A stretch of 64,000 nt of DNA from Schmidtea polychroa. Its lineage: Eukaryota. Shown here in pieces: positions 1 to 64,000 of this stretch. Position 1 is the first letter of the stretch. The number at the start of each line of letters is the position of its first letter. The notes beneath the pieces were generated by a model. It was not told the origin of the DNA, did not search any database, and worked only from the letters and a program-made list of their open reading frames with translations. Location of the stretch: contig CM097885.1 in the NCBI GenBank assembly GCA_044892525.1, positions 121,892,001 to 121,956,000 of the forward strand, written 5' to 3'. The translations under genes were made by a program, and so were the position numbers.

Positions 1-123
1 AAACAAATTTAAAAAATTAATGATTATGTTAAGCACTCAATATAAATTTTAAAATGAATAAGAAAAATATTAACGCCATAATTATGACTGTGCTATAACT
101 ATAATAAATAATAATAGTTAATT

Positions 124-174
124 TTTTTTTCGTGGAACCTTAAGATTCCGCAGAACACAGTTTGGAGACCACTG
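124..174. mobile_element. Terminal fragment of a hAT-type MITE
   Basis: CGTGGAACC...TTCCGCAGAACACAGTTTGGAGACCACTG resembles the reverse complement of a CAGTGGTTCTCAAAC hAT/MITE terminus. A related end, TTGAGAACCACTG, occurs at 1507-1519. Confidence 0.5.
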
Positions 175-407
175 GTCTATTGGATAAGTTTTGCTTTATG
201 GGTCCAAGATTTAAAATTTTAGAATTCTTCACTGTTGATCAGAAATTCAATATACTTAAAGATATTCGAAGAGAGTTGTGTTTATCAGATATGGTTCAGA
301 TTATAAATAATTTCTATAAGCCCAAGAAAGTTAAATCGACATTATGGAATGAAAAAGATTATGAGATAACGCCTGATGAAATGACAAAATGGCAAAACTT
401 GCAGTAA
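162..407 (+). CDS. Possible terminal exon of an unknown gene
   Basis: An 81-aa open frame of mixed composition in AT-rich DNA. Its start overlaps a MITE end and no family motif was recognised. Confidence 0.2.
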   Translation: METTGLLDKFCFMGPRFKILEFFTVDQKFNILKDIRRELCLSDMVQIINNFYKPKKVKSTLWNEKDYEITPDEMTKWQNLQ

Positions 408-631
408 AATATTTATCAATAGTGGGCACAAATTCAGATTCTGAAAGAGTTTTAATTTTAATAAATTAATTTATATAATTTTTTTCTTGACAAAAAATGA
501 ATGAAAAAATAAAGGAAATTAAAAAACTGTTAATGTTGAAAAAGTTAATGTTTTTAATGAATATCTATCAAGTAAAGATATATTTATTATCATATGCATC
601 AACACTAAAAAATAAAGTAAATTATAAAATT

Positions 632-3600
632 TTACTCGATAATCTTTTCACTTGAACCTCCTTGTCTATCATTCACCAACTCATCTTTGGTACTAATATT
701 GCTAGCTTTTGAATTCATTATTAATCGTTTTCTTTCTTTTTTTCGACTCTAAATGAAAAAGATCATAATTCAGTATTCATTTTTCGTAAATTTTTACTTG
801 CAAATAACCCCCATTTTCATCTAATAAATTTCGATCAGCCTGACCGACACCGAATCCAGAATTTCTGTCAATATCGCCAACTTTGGGAGATGGTTGTTGT
901 ATTTGAAGTGTTTCCGATGTTGTAACTGAAGAACCTAGTCCAGCAGTGCTCATTTTTTCTCTTTGTTCTCGTTTATTTTGTTTGCCTTGAGGACTTGAAG
1001 TAACTGCTTGTTGAGGTATTTGTTGATTTTGAATGGAGGAAGTCATTGCATTTTTAATTTGTTCTTCATATTCTTGTTTCGTTGATCTTTCAAAGAAATA
1101 TTAAAAATAAAATAGTTTAAACTATTTATAGAAATTAAATTATTAAAAACGCAAGAATCTATGAAGCGTCACTTTTGAATACCTAAACCTCTCAAGTAAT
1201 TTGGAAGTTAAGACTGATTAATTTTTTTTTGCATTTAAGATACATATCATCAAAAACCTCAATTAATTTTTTTATAAGATGATTCAATAAGAAAGCCGTT
1301 ACACAGATATATAAACATACAAATATAAAAGTGTTTTTATTGCCTGTTATTGTTGCGCGTGGAATTTTCTTTGCTTATAGGGCATTTTTTACGTTTACCA
1401 CAGATTTATAGTAATTTGTGATTGTTCACTCATTGTGGGCAAGTATTTTTTGTCAGTGTTCCGCGTAAAAAAATTATGTGAATGGTGTTCCGCGCTTTTA
1501 TATTAATTGAGAACCACTGGTGTAAACACTTATTTATATGAATAAATTACCAGTTTCATTTAAAAGTTTATTTAAATATTAATCTATAATCAAAAATGAT
1601 CAATAGCGAAGAGAATGAATAATTTCTGGTGAATATATATAGAATAATTATAAGTTTATAAATCCATACCGAAATAAATTTCTGAATGCTTCATAAACTC
1701 CTTCGATTTGGCGTATATTAACAATCTAAATAATGATTACTAGACTGTTAAAAATCAAATTAAATATTTGTTACGTCTAATTCAGATATTTCACCTTCAA
1801 CATACTTTCGAACTTGTTCTCTAATATCGAATTTTTGTTGATCACTTAAAGGTTCATAGGCGATGTGCCCCCGATTTCTCTAAATTATTTAAATTTATTA
1901 TTATAGTATTTATTAAAAAACTTGACTATAGTATAGATATCAAAAACATCGATATATTTACTGATTCATAGTCAAGTTTTTTTAATAAATACAATATCAA
2001 TTGAAAAGAAATCAATAATGAAAATTGAAAAAAGTTCTTATTATATATATGTAGATTATACGAACCCATGTACCTATATATGAAAATTTATCAATCAATT
2101 AGAGAAATCTCATGGCACAATATTGGAAACTAACTGAAATCTAGAAGATATGTGACAAATGAGCTAAAGGACCTAGCAATGTCAATGTTTGAATCTGTCA
2201 GGTATACAATTAATCAGAAAGCCCAAACTCAGACACCCAGTGCAAGGCATAATACTGCAAAAGCATAAAAAAGGTCAGTTTCATTTCAACTACCGAAAAA
2301 TGTAAAAATCGTTTCATTTCATACACTGATCTAGCAGGTCCATTACCCACTGATCGAAGATTTTTAAAACTCGTTGAGAATACTTTACTTTGTGTTTTAG
2401 ACATTTATCCGTAAGAACATGTCGATATTTTCGATATTAACGTATCACATATAAAATATTACCAGTGCATCGTGCATTGCTAACTCATGTTTGAGAGCTG
2501 AAATTTCTTTTTGTAAATTTCTGACCAGTACCTTAATTATTAAATAAAATTAGGTAATAATACAGTAAAGGTTACCAAGGGATCATATTCAATATTTTCA
2601 ATTGGTTCACTAGTTACTTTCATCATTCTCATAGCAAATCTCATTGTTGAAATCTTAAATAAATACAAAATAATGAAGTTATTAAAAGTTTAAGTTAGTC
2701 ATTTAGACAATTTTACATTTTTTTGTTTAATTTTAAAATGTAGGCAAATATTAAAGTTAGTTATATCAACGTTATTTGTCACTTATATTTTACGTGCATT
2801 GTCTTGGAAGGCCAAAATAGAATTTTTAACATTATTTAAAGTTTTTAGCCGATAATGTTAATGATTCTTTAGAATTTAGTAGTTCCTATCACGGATGGCA
2901 ACCATGGCAAAGTGAGCAACCATGGCAAAGTGAGCAAAGTAACAATACAAATATATTAAAATTATAATATAGTAAAATTTCAAATTTCAAAACTGTATAT
3001 ATCTGAATCTCCCAAATACTATACTAGTGAGAGAGATGTTTCTAAATTTTTGAAGGAAATTGCTTGTGAGAAACTAGCGAACGCTACATCGATATTTGCA
3101 TTTGCCTCAGCATATTGCATTTAAAATTAAATCAATTAAAATAATTCGATACAAACACGCATACTCTAAGTAGAAACGTTAAAAGTGTGGTTTGACAAAG
3201 AAGCTAACACTAATTTTCCTTAAGTTATATATTTTTAATAAAAACATCTTCAAATAGATGTAATTTCTTAAATAAAAAATATAAACATATTATTCAAGGG
3301 AGTACGACCACTTAAAAGGCAGTGAACCATTTGACTATGATATATGATTATATATTTCTTTTATATGCTAGTTGTTAATGAAATTACACGTGTGTTTGAT
3401 ATAAATAAATTGAAAATAAATATTATTTGTGCAAAGAACTAAAATGAAGTTTATCCTAAAATGACAAGTTTACTTGAAGACTTGATTTCTAAATTATGGC
3501 GATAGGTTTTAAAGTTTTACGAAATAGCGAAGACTAAGAGAAGAAAGATAGTATAAGTCGAGAAATTTACGTCAAATTTTCAAGTCAAAATAGCCACTTC

Positions 3601-6600
3601 GACTTATACGCGGGTCAAAAAACGTACAAATTAATTTTTAATGAAATCATTAAACCTTTTTTTATTTTTGTTACTTCGACTTATACGCGGGTTTCCAATT
3701 TGAGACTTAAAAACCTCTTAAAAATTACTCGACTTATACGCGAGTATATACGGTATGGAAAATTGATTTATCCAAAGAACTAAGATATTTGGCTGCACAT
3801 AAACATTTAACTACACTAAAAATGTATTAAATCAATAAAAGCATTTTTAAAATTTTTTTTTTAATTAAAACTTGTAAATTAGACATTAATAATTTCAAAG
3901 TTTTTTAATTTAAAACATTTAATTCTAGTGACTCTATTGGGATCAGGAATACTAACTTTTTTATGTACCATAACATCAAATTCAAAAATAATGATGAACT
4001 AACGCTCAGTTTATAAAAAACAATGTAAATCAAACCAAATAGTTAAAACAAAAATAAAATTTCAATCATCAAAAATCGCAATATTAACTACTAAAATTTG
4101 TAATATACGCTAATATAAAAAAGTTCGGTATCTTTTACCTAATCAAGATCATAAACAGTCCTTTACGATTTAAATGTATTTTTACTGTTAATATACATGC
4201 GATCATACTTTATTTTTCTGGAATATGTTAATTTCATTAAATATTCGGAATACATTAAGATTTAACGAACTTGTTAGACGCAGTTAAATTCAAATCTTCT
4301 TCAAATATTTATTTATAAATTACAATTTTAAATTCTCTCGGATTTTCTGAAAATTTTAACAACTGTGGCGTGGTAATTATTAATATTGAATCAAACTATC
4401 GGTCATAAATATAATTAATTAATTTAAAACAATTTAATATAATTTGACATAAAAATTATCAATTTAATATATAAATTTTAATAAACAAATTAAACACAAA
4501 TAGTTATTTCAACTAAGTTTTGGAATTCCTTAAAGAACTATTAAAAATTAAACAAAAAAATGTTTTTATTATTCAAATAAATAATTTAAAATATAAATAA
4601 TTTGTAAAAAGTCAAAAAAAAACTGAAAATATAATGAAAATTTAAAAAAAACAATGAAATTGAAGAAATAGAAAATATTCTGAAACTCCGAGCAAATACC
4701 CCGAGTTGACCAAGTGTCCTGTAATCACATCCAAAAGTATTATTGGAGAAATAAAACTCCTTAATAAATATCATTTACAATCCCGCCGTAAAAAAATATT
4801 TTGGTAGTAAAAAAGAAAAAACTTTGAAAACAACTAAGTTAATGTATAATAAAATAAAATTCGAATCTTGATTTTTATTTTCATATCGAAATAGAAGATT
4901 GTCAACAATGGGTAATTGAAATAAAGATTATCAAAAAAAAATTTTTTTGTTTCCGTGTCGATGTAAAATGAATGTCGGATGATGTGATATTGAAAATATA
5001 TTATTAAGATTTTTTATTGGTATCTTTCTTAAGTTCATGAATTACAGTATAAAAATGTTAAGGTTATGAGTCTACAAGTCATGGTTTGAACTACAATTGT
5101 ATTTATGATGGGCTTCGTTCTTCCTTTTCAGAAACGTAATGTTCTTAACTTACAAAATTCAAATCTGTATATAGATTATACTCCTCATAAATGTCTTTCG
5201 TTCGAAGTTCGGTTGAGTAAGTCGCTTGATTTTAATGGTATTATATACTGGTATGATTATATATCCAATGGTTCAGACTACACTGTTAAAGGATGTTGAG
5301 CTTACGTGCTTTCAACCAAGTACTGATTTCGTATTATATATATCTATATAATCTTCATAATATTTTTTAAAATCGAAAATTTAGAATATTATAAATATTG
5401 AATTAAAAATTGCATACTGTTTCCTCTACGTGCTCCAAATCAGCCCAGACGTTTGCAATTAAGATAGTTTTACAATTTCCTCCAATTGAATCTTTCAAGA
5501 AATGGGTAAGTTTACTTTGCCGGAAAGGGATATGTTCTCTTTGCTTATCCGAAAGGGCAATAACAGTTTGTTCCAGAAATGATAATGATTTATTAATATA
5601 ACTTGCCTCTTGGAGTGTTTTCCCGGTAGACTAAATAAATATAAAGCAGAAAAAATAATACACTACGTAAATCTTTCAAATTTCAGAATTATTTTATTAG
5701 AAAGCAATAAGCTGCTTTTTTATTCATGTATTAATAGAATATTTACAAAAATATATACTTAATAAATACAGTTTTTTAAATATCATATTTCAAGTATATT
5801 ATTTGATAAAAATTAGCATGTATTCAGTTATTAGGCCAGAAACCTATAGAAGTTTTAATTGAAACGCATTCTTTATTAATTCGTTATCATGAATTGGTAA
5901 TCGTCAAGCTTCAAGTGAATTGATTATGTACCAAAGAAAGGTACACTATAAGATCATGATATTTAAGATATTCAACCCATTAGAGCTATTAGATGGGTTT
6001 TATTAAGGTGACCAGACGTCCCGCTTTTGGCGAGACAGTCGCGATTTTTCACGATTTATCCCGCGTCCCGTAACGTTTTTCAAAAGTCCCGACTTTTAGA
6101 ATTAAGTTAAATTTTATATTTATGAAAATCATTGTTTTGAATTCTAAGAATCCTACGGACTACTAAGACTAACATATTGCTTTTTCTTATCCAGTTACAT
6201 TGTATTTGTTTCTCAGATGATACACTTCGTGTTCGTACTGCGTACTAGGAAGCTAATTAAACAAATAAATATTACAAATCTGCTACTTACCATAGAAAAT
6301 TAAGGTAAGTAATTTATTTATTTTATTTATAAACTTTGAAAGCCATTTTAAGTGTCAAATATAATTTGACAGATTCTTGTGAAGATTTTTACAATATTTT
6401 AAAAAATGACAACAATCTACTGAAACAAATTCGCTCAAATAGAAAATATGTCAGGGAATAAAATATTATACAATTTTTAATATTTATAAATTGTACTTAT
6501 GTTAAAAATCAAAAAATATTACCATATTATTTTTATTCTAAATGAAAATTTTTGTTGATACCCCCCTGCTTTTATATTACTTTTATGTTTATTTGCCCAT

Positions 6601-9600
6601 CTAAAAATCTGGTCACCTTAGTTTTATGTATATTAAATCTTTGAGTCAACTGAAATAACGAAACTATTAATAAGAAAAAATAGTACATAATTCTAATGGA
6701 CATATAAAAAACAACAGTTGAAAATTTGATAGTTGATAGAGTGAAAAATAAAAATCCAAAGCTTTTGTATCAAAGTTCACATATCAGTGGGAGAAGACTA
6801 TCCTAGGAATTTGTAGTGCCTTGGATCACACGCATTGGTGGTTTTGTTATGAATGCGACTATTTTTAGGAAAGAAACAAGACCAATAAATCTGGGAAATG
6901 AAATATTGTTGTCTGGAATATACTTTCTAGGACAAGGATTATTATTTCATCAAGATAAAAATCCTAAACATATACTTGTTTTGCATACCTACTGCCTCAA
7001 TTCCAACCTTATTGTGTTATTATAGAACGAGCTTAATAGAAATAAAAGAAAACTGTGCATAACTGATAGTAAACCGAATTTGTGAAAACATTAGAAAATT
7101 AATAGAATGTCTACAATATAAGAGACGTTATAAAAAACCTGTGGACACATTTAAATATTCAATGACTGCTGTTTAAATTTACAAAATGTTCTTTTCTATA
7201 TTTCTTTGCTTTATACCCTTAGAAACTGTGAAACAGAAGTTCAAATTTTTATTTCCTATTCAACAAATATTTTAATTTATTGAGTGTGCTGAGATGGAAA
7301 TGTTCTATAATAAATATGTAGATAATTATAAAATTTTAAACATTTATTGGTGAATTTTAAAATTAAATTTCAAAATTTCAAATCTTATTTTTAAGAAAAT
7401 TAATTTCAATTTAAATATGCATGCTTATTCACAGTGATAAACTACCGGTGAACTTACTCATAAATCAAAGAATTTAAACAAAATAATAAAATTGAAAATT
7501 CTAAAATTTATTATTAACATATTTATAATTATATAAATTAATTATGTATAAAGTACTTGAGTTTTCTGGAGTCTTTCCGATCCCGCTAAGTCTACAAATT
7601 GTAATTTGGCGACAGAAAAATTGGCTTGAGATTGCATTCTTGATCGTGACTCTAAATATACCGTGAAAACACAGTGAGACCTTGAAGAACGTTTATTCAA
7701 TATATGGGCTGATGTAGTTCGATTTGACTCTCCCTAAAAACATCTTGTAAATTATATATTTCTAGCTGTTGTACAGAAATATTAAAAGAGGTAAACGATA
7801 CCGTAAGAAGGTTGAGATGTTTTTAAATTTAACAAGCAATAAGTTTCTCATGCAGTTTGATGGCGTCAATGTGATTTGACGGTATTGGCCTAAAAATGCA
7901 ACGATTTCATCCTAAATATAAATGATGCCGAGAGAATCATGAAGACATTCTAATTGCAATACTAGGAACAATTAGCTTACATCAACATGATATAGTCAAC
8001 AATCAAAAATACATTTGCAGAAATATTAGGTTATTCATTGGCTCGCTCAAAGTCCTAACCCAAGAACCGAAAGGTTTTTTTTATCAAAATTTGCCACAGA
8101 ATCGAAATAATATAGACCAACTGTCGCCAACCGTGATCCACGATAAACTTCTGGTGGTCCGCGGAGAAATTTAGACATTTTTTTCCCAAAAATACTAGTT
8201 CTTTTAGGAATGTTTTTTCCGGTATTAATTATTAATTGAATTTAACCAATAGTAATCAAGAATCCATAAACATATTTCAAACAAGCAGCAACAAATAGCA
8301 CATTATTTAATTATAATTAAACAAGTTACTATTTTGTAATAAAAATATTACTTTTATGTTTATTATCTTTATGAGATGTTTGCACTTTTTTTAAATAAAA
8401 TAAAGTACTAGCCCATGGGATTCATTATTGTAACTAGGGATCAGTAAGGTTTGAAAAGTTGGCGACCACTGACATAAACCAGGGTCTTTGTAAATTACTT
8501 TAACAGAGTGATTTGATTTTATGATTGTTTTAGTATTTTGTGAATTTCGAAGAATTCAATATGAATATTGAAGATGTATTATTAATTGAATATAAGAAGT
8601 ACTTGAAATAAATAACTTGTTCAATAACAATTGGTCAAAGAAATTCAGTGATTATTGATGCCAAGATTTAAGATGAATTTCGATAAAGAAATGAATAATT
8701 TGTCGATAGCTGAATTAATTTACCCTAAATACCCTATAGCCCCGGCAGGTAATAGAAAAAATTTCGAGGGGGGGGGGGGGGGGGGGTACACTGAATGAGT
8801 GTGCTGCCGGGGGCTACTAGCTACCTACTAATACCAAATTAAAAACATTTATGTAAATCGGAAAAAAAAGTTTAAAAATCAATTACAAATAAAATATTTA
8901 AATGTACTTCAAATAGAAAATTTAAAGCTTCTTCTTCAGTTTGTGCTAGGTGACAGCCTAATCCTTTAACCCAAGTTGATCCTTTTTCATCTTCAACAAT
9001 AGTCAAATTTGATTCCGCTTCTGGATTAAAGTTTGCTAATAAATCATAGACTACTTCATTATAAATTTCCACGTAAGATATTCTAAAAGTAATAAAAGTT
9101 GTTTTTAAAAATTTTAATTGATTTGAATGGAACAAATTTAAAAAATTTTGTTTTAATAGCGTTAAGATGCAAAATAATATTTATATTTAATAAAGAGATT
9201 ATATAAAAAGATCTTTCACATAATTCATAAAATCCAATTTTTAATCGTACAGTTGTTTTGTTTAAATTACTTTATCAGCGTCATTAGAAAAATTTATTGA
9301 GAAAAGAATGTCAAAGAATTCATGTCCGACAAAACATTAGATGGAAGCGTCGTGCATGCTATAGGCATATTTTAGGTTTAGCTCTAGCTTAGCTCTAGCA
9401 GTTGTTTTATATAGAAGAGGCGCTCCTGAACACTTCGCCAATGCTTCAGAATAGTGATGCTTCGTCAGTACCGGCAGCAGGAGTACATTCGTATTTATGC
9501 GATTATTAAACCATCATGCTTAAGAAATACAAGTGTATTGTCGGTTCACACTCGGACAACAGGTATTTCTCAAAATGTCGGTAGCAAAGTGTACGACTAA

Positions 9601-9747
9601 ATTGGGCATGGGAGTCAGTGCCAGCTTTAAGTATAGGCGACATAGGCACCTAAAGCGCCATTATTTCAAGGGGCGGCAAAATCATGAAGAATTAAAATTT
9701 AAAATTATTTTTTGTGCTTTGTGCTACTAATATCACTTTTTAAATAG

Positions 9748-9792
<45 letters not shown>

Positions 9793-11456
9793 CGACGCTC
9801 TGATATGGGTCACCCGATTTTCAAAAAAATATTTAATTAAAATTAAATTAAAATGAAACTATTATAATACTAACAACATAACCAAATTACAACTATATTT
9901 ATATACATACAAACAAAATTAGATTGCCGTTTATTTAGGAGGATAGTATCTACTAATTAATCCCCAATAGATTGGAAGAATATTAGTATTTTCGTAATCC
10001 TAATTTAATTATAATTAAATATTTTTTTGAAAATCGGGTGACCCATNNNNNNNNNNNNNNNNNNNNNNNNNNNNNNNNNNNNNNNNNNNNNNNNNNNNNN
10101 NNNNNNNNNNNNNNNNNNNNNNNNNNNNNNNNNNNNNNNNNNNNNNNNNNNNNNNNNNNNNNNNNNNNNNNNNNNNNNNNNNNATTGTGGCAAAATTGTG
10201 GTAACTGATTACCCAAGCTGATTACCCGCCGAGAGCGGCATTATTTAAAAACTGTCTAAGACCGACACTGATGGGAATGGTCATAAAGTTCATATCCGCA
10301 ACAAAGGTAGACGTTGTAGGTGTTCCGAGACACATTGCGGATCTCAGGTCAGGTGAAGGGATCGATGGAGAACAAAAGTTGAACAAGAAAGAAGATAAAA
10401 AGGAATCACCCAATGGTATATGACCCAATCCGATGTAGAGGAAGATGAAAGTAATGAGTTGTCAAATCAATCTAACAGAATAGTTGTCGACGGGTCAAAA
10501 GAAGAGGTTCATATAGTAAATTCGACGCACATCAGGGCACGTCGACTACTGGGCTATCTACAAGATTTTATTATTGATTGTGACGATTAAGGGACGTTGT
10601 GATAAATTAAATTTAGTCAAAATTTGTTTTAATAATCAGAATTGACAGTAAAATAGATCTTTAAATTGTATATTTTATTTTCTATTATTAAGACAAAATA
10701 CACATTAAACTTTTTTAACTATCTCTAATTCATTATTTTATATTAATTTTAATTAAAAATTCTAGGAAACCATTTTCTGGAGACTAAATATTTTAAAAAA
10801 ACATAATCATAATTTCAATTGATTATTATTATTAATTTTTTATGTTATCGACAATTAATTAATATTTATAATTTAATCGTTTCTCTATCAAAAATCCAGT
10901 TATAACAGTTATAAATTGGATTGCTATTAGAAAGAAATGGTATTATTTCATCACCTGACAGATATGGAATAGTTTAAGTCCTCTTCGATTCGTCGATATA
11001 AGTTTGAAAGAGCTCTAGGAATCAAACCTCTGTTGTTGAAATTTTCAGTGGCTCCAGTCATTGTAAAAGTTTTCCCTGCACCTGTCTGCCCATAGCACAT
11101 AATAGTACCTTCAAGAAAATAATAGGAATATCTAAAATTAAAGATTATTTTCTACTGTTAAATCCACTTAATGAAGATTCAACTAATTCTGTCCCAATTT
11201 TATCAAATAAATTCTCTTGTGACACATTATGGAAAACTCCATCAAATGGAAATGACCAATTCGAAATTTGGTTATTGACAACAAAAGACTTTTCTTCTTT
11301 TGGTACATGAATATGAATAGTCTAATAATTTTTCATTGTAATATATATTTTAAATAAAATTGCAACCTTTTTATCTTCTTGAATTTTGAGAAAATCATAT
11401 GAAAACTTTTGGCTTGGTCTTGTTCTTAAAAACACTTGAACTTTATTTTTGCGCAT
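632..11456 (-). CDS. KIF9: Kinesin-9 family motor KIF9, 12 exons, about 562 aa as modelled
   Basis: Exons (minus): 11456-11367, 11321-11156, 11108-10955, 9082-8908, 7733-7557, 5630-5418, 2653-2576, 2531-2463, 1879-1775, 1725-1670, 1086-798, 748-632, all GT-AG and phase-compatible. Motifs: GQTGAGKT P-loop, SSRSH, DLAGSE, HIPFRQSKLT. KIF9-like segments: VVNNQISNWSF, MTGATENF, YINKSLSFLEQ, ELAMHDAL, IRQIEGVYEAFR. The last exon is the least certain. Confidence 0.92.
1906..2040. repeat. Foldback (palindromic) MITE-like repeat, with relatives at about 38640-38700, 41597-41640, 44690-44795 and 52780-52830
   Basis: 24-bp near-perfect inverted repeat GTATTTATTAAAAAACTTGACTAT at 1906-1929 and 1968-1992. 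The same blocks (TTCACCACTGATT, GAATCAGTAAATATAT) recur at the other sites. Confidence 0.75.
2899..2937. repeat. 18-bp tandem duplication in a KIF9 intron
   Basis: CAACCATGGCAAAGTGAG twice, followed by CAA. Confidence 0.85.
3551..3755. mobile_element. Truncated Tc1/mariner-superfamily (Tc2/pogo-like) non-autonomous element
   Basis: Right end CTCGACTTATACGCGAGTATATACGG-TA; three internal CGACTTATACGCG repeats; inverted GTATAAGTCGAG at 3551. Confidence 0.6.
6004..6620 (+). mobile_element. Internally deleted hAT (Blackjack-like) element
   Basis: 13-bp TIRs TAAGGTGACCAGA / TCTGGTCACCTTA flanked by the direct repeat GTTTTAT. Residual transposase C-terminus TLKAILSVKYNLTDSCEDFYNILKNDNNLLKQIRSNRKY at about 6333-6460. 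Confidence 0.8.
6760..7170 (+). mobile_element. Degenerate Tc1-like transposase remnant
   Basis: LFHQDKNPKH matches the Tc1 FQQDNDPKH motif; the surrounding frames are broken by stops. Confidence 0.6.
8118..8471. mobile_element. hAT-type MITE
   Basis: Imperfect 14-bp TIRs (CAACTGTCGCCAAC / GTTGGCGACCACTG); 8-bp flanks ATATAGAC and ACATAAAC (6/8 identical). Confidence 0.65.
9805..10046. mobile_element. MITE-like element with perfect 35-bp inverted repeats, next to a (TA)n tract and an assembly gap
   Basis: ATGGGTCACCCGATTTTCAAAAAAATATTTAATTA at 9805-9839 and its exact reverse complement at 10012-10046. Confidence 0.65.
10184..10610 (+). mobile_element. 3' remnant of a Ty3/Gypsy element (integrase tail)
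   Basis: Broken frames give VDVVGVPRHIADLR and HIRARRLLGYLQDF, typical Gypsy integrase-tail motifs. They are followed by a purine-rich AAGGGACG and TGTGATA. Confidence 0.5.
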
Positions 11457-11899
11457 AATTATTTATTAACAAAATTTCCAAAGAATAAATATTAAAATTG
11501 GTATAGGCTAGAAAAATCAAGACCAGAAGAAATAAGGGTTAAAATTGAGTTAATAAAATAATTTTTAAATTATTTTAAAATATGTTGTTATAACAATAGG
11601 TAGACAAACAAATCGATTGAAAATTATAATAATTAAAAATTTTATTCACATTGAATTGTAATTTTAACCAGTAAAATGGTATTAATTTTTTTTATAAAAT
11701 ATGAATAATTACAATAAAGTTATTTCCCAAATTATATTTAACCATAAAACTAGAAAAATTATTAATTTCTCTTGTTGGGCCAAAATAGGGCCAATGCATC
11801 ACGAAACCAAGTCGAATGACAGATTAACACTTGGATTGTAATCTTGGTTAGAAACTGTATGCAAGTGGGTCTCGCTGCAAAATCATATGGTCTTCCGAA

Positions 11900-12345
11900 A
11901 ATTCATGAAATTAGATTATTGAGATAACATTTGAAAATGGTCATGTTCACTTCCGATGGAGCGTTAGTTATGCTCGGCAAGCGAAATGGGGTTGCTGTTT
12001 TTCTCCAGTCTGAAGTCTATCATTTATCAAAGCAGCACTGTGTTGCACATTGAAAAGACTTAGGCATAGACGATTTCTATTAAAAAATGACATTGAATTA
12101 TTACTTTGAACAATTTATACAATTGCGAAAAAGTCTGAATTCCAAGAATAAGCTTATGTAGCCGACCACGATATTATCTCGTTCAGGTCGCTGAATGAAG
12201 TTCGATGGGTGTCGTGGCATTTTGCAGTGAAATCTTTGGTTCGTAATTATTCGGCTTTAATTGAATATTTTACAAAACATGTGGAGGTTTGATAACAATC
12301 CGATATCCAGCTTTTGCCTGAAGAAGCTGAGAGATCATTAAGTTT
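11900..12345 (+). pseudogene. Degenerate hAT transposase (ZNF862-like) fragment
   Basis: MFTSDGALVMLGKRNGVA, QHCVAH, NEVRWVSWHFAVKSL and NPISSFCLKKL, with stops and frameshifts; cut off on the right by LTR-like copy A. Confidence 0.75.
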
Positions 12346-12369
12346 ATGGAGATTGGTATTGGATATATT

Positions 12370-12823
12370 GATCGGAGCCAAGATGGGATCCGATGGACCA
12401 CTTGTCATAGGCCTAGAGCCTGAGAGATCTGGGGCGAGAATGGGTGGCAATTGTAAGCTATGCCCTTTACAACTGGTTGTCGATGATGTTTCAGACGACT
12501 GATGGTGTATTGGGAACACATTAATCCCGTCTTGTATGGAGTATTCGCGAACTCGCTTCGCTATCTCCGATTCCGAATATACTTTGTGGAGGGCCTCTGA
12601 TTGGGCTTTTATGGTTAGCCTCTGGCACCTACTTTCTTCCAGGAGACTGTCGCGGCAGTGCTCCAATCGCAGAATTTTGCTCTTCTCCTCCTTCATTTGT
12701 GGCGGGGAGAACCACGTTCCTTCATATAGGTTGATGCGCTTCTTTAATTCCCCGATGTAAAGATGAAGCTGCGCAGGAGAAACACGGGCGGAGGTTTTTG
12801 CCAGAATTGGTCGAAGTAGCCAT
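12370..12823 (-). pseudogene. Frameshifted, truncated copy of the LTR-borne orphan ORF
   Basis: ATG at 12823 after TTTAG. A 23-nt deletion relative to copy B shifts the frame. The downstream 78-aa core is 74/78 identical to the 26802-27563 product. Confidence 0.8.
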
Positions 12824-15224
12824 CTAAAGAGCAAGAAGTTTTATTTACACCTGTAAAAATCGGTTGAGTGTCATTTATAATTTGGAATGCGAACTTTATA
12901 ATTTTTCCAATCCATCTATTCAGTGATGACCCACAAATTCATACCGTTGGCAACCCTCACATTCATTTAAATCTCAAACATTCAAGTTAATTCATTCAAT
13001 TCTTACAATTTTATGAGAAGGAAACGGGAATTCTCAAAACCATTCATTTATCCTAACTTCAACTCGTATGTTTATTTTACGGGTTTAACTATTTCTAACT
13101 AATGTACAATTATTATTTCATTACTGTGAACTCTCTTATCTTTATTATCATGGTTATATTTCAACAATTACGTTTTTACTCATTTCACTACTACGTTATT
13201 AAATTATGCGTGCACTGTGTTATGAAAGGAAAATTCGGTATTATACTAAGGCCGATCGGATTTGTAACAGAATCAGAAGATATTTGTTTAAATTCTTTTT
13301 GTCATAATTTATAATTTAATTATCTTAAATTTTACGCCATAAAGGTTATCATAGTGACGCCTAAATCGTGTTCATTTATGTGTTAATTTTATTATCTGTT
13401 TCTACTACTGAATATCGTCAGGTCCGTTGCGATGCGTGACTATATAATTAATTATCAACTTGTACTCTTGAAAAATCTAATAACTCTGCTATTTTCAAAT
13501 GACGAAATCTAACTGTCTGCTCATACATGCAGCCTTACTATTTCACTCACTACAATTACGTAACAGGACCGTCAACATACTCACTGTGATTTAACTAGGT
13601 GTGGTACATGCATGTCATTATGTGTAGTAATTAATAGATTTGACGTTACAGGCGGATTTTCCAGATAAGTCAGAACTGCGGTTGGTATTTCAGAAAAACT
13701 CATAAATCGAATTGCAGGGGTTAATCACGAGTCTAGTAGATAAAATTAATTCTAATTTCAAATTTTCTTCGTTATATTGAGTCATGATAAAGATGGTCAA
13801 CTCATGCACTCGACGGTCTCCTCCCACACTCAATGCACCAGAGTCCTTTTCAAACTATTACTGCCTATCTACTGTGGTTAAGCTTGATCTACATGTATAA
13901 TGAACCGATGATTATTTCCTATCGCTGCCGCTAGCTTCTTTCGGGCTTATGGTAAGTAATTTGATTTATTATCGAGAATTGTTTACCTTCCTATCTTAGG
14001 GCGAGTTACTATCAGTGACAGGCTAGACACAGGTTGATTATCAAATCTATCAAGGCGATGATCTACTCGCTACCGTCCTGGCGATGCAAATCCTTGGAAA
14101 ATAATCACGACATCTAATATGAATCCTATTGGAATTCTCGTGGAAATGGCAATCTCCCTTAATGGGTGTTTGACAACGACTTCCGGAATGTAAGAAGTAA
14201 TCAGTCCTAAATCGAGACTCTCTACAGATACGATTGGACGTAGCGCTGATGATTTGTAATTCGTCCTCTTTCCTGAAATTTCTCAACATACTCATGATCG
14301 GCATCAATTTTGTAACTGCAAATTCTTGATGGAATATTTTCGAAGGCGAGAGGGTCTGACCTCACTCGGTGAAAGAACTTCTGGGATCATGTGTTATTGT
14401 TCCTCACAGGATTTCCTCACCCCTCATGACCCACCTAAGAACAGTACGCATTGCTGCCCACCGCTCTTAGACCGTCATGAAGGACGAATCGACCCAGTCC
14501 ACTCCAATCAATATATATCAAATGGAAAACAAATGTAACAAAATTCACTGAGGATATTATTAAATAAATAAATGACTATTTACCTGGCGACCATGCCATT
14601 TGGGTTCCTGTTGTGATGAGTCTCAGTTCCTCAAATCGTTTCATTGTCTATGCATTTATCAATCCAAATCTCACAAGCCTTGCTCATGGCTGATATCTCT
14701 CGAATTTCTGATCTCTTTGGTTTTCGGACAATTATTCGGATTTATATTCATATTCATTTCCATCACACCAGAAGCTCCCAGAGGACATCGTCGCCAGCAC
14801 CATGAAGAAAAAGAAAATCTGTTTTGTAATGAATAAATTTATTATTATTAAATTATTAATTGGATAACATTTCAAAATAAAATCTAAATATATATAAGTA
14901 AACTAAATGATAACCCTTACCAAATTTCTACCTCGGAAAACTTTGATCAAAGGTATCTCAGATTGTTTGTTAAAACTAATGTTCGGGTTCTACTACTTCG
15001 TTCATATCCGATCTAAATTTGGTTCGCTTTTGGTAAATGACTCCTGTCAATAATTTGTGAAGTCTCTTCGAAGTGGTTCCGGTTTGTAGATTAATAGTGG
15101 TTCCTGAATGTCTGTAGAGTTTTGGTTAAAAGTGGTTTCTGCAATCTGCAATCTGCAATCGTGGATTAAAAAGTGGTGTCTTATAACCTAAAAATTTTAC
15201 CTGCAATCGTGGATTAAAAAGTGG

Positions 15225-15271
15225 TACTCTTCTAATTTTCCACTTTGCTTATATACTATTTTTCGTCCAAT
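15225..15271 (-). promoter_or_regulatory. Pol II promoter of copy A (CCAAT box, TATATAA, inferred start near 15225)
   Basis: CCAAT at 15267-15271 and TATATAA at 15255-15249 on the minus strand, with spacing conserved in copy B. Confidence 0.65.
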
Positions 15272-16537
15272 CAGGACTCGGTTAGGTTGTAATTTTAATA
15301 TTATTTTTATGTTTTTTATTATAATATAATGAATTTTAGTGACCTTATTTTATTTTTATTATTATTCTATTATTTTCTTAATGTTTATTATTTTTCTCTT
15401 ATTTTCCTATAGATCTATCGTTGTTTTGTTGCGATACAATTTTTTGTTTTAATTAGCTTACAAATTTATTTAGGAATTGTTTTTTATTTTTATTTTATTT
15501 CTTATTTTTTATTTACCTTAAATTTTTGCTATTCTATTTCCCCTTTATTTGTTATGCGCATTAGGTAGTTGCCTTTTTGTCTTATTTTTAATCTTAAAGG
15601 TTTTATTATTTTATTAATTATTCCTATTTCTTTTATTGGTATTTTGTTTGTTTCTTCCTATATATTATTGAGGTTTTCGGTAGAATTTATTTTTATCTTA
15701 TTCTATTATTCCGTGGGATTCCTTTCTACCCTTGATGCATTTCTCGACATCCTCAAGACTTGGCCCAACACATATAATTCGTGGAGTCAAATCTTTTTTG
15801 CGTTAGATCGAACTACCCATCGAACCTAACAAAATATGCGATTCCTAATTTTATTGTTATTAATAATTATATATTATTAATATGAATTTAATTATTTTAT
15901 TTTAATTTTTAAACAAATTTATTTATTTGGATTCCCCAGGTTACTTATATTAGAAACCTCAGCACACATCCATCCAATGATGTTGCGGTAACATAGTAAA
16001 TCTATTCTTAGTAACAACGCCCCATAAACCGTCCATCATCAGAAGGACTAAACCATAATAAGCCCTCACATACTCATTAGCATAATGAGACAACCACAAT
16101 TCCCCAACTACAACCTCGTTTTCAGCCTTTGAAGTTGCTGAGGTATGTTCCCCTACCAGCCAACCCTTACGAACAAGAACCGATTACTCATATTCACTAA
16201 CGAAAGATATAGGTAGATAGACATACATTCACACAAAACGAGTGCTACTTTAAAATGAAAAACTCAACGAAAGTACAAAATTTAATTCAAGTTACACCTT
16301 AAATGAGAAACTCAAAAGAAGTACAAAATTTAATTTTAGTCAAAAGACAAATTTATATTACACCCAAAAAAAAATTCAAAGAAAGTACAAAATTTAATTC
16401 TATTAAAAAGATAACTGCATCTTACGTAATTTGCAATGCATCTAAAATCCATCTAAAAGGTTATAGTTGTTGAATAGTCTACAGTACCAACGTTGATCAC
16501 TCAACGAGTATCAAGTAGAAAAAGCAATCGTTTGTAT

Positions 16538-17690
16538 TGTTGGTTACTTAGGGGTGTGTCATTTTGTATTTTAAATACGTCAGGGGTAATTTAGATATCC
16601 GCTCGACTCTTTCCTAAGCACCTCCATGACTATTGCACCTTAAACCATTTGTGTACCCATGGCGACGACCATGTTGGTAATGTACACAAAGGCGAAAAAA
16701 CAATGAGCAGGTGAGCTCTATTACTAAAACTACTCCCCATTGTATTTTCTTTTCGGGTTCTAGACTGCCGATAGAAGGTCTTACGTCATTATTCACTATG
16801 TATGCTGTTTTTAGATCATTTGTGGTTCTCAATTAAGGGTATTTCCAACTGTTCCTTTGTAAAATTTTTGCGCAGGGATCCGTCCGTATTGTTTATCTAA
16901 TAATTATTGTTATATACTCCCTATAATATCCAAATTATCCTTCAAAAAATTTGAGCTTATTCACAAGTTAATAAACATGTTTCCACACCTCTCATGGAAA
17001 TTTGAGCAGGGATCTGCCTGTATTTCTAATCCTGAACGATCGAATATCTTAACTATTTGTGGCTGCTATAAAATTGCCTAAACCTACTTCCTCTACCGAC
17101 AACAGTTCATAACTATTCTAATATTTCTCCTAACTCAGAAATATCTATGAAAATAAAAGTCCTATACTTTTTAACTCTAAATAGGGCCCTAAACTATCGC
17201 AATTGATTTTACCCCCTCTAACCGTTCATCTCCCTATCTATATTCCCTACCCCGATGGACTCAACTGGTGAAACATCTGCCGACTAACAGCACGTAGTGC
17301 CGCCTGTCCACAAACCTTCCCCAGTCCAGACCATCGACACATAAATATCCAGAAAAACACAACCTAAATTATAATATTATTCAAAAAGGACAAAATAACA
17401 TACGCCAAACATAAGAAGTAATTAAAAACAAATTCCGTTAAAAATTTTATTAATTCCTAAAATTGTTTAATAATAGGCTTAACAACAACAAAATGAATAA
17501 TACCATACCAATATTAACAATTAAATTCAATTTAAAATAGCTTTATCTAAATAACAAAATAAATTAACTAAATAACATTAACTAAAATTAACTTTAATTT
17601 AAAATAACATTAGACCTAACAAAATTATATTACACAAAACAAAAATCAAATTTACCTCACCGCGATGGCATGGAATCGAAAATTGAGAGC
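16538..17690. mobile_element. LTR-like repeat X starting TGTTGG, probably extending to about 18200
   Basis: Colinear with the reverse complement of 34400-35520; similarity ends exactly at TGTTGG/CCAACA. Its first roughly 300 bp also resemble 26257-26560. Confidence 0.7.
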
Positions 17691-18634
17691 ATATGTTCAT
17701 TGCCAGTAAATGAATTGTTGTGCAACCAGTTGAGCGTGAGAGAGTTTTTTAAATGTAATTTCACTCAGTATTTATACTGATTGAATTATACGCCTACGCA
17801 TTCTCTGCTGTTATATCCAATTAGAATGCGAGGCAATTCTGATTAATTTTTGCATGCATGCATGAATGTGTGCAATTATTATTTTTTAATTTAATTAATT
17901 TAATTAATCAAAATTCTAATTTTTATTAACTTTTAAGATTTATTTTTATACATTCTATAATTTAAATAGTTTTTTGCTAATTTTAATTTAGTTTTACAAG
18001 TTTTATAATTTAAAATAAGTTCAGTTAATTTTACTTTAGTTTCATTAATTTAAACAATTTGGTTTTATAAGTTTTATAATTTAAATAATTTTGTTGGTTT
18101 TATTTTTAGTTTTCATTAACCAATTTAGTTTTATAAATTTTATGGTTTATCTAATTTTACTACTTTTATTCTACTTTTTATTATTTTACCAGTTTACTAG
18201 ATAATATATTTTTTATCACGTCAAATGTGTTAATTTCGTACAATTTAAAAAGGACAAATATTATTTCAATATGAGAACAAATAAAAAACGGTAGTGGATA
18301 AAATTTGTGTTTAATAAAAATATTGACTTTTAGACTGAAATTAATATTATGGGAATTAATAATTATTTTAGTTTATTCAGCATAAATCCCAAACTTTTTA
18401 AAATTTTAATATACTTATCAATTTATTATTTTAATATTAGCTAAGGAAATTTTCTGTGTCTTATTTTAATATAATTTTAATTAAGTTTTTAATTACAATC
18501 CTATGTTGTTTTAATATATTGTACTTAAATAATTATTTAAGATGGTTTATACCTTTTAGTAATTTTATTCTTTTTGTACATTAATTTAAAATTTAAATGC
18601 TACTTTTTTAATGTTTTATACAATATTTTAGAAT

Positions 18635-20176
18635 ATGACAGAAAATAATAGTCAAGCTGTAGTCACACCTAAAAGAAGTCGTAACACGTATCCAAAGCTT
18701 CCAAATGATTCAATAAATGATACAAGCAGAGATAAAAGATTTTCTGAGCGGTTATCATTGTCTAATCTTGAAAATAAAAAATCCAGAATTTCTTATGCAG
18801 ATGAGGATTATTTCATTGACAGTTCGCCAAGTACTAATATCGTTACATCTACTCCTGTTAGTCGAAATCGGCATTCTACTGGTAAGGGTATGAAACGATA
18901 TAATATTAGCAATGAGACTGGTGATTTTATGTTAGATGCTACGTCTTTAATTCAAGATCTTAATAAAGATATATCAAGAAAAATTGATATTTTGGAAAAT
19001 ATTAATCAGTTTGTAAATTTTCAAAATTCATGTATATGCGTGGACCACTTAGATCCTGATAGTTTATCGCCATTGGAAAGGTGTATTAGAGATTATCCAA
19101 AACTTTATGAAACAAATGTAATGTATACCAAATTCATTAATAAAATACTCATTTCATCAACAAAATTATCTGAAATTTATTTATGCCAACATCGTTTTAA
19201 TTCTCAGTACTACGTCGTTAAATCGGGATATAAATCTAATAGTTATTGCTTGTCAGAATCCAGTAAGGAAATAATAAATGAAGTTAAAATTCTCACATTG
19301 ATTGGTAAACATTTACATGTAGTTGACTTTTATGATGCATGGATTGAAGATGAGAGGTTTCATCTGCAGCTAGGTTTTATTAACGGTGGCTCACTCATTG
19401 ATTTTATAGTTGGGAACTCTAATAGGTTTAATGCAATTTGCGATATTTCTAAGCTGGAAAAAAGATTTAGAATGTCTAGTTGTTCGGCATATATTATGCT
19501 TGCTCATATATCATCAGTGTTAGTCTACATGCATGAAGTTTTAAATATTTTTCATGGAGATATAAAACCTTCAAATATTCTTGTTGATATGGTAAGGTAT
19601 ACGTCTAATGATATAACAATGGCTAAAATAGAGTGCCATAGTGCTTTACTAGAACCAAGTCCAAATCCAAGATTGAGATTCAAATTATGTGATTTTGGTA
19701 GATCTGGTGCAACTAGTAATGTTATAAAAATGGATGAAGGTGATGGGCGATATCTGCCTACTCTCAATGATAATAGTTCTAATTATCATCTGTTTGCTTC
19801 GTCGCGTGATATTTATGCGCTTGGTTTAACTATCTTTGATTGCGTAATTAATTACTTTTCATAATATGATTAATATATTTTCTAGTTTGGAGGAACTATT
19901 AATCAAGAATCGGCTAGCGCAATTCGTAAAGGTAATTGGGGGAAATGGCCAAGCACTATATCAGAAGATTGGCAATATATAATTAAAGTAAAATAATAAT
20001 AACAATAGTTAATAATTATATATTTGCATCAGAAAATGTCGCATAAAAACGAAGTGATGAGGTATACAGCTCGTGAAATCCTAGAATTGGACAACGTTAA
20101 ATGCTTCATTCAACCAGAAGCGCTGTCATATTTTAAGTTTGATGAAATAACATCGGATATAATGGAAATAAATTAG
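18635..20176 (+). CDS. WEE1: Divergent Wee1-family protein kinase, 3 exons, about 484 aa
   Basis: Exons 18635-19843, 19886-19987 and 20033-20176 (GT-AG, phase 0). Motifs VVK, NEV, HVVDFYDAWIED, GGSL, HGDIKPSNIL, KLCDFG, DEGDGRYL and DIYALGLT match the Wee1/Myt1 pattern. Orthology is not proven. Confidence 0.75.
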
Positions 20177-21339
20177 ATTGTTATTGAACTCTGTATCAGC
20201 TTTGTAACGATATTATTATTATGTATTTTCAGATTCTTAAAGGTTGTTGACTTTATTTTTGTAATAACTAAATTATAATACTAAAGTGCTTTGCATTTGC
20301 CATTTTTAAAATTTAAATTAGAAAGGATTGTCTTTATTTTGACACAGATAAATAGTTGTCATTTAATTTTTGGTTTTCATTAATTTATGCTCTTAGCGTT
20401 TTATACGTTATTTTCCCTCGATGAGAGTTTGATCTTACTAGGAAACGGATTTGGATTTAGTAAAATCTGTTAAATGAAGTCATGATCATAAGAAAACACT
20501 ATTTTTAATTTAACCTTGGGGTCGAAGTCCAAAGTATTTCACCCACGATGTCAATCTAATATTGATTAGTGATTTATCTGATATATCATTCTGATCAAAA
20601 ATGGCGAATTTCCTTATAGTTCGTTCATATTTATATAAATGGTTTACCATCAATCAGCTTTCCTAATTATCTCTGTCATGTTCACTTATTGAAAAAGCCA
20701 GTGATTTAAGTAACCAATATAAGGGTAAATAGAAATTCTTAAAAAGTTTTCGACTAAGAATAATGGTAAAGAATGAATTTTCAAGACTTAAAAGAATATA
20801 TATTTTGTTAAACAAGTCCAAATTATTTTAAGTTTTTAAGAGTATCTAATCGTAAATTGTAGTACTTTAGGGGTGTATATTACCATAAGTTATCTGCATT
20901 TTATTCCATATTCATCGACTGTTTTCATCATACAAAACAAGGAATTTAGTCATACTTCGATACTAGACAGGTATAGACTGATATGACAAATAAATTGAAA
21001 ATGTTCACTCCCATGCTGCTAAGTCGGTGAATATTAAAACAAACTATATTTTTGAAATAGAAATTAATAAATCATAATAAAGTAAATTATAACGATGAAA
21101 TTCTATTAAATAAATCAAAATGAGGAGGTATATCCTCTCCTGGTAAGTCGACATAACTTGTCTCGACATAATTTTCAACCTAACCAAATAAAATCAACAA
21201 AACCGAAACAAACATCTATTACATTCAACCATTATAGTACTGGTGGTGAAGATCTTTCACTTCCAAACTCTTATTCCACCAATGCTTTTCTTATTTCCGT
21301 ATACATCTATGCAACCGCGCATAGCTGTTTTAATCGGAA

Positions 21340-21460
21340 CTACGATTTAGTGACTGACTGTCAGCAAAAGGTGAGCTCTATAACGAAAAGTAATAATGAC
21401 CCAAAGAGTCGCTGGGTTCATAAGCTACCGTAAAAGATGTCATGCCTCATTTTTTCTCTT
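21340..21460. repeat. Diverged copy of the repeat-X donor module
   Basis: AGGTGAGCTCTA...GGGTTC...CCG...AAGATGTC parallels 16709-16790 and 26431-26510. Confidence 0.5.
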
Positions 21461-22510
21461 GTCCCTTCATTATTTAACCATATGCTTAGCTTTGTCGCAC
21501 TCTACTTCGAATTTTCATAATAAGAACCCCTTTAACTGAATTTCGATGAATCAGATAAAACTCAAGATTATAAAATTAGAATTTCCTGTCGAATTGCTTG
21601 AGGTTATATTGCCAAAATCCACTAATTGATGTCTGTATTAAGTCGCTTGATATTTTACAAAATTATATTTATTGTTTAATTAAAGTTCGAGTAATTATTT
21701 AATTCTTTTCTTAAAAAGATAAGTTTCTTTGGCCTCAAGAAGATAATGATTTCATAATTTACTCATTCGATCTTTTAAATTTCTAACTTTAATATGATTT
21801 ATTCTCAAGGAAACTTTATAATTAATTATTTAAGTCATAGTGTTAAATCGAAATTAATATGAGTAGTAATATCTAAGAGGTACCTCATATCCAATAAACG
21901 AGGATCAACGAGACCTTAATTAAAAATGAAATTTGTATACAACGTAAGTTCTTCTAAAGGTTGTTTAGAACCCGAAAATAAATGGCATGAGGAGTAGTTT
22001 TAGTAATCAAGCTCACCTAAAACAAAAAAATGTTCATTGTCCACTATTGAAGCACAATACTCGAAAAAATTTAAGGTATCAATTTGGAATTAAGTTAGGC
22101 CACTATCTGGAGAAGCGCTTTGGTATCCTATCGGTTGCGCATGCGCTAACAATTGTGTTGGCTGTTCTTCTTGAGACAGACCCATGTCCATTGATACTGA
22201 AACTTTTGATCCACTGATTATCAGACGAGCTAATCAGATTCTTTGGTTAAATAGTTAGTGTTAACACGATTCAACTTTGTAGTTTTCGAGAGTCTTTCAC
22301 TGACCCTCCGATTTTCGATATGATGCTTTCTATGCTCGGGGAAAAATCAGATGACATAAAATCAGTTGCAACGTTCAGTCATTTTCTCGAACTTGTAATG
22401 GAGTCGTTCTTTGGTCTCAGCCATTTGAATTATTGTAAAATATTTTTTTACGGATGTCTAGCGTTAAAATAATATAAACATTACAAGCTTTGTGATACCC
22501 AGTGCAAATC

Positions 22511-22556
22511 CAATAGTAGACTAGTTTCGAGCTTTTGGCTCTCATCAGTATTATGC
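22511..22556 (-). ncRNA. Minimal type I hammerhead ribozyme motif
   Basis: Minus strand reads CATAATA-CTGATGA-GAGC(CAAAA)GCTC-GAAAC-TA-GTC-TACTATTG: both core boxes, a 4-bp stem II, a palindromic ACTAGT stem III, a GUC site, and stem I with 5 of 6 proximal pairs. Confidence 0.7.
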
Positions 22557-23612
22557 AGGAGACGCGAAGATTTCTGTTCGCGCCCGATAAGTATACAATA
22601 TTGCTAATTCAACTCTATTGCATACTTTCCTTGGAACACTGGAAATCACATCACTTGCAAATTAGCTAAATTACAGAAAAATATCTGCAAACTTGTAAAC
22701 ATAGCGTATGAAAAATCATAATCGCCTCTGGAGACACCGTCTTAAATAAAACAGAAACATAAAAAAACAAAACACAAGCACAAACAATGCTAATTGTACA
22801 GTTTTTATTTATTTCCTTGTAATTATGAAGCTGGTTGTAAGTTATTTGTTTTATACAGGTTGTATATGTTGGATGATGTAGGTAGGCACATCACCACATT
22901 TAACCTCAACAGGTATTATAGGACAGGGCCCAAGAGATACAGAGTCAATGTATGCGCCGAAGAGCGTAGATAAATAGACAATCTAATTTCCCAACAATCA
23001 ACAACCCAATTCAATCCAAAAACAATCCAAAACAATCCTTCAAAACAATCTGAAAATTGACTATCTGTGAAATAATTAACAATTTGTGTAGATATTATTT
23101 ATGTGTATTTTATTTTTTGATTATTTTTCATGGTATCGGGTGTATATATCTAAAAGCCTGAGCAGTTTATTAATCAGTGTAATGTATTGTTATATTTTAT
23201 TTGTTGGTTTTTTTAGTTACATGTAAACAACAATTCTGCACGTTGCACGTGTAGAAGGTTTTTTATCCTTTTTTTTGAAAATGGATTGCTATAGAAAATG
23301 GATTACAAAATAAAAAAATCCATAAAAACATTGTTAATTATTATTTCAAGCCAAAACCCAACCTAAACTATTCTGAAAACAAGTTTAGAAAGTAAATTAT
23401 AATCTTGTATCTAACCAGTGTCAATCGAACTAAAGAGCCGAAAGAAATTTCAACCCAAACTATTAGGAAAATAAGTTTGGGAAACAAATTCTAATCTCGT
23501 GTCAAACTATTTACCCACTCAAGTCCGCGCGGATAATCTAAAACCATTAGATACAATAATTGGATACAACAGATCCAATTGTTTTTATAAATAAAGTTTG
23601 AAGTTGAAAAAT

Positions 23613-24754
23613 TGTTACTGTTCATTTTTTATAAAGTATTTTTTATTTTTCAGTACATACATTCGCCCCAGCTGTCCCAAGACAGTTTCATTTAAAGGAG
23701 ACTCGGCTGGGTTCTACATCTTTCCTTACACAGCACGAATCATCAAATAAATAAATAACCAATAATTAAAAATAACACATCCTGAACAATATAGGAAATT
23801 AACAGCATAACAATCAGGATAAATAAATGATTTTAACCCTTTCCAGCCCAGTGATTCCAAATGGAATCATTAGTTAAAAACTCAGTTTTTTTCTTTCTAC
23901 TACCAAAACGGTTGGCAGTAACTAGTGAGAACTATAGTAAGATATGTTTTTAACAGTTTGCACAGGGGGCAACAAAAAAAAATGAAGTAAAATATTTTTA
24001 TGATAAAATAAGTAGTTTTGGTACCTACTTACTGCATATATTTTTTTGTTTTGAAAAAATTTGGGCTGGAAAGGGTTAATATAATTTTTATCAATACATC
24101 TAATACTTCAATATAAGGGAAAAATAATTCAAATAAATTAATAATGATATAAAAACAAAATTTTAGTTAAAGAATAAATTAATAATTTTTAATTTCAAAA
24201 AAACAAACAGCTGAAAATATTTTAGTTAAGACAATTCAAGTACTCTCAAAATAAATTAAAAAATCCTTAAAATTAATATAATTTATTTTCCTTTAAGAAA
24301 ATAATAGAACTGAAAAACTTTTTGATATACTTGAAATTAATATAATTTATTTTAAAATAACATCTGGCTTAAAAATCTAATATAAATACCCCAAACATTT
24401 TTAGTATAACCGCCCAAAAAATTCAGCGCTTGTAATAATATTCAAAGGTTAATCCTACGAATAAAATAAAGCCCGGAACAGCACAGAACGTTCCACAAAT
24501 TTTACTTACAGTAATTATACATGTGCACGCACGACACAACATAATAACAAAACACAATATTTCACAAGCATTTTTAGAAAATATAATAAAATAAAAGAAG
24601 TATTTGGATAGATTGTGTAGATCGATTTAGAATTTAAATTCATCTGTTATTTGGTAAATTTTGTTTTTAATAAATATTTATCTATAGACTAAATATTTAT
24701 CTATATTTATCTATATAGATAAGTTGAGTGTTCCCGAATATCGAGACCTCAACA
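23613..24754 (-). mobile_element. Solo LTR-like element (left boundary uncertain)
   Basis: Ends GAGACCTCAACA. Shares GCACGCAC-ACACAACATAA and the CCCCAGCTGTCCC...GACTCGGCTGGG hairpin with 25318-26025. Confidence 0.55.
23837..24075. mobile_element. piggyBac-type MITE inserted in the LTR-like element
   Basis: Perfect 14-bp TIRs CCCTTTCCAGCCCA with TTAA on both sides. Confidence 0.9.
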
Positions 24755-25110
24755 TATATACATAAAAAACAGAAACAAAATACATATAAAAACATATAAA
24801 ACATACAAAGAAAAATAAAAAAAAATGTTATTGAATGTTATTTTTCATGCTACTTTTTATTGATTCATGTTAACCTCCGGGTTTAAAGGGGGAAGTTATG
24901 TAACGTATTTTTATATCATATTTTTTGTTGGTAATTACCATAATATTGATCATGGTCTTAATCGCCACGCCTCACATGTAAAATTTTAAAAAAAACTATA
25001 TCGCTATAGAAAAAAATCAATCAATAAACAAATCAGAAAAGAATTTTTAAACTAAATAACAACATAAAACTTAAGAAGTCGGAAAGTATCAAAAGAAAGT
25101 TGAAGTTAAA

Positions 25111-25252
25111 GAAAGTTTATTATCCAGTTTATTATTCCAGAAAAAAATTAACGAGAAACTTAATATCCCTTGATAATATCTGAAAGTTTATCATCCAGTT
25201 TATTATTCCAGGAACGAACTAACGAGAAATTTAATATCCCGTAATAATATCC
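25111..25252. repeat. Two-copy tandem repeat, period 71 bp
   Basis: GAAAGTTTAT(T/C)ATCCAGTTTATTATTCCAG...AACGAGAAA(C/T)TTAATATCCC begins at 25111 and 25182. Confidence 0.8.
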
Positions 25253-25317
25253 CAAAATTAAATAAGACTAGATAACTAAATTCCTATTTCTATCTATTTT
25301 CAACAGCCTAAAGTACG

Positions 25318-26025
25318 TGACAATATTTTTATAATTCAATAAAAACTGTAAATGTTATTAGTTTATTGCATTTATAATTAGCATAATTTTACATACATTC
25401 ACCCCAGCTGTCCCGAGACAGTTTATTTACTGGTGACTCGGCTGGGGTCTTCAAATTTCCTTGGTATACACACACATCTACAAACATAGATACAAATGTA
25501 AGCAAATATAAACATTACAACATAAAGAATAATAATTAGCATGAAATTTAAAATAATAACTTAGAAATAAATTGATATTATAAATAATATGTAAACATCT
25601 GTCAGAATATATTAAAAAATATAATGTGCGTATAGGCCGGAAATAAAATAATTTTTTTATTAAAATTTCTATAACATAAAGTAGTATAAATTCCTTGGTA
25701 AAATTTAGTTCATTCCCCCAAAATTCTAGCGTTTAAAAATTATTTTAAGGTAAATCCTGAGAATAGCATTACAAGACAAAAACGATTCAAAGCTGACTAG
25801 ACATACTAAGACATAGCACGCACTACACAACATAAAACAAAAAAAACATAGTCATACACGCATTTTGAAGGTAAATGGAAGAAGCAATTGAAAAAGAAAC
25901 CATCCAATTGTTAATTTTTATACTTGGCAAATTTTGTTGTTTCAATAAAAATTTATAGAGTCATATTCTCTTTATTTACCTAAGAACCAGTAAAATTGAG
26001 CTTCTCAAATATTGAGACCTCAACA
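25318..26025 (-). mobile_element. Solo LTR-like element
   Basis: TG...CA ends; flanks GTACG and ATACG (4/5 identical); right end GAGACCTCAACA; homologous to 23613-24754. Confidence 0.6.
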
Positions 26026-26801
26026 ATACGTATGCGTTAGAAGGTTATTGGCAGCCACCAAAATTAATGGATATGTTATTACGTTTGCTGGCTAATATAA
26101 TGAATAAGTCTCACTCTGCGAATTATTAATGATAATAAATAACTGCATAACATGCGTATGGATGAGAGATAAGTGATAAGAAATGGATCTCGAATAATTA
26201 TCCACTTCCAATCCACCTACGACTATCAAACTGAGAAAGATTACCAAGCATAATAATGTTGGGTGTACGTGGGGAAAATGGATAACTATTACTAATATGC
26301 ACACAACCTCTCATCATTCCGCTCAGACGCTTCCCTCGTACACGCCCCATGATCATGCAAATATTCCCACGTATGAGCCCGTAGTGATGTTCTACGTTGG
26401 TGCTGCCCACACGGGTCGGAAGAAGCTAGCAGGTGAGCCTCTATCTTAAGACTACTCCTAACTCCCTCTCAGTTCAGGTTCTATGGTGCCTTAGAAGGAC
26501 TTACCCGTTCCTACGTTTGCAATCGGCCCGACATTGGTCCAAGAGGACGGCCTTCATTCAAGGTTGCTGTTCCAGTCTAGCAATTCAGTTGTACATTTCA
26601 CTCATCATTCCCATCATTCAACTAACAAATAAAGGAAAAATAAAATTTTGTATTACATCCAAAAATTATCGAGACCGAAAAATCGTACATCAACATGCAA
26701 TAAACATTTAATTTCACAATACCAACGAATTGTTAGCTACAGAGGTGTTGGTCAAAGGTCTTTCCGAAGTGAGAGATGAATCCCATCGTCGGGGCGGAAA
26801 T

Positions 26802-27563
26802 TCAGAACGCATCTCCATCGGCGAATACTTCGTCTATATCTACGGGCAATCTGTGATCCACCAGATACTTAATGCCCTCGGCTGGAACCACTTTGAATAT
26901 CTCCTTGGCCGGAATTACGTGGGTGGCTGAAATATCCTTAATTGTGGACTGGGCCATGGATAGAGAAGCTTCTAGCGCCGCCATGGCGTTCCTGCGTTTC
27001 TGGTTTTTCTCCGAGCGTGTTAATCTGTTGCGTTTTCGACGTGGCTTGATAATATCTACTGGACCCTGTGACATAGGTTGAGGTACTAGAATCGGAGCCA
27101 AGATAGGGTCCGATGAGCCTCCTGCCATGGGTCTATAGTCCGAGAGAATTGGAGCGGGAATTGGTGGCAGATGCGGCCCATGCCCCTTACAACCAGTTGT
27201 GGTTGACTGTGCCGATTGGTGGTGGATCGGGAACACATTAGTCCCGTCTTGCACTGGATACTCGCGAACTCGTTTCGCTATTTCTGATTCCGAGTAAACT
27301 TTATGGAGTGCCTCTGATTGGGCTTTTATGGTTAGCCTCTGGCACCGACTTTCTTCTAGGAGACTGTCTCGGCAGTGCTGCAGACGCAATATCTTGCTCT
27401 TTTCCTCTTTCATTTGTGGCGGGGAGAACCACGTGCCTTCATAATGATCGATTCTTTTCTTTAGTGCCCCGATGTAGAGGTGAAGCTGCGCGATGTCAGC
27501 ATTTTTGTCCGCGCAGGAAAAGCAAGGACGAAGAATTTTCTCGGTATTGATTGGGGTAGTCAT
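26802..27563 (-). CDS. Orphan 253-aa protein (CxxC, predicted coiled coil, Pro-rich linker, basic NLS-like tract) inside LTR-like element B
   Basis: Intact ORF with its ATG directly after TTTAG. The core is conserved with copy A through mostly synonymous changes. ATTAAA lies downstream at 26712-26707. Confidence 0.75.
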   Translation of the reverse strand: MTTPINTEKILRPCFSCADKNADIAQLHLYIGALKKRIDHYEGTWFSPPQMKEEKSKILRLQHCRDSLLEESRCQRLTIKAQSEALHKVYSESEIAKRVREYPVQDGTNVFPIHHQSAQSTTTGCKGHGPHLPPIPAPILSDYRPMAGGSSDPILAPILVPQPMSQGPVDIIKPRRKRNRLTRSEKNQKRRNAMAALEASLSMAQSTIKDISATHVIPAKEIFKVVPAEGIKYLVDHRLPVDIDEVFADGDAF

Positions 27564-29871
27564 CTAAAGATTAAAGATATTACATTTGCTTTTCGCCTTT
27601 AGTTGATCGACGATCACATTTGTGCGACGCGAGTTTTACCACCCACATCCCTCATGAATTGAACTTAAAAGAAAAATTATCTCACACATACCTTCAACAT
27701 TCGTCCATAAACTCATGCATGCCACAAATCATTCACGATAATTCGCACAAATCTCTTTAACTTATTTGAAAGAAAATGAGAATAGTCACCTTAAATTTAC
27801 TCGTCTATGTCAATCTTGTCGATTTTGGTTAAATATATTATTACCGTTTCGCAATTATTATTTTAGTATTATTAATCTGGTTTATTAAATTACCTAATTA
27901 TTTTCTTTGTATTATGTCTCACCCGTTATCAAAAATTATGTGTTATGGAATTAATAGGACAAGATAATCCGATTTAGGTTCCTGACTGTATACAAAATCG
28001 ATCGATTAAACATATAGATCATAATTACTAATTTCACCCATTATTATTTTCAAGTTTTTGTTTTTAAATCTCTCTGGTAATGGTCGTCATGACGATGTAG
28101 ACTAGTGAGTGTGTGTACCAGAATATGTTTATCTGCTTACATTGCGAATGCCGTGTGAAAATGTTATGTCACTATATGAAAATTCTGCCTGCTCATTGGT
28201 TTCCACACACAACTCTACTATCACAGGTGAGGTCTGTTTTATTATGCAACTATGGCGTCATACAAAACTCTCCCGTTTGGATTTAATGTCATCTTTACTG
28301 GAACGAATTTCTCTACCGGGTGTGCATGCATATGTTCTGTGACGTTATCGATGGGAAGTTCTATTAGAGTTTTCATGAGTGCATGCCTTACGTACGTGGG
28401 TGTCTGATTCAGAGAGCTGCATGAACTGAAGCTAATCCTCTATTCTCCATTATGTTGTCAACTCAAGATAACAGCTGTCGACGCGTTTAATGAGCTAATC
28501 GTGGGGGAAATTATTACATTATCTCGGTTTTCTAAGATTGGTCGAGTCATAATCGGATAGCTTTTATCCAGCTGAAAATTTTGGTCGACAACCAACTGCT
28601 AATGCTGATAGCGCTTTCGCTCATATTGACCGTAAGTAACTGATAATGACTACTGATGTTGTTTACATTATTTTCAGGGAATCGAAGCTTATCAGTAGCC
28701 TAAAAATCAACAATCCAACTCAAAAAGTGCATCGGCACTGGGTTTTATCGCTAACGCTCTGGCGACCTAAATCTCCCTAAGAAAACCTAGCGATCGTTCA
28801 TACGCTTCTATTTGGAATTTGTGCTAAAACCGAAGATTATTATCTATGACTGTGCAACTTACTATGACGAAAAAAAAATGCTGAGGAAGTAATTATGTCC
28901 AATTTGAGCTTAATGGAATATGATTTCGACCTAAAAGAGTAGATTCGCTTCATCTCAATTGCTCCGAAAAATTCTGTTGGATTTACTATTTTCATTTCTA
29001 ACATCGTGATCTCAATTTCCCTACTGACGGAATATTTTTCTCTGACGATCGCAGACTTCACTCGGTGAAAGAAAACTCCTCAAATCTCTCTTACTTCATA
29101 CTCAGGATGTCCTCACCCCTCCTGACCCACCCAAGAGCGGCATACATTGCTGCCACCACTCTTGGACCGTTAGGAAGGACGATTCCATCTCTCCGCATCT
29201 CAATTTTATTGGTATATCGAATGAACATCAAAATAAATGATATAATGCATTTGAATGAATTAAAATTTCACTGAAATCATAAAAATTATATACCTGGCGA
29301 CCACGCCGTCTGAATCTCGAACATGATGCTATACTATAGTGTTAATGTTACGTTTCTGGTGAACTCTATCGCATTAAAATTCCCGATTCCATTTTCTCGT
29401 TTCAAATCATTCTCATATACTTTTCTGTGAATATTCATCTGAGCCTCCGCATCATATTCGATCTCCAGACAACGCCGTCGTCAGCATCATAGAGAGAGAA
29501 AACCATATTGTGTTTATAACTTTTATTAAGAATAAATTAGTTTTTATTATCCATTTTATATAAAATATCAATAACAAAATACAAACATCCTGCTTACTAT
29601 GATCGTTTCCTCCGAGAGTATTAGAAATGGTTTATGAGTCCTCTTTCGATACACTATTAGTCTAAATAAAATCCGATAGAAATTGAGTCCTGTTGAATAT
29701 TAGCTAAGTGTCTGAAAGTTTAGTTCCTGAAATATTCGTATAGCTGCTTAAGAGTAGTATCTGCAGAGTTTCAGTAGAATAGTTGCGTGGTTCTAAAGTC
29801 CTGTAGAGTATAGCGGTTAAATGGTTAATAAAATAAAGTAATTTTACCTGTAGAGTATAGCGGTTAAATGG

Positions 29872-29918
29872 TACTCTACAGATTTTCTTCGTTGCTTATA
29901 TAGTATTTTCCGTCCAAT
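29872..29918 (-). promoter_or_regulatory. Pol II promoter of copy B (CCAAT box, TATATAA, inferred start near 29872)
   Basis: CCAAT at 29914-29918 and TATATAA at 29902-29896; same layout as copy A. Confidence 0.65.
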
Positions 29919-32900
29919 CAGGACGCGACTAGTGTGTAATATTATTGTTTATTATTATTTTTATGTTTTTAGTGTAATATGTTAGATTTTTACGACTTTT
30001 CTTATTTTTCTTATTATTTTATTTATTTTCCAATTTTTGATTATTTTTCCCTCGCTTTTCTTATGACTTTATTGTTATTCGGTGATAATATAATTTTCTT
30101 TTGTTTTAATTACTTTATATAGACGTTTGCAGATGGTTTTATTCTATTTTATTCTTAGTATCTTTATTTCTTTTCCTTAAATTTATTATTCTATTTCCTT
30201 CTGCTATCATAGATGTTAGGTAATTTTCTTTTCCGTCTTACTTTTCATCTTATTAACTTTATTAATTTATTATTTATATTATTTCCTTTATTTTCCTATT
30301 TTCTTTTATTGTTATCTAATTTTAATTGTTCTTATAGTTATTGTATTTTTTCGGGGAATTTATCCTATCCTTTTTTATTTATCTTTAACCTGGTTTCTAA
30401 TACTCTCGAAGCTTAGCCCAACAATAAGCTGGGCAAACTTGAACGTTTTCTTCGACGGGCCCATCAGGAAGCCCGAATTTCAGGTTGACCAATGAATTTC
30501 TGATTTTATATGGTTAACCACCATATTAGTGTTAGGTGTACATATCATTAAATTCATTTGTAATTCATTCTCGTTTTCAATTCAAATGCATTGATTTCCA
30601 TCGGGTTAATATCGACTAACACTACAACATAAGGGATAAGTTATGGGGAAACATATCTCCTGAGGTTGCGTCATGGGAATATAGAATAATAGGACCTAAC
30701 TGTAGTCGGGCACATGCCTTCTATCGACAGCCCGCGAACCCATCCGAATTCTCGACGGTTATAGTGTCCAGAGGTACACTCCCTTCTCGCGAGTATTCAC
30801 CCATACGACACATTACCAATGTTGATCACTCAACGCGTGTTGGATGGCTAATTGGATGGTCATTGTATTGGATGGTCATTGGATCTTGGATTGAGTTTGA
30901 AATTACACGAACGTGTAAAATGTGTCTTACCTGCGACCCACTACAACGTGACTAAATATCACCGATGTGAAGAAGGTTGAAGGAACAGTCGTGCTTGATG
31001 CTCCCGAGGCCTTATATTTACTTCACACGACCATATCCCTTGTCACCTAAACTCATCATCCGAGTGATTAATAACCCCTTCGAAATTCCAACAACATTCA
31101 TTCATTTTATCATTGATTTTTATTGTTTTTCACTAATTTTTATTTATCTTTGATTTTTACTTAGTTTTTGAAGTCATTTTCTGTAAATAATTTATTTCTA
31201 ACTTCAAGTTTCCTAGTTGCCACAAATTCAAATCTGTTTAACTTTAATATTTCTTTCTATTATTTTTGTTTTTTTCGTGCTAGCCTTTTAGCTCATGTAA
31301 CTTATTTTAATTTACTTTCGTGTTTCGTGATTTTAGTGATGTTCGTTTATTTTATGTTTCTGATTTTTAATCAACTTAATGCTGTCTTCATATTATTTAC
31401 AACGCAATTCGGTCTGACTTTTTTTTTGATCTAACTTAGTTTTGGTCCCACATTTTTAACATCCACCAAGAAAAATAAGTATTTAAAGTGTAAGGAAAAC
31501 TTCATTGGGGAGAAAATGTGAAACATATTAAGTAAATTGGGACCTAAGAAAGATCGTCTCGAAGTGACCTGATTTAGACCAGAATAAGTTCATGACACGA
31601 AAAACAAATAATTAGATTAATCAAGTTCGGGATTATTTCATTATCGAGAGTAGAGCCCAGTGAGTTTTCATTAACTAACAAGGAAAAGCTTTAATGAAAA
31701 TTTATACCCGAGTGAAGTTGAAGAGCAGGATAATTAACTGACCCTTAACAGAAGAGGCAAACTTGATATCAGCCATCACCTCCCAGAAAGAGTTGCATGG
31801 GTAATCACCGAAATGACCCAGTCGTCGACAGCGCAAGTATCAGTTCCGGGAGAAAGTAAAGGTAATAATGGTAAACTCATTAGGACTTGAAGAATCCGGA
31901 AAAGCCGAAGGTAGGGTAAATGTTAACTTTGATGGAACTGTCATAAATCTGATCACTCCTGATGTTAAAGAATACATGGTTTTATAATTTTTATGGAAAC
32001 GAATATTATAACTCGTTTAATCTGAAGTTTTCATAATAAATTTAATTTGCATTGAGTGCACTTCATTTATGTATTATTAAACGTTATCGTTTTAAGTGTA
32101 TTTAAAGTTAAATCGGGCTCAAATGAAAGCAATAAAACATCGTAATCTCGGTCATTGACAATCTTGAGAGTTTACTTTTCAATATAATCAATTTCTTTCC
32201 TCGCCGATCCAAACCAAACTTTCTCCGTATTGGTTTCTTTTATATAGCTATTTACACCAAAAAACATTATTTTCACTAGATTCGATGATTAAAGAAAGGA
32301 TATAATAATAAGAAAACATCTAAATCGTTGACGCATAAATTTAAAATAAACACATCTCAATTTTCCTAATAGCTAAATATTAAGAGATTTTTGCCCACTT
32401 TGTTTATCGTATTTTATATTTATTTTGTATATGTATAAAATGTAACCAAGCTTGGAAAGCCATTAAGATTTGTAATAAACTAATTTCCCGAACAATATAT
32501 GAAAATGGAAGAATTGATAATCTTTAGTTTCTCTTTCCAAATAATCAAAATAACTTTTAATTAAAGAATTTCAACCTCGTTATAAAAGTTCAAATTAATA
32601 ATTTATTTGTTTTCGTTAACAATAAAATAACAAACAAAATGTTCTGTAATATAAACATAATAAAAATATTCACAGCCATCCATTCAATTATGTCCAAGCT
32701 TCGGATATGATGATAAAATGTGATCGGTTTTTCTTTAATTATCAATTTAACTCATGTAAGATCGAGGCGGTAGAGTCTCATCTAAATTAAATAGCAATTT
32801 GATATTGATATTTTAATATGAAATATTGTGAATCTGATTTCAAATCACATTATCAACAAGGACAATCGGAGTTGAAAATGTTAGGTCAGGAAGAAACCGA

Positions 32901-33180
32901 GGGAGAAAAACTCGTATGATTTACAACATAAAAAATTGTATTTCATATTGTCAATAAAATAATTTGGGGTTCATTAGCAAAAATTCGATACTGTAAAGCT
33001 ATTGGTGAAATTTTCATTTCACCCCCCCCCCCCTTTCCTTTCCTTTGAAAAAAACAGTCAATACTTTTATAATGTCTTCAGAACTGAATAAAATTGACCT
33101 ATGCTTACATCCATCCCAACGCAGTCATGCATGGTTAAACCAGCCAATCAGGTAATCCCATATAAAAAAATATGACTTAC

Positions 33181-33902
33181 CATCATAATGGCTATGGGCC
33201 ATAGCTAGTTTCTTATGTTGTCCTTTAGATTTCCGATTACGCATTATTAGAATAATTACCATTATAATAAATATGAGCATTAGAATGGCTGAAATAATAA
33301 TAATTGCAAACAGTGGCATTGGTATATCACCAATACGCCCAGTGCATCTATAATCATTCTCATCAGAGTTATCGTAGCAATTGTCAACGTTGTCACATAC
33401 TAGAGATTCATCAATGCATTTGTAATTACTATTCCAACAACGATATTTAACATCAGGGCAGCTATATGATTGACCAATTACATACGATGACAATGTTATA
33501 AAATAGGCATCATCTGGAGCCGATTCAGTGCCGGGATCATATGTTAACATTATTCGATCTCCAGGTGTCAGAGATTGTACGATGTTACCAACTTTGCTAG
33601 CATAGTTAGTGCAATCGGCTCCAAAAATTAATTTTGGATTTTCTGGTACAACCCATCTTAACTGAATTTCATTGAACATTTGTAATTCATATCTAGTTGT
33701 TTTATAAACTTCGAGTTTAATTGAAGGGCAAACATTGTTAATTTGCATTAAATTTAATTTATTTATTAAAATAGAAAAATAGTATCGATTGTCTATTGGT
33801 CCATAGAAACAAACTTTTTTCCCTTTTTCTTTTGATGATGAAATGCGAACGCCAAGCATGCTTAAAGGATTATCTGGAATACTAAAACAATCGGATGTTG
33901 AT
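33181..33902 (-). CDS. Internal exon of a single-pass membrane protein with an LDL-receptor class A repeat
   Basis: Acceptor TTTTTAG at 33903 and donor GTAAGT at 33180. LDLa motif CPDVKYRCWNSNYKCIDESLVCDNVDNCYDNSDE, then a hydrophobic helix (LFAIIIISAILMLIFIIMVIILIM) and a basic stop-transfer segment. Other exons were not located. Confidence 0.8.
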
Positions 33903-34399
33903 ACTAAAAATTGAAAAAAATTATATGTAATATTATAAAAATGTTACCTATGTCCGTAAGAGCATTTACAGAAAATGTATAATATAAAATTAAACATGAA
34001 ACTATATAGATTTTCATAGTTAATTTTATCGGATTGCTTTAAAAAGTAAATAAGAAGGCAAAATTTAGGAGAAAATATTTTATTAATGGTTAAACAAAAT
34101 GTGTATATAAGAAAAATTTAAAATAATAATAAGAAAAAAATTTAACACCAATTTCTATTTAGGAAATTATTTCAAATAAGAATAAATATAAATTTTAATA
34201 ATTTAAGCATTCAAACAATAAACTCTTCTAAATGAATATATAATTTTTTTTTGCTAAATTACAGTTAACATATAACAGTAAAATCATTAATTTTATTGAT
34301 CACCGTTGGGTTCATTATATTTTATTTAATATTTTCTTTATCTTCATCTTGATAATAGATATTTAATATCTTGTTCAATCAAAAATTTACACTTTCACC

Positions 34400-35520
34400 A
34401 GAAGTTGTCAGGCGCTCTCAATTGTCGGTGTATGCCATCACGGTAAGGTAAATTTGATTTTTGTATTTGTAATGTAAATTTTGCTAAGTGTAATTCTATA
34501 TAATGTTATGAATTAATAAAATTTTAAATTGAAGTTATTTTTCATTAATATTGGTATTTTATTTATTTTGACTCTGTTATAATTTCAGTGATATTTATAG
34601 TTGAATTGGATTTATAATGAATTTATGTGTCGATGCCCCAGATGGGGGGCGAGGTTTGTGGACGGACGGCACCACGTGCTGTTGGTCGACAGATGTTTCG
34701 CCAGTTGGGTCCATCGGGTTAGAGGATATGAACGATTGGAGATAGTAAAGTTAATTTAAGATAGTTTAGGGCCTTGTTTAGATTTAGATAGTATAAGACG
34801 GCTCAGTCACTTTTATTTTCATAGATATCACTGAGTTAGGAGTAATAATAGGATATTAAGGACCAGTTGACAGCAGATAAAGTAGGTTTAGACAATCTTA
34901 TAGAAACCACGAATGATTTAGACATCTGATAGTTCAGGATTAGCAATACAGACAGATCCCTGTTCAAACTTTTATAAGAAGTGTGGAAACATGTTTATTA
35001 ACTTGGAAATAAGGGCAGATGCCTGCTCGAATTTTTAAAAAAATTAAGTTACATTTTTCACATGAATCGCTGAAAATATGGAACGACATTTATTGAATGG
35101 GAAATAAATTATCGACAAGTATTATAGAAAACACATAATTATTTATGACGGAAAAATAAGGACGCATACCTTCACAAAATTTCGAAAGAGAACAATAGAA
35201 AACATACAGAATTGAGGACCATACCTGAATAAAATAGAAAATTGGAAAGTAGAAATAGAAAATGACTAATCACGTAAGACTTTCTATAGGCCGTCTAAAA
35301 CCCGAAAAGAAAATACAATGGGGAGTAGTTTTAGCAATAGACCTCACCTGGTCATTGCTTTTTGCCTTTGTGTACAGTACCAACATGGTCGACGCCATGG
35401 GTACACAAATGGTTTAAAGTGCAATAGTCATGGAGGTGCTTAGGAAAGAGTTGAGTGAATACCGACGATCACCCTTAACGTATTTAAAATTTAGAATGAC
35501 ACACCCCTAAGCAACCAACA
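34400..35520. mobile_element. Inverted copy of LTR-like repeat X
   Basis: The reverse complement aligns by eye with 16538-17690 and ends CCAACA at 35520. Confidence 0.75.
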
Positions 35521-35799
35521 GTATGCTATTGTCCGACACATTCAGATCACATTACTTTGCAGTTGGCCTAAATTCAGTTTTTGACCAACATTGCTACTAG
35601 TTAACAATCAGTGAAATAACTCTAGAGATAACAGTAAAAACGAATGTAATGATTTCCATTGAGAGATGACCAACAAATAGGAAAATGTAGGAGTAGTCAG
35701 GGTAGAAAAAATGTTTGATAAAGGTGCCTAAATCCAGTCATAAATTTATGATCCGCGCAAATACGACTAGAGATATAATATTATAAGAAATACATTAAT

Positions 35800-36330
35800 A
35801 AAGTATTAATAAACTAAGCCATCTCCTGCACATTCGCGTTTTAATGCAGATTCGGATGCTCCTAAACTTTGTTTGGATAAAGTACTGTAATACTGTAGTA
35901 TAAGTGATTTCTGATGTGGTAGTAATAAATTTTCTTGCTGTTCAAATAATTGTGTCATATGGTAATCCATCTTGATTTGTTAAATGTCTGACTATTGTTC
36001 AGTGTTCCAATGTTTCATAGGAATGTAGTAAAAATTGTTCAGCGGATTTTTTTTGTTTTTAAGGAGCAAAAAGTAAGTCCTTCTTTTTGTGGTCATGGTT
36101 TAAGGTTAACATTGGTGGATCAGTCCGAATGAGAGGGATCTCCTCTGTTAGTATAAGTAGCCCCTGCATACAGTAGCGACGTGTCTCACCCAAACGGAGT
36201 TTTAGGCGTTTACTAGTTGAAGGAATGATAATATCCCATCCATATATCTTTCTGATTTTGTCATCGTGAGGTTTAGCTAAGTCTTGATAAGTAAACCACC
36301 GCTGGAAAACCGACACCTCCATGAATCGAT
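35800..36330 (-). mobile_element. Probable degenerate Gypsy pol remnant
   Basis: Fragmented frames with weak RNase H-like (LIRTD) and integrase-zinc-finger-like segments; no intact motif. Confidence 0.3.
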
Positions 36331-36597
36331 ACAACTGAAGTAGTTAATTAAAAGGACAAAATGATAAGTAACGTGTACTCAAATATTTTTATTAAATATT
36401 TTTTTCTGATAATTTTTTTTTGAAATAGGCATTTATTATTTTATTATGCATATGCATTTTTGGATTTTTCGGGAAATTGGTATTTGTTTATATATTCATT
36501 AGACAATTATATGAAGATTTAAATATTTTTAATATTTCAAATTACATTGTAAATCATTACAAATTCGAATTTTAGATGTTATAGTATCTAAATAAAT

Positions 36598-39500
36598 ATG
36601 GTAAGTCGAATTTTCAATTTTTAAAAGAGCTCTTATTTTTTAAGAATGTGTAAAATATTTGTGTATTTCTGTAATTTCATCTAATCTATGAAAATTTAAA
36701 GTCTAATAGTACTTTATAATATATATTTCCTTTATATTTAAATAAATAAGATATTTTATAGCCTTTGTCAATCAATAATTTTAAGATAATCAAGCAGATA
36801 ACGAAAGGCGCATATGGGTATTAATTAATTAGATAACATAAAATTTAATAATTTCTAGTAAAGTTTTCTTGGGAACGAAAAAGGGTGATAAAACGAAATA
36901 TTATGCTATTAAAATGGTTTCAAAACAAGAAATGAAAAATAAAAATCTTTTTCATCAAAGTGAATTTATCTTATTTTCATATTTGAATTTGATATATTTT
37001 TAGTTAATGCTGAACGAAATGCTCTTGCTATTAGTCACTGTTCATATATTGTTCATTTATATTATTCATTGCAAACAGAAAAAAATGTTTATTTGGTAAT
37101 TTAAAGTGATTATGACATTAAATTTTAAAATAATTCAAAATTTTACATTCATTTAAAATTCCAAATATCGCTCACTTTATTTTAAGTTATATTTTTGAAA
37201 GAATGATTTCATTTGATATTTATTTCGGAAATTATTTGATAATTAAACTTTTTGGATATGTTGACGAGGATTTAGAAATTTCAAATTAACGCCACGCAAT
37301 AATAAAGCTTTCTTTGTAATCCTTATATAACAATTTCCATTGCCGGCGCCCGTTGCTCTCTGCCTAACGAAACCTATCTCGAAACTCATTACATATAGAG
37401 TTAAAAAGACAGGCAGATAAGTTTTAACTCAGAGGTTTAAATAAATATGTTTTGGAATTTGAAATTATTCACTCATCTGGTTTTAATTTTATAATATTCG
37501 ATGGAGAATATGATTAAAGTTAATTGAAATACAAATATATTTCCTTTATAAATATTACACGTGTCAATTATAGTATTTAGAGCTGGGGTTCCCAAACATC
37601 TACCGATTGAGGCCAACTACGTTTTCGCGACTTGTAAAAAACAAGGATAAAAGTACAAACTTAAATTTATATATTTATTAAAAGCACACAATTAAGAGGA
37701 TTCATAAGATCGATCAGTTCGACATCAATTTTTGTATTTTTTATTTTATCGATATTTATTTTGTATTGTTATTGCCGAAAATCCAACTTCGCAAATATAT
37801 GAAGTTGTGAAAGGAAGCAATTTGCAATGTAAACCAAAACTGTAACTATTTTTTACAGTCAAAATTAAATTTTACAGCACTATCTTCATACAATTCAATC
37901 AATTCCTCTTTTATCGATTACCACTTTGAAATCGATTTATAACCCATGTTTATTTATCAAAATTTTTCATTTCTTCATAAAATAAGAATCAAAATTTTCC
38001 TCAATGTTCCTTAATTATTAAAGAAATTAAATCATTATCTGGTGTTACTTCATTTTCAATGATAGAAGTTTGGAATGCATGAAAGCAGTCATATTTACAA
38101 TCTTGAACATTTTTTTTCCAAAACAAATTTTTTTATTTTACCATCAACTGAAAATATATCAGTCCATTGGGTTATCTTTGAAATCGGGATGTTTCGCTCC
38201 AATATGTTGTAGTAATTTGTTAGGTCGCATAATAATATCTCCTTACTTAATCCAGAAGAAACTTTACTTTTTATCATTGGTTAAGTTTGAGATCCAAAAT
38301 TTTAAAGTTAATCAAAACAAGTTGTAATACAAAAATTTGCTAAGTATAATTTTTACAAGCACCTAAAACNNNNNNNNNNNNNNNNNNNNNNNNNNNNNNN
38401 NNNNNNNNNNNNNNNNNNNNNNNNNNNNNNNNNNNNNNNNNNNNNNNNNNNNNNNNNNNNNNNNNNNNNNNNNNNNNNNNNNNNNNNNNNNNNNNNNNNN
38501 NNNNNNNNNNNNAAAAATTATGGAAATTTCACGTTTTAAATTACTAATGCGAATTTTAATGACAAAATTAATTCAAAAGATGTAAGTTATTTTAATTTTT
38601 AAATTTATTAAATAATTAAATAAATTATAAGTACTTTTTTCAATTTTCACCTATGATTTCTTTTTCAATTGATATCGAATTTATTAGTTTTTTGAATATC
38701 AATATTTTAAATTTATAATTTCAATTGCCCATAATTTACTATTTTATCAAAGATTTTGTAAAATAATTTTTAACGGGGTATAAATAATTTTTAACAAATA
38801 TTTTCATAAAAATGGGTATATCTTTTTTAGATGGTGTATTTTATCGAATTTTTGCATTTTTAATTTGTTAAAGAAATTTCACTCACCTTGTTCGTTGTTT
38901 CATTAGTTTTTAACCGTTTCTGGAATCCTATTAGCAGGTTTTTGGAATAAAAGATAATTTGCATTGAATTCATAATCTTTCTCAATTTTAGTAAAATGCA
39001 AATTTTCTTAACTTAAATATTATTATACACATTGTAAAGAAATGCTCGATTTTATTCGTTTTTTTATCGAGCATACTTTCGTCAAAGGTAAAAAGAAATT
39101 TAACTTGATATTTAAATGTGGATTTCTTTAATTAAACATTGCAAGTTTCAAATTGTATTGCTAACAAATTGAAGGAATTTGAATTTTGTAATTTAATTAT
39201 TATGGAAAGAGATGTGAATTTAGATGAGTTTTACATATATATTAGGAATGAATTTTACTATACAATTCATTAATATGTAACATGTTTGTTAGATAATGGA
39301 ATATTTGTGCGGTGGGGATTTGAAAACATTAATACTTGTGAGTGGCAAGTTAGCTTTGAGTGACTCTTCAGTTTACTCCAGGGAAATTATGACTGCATTA
39401 GAGTATCTGCATAATCATAAAATCATTCACAGGTATTAATGAAATTAAATTTTACAATTACATTTACATTAAACAGAGACCTGAAGCCGGATAATATTCT

Positions 39501-42500
39501 AATTGCTAATGATGGCCATTTAAAACTTACCGATTTTGGATTAAGCAAAGTGACATTATCAAATCCAAGTAAATGTTATTTTTTTTTTTTTTTTTTTGAA
39601 TACATTTTCATATAAATAAATCTGTTTTATTGCACAAATGGAAACTGTTTTTCACACTTTTCCTACCTGGAACCAATAATCTGCGACTGTATGAAGGATA
39701 TCGAATATGTCAATTTTTATTTTCATTGGACTTTCCAAGGTATTGGAACAGCCTTATCATTACAATAATTTAAGTGTCATCAATTCAGCACAATGATTTA
39801 TATTCACTTATTCTTGAACAGTAGTTTTAATATGAATATTTTTAAAAATTATAAAAAAATTTGACGGATGGCGTGAGTCATGTCCGTAAACTGTCACACG
39901 CTGTTGAAATGTCTTTGATATTTGTCTCCAACATCTTTCGAATGACACGAATAATGAGGTAGAACTACTTGTGCATTACTAACAATAGTTTCCGACGTGA
40001 TCTTTTCCAGAAAATAACATTTATGTACGACTGAGATGTAAAGTTAATTTTAATATTGTTCTTATCAAATCAACGAATTCTATCACTCGAGCGAGTATTT
40101 CGAGCTTGTAAAATTCTATCTCAAGCAAATTTCCATATATTTTAATCTTCATCACCAATGGCTGCCAACAAGATATTCTCAGGATGACAAAAGCAGTTGT
40201 TGTTTTGGAGTACTGGAGCGACGACAGTTTGATCAGTTTTGTCAAGTTTCTGGTACAATGGCTCCATCCTGGCACGTTGGATGTAATTTTATATGAAACC
40301 ACGATGGTGCATAAAAATTGAGTTTGAAGTTCAGACCTACTAATGAGCAGCATGTGGAAATATATCGACACAAACTATAAATTACACTAAGTGTTCCAAT
40401 ATTTTTGACCAATTGAAAATCAATTGAAACTTTGGCATTTAGGTAAAATATCTATATAAATATGATTTATTTGGTTGCTTCATTTTCCTTAGAGTATGTA
40501 CTATGTCAACATATGTACTATTTCAACGCATTTCACACTATTTATTACTTAGATAGCATTTCATTAGTGTTACCTTTGATATGATTTTGATATGATCCTT
40601 TTAATTTTTATTATATTTTATTTTCTCTGGCTTTATGTCATTGAAAGAGTGGAATTTTAAATATGAAATTATTTATAAAAATTTAACTCATGTTTAGATC
40701 TACAACTCAATGAAATCCTTTATACTCCTTCTAAAAGTAGATCTGAAATGAATGCAGAATATTTGCGTACACCAAATCAATTGTTTTCTTTGATGGATAG
40801 ATTTGAATCAGTAAAATCTTTGGTCTGAAATCTCTTTATATCTTATTTTTAGGGTAAAATGAAAACTCCAGTAGCACCGTCCAAACGAATACCTCAAACT
40901 GATTTGAAAGTAAAACAGTCTCGTCAAAAAAAACCTGAAGTTTTAGGTGATAGTTTTGACGCTTTCATTTTAACTCAAAACCGAAAGTTTTATGAAAATA
41001 AAGAAAATCGTCCTGCAAATAATATAGAAAATGAATCTGAGATAATAAGTGGCATAGTATGATAATTCGTCTAATTTAGAGTTATTTGAAGAGGTTATAG
41101 AGAAATTGTAGCTTAGATGTAAAATCACCTACAAAACTCAAACAAGAAGATGAAAATGAAAATTTGCAATTCCAAAATAATTTCAAAACCCCTGAACGTA
41201 AACATCCAATGAAAACATCGACTCCTTTGTTTAAAAAGCAATTAAACGTTAATAACAACTTGCCTAGTCGTGCTAGTGATGTCCTACATTATGTAAGCAA
41301 AATCTTTTATAATTACTAAAAGCTTTTAGCATCTTACTTTTAATGTCCTTTATTTTCTAATCTTTTTCAGTTGATCAATATTTTTTTAATTTTTCACATA
41401 AAATATTAATCGATAATCTAAAAACGAAATGNNNNNNNNNNNNNNNNNNNNNNNNNNNNNNNNNNNNNNNNNNNNNNNNNNNNNNNNNNNNNNNNNNNNN
41501 NNNNNNNNNNNNNNNNNNNNNNNNNNNNNNNNNNNNNNNNNNNNNNNNNNNNNNNNNNNNNNNNNNNNNNNNNNNNNNNNNNNNNNNNNNNNNNNNTGAC
41601 TGCGAATCAGTAAATATATCGATGTTTTTGATATTTACGAATTTTCGGCACTACCTGCTTCAAGTGAATTTTAGGCTCTTTTAGACCTGTGAACCCTACA
41701 TACAGAAATTCATACATTTTTTGGAATATATACAGACGCCAACGGTTTCTTTGGAGTAGTAAAGTTATAAGATGATACAAGAAAATTTGTACACAAGAGC
41801 AACTAAGTAATCAAGCATTTATATGAAAACAAACAAATGTAATTATATAATTTTTTCAAAGTTTTATATGCTCATTCTTCATAGTAGACCGATTTTACTT
41901 TCCAGATTAATACAAATTCAGCATTATTTTGTTTTAATAATACACTAAATAATATAGTTATGAAAAGAGGATATACAAATTCTAATGGGATATAAATGCA
42001 CTCAAGGATCATGAACAATTCGACAAAGTTTGCATCATGCGTGAGTCAGCACACACTTGATAGTATTGCTCGATTATAGTTTGATGAAATAGCTCGGTAT
42101 GTTTATTTGTGACCTTCCGTGTACAGGGGAAAGAAATCAAAGACATTTCAAGAAATGAATGTTTTTGGACATAGTTACGTCCATAAGCTGGAATGAAATA
42201 ATTAATTCCTGTATAAATTCTCTGTAGTTTGGAGATTTATGTTTCTTTTAACCTCTTAAGTGCCTATGACGGATATATACGTCATCAACATATGCATTAC
42301 AACATGCATAAGACGAATAAAAATATATCATAAATATTACTTTTGTTAACATATTATCTTAATAAATATCATCCAATAAGATATTATTTTATTTTTTGTA
42401 ACACTATGCCCAAGACGTATATATACGCTAGCGGATAACAAAACTCGCCACTGAGGAGCGCATTTCGCTTGACGAAATAAACCACTGAAGAGGTTAAACA

Positions 42501-45500
42501 AAAAAAAACTGATAAATATAGAGTTCGTGGTCTACTTTTTACTTAACCAGATAAAATTTACCTAAAAGATTTCCCACGCAAGTTTTATCGATTCTCCTTC
42601 ATGCTACGATAAAACCGAATTTAGATAAGCCTCCATACTTGGTTTCCTATTTATACATGGTGACCTTTTACTTCTGGTATAATGCATCCGCTGTCCTAAA
42701 ATATGTTTTGCATCATGTTCCCATTCGCTGATATCCGTTTCTGATGTTTCAAAAGATTCTTTATCGCTATCTGTAAATATGTCTTCACCAAAGAAAGGAA
42801 CAGCTGGTTCTTCTCCTAAATCATAAGGTTGCTGAGGGAAAATCGGGGTAGATGATGTGCTTTGTTGTTTTCTTATTAAAGTCATTTCTTTCAAGTAGAA
42901 ACAACAATCTGTTACATGATCGTTTTGGAGGTGTCATGCTATAGGTGTTCAAAATCATAATTTCTTAATTTATCCTGAATTCACCACACATGAACTAGAA
43001 ATAAATTTCTTCCTAGTTTTATCTTAAAAAGTCTTCACTTGTAGATAAATGAACTTAAATGTACCACAAATATACCAGAACTTGTCAGGATGATTAACAC
43101 ATCCTCGATCATGGTGCGTTGAACGTTTACCAAAACAAAATAAAAAAATTTAAAATAAGAATAAGTTACCAACTTACAGAATCTTAAATAGAACTAGAAA
43201 TTATGAATAACAGAAAAGTCATAAAAAGTTAAATAACGTATGAGGTAATATTATAAAAAACAAATACTATAATTACAAACATGATTAACATCATAAATGC
43301 TATTCTTGTTATTTGTAGTTTTATTGATAATAATTGCATTTAATAATTTTAGCAAACGCAACATAGATGAGCCAAATATCAATACAAGATATTTACTTAA
43401 GAAAATTTAATATTTACAAATTCCTTAAAAAGTGAACTTTCTACGGTATTAAAATTAAAGTTTTTCCTCATATTTTAACATGTTCTGAAATCTTACAAAG
43501 GATATTTGTTTGCAAAAATTCATCTCGGGCAGTGCACTTTGTGATCTTTTTTCATTTCACCACAAAATCATTCTCTTCATACTAAATGTTAACTTTTACA
43601 AATTTCACGTTAAAATTTATTATTTAAATATAAATCTGCGATAATAATTTTAATATTTAAATAAAATATTATAAAAGGGGAATACTGTCAAAATCGGAAA
43701 AGCATATTGATTTTTATTTCGTTTTATCTGACTGAATTTTTTAACCTTGATTGTTTTATCTTTTTTTGTTAAGCGGATTTTACTAATGAAAATTTCTAAC
43801 ATACTATTATATTATATTATGTACTGATTTTTGTATAAATTATCTGACATTCTGTGTATAAAGGGCTTCTCCAATCTTTGATTTTCTTCCAATTATGAGT
43901 TAATAACATACTCAATTTTCACTTTTTATGTGCAATTTCACTTTCCATGCCATTTATATCATTTACTTGGAGAACAAAAAAACTGTGTATGTTGTACAAA
44001 ATAAAGGATATTTGAATAACCCACGACTTCAGCTAAGAGTAGAACGAGCCTTTGATAAAGATTTTGGGAGTGTTTTTTCTTATAAACACCGATTGAGAAA
44101 TTGGGTGACGTAGTTCAATCTTATAACTTGAAGTGCAAGCGATATTATATTTTAAAATAGCTTGCTACATTTTGAAATAAGCGTGAAATAATTTTAAACA
44201 TTTAAATCGGTATTTTGTAAGTCGAGAATGTTGAATCGTTAAAATTTATATATTATCTTGATTGTATTATCCAAAAATATCCAAATAATTATCTCTATTC
44301 TCTTAACGGTCTCGCCCAAGCATACTCGGGCAATAAAAAAAGAAAATTTTGTATATCCCGAGTATACTCGAACAAATCCATTGAGAAAATCAGTTGTTAA
44401 AAAATATTTTTTTTTCAGTAAATAATAAAAATTTTCTTACCACTTACATCCAAATAACTTATTCTTTCATAAAATAAAACAAACAAATATGGTTTTTTTG
44501 ACCGGTTTTCCCGGCATTAATTCGACGGGTAAGAGGTTTTAATATATCAAGTTATTATAAAAAAATAATTTAAACGAAGTGTTCGGAATTTAATGAACAT
44601 AACTTTTTCGAAGCGGAAAATGGTGACATGGAATAATGTTGGAATTGTGTTCATAATGTTATATATAATATATTATAAGAACTTTTTTCAATTTTCACCA
44701 CTGATTTCTTTTCATTTGACATTGTATTTATTAAAAAACTTGACTATGAATCAGTAAATATATTGATGTTTTTTTGATATATTTACTGATTCATATATAG
44801 GGATTATAGATAAATAGATAGATAATCAGTAAGTCAGTCAAATGGTCTTGTAGTGATTACTAAATGGAAATAAACAAAGATTTGATTGCGTAAAATATTA
44901 GAAATCTCACATTAATATTGGGAATAATTAGAATAATAATTATAGTTTTGAAATTTACAAAAATAGGTCACGTCGATTTTTTATAAAAACCGAAATGATT
45001 TGTTCTTGAATTTTTATAATTTAACTAAACTCGGCTGAATTAATATCACATTTTTTGAAATTATCATAATTTGAATCTTTTTCAAAGAAAATCGTATGAA
45101 GATGAATTTTTTTCTTGTGAAAATTAATATTAACCAATAAACAAGTTGGGATGTATGAGGACGTCTGAGAAAATAGTAGTGACTATTGGTAGGACGCATA
45201 ACAACATCCTCAAAATATTTGTGGTGCGCAGAAACAAACAGGACGTTTATTTATGTCACACTGTCTTGAATTAATATATTAAATGTATCGGGCATGACCT
45301 AGGGAAAATCACACGCCCATTGCAAGTTGCGTAATTGGAGAGGGAACTGTCCGGTTAACAGGTTAAGCATTTGTAACACATTTGTTGCAAATTTGGCTAT
45401 GTACACCTAATCATCTGTTTGTAGTTTCTTTAATGATAAGTTAGACTCTTGGTGGAGTTATTATTAAATGTAAAATTCTGCTATATGATAACCATGATGA

Positions 45501-48500
45501 TAAATAGAAAATATTTGGTGCAATTGTATGATGGCAATGATTTTAATGCATATTTTATCTAGAAGTTCTTTATCTCCGAAAACAAAATTAAAAACTGTCT
45601 TTATTTTCTAATTGGCTTATAAAGTGTTATGATTTTTCTACAATTTTAGCTTGATTTAACAAACGATGGAAGAGTTTTAGGAACACCAGATTATTTACCT
45701 CCAGAAATTTTGATAAATTCTAAATACAGACTTCAAGGTCCTCCCGTAGATTGGTGGGCTCTTGGAGTTATCATTTTTGAAATGCTAACTGGTACTACAC
45801 CATTCTCAGGAGAAACAGTTGAACAGATATTTAGCAACATTACAAAAATTAGTTAGTCTATGTTTTCAAAATCTATTAAAATTTAATATTTATTTATAAA
45901 ATATATTTAAATAAACTAATAAATAACAATGGTAGCAACATTTTTTTAAATATATTTTTGCAATATATCCTAACAGTTCAGGTCTCATCACCAGACACTA
46001 AATCAGTGCCGCGTGAAATGGTTTTGGGGGTACGCCTCAAAAATGACGACTTATGAAAATTTTACAATTTAAACCTTTCCCTTAATGTGCTAAAAAGTCC
46101 CGGTCTACTAAGTGCTGCCGTTCATTCATCCTCGATGGCAAACAAGTAAATAAGTAAAAATATATGTTTGGCTGAAACGGGGCGCTAGAAAATACTCGAA
46201 ACTGTCATTTCAGGTCATTTGAGTTGTATTATGAAATATTGCGTTAGTAGTTAACCAAAACGTAGAATGAACTCCCAGACAGATTTCATTGAATGAATAA
46301 AGTTGCATTTGCTCTTTTTAGTGTTTTCGGTTACTGTGAGCAAACATTCTCTATTATGAAAAATAAATTCGTATTGCAATTGTATAACTGAAGGAAGTTG
46401 GGAAATGGGTATATAATGAACCAAATATTGAAGTGTTAGTTTAGAAAAATTTGAAACTCAAGAGAGTCCTTAAAGTTTAATATTGTAATTTTTTATGATG
46501 TTTTTATGTAGTGTTTATATTATAGTCAAATAAAATTTAGCTTAATATAGATTTTTAGTTTTATTTCAGTAACACGCGAAATGGTCAGAACTTTTAATTA
46601 TCAGTGAATTTGTGTTGCAACTTTTTCACTAAACTATTCACTAAAATTAAACAACTTGACAAGGTCGTTCTTAATTAACAAATACAATTTAAAAAGGAAA
46701 ATCACAAACAAAAACAAATTTCGCAAAATAAAGTCGAAAAATAAAAATGGAAATAACCAAATAAAATTGTATATTTCGACTGCTGTTCGAGATAATAGAA
46801 GAATTACAGATGACCCAAAGGAATGTGATGGAAGCAGAAATCCAAAATATAATAATTATCTGTAAGTACTAGATTGCAAAGTATAAAAGTGAAACACCTT
46901 AGATTATAATATAACGAAAAAGGAAAACGGACACGAGAAAACAGAATTAAAATGAAACTATACTGGGAAGACAAATCTAATTACGAAATTAATGGAAAAA
47001 CATTGTCAGATCGGAGAAGCAATTTAAAACAAATTAATAAAGTTATTTATCGCAAGTATAGGGTGATTTCAAGTCGAAGAAACTAGATCGATTTTGTCAA
47101 TTATTCAAATCAGAAGCAGTTTTGAGTGGTCTTGAATTTCAAGTTTTATTGAAGTAGGGTATAGTGAGCTTTCTAGCACACATCCCCCTGTATAGATCAT
47201 ATTATATAATGGGCTAATGCCATATAAGGTCAAATTTAAAGGCAATTTCGATTTAAGGGTCGGGTGGGTTTGTTAAGGGTTCAAATGGGTAGTATAAGCA
47301 TAGAGTTTGCAAATAAACCGCCTTTTTACAAACCGCAGTTTCCGGTTTTCAATTTTCCCAAACCGGCGGTTTAGGTTCGGTTTTCGGTTTTCAGTTTATA
47401 AATTTTTATTGCATAATTTGATCANNNNNNNNNNNNNNNNNNNNNNNNNNNNNNNNNNNNNNNNNNNNNNNNNNNNNNNNNNNNNNNNNNNNNNNNNNNN
47501 NNNNNNNNNNNNNNNNNNNNNNNNNNNNNNNNNNNNNNNNNNNNNNNNNNNNNNNNNNNNNNNNNNNGGTACGGGGCGGTACGCTCGTACCGGTTGTTAA
47601 CATTTTTAAAATTTTCCGTACCGGTTGCTGTATATTAAAAAAAAAGTATGTTTTTAAGTAAAAGTATGTAAAAGTAAAAGTATTGATAAAAACATTCTAA
47701 ATTACTAAAAAAAATAAATATTTACCTGCCATTATCGATCAAATACAAAAAATCTTACAATAAAATAAAAATTTGGGATTTAAAATTTTTTTCGGTTTTA
47801 GTAAAAAAAATCTACTTAAAACTGTCTAATTTGAATTTTAGTACTTTTAATTTCCACTACAATCCAAGAGATGGCATTGAATTATAGAACAAAATTTATG
47901 GAATTGAAAAATTCCTACTGAGCATGTGTAAAGTTGCATTTTAATAGGTGGTTTCACCGCGTAACCACTAAGCTTGAAAGGGTTAACGGAAAATTCTGTA
48001 AAAAAAAATATTTTTCTTTTAATAAAAAGGGAATTTCTCTTTTTGAATACATTTTTATTTTGATATATTTACTCTAAATAAAAAGTTTAGTAGTATAAAT
48101 ATTTTTTATGGTGAATGGTTATCCCTTACTTTTAATCTCTATTAAATTCAGTTTTAACGTGCAAGTATGAAGATTTTAAATTGATTTAAATTTCTAATTA
48201 ATTATTAATTAATTATTAAATATTTTCTTTGTTTCAACCTAAGAATGAAAAGGCAAGGTAATTTGGATGACTTTTTTAGCAAATCTATAAAAATAACCAA
48301 AAACCCTGAACAGCAAGCTGAGAATATTACTAATTCTAATCAAACAAAACAGGTAAAAGAAAAAAATGATACTTCTGAAGTTCAACACCAATCGGAAAAA
48401 GCTGGAACGTCTCGTGATGCTGCGTTATTACATTTTTGGAATGATAAACAACTAAATTATTTTAAAACTAAATACGAGTGGCTTATTGTTGTTAGCGATG

Positions 48501-51500
48501 AAAATGTGGGATGTCAGTGGTGTTCGAAAGTAGAATCGTTAAATTTAGAAACTGCTAAACATTTACACATTTCTGTGGAGTGGAAATCATGCTCTGTCAA
48601 AGCTCATGGCTCGAACAAAGAAAATTTACAATCATCAATGAGAAAAAAATTGAAGGAACACAATGAATCAGCTTCACATAAAAAAGCTGGGGAAATAATA
48701 AAAATTGGTGAAACAAATATAATTTCCAAATCTTTCGATGTGGCTAATGAAAAGTATTTAAACAGCACAGTAAACATTTTTAATACTATCTATTTCATAA
48801 TTAAAAACAATTACCCATTCAGTGATTTTAAAAAATTAATTGATTTACAGAAAAAAAATAATGTAGATTTTGGATTTTCATTACATTCCAGATTTATAGT
48901 TCCACTTGTCGCAAAGCTTATATCTACAGAAATAAGAAGAATTAGTTTTGGAAAACTGATAAATACAGGTTGTAAAATTTCAATTATTATTGATGAAGCC
49001 TCAACTGTTTCACACAAAAGCGTTTTAGTAGTTTATTTGAAATCTGAAATTCAAGATTCCGATGATAGTGTAACAGTTTTTATTGATCTTGTCGAATTAG
49101 ATGGAACAACATCAGAAATAATTTTTAAAACCTTAATATCAGTTCTTGAAAAACATGGTTTTAATGAAAAATATTTACATGAAAATCTTATTGGATTTTG
49201 CTCAGACGGTGCTAGTGTAATGTTAGGAAAAAAGGCTGGAGTTTCTGCAAGAATTTTAGAACATTTTCCAGGTATTAGCATCTGTCACTGTTTAGCTCAT
49301 CGTATTCAGTTAACTCTAGATGATGTTATCAAAGAAGTAAATGAAGTAAATAACTTTAGATATTTTCTCGATAAACTTTATTCGTATTATCATACTTCAA
49401 ATAAACATCAACGAGAATTAAATAATGTTTCTAAAGAACTTGGCACTGAAGTACACAAAATAGGTAGAATATTTGGTCCTCGATGGGCAGCCTGTAGCGC
49501 TAGGACCGCCAAAGCAGTTTGGAAATCATATCAGGCCTTATATATTCACTTTAGTCAAAATAAAGAAATTGGAATAATGTCATATTTCAAAAATGAAAAC
49601 TTTTTAAAAGATTTAGGTTTAATAAACGACATATTAGAAGAAATTTCTGTACTGTCTACAGCTTTACAAGAAAGAGATATTTCATTAATTAGAGCTGATA
49701 GATTGATAAGGCGAACGATTAATCTATTCCAACATTTAAAATTAAATAAAGGAACATATGAAAAAGAAGCAGATGATATTATTAAAACGAAAAAATACAA
49801 TATTCCATTTGAAATTAATAGAAAAAAAACATCAATTGTTGTTTCGAGAGATAAATTTTTTGATTGTTTAGAAAAACATATGAAAACGCGTTTGCTATTA
49901 GACGATAAAAATGAAAACTATAATAATCTCTTAAATTGCTTTAATTTATTAAATCCAGAAACATGGCCAGGTGATATTTTTGAAGCACCATGGATTGAAG
50001 GTGAAAATAGGTTAGAGCAGTTAAATAAAATAATCAAATACATCATTCCAGTAAATGATTTTCGAGATTTTGTTGATGTGCGAGATAGAGAATCTAAAAA
50101 TATTAATACTATTTTGAGAGCAAAAAGAATTTTAAATGTAATTGCTGTTAATTCCGCAGAAGCTGAAAGAGGACTCAGCACAATGAACAATATCATTTAT
50201 GATAAGAGAAATTCGTTGTTAATTGAAACAACAAGTCATTTAATGACAATAAATTTAATGGGAAAATCGATTGAGGATTTTGATGCAACACCATATGTTA
50301 AATTATGGTTGCGAGAAGGGCATCATATGGCAAGTGACAAACGTGTCAAAGCAGCCGCACCTAATTTGCCGTCCCAAAACCAAAATTTAATTTGGAAATT
50401 ATTTAATTAATTTTATATACTATTTTTTATACTATTATATATAATATATGTATTTCTTATGTAAATATGTAAATAAATAACTATTATGAAGTAAATATAA
50501 TCTACAATAGATTTTTTTCCATGCGTACCGGTTGTTAAAAAATTCGAATATCACCACTGTATATATATATATATATATAAATTATATAAAAATTTAAATT
50601 ATAAGACAGTTAGACATAGAATATTAAAATTAAACAAAACAAAAACATTACAAAATTCAAAAGGAATAAAAAATTAAAGTAAAAAAATTCATACGTTTAG
50701 AAATTATTTATTCTAAAATATTTTAAAAAAATTAGAGAATTCAATGAGTTTCCGGCTGAAATTAGCTGAAACTAAAAATACTCTTTCAGATTCGGTGGAT
50801 GTTGGGCGTATCGTTAAAATTGCGTCATACAATTGTTGAAGAATTATAGTTCTCTTGCCGGTTTTCTTATAAATTGAAATTTCATCTCTTAGAGAACTAA
50901 ATTGTTTTTCTACTCCCTCTTTGGCAGCCTTATTTATTGCAGCATTGATTTCATCTTGCCGAGAAGCAATATCGCCATCAATGCTCACATCATCTAAGCT
51001 TTCTCCATAATTTTCATCTGCTGATGTCGCTATATTATCTACTTAGAAAACTTGAACCAAAATTTAAAATTTCTTTTGTTGGTACTTTTTGTTGAAGAAG
51101 GCAGGATAACAAAGGATAACAATATAACAATATTCTCACGTGAACACAATCTTGCTTTGATATTATCTTTAAGTTCATCAATTTTGGAAAAACTTGTTAC
51201 TTCAATGTCATCTAACTTCTTCAATAAGAAATTAATTGCACCTTTGGCAGTTATTAAATTCGCATTCTTTCTACCCAACGCAAGAACAGTCAGTAATAAT
51301 GGTTCCATAATGGCGCACAACTGTTTAAGCACTTCAAAATCGATTCCTCGAATTAAATTACAAGCATTTAATTCTTTTAATACTTCTTCGATGGGTTTAC
51401 TACATTTTAAAAATGTCTCTAACGTAGGATGAATTGAATTCCATCTATGTTTCACATTAAGTTTTAGATGTAGTTCATGACCAAGTTCGATACAAATTTT

Positions 51501-53278
51501 TTGTTGCAAAATGTCATTACGAACTGTTGAGTTTTTGAAAAATTTCACAATAGCACGAACTTTATTTAATATCTCGGCTAGATTGATTTCTTCGGAAACT
51601 TCGGATTCGGTATCATCATTGTCAAACAAAGAATAACCTTCGTCATCTTTATCAAATTCATCATCTTCATTATTATCGCTGTCGTCTTCAGCTTCATTAT
51701 CGAAATTATCGCTATGATTTTTTGATTTTTTGCAATAAAATGTATTAGAAACAGCAAGGTGAAGACCATGATTTAAACATAATTGGACTTCAGCTGGATA
51801 TTCTCTACCGTATTTAACCATAACACTAGCCCCATCGTTGGTGGTAGCTACAATGTCTCTTTCGAAGGACAGATGGAAAATTTTAAGATGGTCAGCCACG
51901 GTCAGGTGAATCTTTGCCGAGTTGCATGATCCAATAATTCTTACCAATCCTAGGTTCAATACTTTACCTGTCTTATCATGTACATTTATGTTCATATAAC
52001 GGCGTTGTCGAGAACTTACCCATTCGTTCAAAGTGATACTAAATTTCTCACCTTTTTTTTGGCCTCATCAAAAAAACTTACATGAAGTTTTTTCTTTTTT
52101 TCATATTCGGCGTGAATAAGTGCCATTGTTCCACTTTCACTTTTAGGTAATTTATAGCCCTTTTCAGAAATTGCATGTCGAATAAAATTTGACCTTGTAA
52201 TGAATCTAATTGAAAAGCCGTCTTTTGTAGCCAACTCGTCAACAATTTCTCCAAGAATTGCTTTTTTCATAAAATCAACTATTGACGTTTTTTGTTGTAA
52301 TTTTGAGTTCCCATTTCCACTTGTTGAAGCAACGTTTGTAAGGGAATCATCGTGCGATCTTTTACAAGAAATCTTATGAATATTTCGCATGTGATTGATC
52401 ATTGCATACGTAGAACCCTTAGAATTGTTCACTTCTGTTCCGCATTTTTTACATTTAGCTTTATTGTTAGCATTGTTTGCAGCTGAAATTTTCGTAAAAT
52501 ATTCCCACACTGCCGACGACATTATTTGGGCATATATTTGAATTTTAAAAAAATACTTAAAAAAAATTATTAATTTTTGTTAAAAAAATTTAGTGGAAAA
52601 AATACTTACTTATAATAAGCATAAGAATTTAAGGCTAAGTTAGATTTAAAAAGGGATATGGTGGATCAGGATGAGCTAAGTTTATTTTGAGTCATTTTAT
52701 GATGGAAATAGTGGGCTTTGTGTGTTAATTTAAGGGTCGCAATAAATACTTAATAGTTACTATAAGAACTTTTATTTCTTCCAATTTCACCACTGATTAT
52801 TTTTTCCATTAAATTTATTAAAAAAAGAGTTACTGTTGCAATATTAAATCAATTTGTGTCATTGTAAATTGTAATAAATTGCACTAATCTATAAAAGTTT
52901 ATTGTCCGTGAATCGTTATTGTTGACAACCATAACATGCTTTGGGAAAAATTCACATTTCACAGACAACTCCAAAAATATTATATCTTATATGTAATCGT
53001 ATCAATTTATTAAATTACAATATATTTATTTAGATATTGACTGGCCTGATTTTGAACTTGATTCATCAGCAGTTGAAGCAATAAATGGGTTATTATTATA
53101 CGACTCATGCAAAAGATGGGGGTTTGCCCAGCTAGACAATAGTGATTACATAGATTATATGCGCAATTCCAATAATCCTCCATTTGTACCTAATGTTACT
53201 GGGAAGGAAGATACAGGATATCATGACTTTAGAAATAGGATATTTGATTACAGTGCAACTCACCATGTCATGGACTAA
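36598..53278 (+). CDS. MASTL: Greatwall/MASTL serine/threonine kinase
   Basis: Exons 36598-36600 (ATG only), 36762-36817, 36859-36959, 37004-37095, 39293-39432, 39477-39568, 40698-40810, 40853-41056, 41101-41292, 45650-45851, 53034-53278, all phase-compatible. Motifs [86 protein letters not shown] and PFVP...EDTGY. The insert between DFG and GTPDY is typical of Greatwall. Confidence 0.9.
37590..38369 (-). mobile_element. Degenerate hAT-like remnant in a MASTL intron
   Basis: GGGGTTCCCAAAC-type terminus near 37585 and broken coding-like frames running into the N-gap. Confidence 0.35.
39620..40440 (-). mobile_element. Degenerate DNA transposase remnant (hATm-like)
   Basis: Broken frame [21 protein letters not shown]...DRILQAR matches the AHPENILL transposase motif; the family label is tentative. 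Confidence 0.55.
42252..42493. mobile_element. piggyBac-type MITE
   Basis: TTAA on both sides; TIRs CCTCTTAAGTG and CACTGAAGAGG (10/11 complementary). Confidence 0.8.
42560..43135 (-). mobile_element. Degenerate Chapaev3-like (CMC) transposase N-terminus
   Basis: [15 protein letters not shown] and [10 protein letters not shown] match the CxNxPDxFCYICG and DHxxDCYFC motifs; multiple stops. Confidence 0.7.
47301..47400. mobile_element. hAT-type terminus with AAACCG subterminal repeats
   Basis: TAGAGTTTGCAAATAAACCG followed by clustered AAACCG/CGGTTT motifs, ending near the N-gap. Confidence 0.55.
47568..50559 (+). mobile_element. Apparently intact autonomous hAT element in the last MASTL intron (left TIR presumably in the N-gap)
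   Basis: Right terminus ATATCACCACTG; GTACCGGTTG subterminal repeats at 47587, 47618 and 50525; full-length transposase ORF. Confidence 0.8.
48245..50410 (+). CDS. hAT transposase (ZNF862/KIAA1586-like), 721 aa
   Basis: IIIDEAS (D), CSDGASVM (D), CLAH (CxxH), PRW and SAEAERGLS (E); N-terminal CxxC...H...H; uninterrupted. Confidence 0.92.
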   Translation: MKRQGNLDDFFSKSIKITKNPEQQAENITNSNQTKQVKEKNDTSEVQHQSEKAGTSRDAALLHFWNDKQLNYFKTKYEWLIVVSDENVGCQWCSKVESLNLETAKHLHISVEWKSCSVKAHGSNKENLQSSMRKKLKEHNESASHKKAGEIIKIGETNIISKSFDVANEKYLNSTVNIFNTIYFIIKNNYPFSDFKKLIDLQKKNNVDFGFSLHSRFIVPLVAKLISTEIRRISFGKLINTGCKISIIIDEASTVSHKSVLVVYLKSEIQDSDDSVTVFIDLVELDGTTSEIIFKTLISVLEKHGFNEKYLHENLIGFCSDGASVMLGKKAGVSARILEHFPGISICHCLAHRIQLTLDDVIKEVNEVNNFRYFLDKLYSYYHTSNKHQRELNNVSKELGTEVHKIGRIFGPRWAACSARTAKAVWKSYQALYIHFSQNKEIGIMSYFKNENFLKDLGLINDILEEISVLSTALQERDISLIRADRLIRRTINLFQHLKLNKGTYEKEADDIIKTKKYNIPFEINRKKTSIVVSRDKFFDCLEKHMKTRLLLDDKNENYNNLLNCFNLLNPETWPGDIFEAPWIEGENRLEQLNKIIKYIIPVNDFRDFVDVRDRESKNINTILRAKRILNVIAVNSAEAERGLSTMNNIIYDKRNSLLIETTSHLMTINLMGKSIEDFDATPYVKLWLREGHHMASDKRVKAAAPNLPSQNQNLIWKLFN
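50713..52522 (-). pseudogene. BED-finger hAT transposase, frameshifted
   Basis: BED finger (VWEYF...CKKC...NHMRNIH), ITLNEW (first catalytic D appears as N), NDGASVM, CLNH, HRWNS and TSTESERVF, split over three frames. Confidence 0.88.
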
Positions 53279-53714
53279 GTTGATAATATTTAAGTTTTCT
53301 CCTGTTATTATTTGTAATTAAATATTATTGTGAGCTGATCAATCATAGTATTTTTATCTTGAATTTATAAAAGATTAAATTTAGAAGTAAGAAAAAGGAG
53401 TATTATTTCTACCTAAAAAATTATGGAAAAAGCTATTTAATTTAATTTTTTTTTAATAATTATTTTTGTATAACTTGATACAGGTAACCCTTGAAGAACA
53501 CGATTAATCGGTTCCGTGTTCTTTGAAACCGTGTTGTTCGAGACTTTTTGTTTAGTAACGTCGCATTCATTATTATAATTCATTACTCTGTTTGGCTGAT
53601 GCTAAGGGTAAAACATTTTATCTGACCCACATCTTTTTACTCACTCTCCTTTTTACTATTAACGGACTTAAATCACACTAATTCTAAGTGAAATAATTTT
53701 TCGTATTTAAGCTA

Positions 53715-53777
<63 letters not shown>
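53715..53777. repeat. Compound (CA)n(TA)n microsatellite
   Basis: Directly visible. Confidence 0.95.
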
Positions 53778-53780
<3 letters not shown>

Positions 53781-53999
53781 TGGCTGTTTTCTCGGCTGCT
53801 GGTGGCGTTATCGGCAGTTGTGTAATGAAAGCGGCCAAAGCTGGGAATATATCTGTTTTTATATAATTTGGAATTTGTTCTACAACTGCATATGTGTTTA
53901 TCCCAGCTCGCAGTTCTGATCTTGAGATCATGAATACCCCCTTGATCTTCGTTGCGGTTCTAATCCATTGATTCTATTCATTTATTTAACTTTCCGACA

Positions 54000-55425
54000 T
54001 GTTCAGGTCAGAACCACGTCGCCTTCATTCTTCAGCAGTGTCGGACGAGTGATTCTGCTCTTTCCGTGTAGTGGGCAACGTCATGCAGGAACTTCTCTAA
54101 GATGTATACTGTAATAAAAGAATCGATAAAGAAAATTAAAAACTAAGAAAACTAAAACAAACATGCACAACTTTCCAAAACACCAATCATTAACCTTAAA
54201 AGAAAATAATGGAATTTGGCACGACGTATCAAACGAAAACAATAAAAGAGTTATTGTTGGGTTTTATAATAACAAAAGATTGATCGTTGGTTACTCTGAC
54301 TCCTCGTGTTCAGACAAATCAATAAACTCCGATTTCCCAACGTATATTTGTTATTACACTTTACAATTCTCAATCACAACAAATTTCACACAATAATTTA
54401 ATAATCAAACTTTTTATCTATTCGATCAAGCCCCACCTCGGAAGTCTCGACCCTGTGCGATCTTGAAAGTAACTATCACCTTTTAATTCCTTTATTCGAC
54501 TCCTTGTCTTTGATTTGATTTGTTTGACTGTTTTGAATTTAATTCACTCAACTCTTTGATTCACTTTTGATACCCTTTAATTTCCTTGATCTGACTTCTT
54601 TGATTCCTTAATTTTCCACGTCTCTTCAATTTCACCCCTTCTAACAATCTCCAAAACCTATTGTCGATTTCTTCTTCCCTACCTAAGGCTAACGCCAAAT
54701 TTTCTGAATTTGGAGTCTCCTTATATACTCCAATAATCATTTTGATTACCAGCGGCTTTCTTTGATATTATGATAAAATAACTGTAATTAATCATTTCTA
54801 CCGTTCCTTCATGTTATTTCCGATCTTTTTTTATTTACCCTCACTTATCCTGTTGATTCCATAATAGTTCTCTAAAAGTTAAACTGTTTATTTTTCTCGA
54901 TTGCCGCGCTCGGTTGTTAAGATAATGTCTCTCCAAAAGTCGTTTTGTTTGTTTTGATAATCGTTCTCCAACGTTCAGTTTGTTTATTTTCCCTAATAAC
55001 CGTGCTCGAGGTTTCTTCATCTCTCGGGTTCTCCATTGGCTCGGACTTCCCATTAGCCCGGGTTTTCCATTAGCCAATTAATTAATTAATTAATGATTTC
55101 TGTTTTAACCTTTTTACCTATTTTCAACCCTTTCAAGACATTTTCTGACAATTTCTTGCTCGCTATCTTCTTCGCCAATCCCTGATCTACACCTATTCCG
55201 TTTTCCAGTTTCGATTTTGATAACTTTTCAATTTATTCCAATTTCTCCGATTTGCACTTTTTCTCCATTCCGTATCTGCTTACACCTTTTTCTCGTTCTG
55301 TTTTCCTTATGTCTTTCTTCAATTCTCTGCTTGATCGCGATTCTCTTTCGTTCCCCTTCAATGTTCTTTTGAATCAAATTAATTCTAATTTAATTTAAGA
55401 TAATTTTAATTTGACAACCTCAACA
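54000..55425 (-). mobile_element. 3' LTR (1426 bp) of the Gypsy element
   Basis: Imperfect 9-bp inverted termini TGTTCAGGT and ACCTCAACA; adjacent polypurine tract; TATATAA at 54727-54721. Confidence 0.85.
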
Positions 55426-55440
55426 TATCTCCCCCCTTAA
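55426..55440 (-). promoter_or_regulatory. Polypurine tract
   Basis: Minus strand TTAAGGGGGGAGATA lies immediately before TGTTGAGG. Confidence 0.85.
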
Positions 55441-57009
55441 AAAAAATTTCGTCCTCGAAATACATGTTGATAGTTTTTTAATTGAAGAAATAGATTAAAA
55501 TCAAATTTTGGCCAATTCGTCTATAAATTTAAATTAAACATTATTTTTCCATTAAAGTAAATTAAATTATAGTAATTAAATTTTAAATGAAAATTAATTA
55601 TAGATATAATTTTAAATATATACTAGTACATAATGCTGAATTAATTAAATTTTTTTATCTAACTTAAGTGTGAAATTAATTAATTTATTTCGAAATATCT
55701 GTGGATACTTCGTCTAAAATATCTTATCTTACGCGAATTTTAATTTACAAATACCTTTTACTAGTCCTTACATAATTTTCATGTGTAAATAAATTCTATA
55801 ATAATTTTGGAATTTATTTTCAATTTTAAAACGTTTAAAAATAGTCAAGTTGTTTAATGAATACAATATCAATTAACGTAAATGTTTCTGTAATTAAATA
55901 AAAACTCTAAATAATCGAATTTTATCACATAATTTTACACCGAAAATTTCAACAAATGCTTTCATTTAATTAATTAAATTTGAAAATAGAAAACTTTTAA
56001 TTTAATAATAGCATTTTAACAAACTAATTTCAATTGACTATCATTTCGACAAAATGGGAAAAAAGTGATATGAAGATATTTGAAATTTTTAAATTAAAAA
56101 AACCGATAAATTATAATAAAAATGAATGATTTTACTGATAAAAACTTTGGTAAATAATGTTGATTTATTTAAATAAATATTTATTGAACTCAAATTATCC
56201 AAAGATCAACATTGATCTGAGTTCCAAACTCAAATTATCAACATCGAACTGGCTATATAAGGCACAACCTAGCCATTATTCATTTCTGAAAATTTATGCT
56301 CGATGGATGTAAGTGCGTAATTTTATTATTATTAATATTAATANNNNNNNNNNNNNNNNNNNNNNNNNNNNNNNNNNNNNNNNNNNNNNNNNNNNNNNNN
56401 NNNNNNNNNNNNNNNNNNNNNNNNNNNNNNNNNNNNNNNNNNNNNNNNNNNNNNNNNNNNNNNNNNNNNNNNNNNNNNNNNNNNNNNNNNNNNNNNNNNN
56501 NNNNNNNNNNNNNNNNNNNNNNNNNNNNNNNNNNNNNNNNNNNNNNNNNNNNNNNNNNNNNNNNNNNNNNNNNNCCCATTTATTTATAGAAACGATATTA
56601 CACTGTAGACTTATGATACTTGTACTACATATATCCCTTACAACTAAGCAACTGAAATTTTATAATATTCGTTATTTTAGGCTCCTAAGTCCGAAGAATT
56701 GGTTTGGTTGCCGGTCGCCCTTCCGCGACGTCGGGGCCTCAAAAGAACCTTTGGAGTTATGGAAGGCTTTGCGAAAACTCTCCTATTTGAAAATGACCCT
56801 CCCCACGGAGTTCGGGACGACTTCGTCGTCCAAAGTTTTATTATTTTGGATGACGATGATTGACTTTGATTCACCTAATTCTTATTTATGGTGTTATTTA
56901 TAATAAATTTGCCTTATTTTAGTTTTAGTTTTCACCATTACTATTTCAAGGACGAAAATTTAAAAAGGGTTATTTCTTTTCATTAACATTTTTATTAATT
57001 CTCACAGTT

Positions 57010-57255
57010 TTAGTCCAAGTTATGCATTTCTCCCTCCTCCATAGTTTCGTCTTCCTGCTCCTGTAGTTTCATTCGCCATAGAACTACCTCGGCTTCATAT
57101 CTGAAAAGAAGAATTTCCATTTTTTCAAATCGTCTTTTGACCACCCAATTCTCTTGTTCCAGATCGAAAATTCTTTTCTCCATTGCCTTCATTTTTTTTT
57201 CATCTCTTTCATGGTGTTAAGACATTCTTTTAGTGATTCCTCTTCCTGCATTTCC
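57010..57255 (-). CDS. Possible small coiled-coil accessory ORF in the Gypsy 3' region (one homopolymer frameshift)
   Basis: After an acceptor (TTTAG) the frame EMQEEESLKECLNTMKEM joins MKAMEKRIFDLEQENW... across an A9 run that is one base short. Confidence 0.35.
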
Positions 57256-57441
57256 TAAAGTTAAAGATAATTAATACTTTAATTACATCTCTCCTTCCAT
57301 CGCACAAGGCCAGACCCTCCTCAGCAACACTCGATCAAACAAAATATTTTCCATTCAGATCACACATTTCTAATTTACTTTTAACCATACTGATTATCAA
57401 TAATTATATATATATATATTATAACATGCATGCAATATAAA

Positions 57442-58560
57442 TCATTGTCGATGAACATAGTTAGGTGTCCTTTTGCATATTACGATTGTTATTATTAGAA
57501 ACACTATGGATAATATGAAAAATGCTGTTATCATAAGATAGAGTAAGTATTCACAGATGATTAATGTTTGGTTCGTTTCATTTAAAACTAGCTTGCTCAT
57601 TTGAGTTCGATTAAATTTATTTCGATTCAGTGGTGGACCCGTGGTTGCTACTATCGTCTGCGTTTGATGTGTGGCTGTTAGGATCAACTCTGGCCTTTTG
57701 ATCAGTTTTGTTTCTACCAAAACTGTTTGCCAACGATATGGTTTGTCCATCCACAGCTGGTATTTGATTTTTATCAGGTAATTATCTCCTAAATTAGACG
57801 TATTAAATAAAAAGTAACTTTTACCCACATCCAACAAAACGATAATTCTTTGATTTTCACTAATAATTACTCTTTCATTGATCATTGATTTTCTATATAT
57901 TGCTATCGCTTCATACTGCACTTTGAAAATCACTATATTCGATACATTTCTTAGGTAAATATTCTGCTTTTCGGTTTTAAACAATGCCCATCTATTGTTC
58001 ATTATTGTCCCGTTATCGTATAGCATATTTTCATAATAATTTGTTAATATGGTATAATTGGCATTCATTTTTAGGTTATAATATCGAGAATACGATTTCC
58101 GTGTATTTAATGTATCAACAAAGTTTTGAAATATCACTTGTGCTTTCACCCGTTCACTTGCTGTCCAATACACATTTACTCCATTTAATACCGGCTCTAT
58201 TTCGACTGTATGTCGTAATTCTTTCGTTTGTATTATGACTCGAATTTGACTAAACTTTACCGACGAATTTGTCTCATTTTGTTTTATAAACCACGGATAC
58301 CTGAAGTTCGCCTTTAATTCTTATGCCACATACATATTTCTATCGTAATTAAGAATACTGACCGGCGTGAATGGATCTAAGAGGTTGTCAATTTCTATCT
58401 GTTCCGATATCTCACAATGATAGATCCAGACAATATTCGTATACGTAGAGTATATATTGATCTTTTCCCATAAGGGTATTTTTGTCACTGCATAAGGTAA
58501 ATCGACCTTCCCACCCTTAACACTTGTCACTGTTAACAGAGCAATCATTATAAACAACAT
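57442..58560 (-). CDS. Second envelope-like type I membrane glycoprotein (about 372 codons, one internal TAA), in frame with integrase
   Basis: Signal-like MLFIMIALLTVTSVKG at 58560. The frame stays open on both sides of the single TAA at 58323-58321. At least seven N-x-S/T sequons and a C-terminal hydrophobic helix, LLYLMITAFFILSIVFLIITIVIC. Confidence 0.7.
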
Positions 58561-61500
58561 TTTTGTAATGTAACTGATTGGGACTGGGTTTTTGGTAAAT
58601 TTTTGTTGAACTATGGCATCCACTTTTTCTTTGTTTTGTTTTGATCGAAGTGGATATCTTGTTTCATCGTCTTCTGGCATTAATTTGCATCGATTTGCAT
58701 GAACTATTATAGGATTAGCTTTTTTACTCCTGAATGGTAGTAGTTTCAAATTTGTTTCAGTTGTGTCACATACTTTATATGGCCCTTTAAACGGTCTCTG
58801 TAATTTTGGTGACATTCCTTTGAGCGGTTCAGGTCTATTGAGATATACCAAGTCTCCAATTTTGATTCCATGTGGATGTGCCTTTTTATCATAGGCTTCT
58901 TTATACTTTTCTTGATTGTGTTTTACCGTTAACCCAGCTTTTGCCCACACGGACTGCACTCTTTCTTGCATTAATGCTTTATAGTCTGGTATTTCCATAT
59001 ATTGTGTTACCGGCAATTGGAAGTTTAAATCTATCGGCATATTATTTCTTCTTAGATACATCAAATAAAAAGGTGTCTCACCCGTGCTTGGGTTTATTGC
59101 ATTTCGGTAAGCAAACAAGCAAGGCTTTATATATTCATCCCAATCCCTTTGCTTACTATTAACATACGACGAAATCATATTTATCAATGTACCGTTAAAT
59201 CTCTCAACTAAGCCATCGGTTTGTGGATGATAAGGAGAAGTATTCAGCTTCCAGATTCCAAATAACTCAGTAATTGATTTAAATAATTCGCTTTGAAAGT
59301 TTGAGCCCTGATCAGTTAGTAATTTCTTAGGAGTGCCATATCTAAAGACAATATTCTCTACGAATATTTTGGCTACCGTATCGGCCTTTTGATTGGGTAT
59401 GGCGTAAGCTTCCGGCCATCTCGTCAAATAATCACAGAATACTACAATACATTTATTTCCTTTTATTGTTTCAGGTAATGGTCCCACAATGTCCATTGCA
59501 GTCATCTCCATTGGTGCAGTTGGTACAGGCATTGGTTTTAAAGGTACTTTAATTTTATTTCCTGTATTTCTCCTTGTAATACATATTTTACATTTCTTGC
59601 ACCAATCTCTCACATCTTGCTCCATTAATGGCCAATAATATTTTAGTTTTAGTCTCGATAAAGTTTTTCTAGCAGATAAGTGCCCTCCTAAAGCTCCGTC
59701 GTGATATTGCATCAATAATGAATCTCTCTGTTTTTCAGGAATCATGATTAGTATCTCATCGTTTTTTACACATTTTAATATTCCTTCGTGAATTATATAT
59801 TTGTGATTTTCATTGATTATTTTCTTTAAATTGCTCTTTTTTTCGACTGTAATTGCTCGTTCAAAAAACTGTTTAAGTTGATTGTCATTTTTCTGTTCAT
59901 TTTGTAACTCTATCATATTGTTAACGGCTTTAATTGCGGCAAATATCGTGCCTTCAATCGTTTCTGTACTACCTTCACTTTCAATGCCTCCATTGGGAAT
60001 TCTAGACATTGTATCGGCATTTGCATTAGCTTTCCCTGCTCTGTATTTAATTTCGAAATCATACTCTTGAAGAGCTATTGACCACCTAATTAATTTACTA
60101 GCTGAATCTCTATGCTTCATCAACCATTGAAGAGGATTGTGATCAGTGTATACGATAAATTTCCGTCCCAACAAGTATTGTCTAAACGTAGCGATTCCGT
60201 AAACTAACGCTAAGGTTTCTTTTTCAATTGTTGAATAATTTTTTTCATGTGGTCTCAGTGACCTGCTTGCATACGCTATCACGTGATCTTTTTCCCCATC
60301 TACCTTCTGACCCAACACTGCGCCTAATGCAACGTTACTGGCATCCGTCATTAATAAGAACAATTTTGTAAAATCTGGGCATTTCAAAATAGGTGTCGTT
60401 ATTAATTTTTGCTTCAGTGCGTCAAATGCTTCTTGTTGAGTTTTGTTCCATATGAACTTGTTATTCTTCTTCAATAATGAATTTAACGGTTGAGCTATAA
60501 GCGAGAAATTCTTTATAAACTTTCTATAATAGCTTGCTAATCCTAAGAATTGCCTCACATCATCCGCATTCTTTGGAATTGGATACACTTCCACTTTTTT
60601 AATGTTGTCAGGATTTGTTTGTAGACCTCGTCTTGATATTATATGACCAACATACACCACTTCGGATTTTCCCCATTCACACTTCGATGGTTTTATTTTC
60701 AATTTTGCTTCTTTTAGTCGTTTAAATACTGCCTCAACATCATCGAGATGTTCATCAAAGCTATTTGAAAATATAATAATATCATCAATGTAAACTAACG
60801 CGTGTTTTAAGCCTCTTAATACAAAATTCATATCTCTTTGAAATGTAGCCGGGGCTCCCGTCAAACCGAACGGTAGAACATTGAACTCATATAACCCTTT
60901 GCCATCTGAAAAGGCTGTCTTCTTTCTATCCTCTTCCTTGACTTTAAATTGATTATACCCTTTATTCAAATCAATCACAGTAAAATATTGAGCTTCTCCC
61001 ATCTGATCGAACATTTCCTGGGGTACAGGAATTGGATATGTATCTTTTCTTGTTACCTGGTTCAGTTTTCTGTAATCCACACAAAATCGTAAATCTCCGT
61101 CTTTTTTCTTTACAATTACAATGGACGACGAAAACGGTGATGAGCTATCTCTGATTATTCCAAAATCTTTCATTGCCTGAATTTGTCGATCACTTTCGGT
61201 TTGATGAATATATGGTATTCTGTACGGTTTTATTTTCACCGGGGTTTCATCCAACAACGGAATTTCATGTTCAATTATATTTGTTAACCCCAAGTCATAT
61301 TCGTGTCTCGCAAAAATATCCCGGTATCTCCTCAACAATTCTGTAAACTTTTGCCTTTGCTCTTCGGTCAGATCAGTACTTACTACTTCAGGTTCTTTAT
61401 AAATTTTTACGTTTTTAGGAATCTTCCTTTCCGCTTCTATCAACATATTAGACAATTTGCCTAGTTTCGTCTTTGGTTTTAGCCGAATTGGCTTGTCACC

Positions 61501-62955
61501 ATAGTTAGCTATTCGCACTGGTAATAATTGATTTTCCACTTTCACAATTTCGTCACACATCGGGGTCTCGTATTTTTCTATTAACGTTTGATTCGGTTCA
61601 AATATAAATTCGTCATTGTCTACGCCAGCAGCGTTCGCATAATATATTATTTCTGTTTGAGGTGGGATGGTTAACGATTGACTGAGAAATACTTCTCCTA
61701 AATCATGAATGACTTCGCCACTTTTTCCCACGATCAAATTTCCAGTTTTAAAATCCAGTGAGATTCCGTCTAACTGCTCCAGTACATCCATTCCAATCAA
61801 ACACAAAACAGGGCTTTTTTCCATAATCTGTACGTTATGTGTAATCTTTCTGTCACCAATTAGAAGTACCACTTCTATTTCTCCAATTATTCTCAATACG
61901 TTTTTAGACAGTGATCTGATTATGCTATTTGATGGTTTTATTTGCCTTCTCTCCTTTGTCGACAATATCTCCTCTGATATAATTGTATGACTTGATCCTG
62001 AATCCACAACAGCCTCCACTCTCTTTTTATTTAGTTGGATTAATATTCGTGGTTGTTTGCCAATTTTTGCTAACGTCATCAATACATAATTTCCGGGTAA
62101 ACCTAACCTGTTTCGTCTTTCGATTTCGGCACTTGTTGGTTCGATTCTCTCACATTGTAAAGCAATATTTTCGACTGGTTTCATTTCCCTCAATTTTTCG
62201 ACTGGATACGCTGGTAGTGGTTGGATAAACGATTTTGGTATACACAATCTAGAAAAAGTATCCTGATTATCATTATTGGACAGTGATTCTTTTAGCAGTT
62301 GATAGTTTTTCAATGTGTTACTTTGCATTCGTTCCTCCGAATACAACGGGGCGGATTCATTGATATTTTCGTCATCATTTTTGTCATCGTTAGAAGTAGT
62401 AGTCAAATCGATATAACTTACCTTTTTCTTTTTCATCAGTCGTGTTTTCAAAGTTTCCATCTCTTTATACTGGTGATGTGTGATAAAAAATCTGGCTAGC
62501 AATGGAACGCATTCCATGACTAATTTCCAAGACAATCCCGTAATAGTATACAATCTGTGTGTTGACAACATCTGCGAGATTATTACTTTAATCACGATTC
62601 CAATTACGCAGATTCCGATTAATCCAGCACAAGCTTGACCAATAAACATGAACTTTCCCCATATCTTTTTCATCGTATTATATGTTGCTCTTTTGTAATG
62701 ATCAGGTGTTAACAAGTAGTCGTAATTTGCTTTCCCAGTTCCACTCGGGAGAATAGTGTCCACCATTTCCATAATCACCCTTTCTTTTTTTGATGGAAAC
62801 AATAAATTTCTCCGGGCCGCTTCAATATCATCACTTGAATACATCCCACTTTGCGTCATACTATCTAGCGATGTAAAATTAATCAAATACTCTAATTTGG
62901 TCAACTCCAATTTCTCTGGAACTTTCACTCCCTGTGATCGGGTAGTGCAATCCAT
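58321..62955 (-). CDS. Ty3/Gypsy polyprotein: glycoprotein C-terminus/TM, protease, RT, RNase H, integrase
   Basis: VDSGS (about 62000), YRKLN, PFGL, YIDD (60792-60781), TDAS and TDHNPL, HHCC finger, MDIVGP / TDQG / VERFN (DDE) and GPY. The order PR-RT-RH-IN is Gypsy-type. Confidence 0.95.
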   Translation of the reverse strand: MDCTTRSQGVKVPEKLELTKLEYLINFTSLDSMTQSGMYSSDDIEAARRNLLFPSKKERVIMEMVDTILPSGTGKANYDYLLTPDHYKRATYNTMKKIWGKFMFIGQACAGLIGICVIGIVIKVIISQMLSTHRLYTITGLSWKLVMECVPLLARFFITHHQYKEMETLKTRLMKKKKVSYIDLTTTSNDDKNDDENINESAPLYSEERMQSNTLKNYQLLKESLSNNDNQDTFSRLCIPKSFIQPLPAYPVEKLREMKPVENIALQCERIEPTSAEIERRNRLGLPGNYVLMTLAKIGKQPRILIQLNKKRVEAVVDSGSSHTIISEEILSTKERRQIKPSNSIIRSLSKNVLRIIGEIEVVLLIGDRKITHNVQIMEKSPVLCLIGMDVLEQLDGISLDFKTGNLIVGKSGEVIHDLGEVFLSQSLTIPPQTEIIYYANAAGVDNDEFIFEPNQTLIEKYETPMCDEIVKVENQLLPVRIANYGDKPIRLKPKTKLGKLSNMLIEAERKIPKNVKIYKEPEVVSTDLTEEQRQKFTELLRRYRDIFARHEYDLGLTNIIEHEIPLLDETPVKIKPYRIPYIHQTESDRQIQAMKDFGIIRDSSSPFSSSIVIVKKKDGDLRFCVDYRKLNQVTRKDTYPIPVPQEMFDQMGEAQYFTVIDLNKGYNQFKVKEEDRKKTAFSDGKGLYEFNVLPFGLTGAPATFQRDMNFVLRGLKHALVYIDDIIIFSNSFDEHLDDVEAVFKRLKEAKLKIKPSKCEWGKSEVVYVGHIISRRGLQTNPDNIKKVEVYPIPKNADDVRQFLGLASYYRKFIKNFSLIAQPLNSLLKKNNKFIWNKTQQEAFDALKQKLITTPILKCPDFTKLFLLMTDASNVALGAVLGQKVDGEKDHVIAYASRSLRPHEKNYSTIEKETLALVYGIATFRQYLLGRKFIVYTDHNPLQWLMKHRDSASKLIRWSIALQEYDFEIKYRAGKANANADTMSRIPNGGIESEGSTETIEGTIFAAIKAVNNMIELQNEQKNDNQLKQFFERAITVEKKSNLKKIINENHKYIIHEGILKCVKNDEILIMIPEKQRDSLLMQYHDGALGGHLSARKTLSRLKLKYYWPLMEQDVRDWCKKCKICITRRNTGNKIKVPLKPMPVPTAPMEMTAMDIVGPLPETIKGNKCIVVFCDYLTRWPEAYAIPNQKADTVAKIFVENIVFRYGTPKKLLTDQGSNFQSELFKSITELFGIWKLNTSPYHPQTDGLVERFNGTLINMISSYVNSKQRDWDEYIKPCLFAYRNAINPSTGETPFYLMYLRRNNMPIDLNFQLPVTQYMEIPDYKALMQERVQSVWAKAGLTVKHNQEKYKEAYDKKAHPHGIKIGDLVYLNRPEPLKGMSPKLQRPFKGPYKVCDTTETNLKLLPFRSKKANPIIVHANRCKLMPEDDETRYPLRSKQNKEKVDAIVQQKFTKNPVPISYITKMLFIMIALLTVTSVKGGKVDLPYAVTKIPLWEKINIYSTYTNIVWIYHCEISEQIEIDNLLDPFTPVSILNYDRNMYVA

Positions 62956-63998
62956 GATTCAGACGTCAAGCGATACAGTGGAGCCAATAATCTATTACAT
63001 TGCAATACTTTAGGCTTCACGTCCTCTTCCAGTAGAATGCGTGTCACCGGTTCCATGAATCGCAATTTCCCGTTAAAATTCACTGGCAATTCATTTGTAC
63101 ATTGATCGAATTTCATCAATTTGATAGGTACAGCTTTGCATTTATAGCTATACAACGCTTCGCCAAAAATTCGAGCAGATACTCCGTTCTCTGATATTAG
63201 CATTGGAGCAACTAAATTCGGATTTGTAATAGCCATCGCCATTCTGTTTCGCAAAATTTCCTTATTTAACTTGCAATCATTTAATATAATTTCTCGATAC
63301 ACACTTTCGACCGTATCTTGGCTAAAATGAAACAGATAATCAATTTTGTTATTGAAATAATTCGTTAGTTTAATTTCCTCTGAATATAACTTCGTTTGAG
63401 CTTCCTCGACAATTCTTTTTGATACATAAATTCCTTTATAATTTGTTTCATATACTGTTTGTCCACATTTGGTATTTATACCCTTTCTGAGAAATCTCAT
63501 CCCATCATTCGGGGATATTGCCATTAATACCGTTGGAGTATCTTTCATTCGCAAAGGCGTAATTCTAATCGTTGTATTCATCACTGAATTTAGAATTGTA
63601 CTTTCTGGTCTCTCTTGAATTTGCTCTCCTGTTATCTCTTTGAAAGGCATCGATTTTAAGTGCGCTAAGTTACACTTTTTCACATTCACGTCGTACACCA
63701 AAATTGATTCACCTGTATTACAACTGGTTTCTCTCATATTGCAAAATGGATGTGTTTGCAATTTTCCCGTGTCATCATCGAACGATCCGTCAAAATATTT
63801 CAATTCTGATTCGTACTCTTCTATAACAACGACTTTATCAATAACCTGTTCACCCACCTTGTGCGATTCACCTTCGCAATCACCATTTGCTTTGATCAAC
63901 CCTTTTATTGCAATTGTTTCGCGAATTTTGTGATTCACTTTCGCTTTTAACTTAATTTCCGCATTTATTTTTAATTCTCCTGTTTGAAACGCTGCCAA
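62925..63998 (-). CDS. Chuvirus-like / gB-type (class III) viral glycoprotein ectodomain, open beyond the window edge
   Basis: The Cys pattern and the segment GEALYSYKCKAVPI...CTNELPV...FMEPVTRIL...CNRLLAPLY...W follow the chuviral glycoprotein pattern. It continues, after a 1-nt shift, into SMTQSGMYS...LLFP...KIWGKFMFIG...TM. Recognised by eye only. Confidence 0.75.
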   Translation of the reverse strand: MAAFQTGELKINAEIKLKAKVNHKIRETIAIKGLIKANGDCEGESHKVGEQVIDKVVVIEEYESELKYFDGSFDDDTGKLQTHPFCNMRETSCNTGESILVYDVNVKKCNLAHLKSMPFKEITGEQIQERPESTILNSVMNTTIRITPLRMKDTPTVLMAISPNDGMRFLRKGINTKCGQTVYETNYKGIYVSKRIVEEAQTKLYSEEIKLTNYFNNKIDYLFHFSQDTVESVYREIILNDCKLNKEILRNRMAMAITNPNLVAPMLISENGVSARIFGEALYSYKCKAVPIKLMKFDQCTNELPVNFNGKLRFMEPVTRILLEEDVKPKVLQCNRLLAPLYRLTSESWIALPDHRE

Positions 63999-64000
63999 AC

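Follow-up and report, generated by a model that had tools for sequence, protein, structure and literature searches.

A solo LTR left by a giant Gypsy element of the Burro type in Schmidtea polychroa carries a selected protein gene and a predicted mini-intron that is probably rebuilt at each reverse transcription

The insert at 26257-30423 of the window (the whole analysed stretch of 64,000 nucleotides from Schmidtea polychroa) is confirmed as a solo LTR whose parent is a Burro-type giant Gypsy element, and the 253-aa ORF that it contains is under purifying selection. This gene is probably expressed from a spliced mRNA and may regulate the unspliced RNA of the element, and a predicted mini-intron is probably rebuilt at each reverse transcription. 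A solo LTR is by itself ordinary, and the Burro type is already known. In the available parts of the literature searched, we found no counterpart for three features of this LTR: a gene downstream of its own promoter, the signature of a self-renewing intron, and an implied strong-stop product of about 3.6 kb.

The insert and its borders are as follows.

26257..30423, minus strand: 4167-bp solo LTR with TG...CA ends, from a Burro-type giant Gypsy element
30424..30427, minus strand: target-site duplication TTAT, 5' side; a single TTAT at empty sites
26253..26256, minus strand: target-site duplication TTAT, 3' side; a single TTAT at empty sites

On the minus strand, the termini are TGTTGGG at 30423 and CCCAACA ending at 26257, flanked by the 4-mer TTAT (ATAA on the plus strand) at 30427-30424 and 26256-26253. 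An earlier sequence-only reading had claimed these ends together with the duplication, and both are present. The duplication did not arise by chance, because two of the seven loci of the host repeat that were examined extend across both flanks (L143 and L144), and these empty sites carry one TTAT. In a tabulation, as that reading had proposed, of insertions with both ends visible, 17 of 19 of the solo type and all 3 with two LTRs had exact 4-bp duplications. The claimed absence of reverse transcriptase, integrase and transposase also holds: the ORF list contains none of them within 26257-30423, and Pfam is blank for the 253-aa ORF. The central proposal of the reading, namely the solo LTR of a giant retroelement with a protein gene downstream of the promoter, is borne out by the finding that related LTRs flank coding internal regions. 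In particular, the insert is 93-98% identical to LTRs adjoining such regions (L002, L006/L007), and the four LTR pairs around internal regions are 99.3-99.7% identical within each pair. The internal regions between related LTRs measure 22-40 kb, and total element lengths are 33.0 and 30.1 kb, or 48.4 and 44.3 kb where nested inserts are included.

In one of these elements (L035-L037), Pfam matches follow the order RING, gag with CCHC, Monjiviricetes fusion protein, protease, RT, RNase H, integrase, ankyrin and RING-MATH. PF03732, PF00098 and PF24664 precede the protease in this element, PR-RT-RH-IN are arranged as in Ty3/Gypsy, and ankyrin, RING and MATH/TRAF accessory domains are present. Ten ORF pieces from part of its internal region gave no Pfam match at E 0.01 to BIR, BCL2-like or dUTPase-like domains. 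The polyprotein occupies one frame, which stops break in the copies read, the Burro criterion being a single product of about 5000 aa. The primer site, 7 nt past the 5' LTR, matches genomic tRNA-Pro(TGG) genes at their 3' end over 18 nt; ARAGORN identified four tRNAs in a tandem array and none among the first six pattern loci. Before the 3' LTR no polypurine tract was found, and all eight junctions consist of GGGCCCCGGAGTGATT followed directly by TG. The paired copies that the reading had suggested looking for were therefore recovered with their internal region and primer site, and without a polypurine tract.

Burro and GYPSM1 of planarians are giant gypsy-like LTR retrotransposons of at least 30 kb with multi-kb LTRs, as described in the available part of a review (PMC6431247). 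According to the same text, Burro has a Gag with CCHC knuckles and PR-RT-RH-IN, with a fusion protein of the mononegavirus type placed between gag and pol. It also has ankyrin, RING and MATH/TRAF accessory domains and carries many accessory domains that are host-directed. The parent element shares the length, the multi-kb LTRs, the gag CCHC, the position of the fusion protein, PR-RT-RH-IN and the accessory domains; the assignment is by domain content and length, with Burro1-4 and GYPSM1 compared by description only. Unlike the present LTR, Burro LTRs are not mentioned in the available part of the review as containing an ORF, an intron or an RNA structure. Our literature search, at the level of listings and opening lines of abstracts, likewise found no account of Burro LTRs with an ORF or a duplicated first exon, although the primary Burro paper (Grohme et al. 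2018), which lay outside the search, may describe LTR ORFs.

Within the LTR, the following features were identified or predicted.

29873..30423, minus strand: predicted U3 with an A-rich block, reverse CCAAT and TATA
29848..29872, minus strand: predicted exon 1 (E1a, 25 nt), ending in CAG and followed by GTAAAA
29801..29847, minus strand: predicted mini-intron of 47 nt; its final 25 nt (E1b, 29825-29801) are a copy of exon 1 and provide the YAG acceptor
29598..29800, minus strand: predicted exon 2 of 203 nt, without ATG, with degenerate older exon-1-like units
29491..29527, minus strand: conserved AATAAA at 29527-29522 with a CT-rich tract, the likely poly(A) signal of the LTR; probable R/U5 border at about 29505
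27564..29597, minus strand: predicted 2034-nt intron, from a GTAAG donor to a TTTAG acceptor abutting the ATG
29294..29490, minus strand: complementary conserved blocks, seen by eye, a possible long-range stem
29103..29188, minus strand: conserved RNA hairpin; 8 of its 23 pairs show compensatory changes on both sides, and 99.3% of cells are paired
26802..27563, minus strand: 253-aa orphan ORF (CxxC, helical hairpin or coiled coil, Pro-rich linker, basic helix, acidic tail)
26649..26712, minus strand: possible poly(A) signals of the ORF mRNA, ATTAAA (26712-26707) and AATACA (26654)
26315..26564, minus strand: highly conserved structured RNA block with a GTAAG donor at 26504, close to the end of the LTR and to the primer site

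The ORF, reported earlier as intact, is present at 27563-26802 and sits within both LTRs of the parent elements. Among 44 intact ORFs, dN/dS is 0.35 where dS does not exceed 0.05 and 0.083 where dS is 1-3, and it is about 0.08-0.13 between subfamilies. The suggestion that every solo LTR leaves behind an expressible gene stands as anatomy only, 137 of the 150 best-scoring ORF copies having no internal stop. The protein consists of the CxxC, a helical hairpin or coiled coil (20-101), the Pro-rich linker, an Arg/Lys-rich helix at about 175-214 and the acidic tail; an arginine-rich basic motif of the RKRKRPTRSEKNQKRR type occurs in 18 of 19 representative copies. Its structure model is weak (pLDDT 61.5, pTM 0.30). 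Searches gave no Pfam match at E 0.1, no homologue among 5.8 billion proteins (near lengths only, using the protein and an 18-sequence alignment), no homologue among 1.84 billion representatives, where a match at E 2e-4 was dismissed as a repetitive protein, and no Foldseek match at E 0.001 among viral and PDB structures.

The promoter block had been described as T-rich on the minus strand; the block exists, but it is T-rich only on the plus strand, the first 480 nt of the LTR on the minus strand being 57% A and 21% T. The claimed CCAAT and TATA boxes were both located, as a reverse CCAAT (GATTGG, 29919-29914) and TATATAAG (29902-29895). The last 150 nt of the predicted U3 are 83-86% identical to 13 diverged LTRs, and the promoter pattern has 595 exact matches in the genome versus 0 for the control. 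The claimed 25-nt unit with a donor was found at 29872-29848, its status as an exon being predicted, and its predicted start lies 30 nt past the first T of the TATA box. From this arrangement we infer a transcription start near 29872.

The unit E1a is repeated exactly as E1b in 51 of 58 LTR rows, representing 16 alleles, compared with a mean of 6.7 and a maximum of 18 in shuffles; the rows are not independent because of shared descent, because two LTRs of one element are included several times, and because L075/L097 are one locus counted twice. The duplicated stretch extends from the predicted start site to the donor, and a GT donor follows only the first unit. Spacer length stays at 44-51 nt across the 16 alleles, although the linker sequence diverges. 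Among 23 close pairs, 33 differences fall in the 8 nt before E1b versus 1 before E1a; the linker before E1b shows 12 differences over its first 12 positions and, as intron, is less constrained anyway. In some copies, exon-1 alleles from other lineages lie directly after E1b (the older window copy compared with L140; L115). With regard to recombination breakpoints at E1b, no pair that was close in the R region was distant in U3. Ten of 72 promoter rows hold a single exon-1 unit and no intron, so that the mini-intron can be lost; deletion between direct repeats accounts for these copies as well as splicing does. L011 has three units with short linkers. A scan for exon-1 duplication, which missed a 2-mismatch unit in L135, found within the window only the two LTRs of the present family and none in 19 other loci, including a neighbouring 1.17-kb LTR element. 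Neither the duplication of the first exon nor the conserved RNA structures had been noticed in the sequence-only reading.

Downstream of the mini-intron, ATG is depleted in predicted exon 2 (5 observed versus 33 expected in 45 distinct copies), and YAG immediately precedes the ORF ATG in 33 of 33 copies. The exon-2 donor is weaker or missing in some subfamilies; it is not GTAAG in all, and L080 and L082 have none. The leader of about 2.3 kb claimed earlier is correct as a distance (2309 nt between 29872 and the ATG, with 54 ATGs), but most of it would belong to the two predicted introns. The AATAAA at 29527 keeps its position, 350 nt past the start, in 45 of 45 copies versus a shuffle mean of 2.0. 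This conservation makes it the likely LTR poly(A) signal, and the gene would then lie in a 3.2-kb U5. Past the ORF, the ATTAAA reported earlier does exist but is conserved in only 9 of 22 LTRs, and the AATACA position is better conserved; a variant hexamer about 140-165 nt into the stretch starting at the ORF end, with T-rich sequence after it, occurs in 21 of 22.

The covarying hairpin sits in the predicted 2034-nt intron before the ORF. In the block at 26315-26564, 7 of 48 pairs are changed on both sides, and Rfam gave no match to this block at E 1. Several further candidates in this part of the LTR were rejected. A 35-aa upstream ORF with stop/start overlap (29198-29095) contains indels, and most other copies have no donor at 29094; the GT at 29293 is not conserved as a donor. 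Contigs compared with 25900-29950 (four contig runs, 80% likeness) gave joints beside the GT donors at 29847 and 29293 and a contig joining about 29106 to 27568, from a run only guessed to be RNA. All of these show unknown letters at the joint or short sides and could derive from diverged genomic copies; for these reasons the contig joints were left unused. A genomic pattern search gave two matches to the hairpin-to-ATG join, of which the one read (L140) has no ORF after it, and no match to the exon-1-to-ATG join.

These observations can be arranged into the following mechanism. Transcription would start near 29872, and the 47-nt intron would be removed from the 5' end of the RNA and retained in the 3' repeat. 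Minus-strand cDNA of the spliced 5' end probably then pairs at the 3' end with E1b, replaces this unit by exon 1, and copies the intron and U3. Since the intron would be copied along with U3 after the transfer, it would persist and its acceptor would stay a copy of exon 1. With somewhat less assurance, we expect R to end near 29505, so that the ORF lies in a 3.2-kb U5 and enters an mRNA only once the 2-kb intron holding the poly(A) signal is removed. More tentatively, the basic coiled-coil protein may act on the structured RNA in that intron in the manner of Rev or CERV. Minus-strand strong-stop DNA would be about 3.6 kb, since the primer site lies that far from the start site. The complete scheme, in which spliced, packaged RNA keeps its intron through the exon-1 rewrite at each first strand transfer (the transfer point lying 47 nt past the start), the LTR combines a 3-kb U5 with an entire Rev-like gene and the RNA on which it acts, and hundreds of solo LTRs are regulators able to act in trans, is doubtful as a whole.

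Other readings cover parts of the same data. The alternative raised in the sequence-only reading, a non-autonomous unit moved by a Gypsy or Ginger integrase, is extremely improbable: single copies with their own target duplications do outnumber two-LTR elements in the sample, but solo LTRs originate from LTR-LTR recombination, whose expected product is flanked by such duplications, and complete elements with a primer site have this very sequence as both of their LTRs. A TRIM/LARD or Ginger-mobilised element would have terminal repeats of its own and no coding parent in which its entire sequence serves as an LTR, which does not describe this insert. Concerning the RNA ends, R may instead be very long (about 3.2 kb), with the RNA ending past the ORF at ATTAAA/AATACA, as the sequence-only reading implied, and the ORF at both RNA ends. 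The variant hexamer speaks for this, as does the conserved donor at 26504, which could suppress a downstream poly(A) signal in the 5' LTR, as a donor does in HIV. We regard a long R as unlikely, however, in view of the poor conservation of ATTAAA compared with the canonical AATAAA and CT-rich tract found in every copy, and the ORF mRNA needs a downstream signal under either model.

Whether E1a and E1b are kept alike by splicing also has to be weighed. Local template switching or gene conversion could maintain them as a duplicated regulatory motif, since close repeats recombine readily, and the exact single-unit copies and the triple unit of L011 fit such a process; yet the repeat runs precisely from the predicted start to the donor of the first copy only, with a near-constant spacer beside a diverging linker, and we judge this account rather improbable. 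The same DNA pattern, including the variable junction before E1b, would be expected if the RNA ended in the linker, the cDNA jumped unpaired and exon 1 were doubled, the extra copy being spliced out in each cycle. Such an end-to-end jump is very unlikely, as exon 1 and the linker have no poly(A) signal, the conserved AATAAA lies about 300 nt further on, and 30 of 58 junctions lack a final A. As to the function of the protein, an activator of transcription or an accessory protein that interacts with the host (Tas/Tax-like or sag-like), rather than an RNA-export factor, is a serious possibility. By eye, its basic helix followed by a heptad stretch resembles a bZIP, and its tail is acidic and hydrophobic, but the invariant bZIP spacing, N-x7-R/K, is absent, Pfam is blank, and the gene is placed behind an intron full of conserved RNA structure. 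The many host-directed accessory domains of Burro in the available text of PMC6431247 favour an accessory role.

Should the protein prove to be an export factor, Rev-like control would have arisen independently once more outside retroviruses, after CERV. The mini-intron would provide a DNA signature of an intron surviving reverse transcription of spliced RNA, which bears on how retroelements keep introns. LTR-LTR recombination, the usual host route of disarming such elements, would leave an intact gene at hundreds of sites.

Among known systems, CERV of the C. elegans element Cer1 is a novel protein from a spliced mRNA and a candidate exporter of unspliced RNA, with HIV Rev described beside it as a comparable case (available part of PMC10309623). 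The 253-aa protein may resemble both in its predicted spliced mRNA and in an Arg/Lys-rich helix beside structured intronic RNA; unlike them, its gene is wholly inside the LTR, and because the searches gave no sequence or fold homology it is not a member of the Rev, Rex or CERV families and at most works alike. In foamy virus, a splice donor in R lies upstream of the poly(A) signal, and U1 binding suppresses 5' polyadenylation; the same order within R is predicted here, but foamy virus belongs to another lineage, and the available part of PMC3694450 describes no duplicated first exon or LTR-internal intron. Penelope-like elements have a 75-bp 5' intron, 46 bp past the start, that survives retrotransposition and is required for expression, and a short 5' intron so retained is predicted here as well. 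These elements are not of the LTR/integrase type, and the available part of PMC2377424 does not describe their intron tail as a copy of exon 1. Ogre and Retrosat2 of plants have LTRs over 3 kb and extra ORFs with unknown function, but in the available parts of PMC6431247 and PMC3485330 these are located in the internal region (Ogre) or upstream of gag-pol (Retrosat2 ORF0), and neither is described within the LTR.

A protein gene inside an LTR, as in the present case and in MMTV sag, is duplicated along with the LTR. The sag gene occupies U3. It is LTR-encoded (available part of PMC12548423) and, in the searches run, unrelated to the 253-aa protein. Unlike sag, the present ORF lies downstream of the LTR's own predicted promoter and likely poly(A) signal, so that the solo LTR would unite promoter, exons and ORF.

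The 4167-bp insert at 26257-30423, read on the minus strand from 30423, starts with TGTTGGG and ends with CCCAACA, as the sequence-only reading stated, and has the 4-nt duplication TTAT (minus strand) on either side. The host site is itself another repeat, and in 2 of the 7 loci examined its two flanks are joined with a single TTAT; since these two loci show both flanks around one TTAT, the target duplication of the window copy is real. When target duplications were tabulated at other copies, exact 4-mers were found in 17 of 19 solo-type copies (the remaining two have one mismatch) and in all three two-LTR elements for which the two outer ends were available. The CCAAT box, the TATA box, the 25-nt unit with a donor, the 253-aa ORF and an ATTAAA all lie where that reading placed them, and its T-rich U3-like block has to be corrected: on the element's strand, this block is A-rich (57% A over 480 nt).

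To place the insert in the genome, we used a DNA search in which 40 of 2367 candidates were scored, with at least 108 matches to the insert, and an exact 20-nt promoter pattern, which occurs 595 times (control, 0). As had been proposed for a giant retroelement, paired copies of the insert's sequence flank an internal region with gag, protease, RT and integrase. In the four pairs followed, the LTRs are 99.7, 99.5, 99.6 and 99.3% identical and span 33.0, 30.1, 48.4 and 44.3 kb, respectively, the last two containing nested inserts. The window copy shares 98% identity with L002, a 3' LTR next to an internal region, which identifies it as the solo LTR of such an element; the alternative of a non-autonomous unit fails because the sequence serves as the LTR of complete elements. 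In one element, the order of Pfam domains is RING, retrotransposon gag with CCHC knuckles, Monjiviricetes fusion glycoprotein, protease, RT, RNase H, integrase, ankyrin repeats and RING-MATH, and 4 of its 10 ORF pieces gave no domain match. This matches the architecture described for Burro (PMC6431247), a likeness of architecture and not of sequence identity to named families, and makes a planarian host likely. The insert is thus almost certainly a Burro-type solo LTR that contains a gene under selection.

The expected primer site is present, as an 18-nt site 7 nt after the 5' LTR that is complementary to the 3' end of tRNA-Pro(TGG), and the expected polypurine tract before the 3' LTR is absent in all eight junctions. 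The motif TGATT borders the LTR on each side of the internal region (after the 5' LTR in L006, L035 and L049; before the 3' LTR in L002, L007 and L037), and together with the 7-nt offset and the missing purine tract it may point to an unusual way of priming or of processing the ends. The tRNA-Pro(TGG) genes are arranged as a tandem array; at one locus near 130.90 Mb of G000:C1 (L106) the array is long, with a period of 475 bp, and a 19-nt tRNA pattern has 1685 matches in the genome. Inside each of two complete elements (L040-L042 and L046-L048) a further insert of about 13-18 kb is nested, whose ends are inverted and whose ORFs are Polinton-like by eye. The 3' LTR of a complete element has a diverged LTR of the solo LTR's family directly beside it, in the opposite orientation (L031:2069-3259, plus strand).

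The 253-aa ORF is present in both LTRs of complete elements. Among the best 150 of 7009 candidates, which are biased to intact copies by their score, 137 have no internal stop. For non-independent pairs of 44 distinct intact ORFs, mean dN/dS is 0.35 at dS up to 0.05 (30 pairs), 0.13 at 0.2-0.5, 0.12 at 0.5-1 and 0.083 at 1-3 (311 pairs), a trend compatible with selection in replicating lineages that would be relaxed once a copy is inserted. The aligned proteins have a CxxC, a helical N-terminal part that hardly varies, an Arg/Lys-rich motif and, at the end, an acidic tail; the structure model (pLDDT 61.5, pTM 0.30) has helices at 20-42, 48-101 and 183-214 and is otherwise disordered. Pfam, protein-sequence and Foldseek searches found no family, homologue or fold match, and membership of the Rev or CERV family was rejected, as no homology was found.

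The 25-nt unit at 29872-29848, the predicted exon 1, is found again at 29825-29801 (both minus strand). Among 72 promoter rows, 57 are classed as duplicated and another 2 are duplicated but for a length difference of 1 nt; a lone unit without the intron is seen in 10, and the remaining 3 are distant or unrelated. Between the two units there is full identity in 51 of 58 rows, a one-base difference in five and a difference of one T in two, where the three-unit L011 is excluded, one locus is counted twice (L075/L097) and several rows are paired LTRs of one element. The first unit has 16 alleles; when the second units are shuffled among rows, the mean is 6.7 matches and the maximum 18. In most copies GT follows the first unit only, and the units are spaced 44-51 nt apart. 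Since each unit ends in YAG, it is usable both as an exon end and as an acceptor. In 23 close pairs, 33 differences fall in the 8 nt immediately ahead of the second unit and 1 in those ahead of the first; the initial 12 nt of the linker show 12 in the close-pair comparison. In some copies, exon-1 alleles of other lineages sit directly behind the second unit, in L115 with no spacer. The window also contains a second, older LTR of the family (about 12370-15771, minus strand), which shares three blocks with the insert at 72-82% identity. This older LTR has a damaged ORF and lacks a recognisable 3' end; an exon-1 allele of its own is duplicated exactly, with older exon-1-like units behind, and the allele behind its second unit matches L140. 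In a distant family (L135), which has the promoter motif in common, a near-duplicated first-exon-like unit (2 mismatches) lies around a GTAAAA spacer.

From these patterns, we consider it quite probable that the mini-intron is self-renewing, that is, rebuilt through reverse transcription. The 5' end of the RNA would be spliced, removing the mini-intron, and its cDNA would anneal to the second unit of the 3' repeat, which is unspliced, and replace that unit, synthesis then proceeding through the intron and U3. The second unit would thereby take its sequence from the first while the intron is retained, and intron-less copies would come from transfer onto the first unit or from deletion between the repeats. 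Local conversion that keeps the units alike with no splicing remains a rival; splicing and rewriting would be the simplest account of the duplicated units. A search for recombination breakpoints at the second unit met no pair that combined a close R region with a distant U3. Retention of a short 5' intron, as predicted here, is also known from Penelope (PMC2377424).

Downstream, the ATG of the ORF is directly preceded by TTTAG or TTCAG in all 33 copies, and a GTAAG donor at 29597 is at the same place in most subfamilies, L080 and L082 having none there. From 29800 to this donor the window copy has no ATG, and 45 distinct copies (rows in which intron, anchor and donor-like motif were all found) have 5 in total versus 33 in dinucleotide shuffles (minimum 22 in 300); the unspliced leader of the window copy has 54. 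Because of this acceptor, the conserved donor, the ATG-poor exon 2 and the ATG-laden unspliced leader, the mRNA likely consists of predicted exon 1, exon 2 and the ORF. The first exon and donor proposed earlier are retained in this predicted transcript, in which the long leader would be mostly intron. The proposed ATTAAA signal is present in the window copy, but only 9 of 22 LTRs have one behind the ORF; slightly beyond it, a variant hexamer occurs in 21 of 22. Of 67 anchored rows, 66 (including L134, which is probably unrelated) have an AATAAA followed within 70 nt by a CT-rich motif, and the spacing is 29-39 nt in 45 of 45 rows (shuffle mean 2.0, maximum 6). Judging from its conservation among copies that share descent, this AATAAA, 70 nt after a donor, would be the LTR poly(A) signal; in foamy viruses, too, a donor precedes the poly(A) signal (PMC3694450). 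R would then measure about 370 nt and U5 some 3.2 kb, and it is fairly likely that the gene lies inside U5.

The predicted long intron contains a hairpin in which both partners have changed in 8 of 23 pairs and pairing holds in 99.3% of cells, versus 42-55% in slid controls and none as good in 500 shuffles, the structure being derived from these same sequences. Close to the LTR end there is another structured block, with such two-sided changes in 7 of 48 pairs and a conserved donor inside. An LTR-borne gene is known from MMTV (PMC12548423), and a spliced regulator with a structured intron, like the predicted layout, from Cer1 CERV and Rev (PMC10309623); by this analogy a Rev-like export role of the ORF protein is conceivable, if somewhat doubtful. 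The literature search found no description of the ORF or the duplicated exon 1 in Burro LTRs; the primary Burro paper, outside its scope, could mention an LTR ORF. BURRO1 is expressed upon SMEDWI-2 loss (PMC8532177).

The window contains other coding features:

18635-19864, plus strand, intronless protein-kinase ORF, Wee1-like by eye
33125-33859, minus strand, ORF with LDLa and a transmembrane segment
48245-50410, plus strand, and 51039-52522, minus strand, two hAT-type transposase ORFs, one with a BED finger

A smaller Gypsy element of about 14.5 kb (window 54255-64000 plus L109:1-4795, minus strand) has LTRs of at least 1.17 kb that are 99.7% identical, and a Monjiviricetes-type fusion protein upstream of protease-RT-integrase, as in a compact Burro; an exon-1 duplication was not found in a scan of its LTR. 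Finally, two inverted copies of another repeat (16535-17690 and 34414-35523; 73-81% identical) lie about 18 kb apart with the solo LTR between them.

Follow-up and report, generated by a model that had tools for sequence, protein, structure and literature searches.

Giant gypsy-like elements of planarians, known as Burro or GYPSM1 (Grohme 2018 and Lee 2026 are cited for them), carry an in-frame env that lies between gag and pol, together with Ubl and BCL2 cargo (Arkhipova & Yushenova 2019, PMC6431247). Ty3/gypsy elements with a GAG-ENV-POL order and a gB-type envelope have been catalogued in nematodes, bryozoans and flatworms, including six in Schmidtea mediterranea, and are reported as not monophyletic (Chary & Hayashi, eLife 2026, PMC13524379). 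Similarly, in nematode non-canonical endogenous retroviruses an RNA-virus glycoprotein precedes a Metavirus pol (Sacco et al. 2022, via PMC13524379), whereas mosquito elements that captured the same kind of glycoprotein belong to BEL/Pao rather than to Ty3/gypsy (Dezordi et al. 2020).

We analysed a stretch of 64,000 nucleotides from Schmidtea polychroa (the window), whose minus strand contains the 3' two-thirds of a Ty3/gypsy LTR element 14.5 kb long (14,540 bp in full). Its features within the window are given below; the positions of the two transmembrane segments (TM1 and TM2) and of the second signal-like segment were mapped by a constant offset to an intact copy.

54251..54254, minus strand: target-site duplication ATAA, 4 bp, with the same tetranucleotide ahead of the 5' LTR
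54255..55425, minus strand: 3' LTR, TG...CA, 1171 bp, 99.66% identical to the 5' LTR
55428..55438, minus strand: polypurine tract
57010..57198, minus strand: candidate small accessory ORF, shorter here than in another copy (80 aa)
57442..57570, minus strand: TM2 (final transmembrane segment, ~57570-57460), 10-residue tail and stop, lacking the PDZ-binding-like end of sister families
57688..58515, minus strand: second ectodomain, three predicted tandem fibronectin-III-like beta sandwiches; stop at 58321-58323 in this copy
58519..58584, minus strand: second signal-like hydrophobic segment, in 7/7 families, hydropathy 1.5-2.1
58700..59742, minus strand: integrase with zinc-binding part, core and GPY/F-type motif near 58788 (FKGPY); PF17921, PF00665
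60061..60450, minus strand: RNase H region; PF17917, PF17919
60637..61113, minus strand: reverse transcriptase (RT), YIDD; PF00078, E 1.2e-33
61408..61725, minus strand: conserved domain between protease and RT; dN/dS 0.08
61768..62058, minus strand: aspartyl protease, DSG motif near 62004; PF00077, E 1.5e-06
~62652-62557, minus strand: TM1, glycoprotein membrane anchor; hydropathy 2.5
62653..62958, minus strand: end of the glycoprotein ectodomain, past the frameshift; PF24664, E 1e-22, profile 447-635
62925..63998, minus strand: middle of the glycoprotein ectodomain; PF24664, E 5.8e-38, profile 247-444; 99% identical to intact copies

Extending the contig beyond position 64000 showed that the element continues for 4,794 bases (contig 121956001-121960794). 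This part holds the start of the glycoprotein, the first signal segment, a Bcl-2-like domain, two ubiquitin-like domains, a retrotransposon Gag with three CCHC knuckles, a tRNA-Trp primer site and the 5' LTR. A few letters past the LTR, the primer site pairs over 18 letters with the host tRNA-Trp, namely with its last 15 letters plus CCA. With an LTR pair, a 4-bp duplication, a polypurine tract, this primer site and an RT nearest to that of Ty3, the element is Gypsy-type, as a first-pass annotation of the window had proposed. In a similarity ranking, the best solved relative of the RT was Ty3 RT (E 3.7e-60), with the next family at 1.2e-35 and foamy at ~1e-22. The enzymes follow the order protease, RT, RNase H and integrase. 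Pfam gave no dUTPase match for the domain between protease and RT, and the label is transferred by position only from Burro, where the corresponding domain is described as dUTPase-like (PMC6431247). The candidate accessory ORF is kept in related subfamilies (48 tblastn matches at 40-100% identity among the fetched loci). Assignment to BEL/Pao (Belpaoviridae) was rejected, as no Pao-type Pfam family (Peptidase_A17 and kin) was matched.

The first-pass annotation had also described a single minus-strand path with one frameshift and one stop, running from a chuvirus/gB-type glycoprotein at the gag-pol junction into pol, and this description proved accurate. The path consists of three frames: one of 357 aa (63998-62925) that is still open where the window ends, one of 1545 aa (62958-58321) and one of 292 aa (58320-57442). 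Two breaks lie in the window, namely a frameshift where the first two frames overlap (62925-62958) and the stop at 58321-58323; a third, a frameshift in the Bcl-2-like region, lies just past it. PF24664 (Monjiviricetes_fusion) matches both glycoprotein frames, and between Gag and protease it is matched at E 3.8e-88. The Cys-rich ectodomain is followed by the hydrophobic TM1 segment, where a transmembrane helix had been placed, and no CCHC knuckle lies between it and the protease. No solved fusogen was found among the best 60 of 108 matches of the glycoprotein.

The window copy is a recent insertion, now broken, of a multi-copy Ty3/gypsy element, whose intact copies elsewhere in the genome have one frame of ~3,330 aa (3,331 aa) that encodes Gag, two ubiquitin-like domains, a Bcl-2-like domain, a signal, the Monjiviricetes/gB-type glycoprotein, a transmembrane segment, protease-RT-RNase H-integrase, a second signal, an ectodomain and a final transmembrane segment. 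The glycoprotein was matched at 77-100% identity in 114/114 scored genome candidates, and 12 of these rows sit in open frames of 3,290-3,361 codons, although three of the 12, with 0-1 differences over 4 kb, could represent a single locus that was assembled repeatedly. The reading path is therefore not a product of chance. Related subfamilies also contain six copies with single frames of 3,314-3,396 aa, and a sister family has one of ~3,030 aa. All modules share this layout across copies, are inherited jointly and are under purifying selection: trees of Gag, the Bcl-2-like domain, the glycoprotein, RT-RNase H, integrase and the second ectodomain gave one branching order over the 7 families compared, of which 5 were in the tree of the second ectodomain, and dN/dS was well below 1 in every module. 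For the glycoprotein it was 0.03 (A versus A2) and 0.04 (second pair), against 0.01-0.03 for RT, so that the ectodomain is about as constrained as RT along its whole length. We are virtually certain of the identity and layout of the element. Separately, 52 reads, mostly partial and divergent, occurred in a polyA run labelled as another organism, and contigs turned up in a run that may be RNA; we do not count either as expression evidence.

The element and Burro have Gag-Ubl-BCL2-env-pol in one frame in common (PMC6431247). They differ in size, 14.5 kb and 3,331 aa versus >30 kb and an ORF1 of 4,873 aa, and in cargo, since the element has no BIR, RING, MATH or ankyrin Pfam match whereas Burro carries these domains (PMC6431247). 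Like Smed_errantivirus_1 and _2, it is multi-copy and has a Ty3/gypsy pol with a gB-type env between gag and pol, the Smed_errantivirus regions being catalogued at ~14.8 kb (PMC13524379). Over a stretch of glycoprotein domains I/II, 187 of 251 residues (~75%, counted by eye) are identical to Smed_errantivirus_2, and the sister family resembles Smed_errantivirus_3 (PMC13524379). A tRNA primer is not given for the Smed elements in the accessible parts of that source, whereas the element here has tRNA-Trp (PMC13524379). The design had been put forward as possibly undescribed; it is already in print, in the 2019 account of Burro (PMC6431247) and in the GAG-ENV-POL gB-type elements (PMC13524379), and so the element opens no new class. 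It works like a compact relative of Burro, and we do not file it as Burro. The part for which we found no description in the literature is the membrane protein past integrase. Section 7 of PMC6431247, the account of Burro, mentions no such protein, and in PMC13524379 the words fibronectin, FN3, PDZ, Burro and polyprotein are absent from the accessible main text and Bcl from the accessible supplements; the figures of both papers and the deposited ORF annotations may show the protein.

This second protein had been called a second envelope-like gene. That it is a membrane protein stood up, as it has a signal-like segment, an ectodomain and a transmembrane segment, but its envelope-like character did not, since it matched no fusion-protein family and its model matches fibronectin type III (FN3) folds. 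The AF2 model of an intact copy was all-beta with a mean pLDDT of 58.8 (middle domain ~80, first sandwich mostly below 60), and most of the 50 matches listed for this model in a fold search (VIA-align) were FN3 domains. The best match was an FN3 domain of CD45, with an rmsd of 1.9 over 74 residues and a middling Z of 8.6, near the values the tool calls common (7-8), followed by fibronectin, CD148 and Dscam. Atlas leads were FN3 and cytokine-receptor clusters, at 0.81-0.83. At the sequence level, a host FN3 profile did not beat shuffles (26/300 in the window's family, 8 and 14/300 in the sister family, 34-210/300 in the others), the profile-profile probability for FN3 was 0.8%, and no Pfam fn3 match was obtained in 11/11 members, an fn3 E of 0.093 being seen only in the sister family. 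Searches for homologues of the second ectodomain gave 0/2,355 and 0/5,755 candidates and 0/16 viral-contig stretches, and comparison with PDB sequences gave nothing below E 0.4. A signal-like segment and an ectodomain also follow integrase in three distant public polyproteins, which are 31-49% identical. The second ectodomain is under purifying selection, with dN/dS of 0.13 (A versus A2) and 0.28 (second pair). Its sequon excess was weak (p 0.05, 0.052 and 0.002 in 3/5 families, none in 2/5), and a complex prediction with the glycoprotein, run without alignments, scored 0.00. Because of the predicted tandem fibronectin-III-like fold, we predict the second membrane protein to be receptor- or adhesin-like rather than a second fusogen.

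Upstream of the glycoprotein, the Bcl-2-like domain has the Bcl-2 helical fold and the BH2 W...GGW. An element-only profile matched Bcl-2/Bcl-xL (E 1.5e-4) in all 60 of the matches listed, and the profile match to host Bcl-2-like genes was 95%. Its AF2 model (pLDDT 77) gave Foldseek matches exclusively to the Bcl-2 family (TM ~0.5-0.6, best E 2.3e-3). The Pfam Bcl-2 score stayed below the cut-off of 31.4, at 15.9 in the window's family and 28.6 in the sister family, and no homologue of the region was found among 359 long candidates. NWGR, the BH1 signature of the Bcl-2 family, is absent in 7/7 families and replaced by NKDV, NRDV, DRDV, DKEV, NKEV or NRDK, so that an anti-death activity of this domain is putative. 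The domain is under constraint, with dN/dS of 0.26 (A versus A2) and 0.20 (second pair). Support for the two ubiquitin-like domains is weak (Pfam E 0.013 and 0.007; PDB E ~0.1), which counts against our main reading.

Four hydrophobic segments were found in 7/7 families, suggesting a four-pass polyprotein whose cleavage yields a tethered precursor of Gag, the fusogen, the enzymes of Pol and a surface protein predicted to be of fibronectin type. In all seven families, 4-6 K/R precede the first signal and 0-2 follow it, and TM2 has more K/R after than before it. Counting against this topology, the TM1 flanks in the A families break the charge rule, with 3 K/R before and 1 after. The first signal would hold Gag, the two ubiquitin-like domains and the Bcl-2-like domain in the cytosol, anchored to the membrane, and cleavage by host signal peptidase would release both the glycoprotein and the FN3-like protein on the lumenal side. 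Pol would lie in the cytosol between TM1 and the second signal and be released by the element's own protease; the earlier idea that Pol is the cytosolic tail of a membrane-anchored glycoprotein is borne out as likely. Budding particles would then carry both surface proteins, with cell contact made by the FN3-like protein and fusion driven by the gB-type one, and the element would thereby pass between cells, while the Bcl-2-like domain may dampen death of the producing cell. A single frame yields equal amounts of Gag, Env and Pol, which is poor for particle assembly and weighs against this scheme. We consider the topology and processing probable, whereas the attachment role of the FN3-like protein is a tentative assignment with somewhat less than an even chance. 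The explanation as a whole, a gB-type fusogen and a predicted FN3-type attachment protein made from one four-pass polyprotein, is the one we favor, with modest confidence. We regard as doubtful its fullest form, a two-part entry machine that joins a class III fusogen captured from an RNA virus to a captured fibronectin-III attachment protein of host type, where Gag carries a Bcl-2-like death blocker and non-autonomous copies provide the extra Gag that one frame could not.

Instead of acting on particles, the FN3-like protein could act on the host cell surface as a receptor mimic or an adhesion protein placed by a PDZ-binding tail, where it might favour cell-to-cell spread, block superinfection or alter signalling. 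In the fold search it matched host receptors and adhesion proteins, and non-autonomous copies without glycoprotein and Pol keep part of the second ectodomain and the transmembrane segment in frame (2/2 examined). PDZ-binding-like C-termini were present in six sister families, as ETTV/ESTV (17/19 fetched loci), ETRL (3/3) and ETWV (26/31) and further as ETFV (1/1) and STLV/SSLV (5/6), against a background of 892/18,630 (4.8%), where the fetched loci overlap and the families are kin. However, the motif is found in 0/13 loci of the window's subfamily, though this subfamily inserted recently and has an intact copy, and the three distant public relatives also end without it. We consider the host-surface role unlikely.

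It is improbable that the element moves only within cells, its glycoprotein and FN3-like protein serving tethering or assembly in the secretory pathway. The transmission mechanism of most such elements has been called elusive (PMC13524379), which leaves room for such a mode, but the glycoprotein ectodomain keeps its dN/dS of 0.03-0.04 over the whole length, as a working fusogen would show. A role of the post-integrase protein as a second envelope, acting as a viral fusion protein, fares worse and is very improbable: a signal, a transmembrane segment and 8 N-glycosylation sequons in 316 aa are envelope-like traits, but no fusion-protein family is matched, cysteines number one in the ectodomain proper and one beside the transmembrane segment, and the model lacks the long helices that a class I or III core would need, none of the 50 fold matches listed being a fusogen. 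Finally, only the breaks in the window copy speak for glycoprotein, Pol and second protein being separate nested insertions or neutral passengers, and this reading is refuted by intact single frames, colinearity of the window copy with another copy at 99.3%, congruent trees, dN/dS well below 1 in all modules, one LTR pair and one target duplication.

The element illustrates how one frame can supply a retroelement with its full set of proteins, those on either side of the membrane included. If the favored explanation of a gB-type fusogen paired with an FN3-type attachment protein holds, a co-encoded, selected, receptor-like protein would be a concrete candidate for how a gB-type fusogen finds its target cell.

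The broken minus-strand reading path described in the first-pass annotation was recovered at the same positions, and Pfam matched the claimed glycoprotein, protease, RT, RNase H and integrase in that order:

63998-62925, minus strand: glycoprotein ectodomain, part 1 (Pfam Monjiviricetes fusion glycoprotein, profile positions 247-444)
62958-58321, minus strand: remainder of the glycoprotein (profile positions 447-635), followed by protease, RT, RNase H and integrase
58320-57442, minus strand: last frame, no Pfam match

The glycoprotein profile positions adjoin across the frameshift, and the long frame of this copy is interrupted three times: in a Bcl-2-like region past the window's end, again at 62925-62958, and finally by the stop at 58321. 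Elsewhere in the window, labels assigned by eye mark a pair of hAT-type DNA transposase frames, one per strand (48209-52579; one open over 733 codons, the other broken), host-gene exon(s) of a Wee1/Myt1-like protein kinase (18632-19864, plus strand) and host-gene exon(s) with an LDL-receptor-A-like repeat and, after it, a TM (33125-33943, minus strand). Two related copies of a repeated ORF lie at 12247-12840 and 26802-27563 (minus strand).

Extension of the window (G000:C1:121892001-121956000) past position 64000, as had been proposed, yielded a complete element of 14,540 bp. Its LTRs of 1171 bp have TG...CA ends and differ by 3 mismatches and 1 gap; the target site is duplicated over 4 bp, a polypurine tract is present, and the primer site shows complementarity to tRNA-Trp genes of the host at their 3' end. 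A 284-bp tandem array of tRNA-Trp genes runs from G000:C4:55022433 onward (L277-L281), with 821 pattern matches genome-wide, and this array likely encodes the primer tRNA of the element family. A near-identical copy of the element (L032:1-2333, G000:C4:5500001-5502333) sits inside a 369-bp tandem array of tRNA genes and shows the 4-bp duplication AAAG. Among solved structures, Ty3 is nearest to the RT. The element is real and of a known kind, and the window copy inserted recently and has already been broken.

A genome search matched the glycoprotein at 77-100% in 114 of 114 scored candidates, 12 of which have open frames of at least 3,290 codons; both numbers are minimum values, and three of the rows are nearly identical and may represent one locus. 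One unbroken copy, colinear with the window copy at 99.3%, encodes a single 3,331-aa protein:

aa 1-350: Gag, three CCHC knuckles
about aa 510-590 and 675-750: two ubiquitin-like stretches (weak matches)
aa 890-1020: Bcl-2-like domain
aa 1032-1059: signal 1, then the glycoprotein ectodomain
aa 1596-1627: TM1, then protease, RT, RNase H and integrase
aa 2952-2973: signal 2, then the second ectodomain
aa 3290-3326: TM2

The module order is the same in related families (3,314-3,396 aa) and in a sister family (about 3,030 aa; RT 52% identical). Trees of six modules have one branching order in common (FastTree; seven sequences; some nodes weak), and dN/dS is below 0.5 for every module with an estimate (two family pairs, mostly not saturated). 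The possibility raised in the first-pass annotation, that glycoprotein and Pol come from separate nested insertions, is excluded by the colinear copy, the unbroken frames, the congruent module trees and these dN/dS values.

Shortened forms also occur. Non-autonomous derivatives of about 10 kb (G000:C1:48222775-48226746, L144; G000:C3:78980062-78984033, L141/L142), with LTRs 99.0-99.6% alike, have a single 1,323-codon frame of Gag, Ubl, Bcl-2-like domain, signal 1, partial second ectodomain and TM2, from which glycoprotein and Pol are absent; this frame length was found in five candidate rows. A frame of 563 codons, TPR plus J-domain-like by eye (L141/L143, G000:C3:78973077-78974768), sits in a 2.1-kb direct repeat flanking a non-autonomous copy on either side. 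In L146 (G000:C52:148573-152874) and L224/L225 (G000:C1:76657977-76663523), most of Pol is deleted in frame, which joins the glycoprotein and protease region directly to the second membrane protein. A separate 3' ORF is present in sister families (L222:2874-4364, L218:1917-4250) and matches ISG20L2/ISG20 exonucleases in L222 (E 8.8e-11); no long 3' ORF of this type was seen in the window's subfamily. DEDDy exonuclease ORFs have been described in LTR elements of rotifers (PMC5408684).

A profile built solely from element sequences of the Bcl-2-like domain matches Bcl-2 and Bcl-xL at E 1.5e-4 (all 60 among the best 60 of 109 matches), and matches host Bcl-2-like genes with 95% probability. The structure model (pLDDT 77) has Bcl-2-family chains alone among the matches listed, none of which reaches E 0.001. 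The NWGR signature is missing from the domain, so any activity is putative. Short Bcl-2-like frames, 152-309 codons long and in many cases containing a single internal TAG, are dispersed in large numbers in the genome (L169-L183).

Signal, ectodomain and TM after integrase are kept in 7 of 7 families, with dN/dS of 0.13 and 0.28 for the second ectodomain in two family pairs. The A/C and B groups of second ectodomains have no detectable sequence likeness to each other, and no homologue outside this genome was found among protein candidates, viral contigs and PDB sequences. The model is all beta with three units (mean pLDDT 58.8; about 80 in the middle unit, the best). Its closest solved chains, out of 48,161 compared, are FN3 domains of CD45, fibronectin, CD148 and Dscam; the best match has rmsd 1.9 over 74 residues and a Z of 8.6, which is middling by the tool's own scale. 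Atlas leads likewise point toward FN3, all with scores below 0.9, and by sequence the ectodomain matches host FN3 no better than shuffles do. The supposed second envelope-like gene is read here as likely encoding a receptor- or adhesin-like protein of FN3 type rather than a fusogen. Its C-terminus ends in S/T-x-V/L, the class I PDZ-binding pattern, in six families (17/19, 3/3, 26/31, 1/1 and 5/6 loci; loci overlap and families are kin), against a background rate of 4.8% and 0 of 13 loci in the window's subfamily. In a public protein library, 12 of the best 150 matches are at least 1,000 aa long, and the three that extend beyond integrase all have a signal-like segment and ectodomain there, with a final TM likely in two and a PDZ-like end in none; their host records are unreliable. 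P0007, entered in NCBI under a bacterial metagenome bin as a hypothetical protein, is a 2,627-aa polyprotein of the same design and likely represents animal DNA within that bin.

The layout singled out in the first-pass annotation as possibly undescribed is already published. As far as the consulted text of Arkhipova & Yushenova (PMC6431247) goes, planarian Burro elements carry Gag, Ubi/SUMO-like, BCL2, mononegavirus-like env and dUTPase-like domains, with env in frame between gag and pol; the consulted text of Chary & Hayashi (PMC13524379) catalogues GAG-ENV-POL gB-type errantiviruses in nematodes, bryozoans and flatworms, among them Smed_errantivirus_2, about 75% identical to the element's glycoprotein over 251 residues (counted by eye). 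The element is a compact relative of Burro and close kin of the Smed errantiviruses. No published description of the post-integrase membrane protein was found in the text covered, a scope that leaves aside figures, Grohme 2018, Lee 2026 and Sacco 2022. What is new here is the predicted FN3-type surface protein alone.

With four hydrophobic segments in a single frame, parts of the polyprotein would lie on alternating sides of the membrane: Gag-Ubl-Bcl-2-like and Pol on the cytosolic side, the glycoprotein and the FN3-like protein on the lumenal side. Flanking charges agree with this topology at signal 1 and TM2, and not clearly at TM1. Host signal peptidase would cleave after both signals, the element's own protease would release the Gag and Pol products, and the particles may bear a fusogen together with an attachment-like protein.

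What the first reader, a model, noticed from the sequence alone, without database searches (positions are those of the whole stretch)
57442..58560. Unrecognised second glycoprotein read directly out of the integrase C-terminus
Seen: integrase runs without a stop into a signal-like hydrophobic stretch. This is followed by an Asn-rich, Cys-poor domain with many sequons (NET, NYT, NGT, NVS, NTS, NRT) and a C-terminal TM with a short tail (KRTPNYVHRQ). The ORF track splits it in two, but 58323 and 58173 are in the same frame and only one TAA intervenes. Inference: it may be a receptor-binding or accessory partner of the upstream fusogen, like the multi-component entry systems of herpesviruses. It resembles no env family I recognise.
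Basis: partly seen in the sequence, partly recalled or inferred. Interest (0 to 1): 0.7.

Follow-up and report, generated by a model that had tools for sequence, protein, structure and literature searches.

The report
Retrotransposon's second glycoprotein: fibronectin-like adhesin
A group of virus-like retrotransposons, probably from planarian flatworms, carries besides its known membrane-fusion protein a second, apparently undescribed surface protein made of fibronectin-like repeats, which may be the missing attachment partner that tells the fusion protein where to act.

Summary
Observation confirmed; the domain is now identified. The minus strand holds a Ty3/gypsy element with a gB/chuvirus-type env before PR-RT-RH-IN, a known arrangement; its env is about 74% identical (hand count) to Smed_errantivirus_2 of the planarian Schmidtea. 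Integrase runs in frame into a signal-like peptide, three tandem fibronectin type III (FN3)-like domains, a Thr/Pro-rich stalk, a transmembrane helix and a short tail. Domain 3 folds at pLDDT 91 as a seven-stranded sandwich matching fibronectin FN3 (Z 8.5). The window copy is decayed: one stop in repeat 1, a frameshift in env. Its sister element P0125 (integrase 68% identical, ectodomain 23%) reads integrase and the same glycoprotein in one open frame. 12 of 14 further relatives have a post-integrase transmembrane segment. 8 of 15 tails end in a class I PDZ-binding motif (1 of 106 controls); the window tail does not. Best reading: an adhesion/attachment protein released by signal peptidase and anchored at junctional membranes, helping gB-mediated spread. 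Rival: a host-modulating receptor decoy. No function was shown. Not found in 10 literature searches; two key papers were unreadable.

The parts
62925..63998 (-). gB/chuvirus-type (class III) fusogen ectodomain, N-terminal part; cut by the window edge; a frameshift separates it from the rest at about 62925-62958
   Evidence: PF24664 E 5.8e-38; about 142 of 193 residues identical by hand count to the Smed_errantivirus_2 row of the eLife supplement
62370..62955 (-). C-terminal part of the fusogen with its transmembrane segment, in frame with pol
   Evidence: PF24664 E 1.1e-22, residues 6-196 of the ORF
58561..62369 (-). Ty3/gypsy pol: protease (DSG at 62004), RT (YIDD at 60792), RNase H, integrase (core 59316-59205, GPY at 58788, YPLR end motif at 58656); no stop
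   Evidence: Pfam RVP, RVT_1, RT_RNaseH, Integrase_H2C2, rve; motif positions
58513..58560 (-). Internal signal-peptide-like segment with small residues at -3/-1
   Evidence: hydropathy 2.94; like segments, located by eye, in 15 relatives; no SignalP run
58225..58473 (-). FN3-like repeat 1, broken by the in-frame TAA at 58323-58321
   Evidence: alignments A1 and A3; P0002, P0003 and P0125 are open across this position
57949..58224 (-). FN3-like repeat 2 (Trp in strand B, L-x5-Y motif)
   Evidence: weak Pfam Fn3-I_PB4 E 0.038
57691..57948 (-). FN3-like repeat 3
   Evidence: AlphaFold pLDDT 91.4, seven strands; fibronectin FN3-6 Z 8.5, rmsd 2.2, 77 aligned
57550..57690 (-). Thr/Pro-rich stalk with three sequons
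   Evidence: 26% S/T/P; sequons
57475..57549 (-). Transmembrane helix
   Evidence: hydropathy 3.05; helix with pLDDT 84-91
57442..57474 (-). 10-residue cytoplasmic tail and stop; lacks the PDZ-binding ending of relatives
57288..57298 (-). Polypurine tract
   Evidence: sequence directly
56604..57287 (-). Candidate 3' LTR (starts TGTA; the end at a TACA near 56604 is a guess); contains a 60-codon acidic coiled-coil-like ORF at 57192-57010
   Evidence: no second copy in the window, so unverified

Best explanation
The region encodes the last protein of a Gag-Env-Pol-type polyprotein of a planarian-type Ty3/gypsy errantivirus. Shown: architecture, FN3-like fold, conservation across the clade, and enrichment of PDZ-motif endings in relatives. 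Inferred: after the cytosolic PR-RT-RH-IN stretch, a second signal sequence re-enters the ER. Signal peptidase frees a glycosylated type I membrane protein (1-3 or more FN3 repeats, stalk, TM, tail), made one-to-one with the gB-like fusogen. Its ectodomain binds a host cell-surface or matrix ligand. Its free C-terminus, which the fusogen lacks because its tail is fused to protease, docks on PDZ scaffolds at junctional or polarised membrane. It thus works as the attachment/positioning component for gB-driven particle or cell-to-cell spread. The window copy itself is decayed.
For: P0125 has integrase and the glycoprotein in one open frame and is sister to the window in the integrase tree, 99/98. 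12 of 14 other clade proteins have a post-integrase TM of hydropathy 1.8 or more; 0 of 3 outgroup proteins inspected do. FN3 evidence: pLDDT 91; structure; profile vs PDB, fibronectin E 8e-4; P0002: 10 of 10 best family hits share the fn3 family or clan, scores 0.91-0.94; L-x5-Y motif 25 vs 5.0 +/- 2.2, 0 of 3000 shuffles. Identity to relatives falls from IN 55-68%, RT 57-61% and gB 35-43% to 23-30% for the FN3 region, as expected of a host-facing protein. Class I PDZ endings in 8 of 15 against 1 of 106 (0.63 expected from tail composition), in tails that do not align between subclades. P0009 and P0011 hold gB and an FN3-TM module in one ORF. Precedent for PDZ/Dlg use by a retroviral Env: HTLV-1 (passages).
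Against: No ligand, virion incorporation or link to gB was shown. The window tail lacks the PDZ ending, and so do the two gB+FN3 proteins P0009 and P0011. P0007 has gB but no post-integrase membrane protein; P0012 and P0016-P0018 have a different ectodomain in the slot. So the FN3 module is not obligatory for gB-bearing elements. The more distant gB-bearing P0043 ends at integrase. Relatives are not independent samples, so the Fisher P of 6e-8 overstates the case. The same slot also carries ankyrins and extra protease-like domains, which looks like a general cargo zone. FN3 is a common fold and shows no function.
Confidence: 0.5

Rival explanations
1. Host-modulating receptor mimic: an FN3 ectodomain with a PDZ-binding tail, captured from a host receptor. 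It sits on the element-expressing cell as a ligand decoy, dominant-negative receptor or superinfection block, with no part in entry.
For: The best matches are signalling and adhesion receptors (Dscam, sevenless, neogenin, gp130, CD45, IFN receptors). Planarian Burro elements carry BCL2, BIR, MATH/TRAF and ankyrin cargo (section 7 of PMC6431247). Ankyrins lie in the same post-integrase zone in P0006 and P0010. The ectodomain is exchangeable, and P0014 has a second signal-FN3-TM module before protease.
Against: No particular host receptor stands out (identity 13% or less in structure matches). The slot keeps the signal-TM topology while the ectodomain changes, which suits a structural surface role as well.
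Confidence: 0.3
2. Direct regulator of the fusogen, in the manner of herpesvirus gH/gL: it binds the gB-like protein and holds or triggers its prefusion state.
For: Co-translated in the same secretory compartment as gB in P0009, P0011, P0012, P0016 and P0018. HSV gB needs partner glycoproteins (section 11 of PMC13524379).
Against: The fold is unrelated to gH/gL (recalled). The ectodomain diverges much faster than gB and is replaced or absent in some gB-bearing members. Chuvirus- and rhabdovirus-type class III fusogens act alone (recalled).
Confidence: 0.12
3. Non-functional captured host fragment or chance read-through, drifting neutrally behind integrase.
For: The window copy has a stop in repeat 1 and only 22-30% identity to homologues.
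Against: Open frames, signal, repeats, TM and some sequon positions are kept at 22-30% identity in P0002, P0003, P0004 and P0125. The slot is clade-wide. Codon-position composition resembles pol.
Confidence: 0.04

Closest known systems
Planarian GAG-ENV-POL errantiviruses, Smed_errantivirus_1 and _2 (Chary and Hayashi, PMC13524379)
   Same: Ty3/gypsy pol, HSV-gB-type env upstream of pol; window env about 74% identical to Smed_errantivirus_2 over 193 residues (hand count; 215 copies listed).
   Different: The paper annotates only Gag, Env, Pol and chromodomains. 'fibronectin' and 'FN3' occur 0 times in the main text and 0 times in 7 supplements. Whether the listed Smed copies carry the FN3 module could not be checked.
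Burro/GYPSM1 giant planarian gypsy elements (PMC6431247, section 7)
   Same: env in frame between gag and pol, one large polyprotein with cargo domains including ankyrins, as in P0006 and P0010.
   Different: The section read lists no FN3 or post-integrase membrane protein (the figure could not be seen). No sequence comparison with Burro was possible.
Nematode NERVs (Sacco et al. 2022)
   Same: env-before-pol order (as cited).
   Different: Paper not held; nothing can be said about its post-integrase ORFs from a call.
Atlas virus and related belpaoviruses (PMC9094657)
   Same: Single Gag-Pol-Env polyprotein with glycoproteins read from the end of pol; two glycoproteins, GN for receptor binding and GC for fusion (passages).
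   Different: BEL/Pao, class II fusogen, both glycoproteins captured as one phlebovirus-like unit. Here the element is Ty3/gypsy, the fusogen is class III, and the two glycoproteins are separated by pol and are of unrelated origin.
Cellular FN3-repeat type I receptors (fibronectin, Dscam, neogenin, sevenless, receptor phosphatases)
   Same: Fold, L-x5-Y motif, repeat-stalk-TM layout, PDZ-type endings in relatives.
   Different: Encoded inside a retroelement polyprotein; below Pfam fn3 cut-offs; many clade repeats add a cysteine pair; no identifiable donor gene.

Membership tests
Ty3/gypsy GAG-ENV-POL errantivirus | pol order PR-RT-RH-IN | tested here: met
Ty3/gypsy GAG-ENV-POL errantivirus | HSV-gB/chuvirus-type env upstream of pol | tested here: met
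   PF24664 in both env pieces; near match to Smed rows
Ty3/gypsy GAG-ENV-POL errantivirus | gag upstream of env | tested here: inconclusive
   outside the window; relatives P0012 (zf-CCHC) and P0018 (Retrotrans_gag) have it
Ty3/gypsy GAG-ENV-POL errantivirus | paired LTRs and PBS | not testable with these tools
   5' end outside the window; only a PPT and a TG start are seen
Fibronectin type III domain | seven-stranded beta-sandwich superposing on FN3 structures | tested here: met
   repeat 3; other Ig-like domains tie within Z 1 (SGBP-B Z 9.1); repeats 1 and 2 were not modelled with confidence
Fibronectin type III domain | L-x5-Y motif between strands E and F | tested here: met
   25 vs 5.0 in shuffles over 14 ectodomains; present in window repeats 1 and 2, Leu absent in repeat 3
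Fibronectin type III domain | Pfam PF00041 gathering score | tested here: not met
   no hit for the window protein; 1 of 16 units at E 0.11; hence called FN3-like
Viral fusogen / env family | match to a known viral fusion-protein family or fold | tested here: inconclusive
   no Pfam family; no match at E 0.001 or better in the viral structure library with a low-confidence model
Type I membrane glycoprotein | cleaved signal peptide, one TM, N-glycosylation | tested here: inconclusive
   hydropathy and sequons fit; no SignalP and no experiment
Herpesvirus-like multi-component entry system | accessory glycoprotein binds receptor and activates gB | not testable with these tools
   needs binding and fusion assays

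The most novel reading that the evidence does not exclude
A lineage of Ty3/gypsy retrotransposons has assembled a two-component entry apparatus from unrelated parts: a class III viral fusogen before pol, and an exchangeable host-derived FN3 attachment protein with a PDZ-anchored tail after integrase. Both are cut from one polyprotein that crosses the ER membrane four times. The second protein sets cell tropism or junctional cell-to-cell spread.
Probability: 0.4. Interest if true: 0.85.

Novelty: new variant of a known kind. Interest (0 to 1): 0.68.

Why it matters
The 2026 survey of these elements notes that HSV entry needs gD, gH and gL besides gB, and says the entry mechanism of gB-carrying errantiviruses is unknown (section 11 of PMC13524379). 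A conserved second surface glycoprotein in the same polyprotein is a concrete, testable candidate, in a group of elements that is abundant in a tractable RNAi model animal. It would also show a retrotransposon recruiting a cellular adhesion module and a PDZ-targeting tail as an exchangeable surface cassette, a step toward complex-virus organisation.

Tried and rejected
Word-indexed homologue search with the 292-aa piece alone: 0 of 266 candidates. Pfam on the ectodomain: nothing. Profile of the 4-sequence alignment against PDB sequences: 1 chance hit. Full-length AlphaFold model: pLDDT 43, unreliable, though its top 11 Foldseek rows were all FN3-containing at E 6e-3 or worse. Viral structure library with that model: 0 matches at E 0.001 or better. 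My first motif test (L-x4-Y) was mis-specified and gave 7 vs 5.0, not significant; the corrected spacing was used. A held-out HMM from 9 units of other subclades found P0125 (E 1.4e-5), P0002 and P0004 but not the window's own repeats. The link of the window to those subclades is therefore transitive, plus profile-profile probability 84.6%. ESM Atlas on the window piece gave only 0.86-0.87, lead level, Ig/FN3 clan. Bacterial/archaeal genome scan: 0 of 31 pattern matches confirmed. Complex prediction of gB ectodomain with the FN3 domain of P0009: no verdict, alignments not used. Programmed read-through of the TAA was considered and rejected as unlikely, because it lies inside repeat 1 and three homologues are open there. 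No second copy of the gene or LTR in the window. Unchecked: DNA of relatives (so no dN/dS), source annotation of the relatives, viral and metagenome contig collections, Repbase, Sacco 2022 and Grohme 2018, and all figures.

Full report
Observation. On the minus strand one frame runs from 62958 through protease, RT, RNase H and integrase into a hydrophobic stretch at 58560. It meets a single TAA at 58323-58321 and continues to a TGA at 57444-57442. One stop in 372 codons compares with a mean of 30.4 in 5000 base shuffles (none with 1 or fewer) and with 49 and 28 stops in the other frames. There are 9 sequons against 4.1 expected (P=0.012), 10% Asn and 2 Cys, a signal-like segment of hydropathy 2.94 and a C-terminal segment of 3.05.

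The element. Upstream lies a Monjiviricetes/gB-type fusion glycoprotein (PF24664, E 5.8e-38 and 1.1e-22), split by a frameshift near 62925-62958. A polypurine tract and TGTA follow the glycoprotein gene at 57298-57287. This env-before-pol order is known from nematodes, bryozoans and flatworms (PMC13524379, section 5 part 1 and section 14) and from planarian Burro elements (PMC6431247, section 7). The window's env matches the Smed_errantivirus_2 row of that paper's supplement at about 142 of 193 residues (hand count; length), so the host is probably a planarian (inference). With two lesions and intact catalytic motifs, this is a lightly decayed copy.

Homologues. phmmer against 1.84 billion representatives gave 3 hits: P0002 (E 2e-13, 24%, nearly full length), P0003 and P0004. 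P0003 begins with the integrase tail and aligns to the window across tail, signal, the stop position and repeat 2. A profile search of longer proteins found 1 of 3286 candidates, P0125: end of RNase H, integrase, then the same glycoprotein in one open frame. Because P0125 is close to P0002, which was in the profile, its E-value is not independent. In a 29-row integrase tree P0125 is sister to the window (99/98) inside a 16-row clade (100/99). Of the 14 other clade proteins, 12 have a post-integrase hydrophobic segment of 1.8 or more, P0009 has a weaker one and P0007 none; the 3 outgroup proteins inspected have none. A signal-like segment, located by eye, precedes the ectodomain in 13 of those 14. 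Six of the 15 relatives include gB-type env in the same ORF; the others start downstream of that position. Identity to the window is 55-68% for integrase, 57-61% for RT, 35-43% for gB and 23-30% for the ectodomain, which BLAST detects only in P0002, P0004 and P0125 of the 17 proteins compared.

What the ectodomain is. It is three tandem FN3-like repeats. The L-x5-Y-x-hydrophobic motif occurs 25 times in 14 ectodomains against 5.0 +/- 2.2 in 3000 shuffles. A 16-unit alignment gives a profile whose 43 PDB hits are led by fibronectin (E 8e-4), Dscam, sevenless, neogenin and tenascin. The units were chosen with the motif in mind, so that test is partly circular. Two tests are free of that choice. 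First, the low-confidence full model's top 11 Foldseek rows are FN3 proteins. Second, the language-model search with P0002 residues 30-320 gives fn3 clusters at 0.91-0.94, with 10 of 10 best family hits in one family or clan; the window's own piece scored only 0.86-0.87. Repeat 3 folds at pLDDT 91.4 into seven strands. It matches FN3 domains and monobodies in Foldseek (probability 1.0, TM about 0.6, none at E 0.001) and human fibronectin FN3-6 at Z 8.5, rmsd 2.2, 77 aligned, tied with a bacterial Ig-like domain at Z 9.1. Pfam fn3 cut-offs are not reached, hence FN3-like. A profile from 9 units of other subclades finds held-out repeats in P0125 (E 1.4e-5), P0002 and P0004 but not the window itself; reversed decoys scored at most 3.2 bits against the 16-unit profile. 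No repeat was detected in P0007, P0012 or P0016-P0018. The last three carry a small Cys-rich ectodomain instead.

A functional clue in the tails. 8 of 15 proteins with a terminal TM end in S/T-x-V/L, the class I PDZ-binding pattern (label recalled), against 1 of 106 outgroup proteins; 12 of 15 against 20 of 106 end in V/L/I. P0007 (no TM) and P0002 (near-duplicate of P0125) were dropped before counting. Tail composition predicts 0.63, and tails align only within subclades, so the ending is kept in about four lineages. The window, P0005, P0009 and P0011 lack it. HTLV-1 Env is reported to bind the PDZ protein Dlg1 (passages of PMC3395148).

Mechanism. Inferred topology: Gag, signal 1, gB ectodomain, TM 1, cytosolic PR-RT-RH-IN, signal 2, FN3 repeats, stalk, TM 2, tail. 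The cassette follows a Y-x-L/I/F-R motif found within 60 residues of the integrase end in 13 of 16 proteins. Signal peptidase would release the glycoprotein, and the element's protease would have to free integrase from the signal stub (inference). Reading glycoproteins from the end of pol has a precedent in Atlas virus, where GN binds receptor and GC fuses (passages of PMC9094657). I favour an attachment or positioning role for gB-driven spread (0.5) over a receptor decoy acting on the host cell (0.3), a direct gB regulator (0.12) or neutral cargo (0.04). Against the favoured reading: the module is missing or replaced in some gB-bearing members, and the same zone carries ankyrins and extra protease-like domains. 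Nothing here shows binding.

Literature. Ten full-text searches (listings and abstract starts only) showed no description of an FN3 or second glycoprotein in such elements. For PMC13524379 I read the abstract, sections 5 (part 1), 6, 8, 9 (part 1), 11, 14 and 22, and searched the main text and 7 supplements: 0 occurrences of 'fibronectin' or 'FN3'. Section 11 states the entry mechanism of gB errantiviruses is unknown. I read section 7 of PMC6431247 and only passages of 10.1101/2021.11.23.469668 (its FN3 mention concerns domain III of GC), PMC9094657, PMC3395148, PMC8532177, 10.64898/2025.12.11.693146, PMC6211748 and PMC12440569. Sacco 2022 and Grohme 2018 were not held; these, Repbase entries and figures could mention the module, so the novelty claim is limited by that.

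Verdict. A real, selected feature: a known kind of element with an apparently undescribed second surface glycoprotein of FN3-like repeats. New variant of a known kind; interest 0.68.

Noticed in passing
P0014 residues 50-231: A second signal-FN3-TM module lies upstream of protease in this relative (held-out profile E 1.4e-8), so the module can be duplicated and moved within the polyprotein.
   Followed up: partly
P0006, P0007, P0008, P0009, P0010, P0011, P0018, after integrase: Extra aspartic-protease-like domains with DTG/DSG motifs follow integrase in 7 of 15 relatives; P0006 and P0010 also carry ankyrin repeats there. Several members also have two protease domains before RT, some with C2H2 zinc fingers.
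   Followed up: partly
P0016, P0017, P0018, post-integrase ectodomain: A different ectodomain of about 100-120 residues with 7 Cys, including a CC pair, fills the same signal-TM slot; no Pfam match for the P0018 stretch.
   Followed up: partly
window 57192-57010 (-): 60-codon acidic, coiled-coil-like ORF inside the candidate 3' LTR; only weak Pfam hits.
   Followed up: partly
window 12247-12840 and 26802-27563 (-): Two related ORFs within 75-85% identical direct repeats about 14.7 kb apart; no Pfam match for the longer one; possibly another repeat family.
   Followed up: no
window 18632-19864 (+): Uninterrupted ORF with a divergent Wee1-type kinase domain (best PDB matches WEE2/WEE1, E 2.5e-16).
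   Followed up: partly
window 48209-50410 (+) and 51039-52579 (-): hAT-type DNA transposon remains (DUF659/hAT dimerisation weak hits; zf-BED E 1.6e-8).
   Followed up: no
window 33125-33943 (-): ORF with an LDL-receptor class A repeat and a TM segment, probably a host gene exon.
   Followed up: no
window about 56344-56575: Assembly gap (run of N) just beyond the candidate 3' LTR.
   Followed up: no
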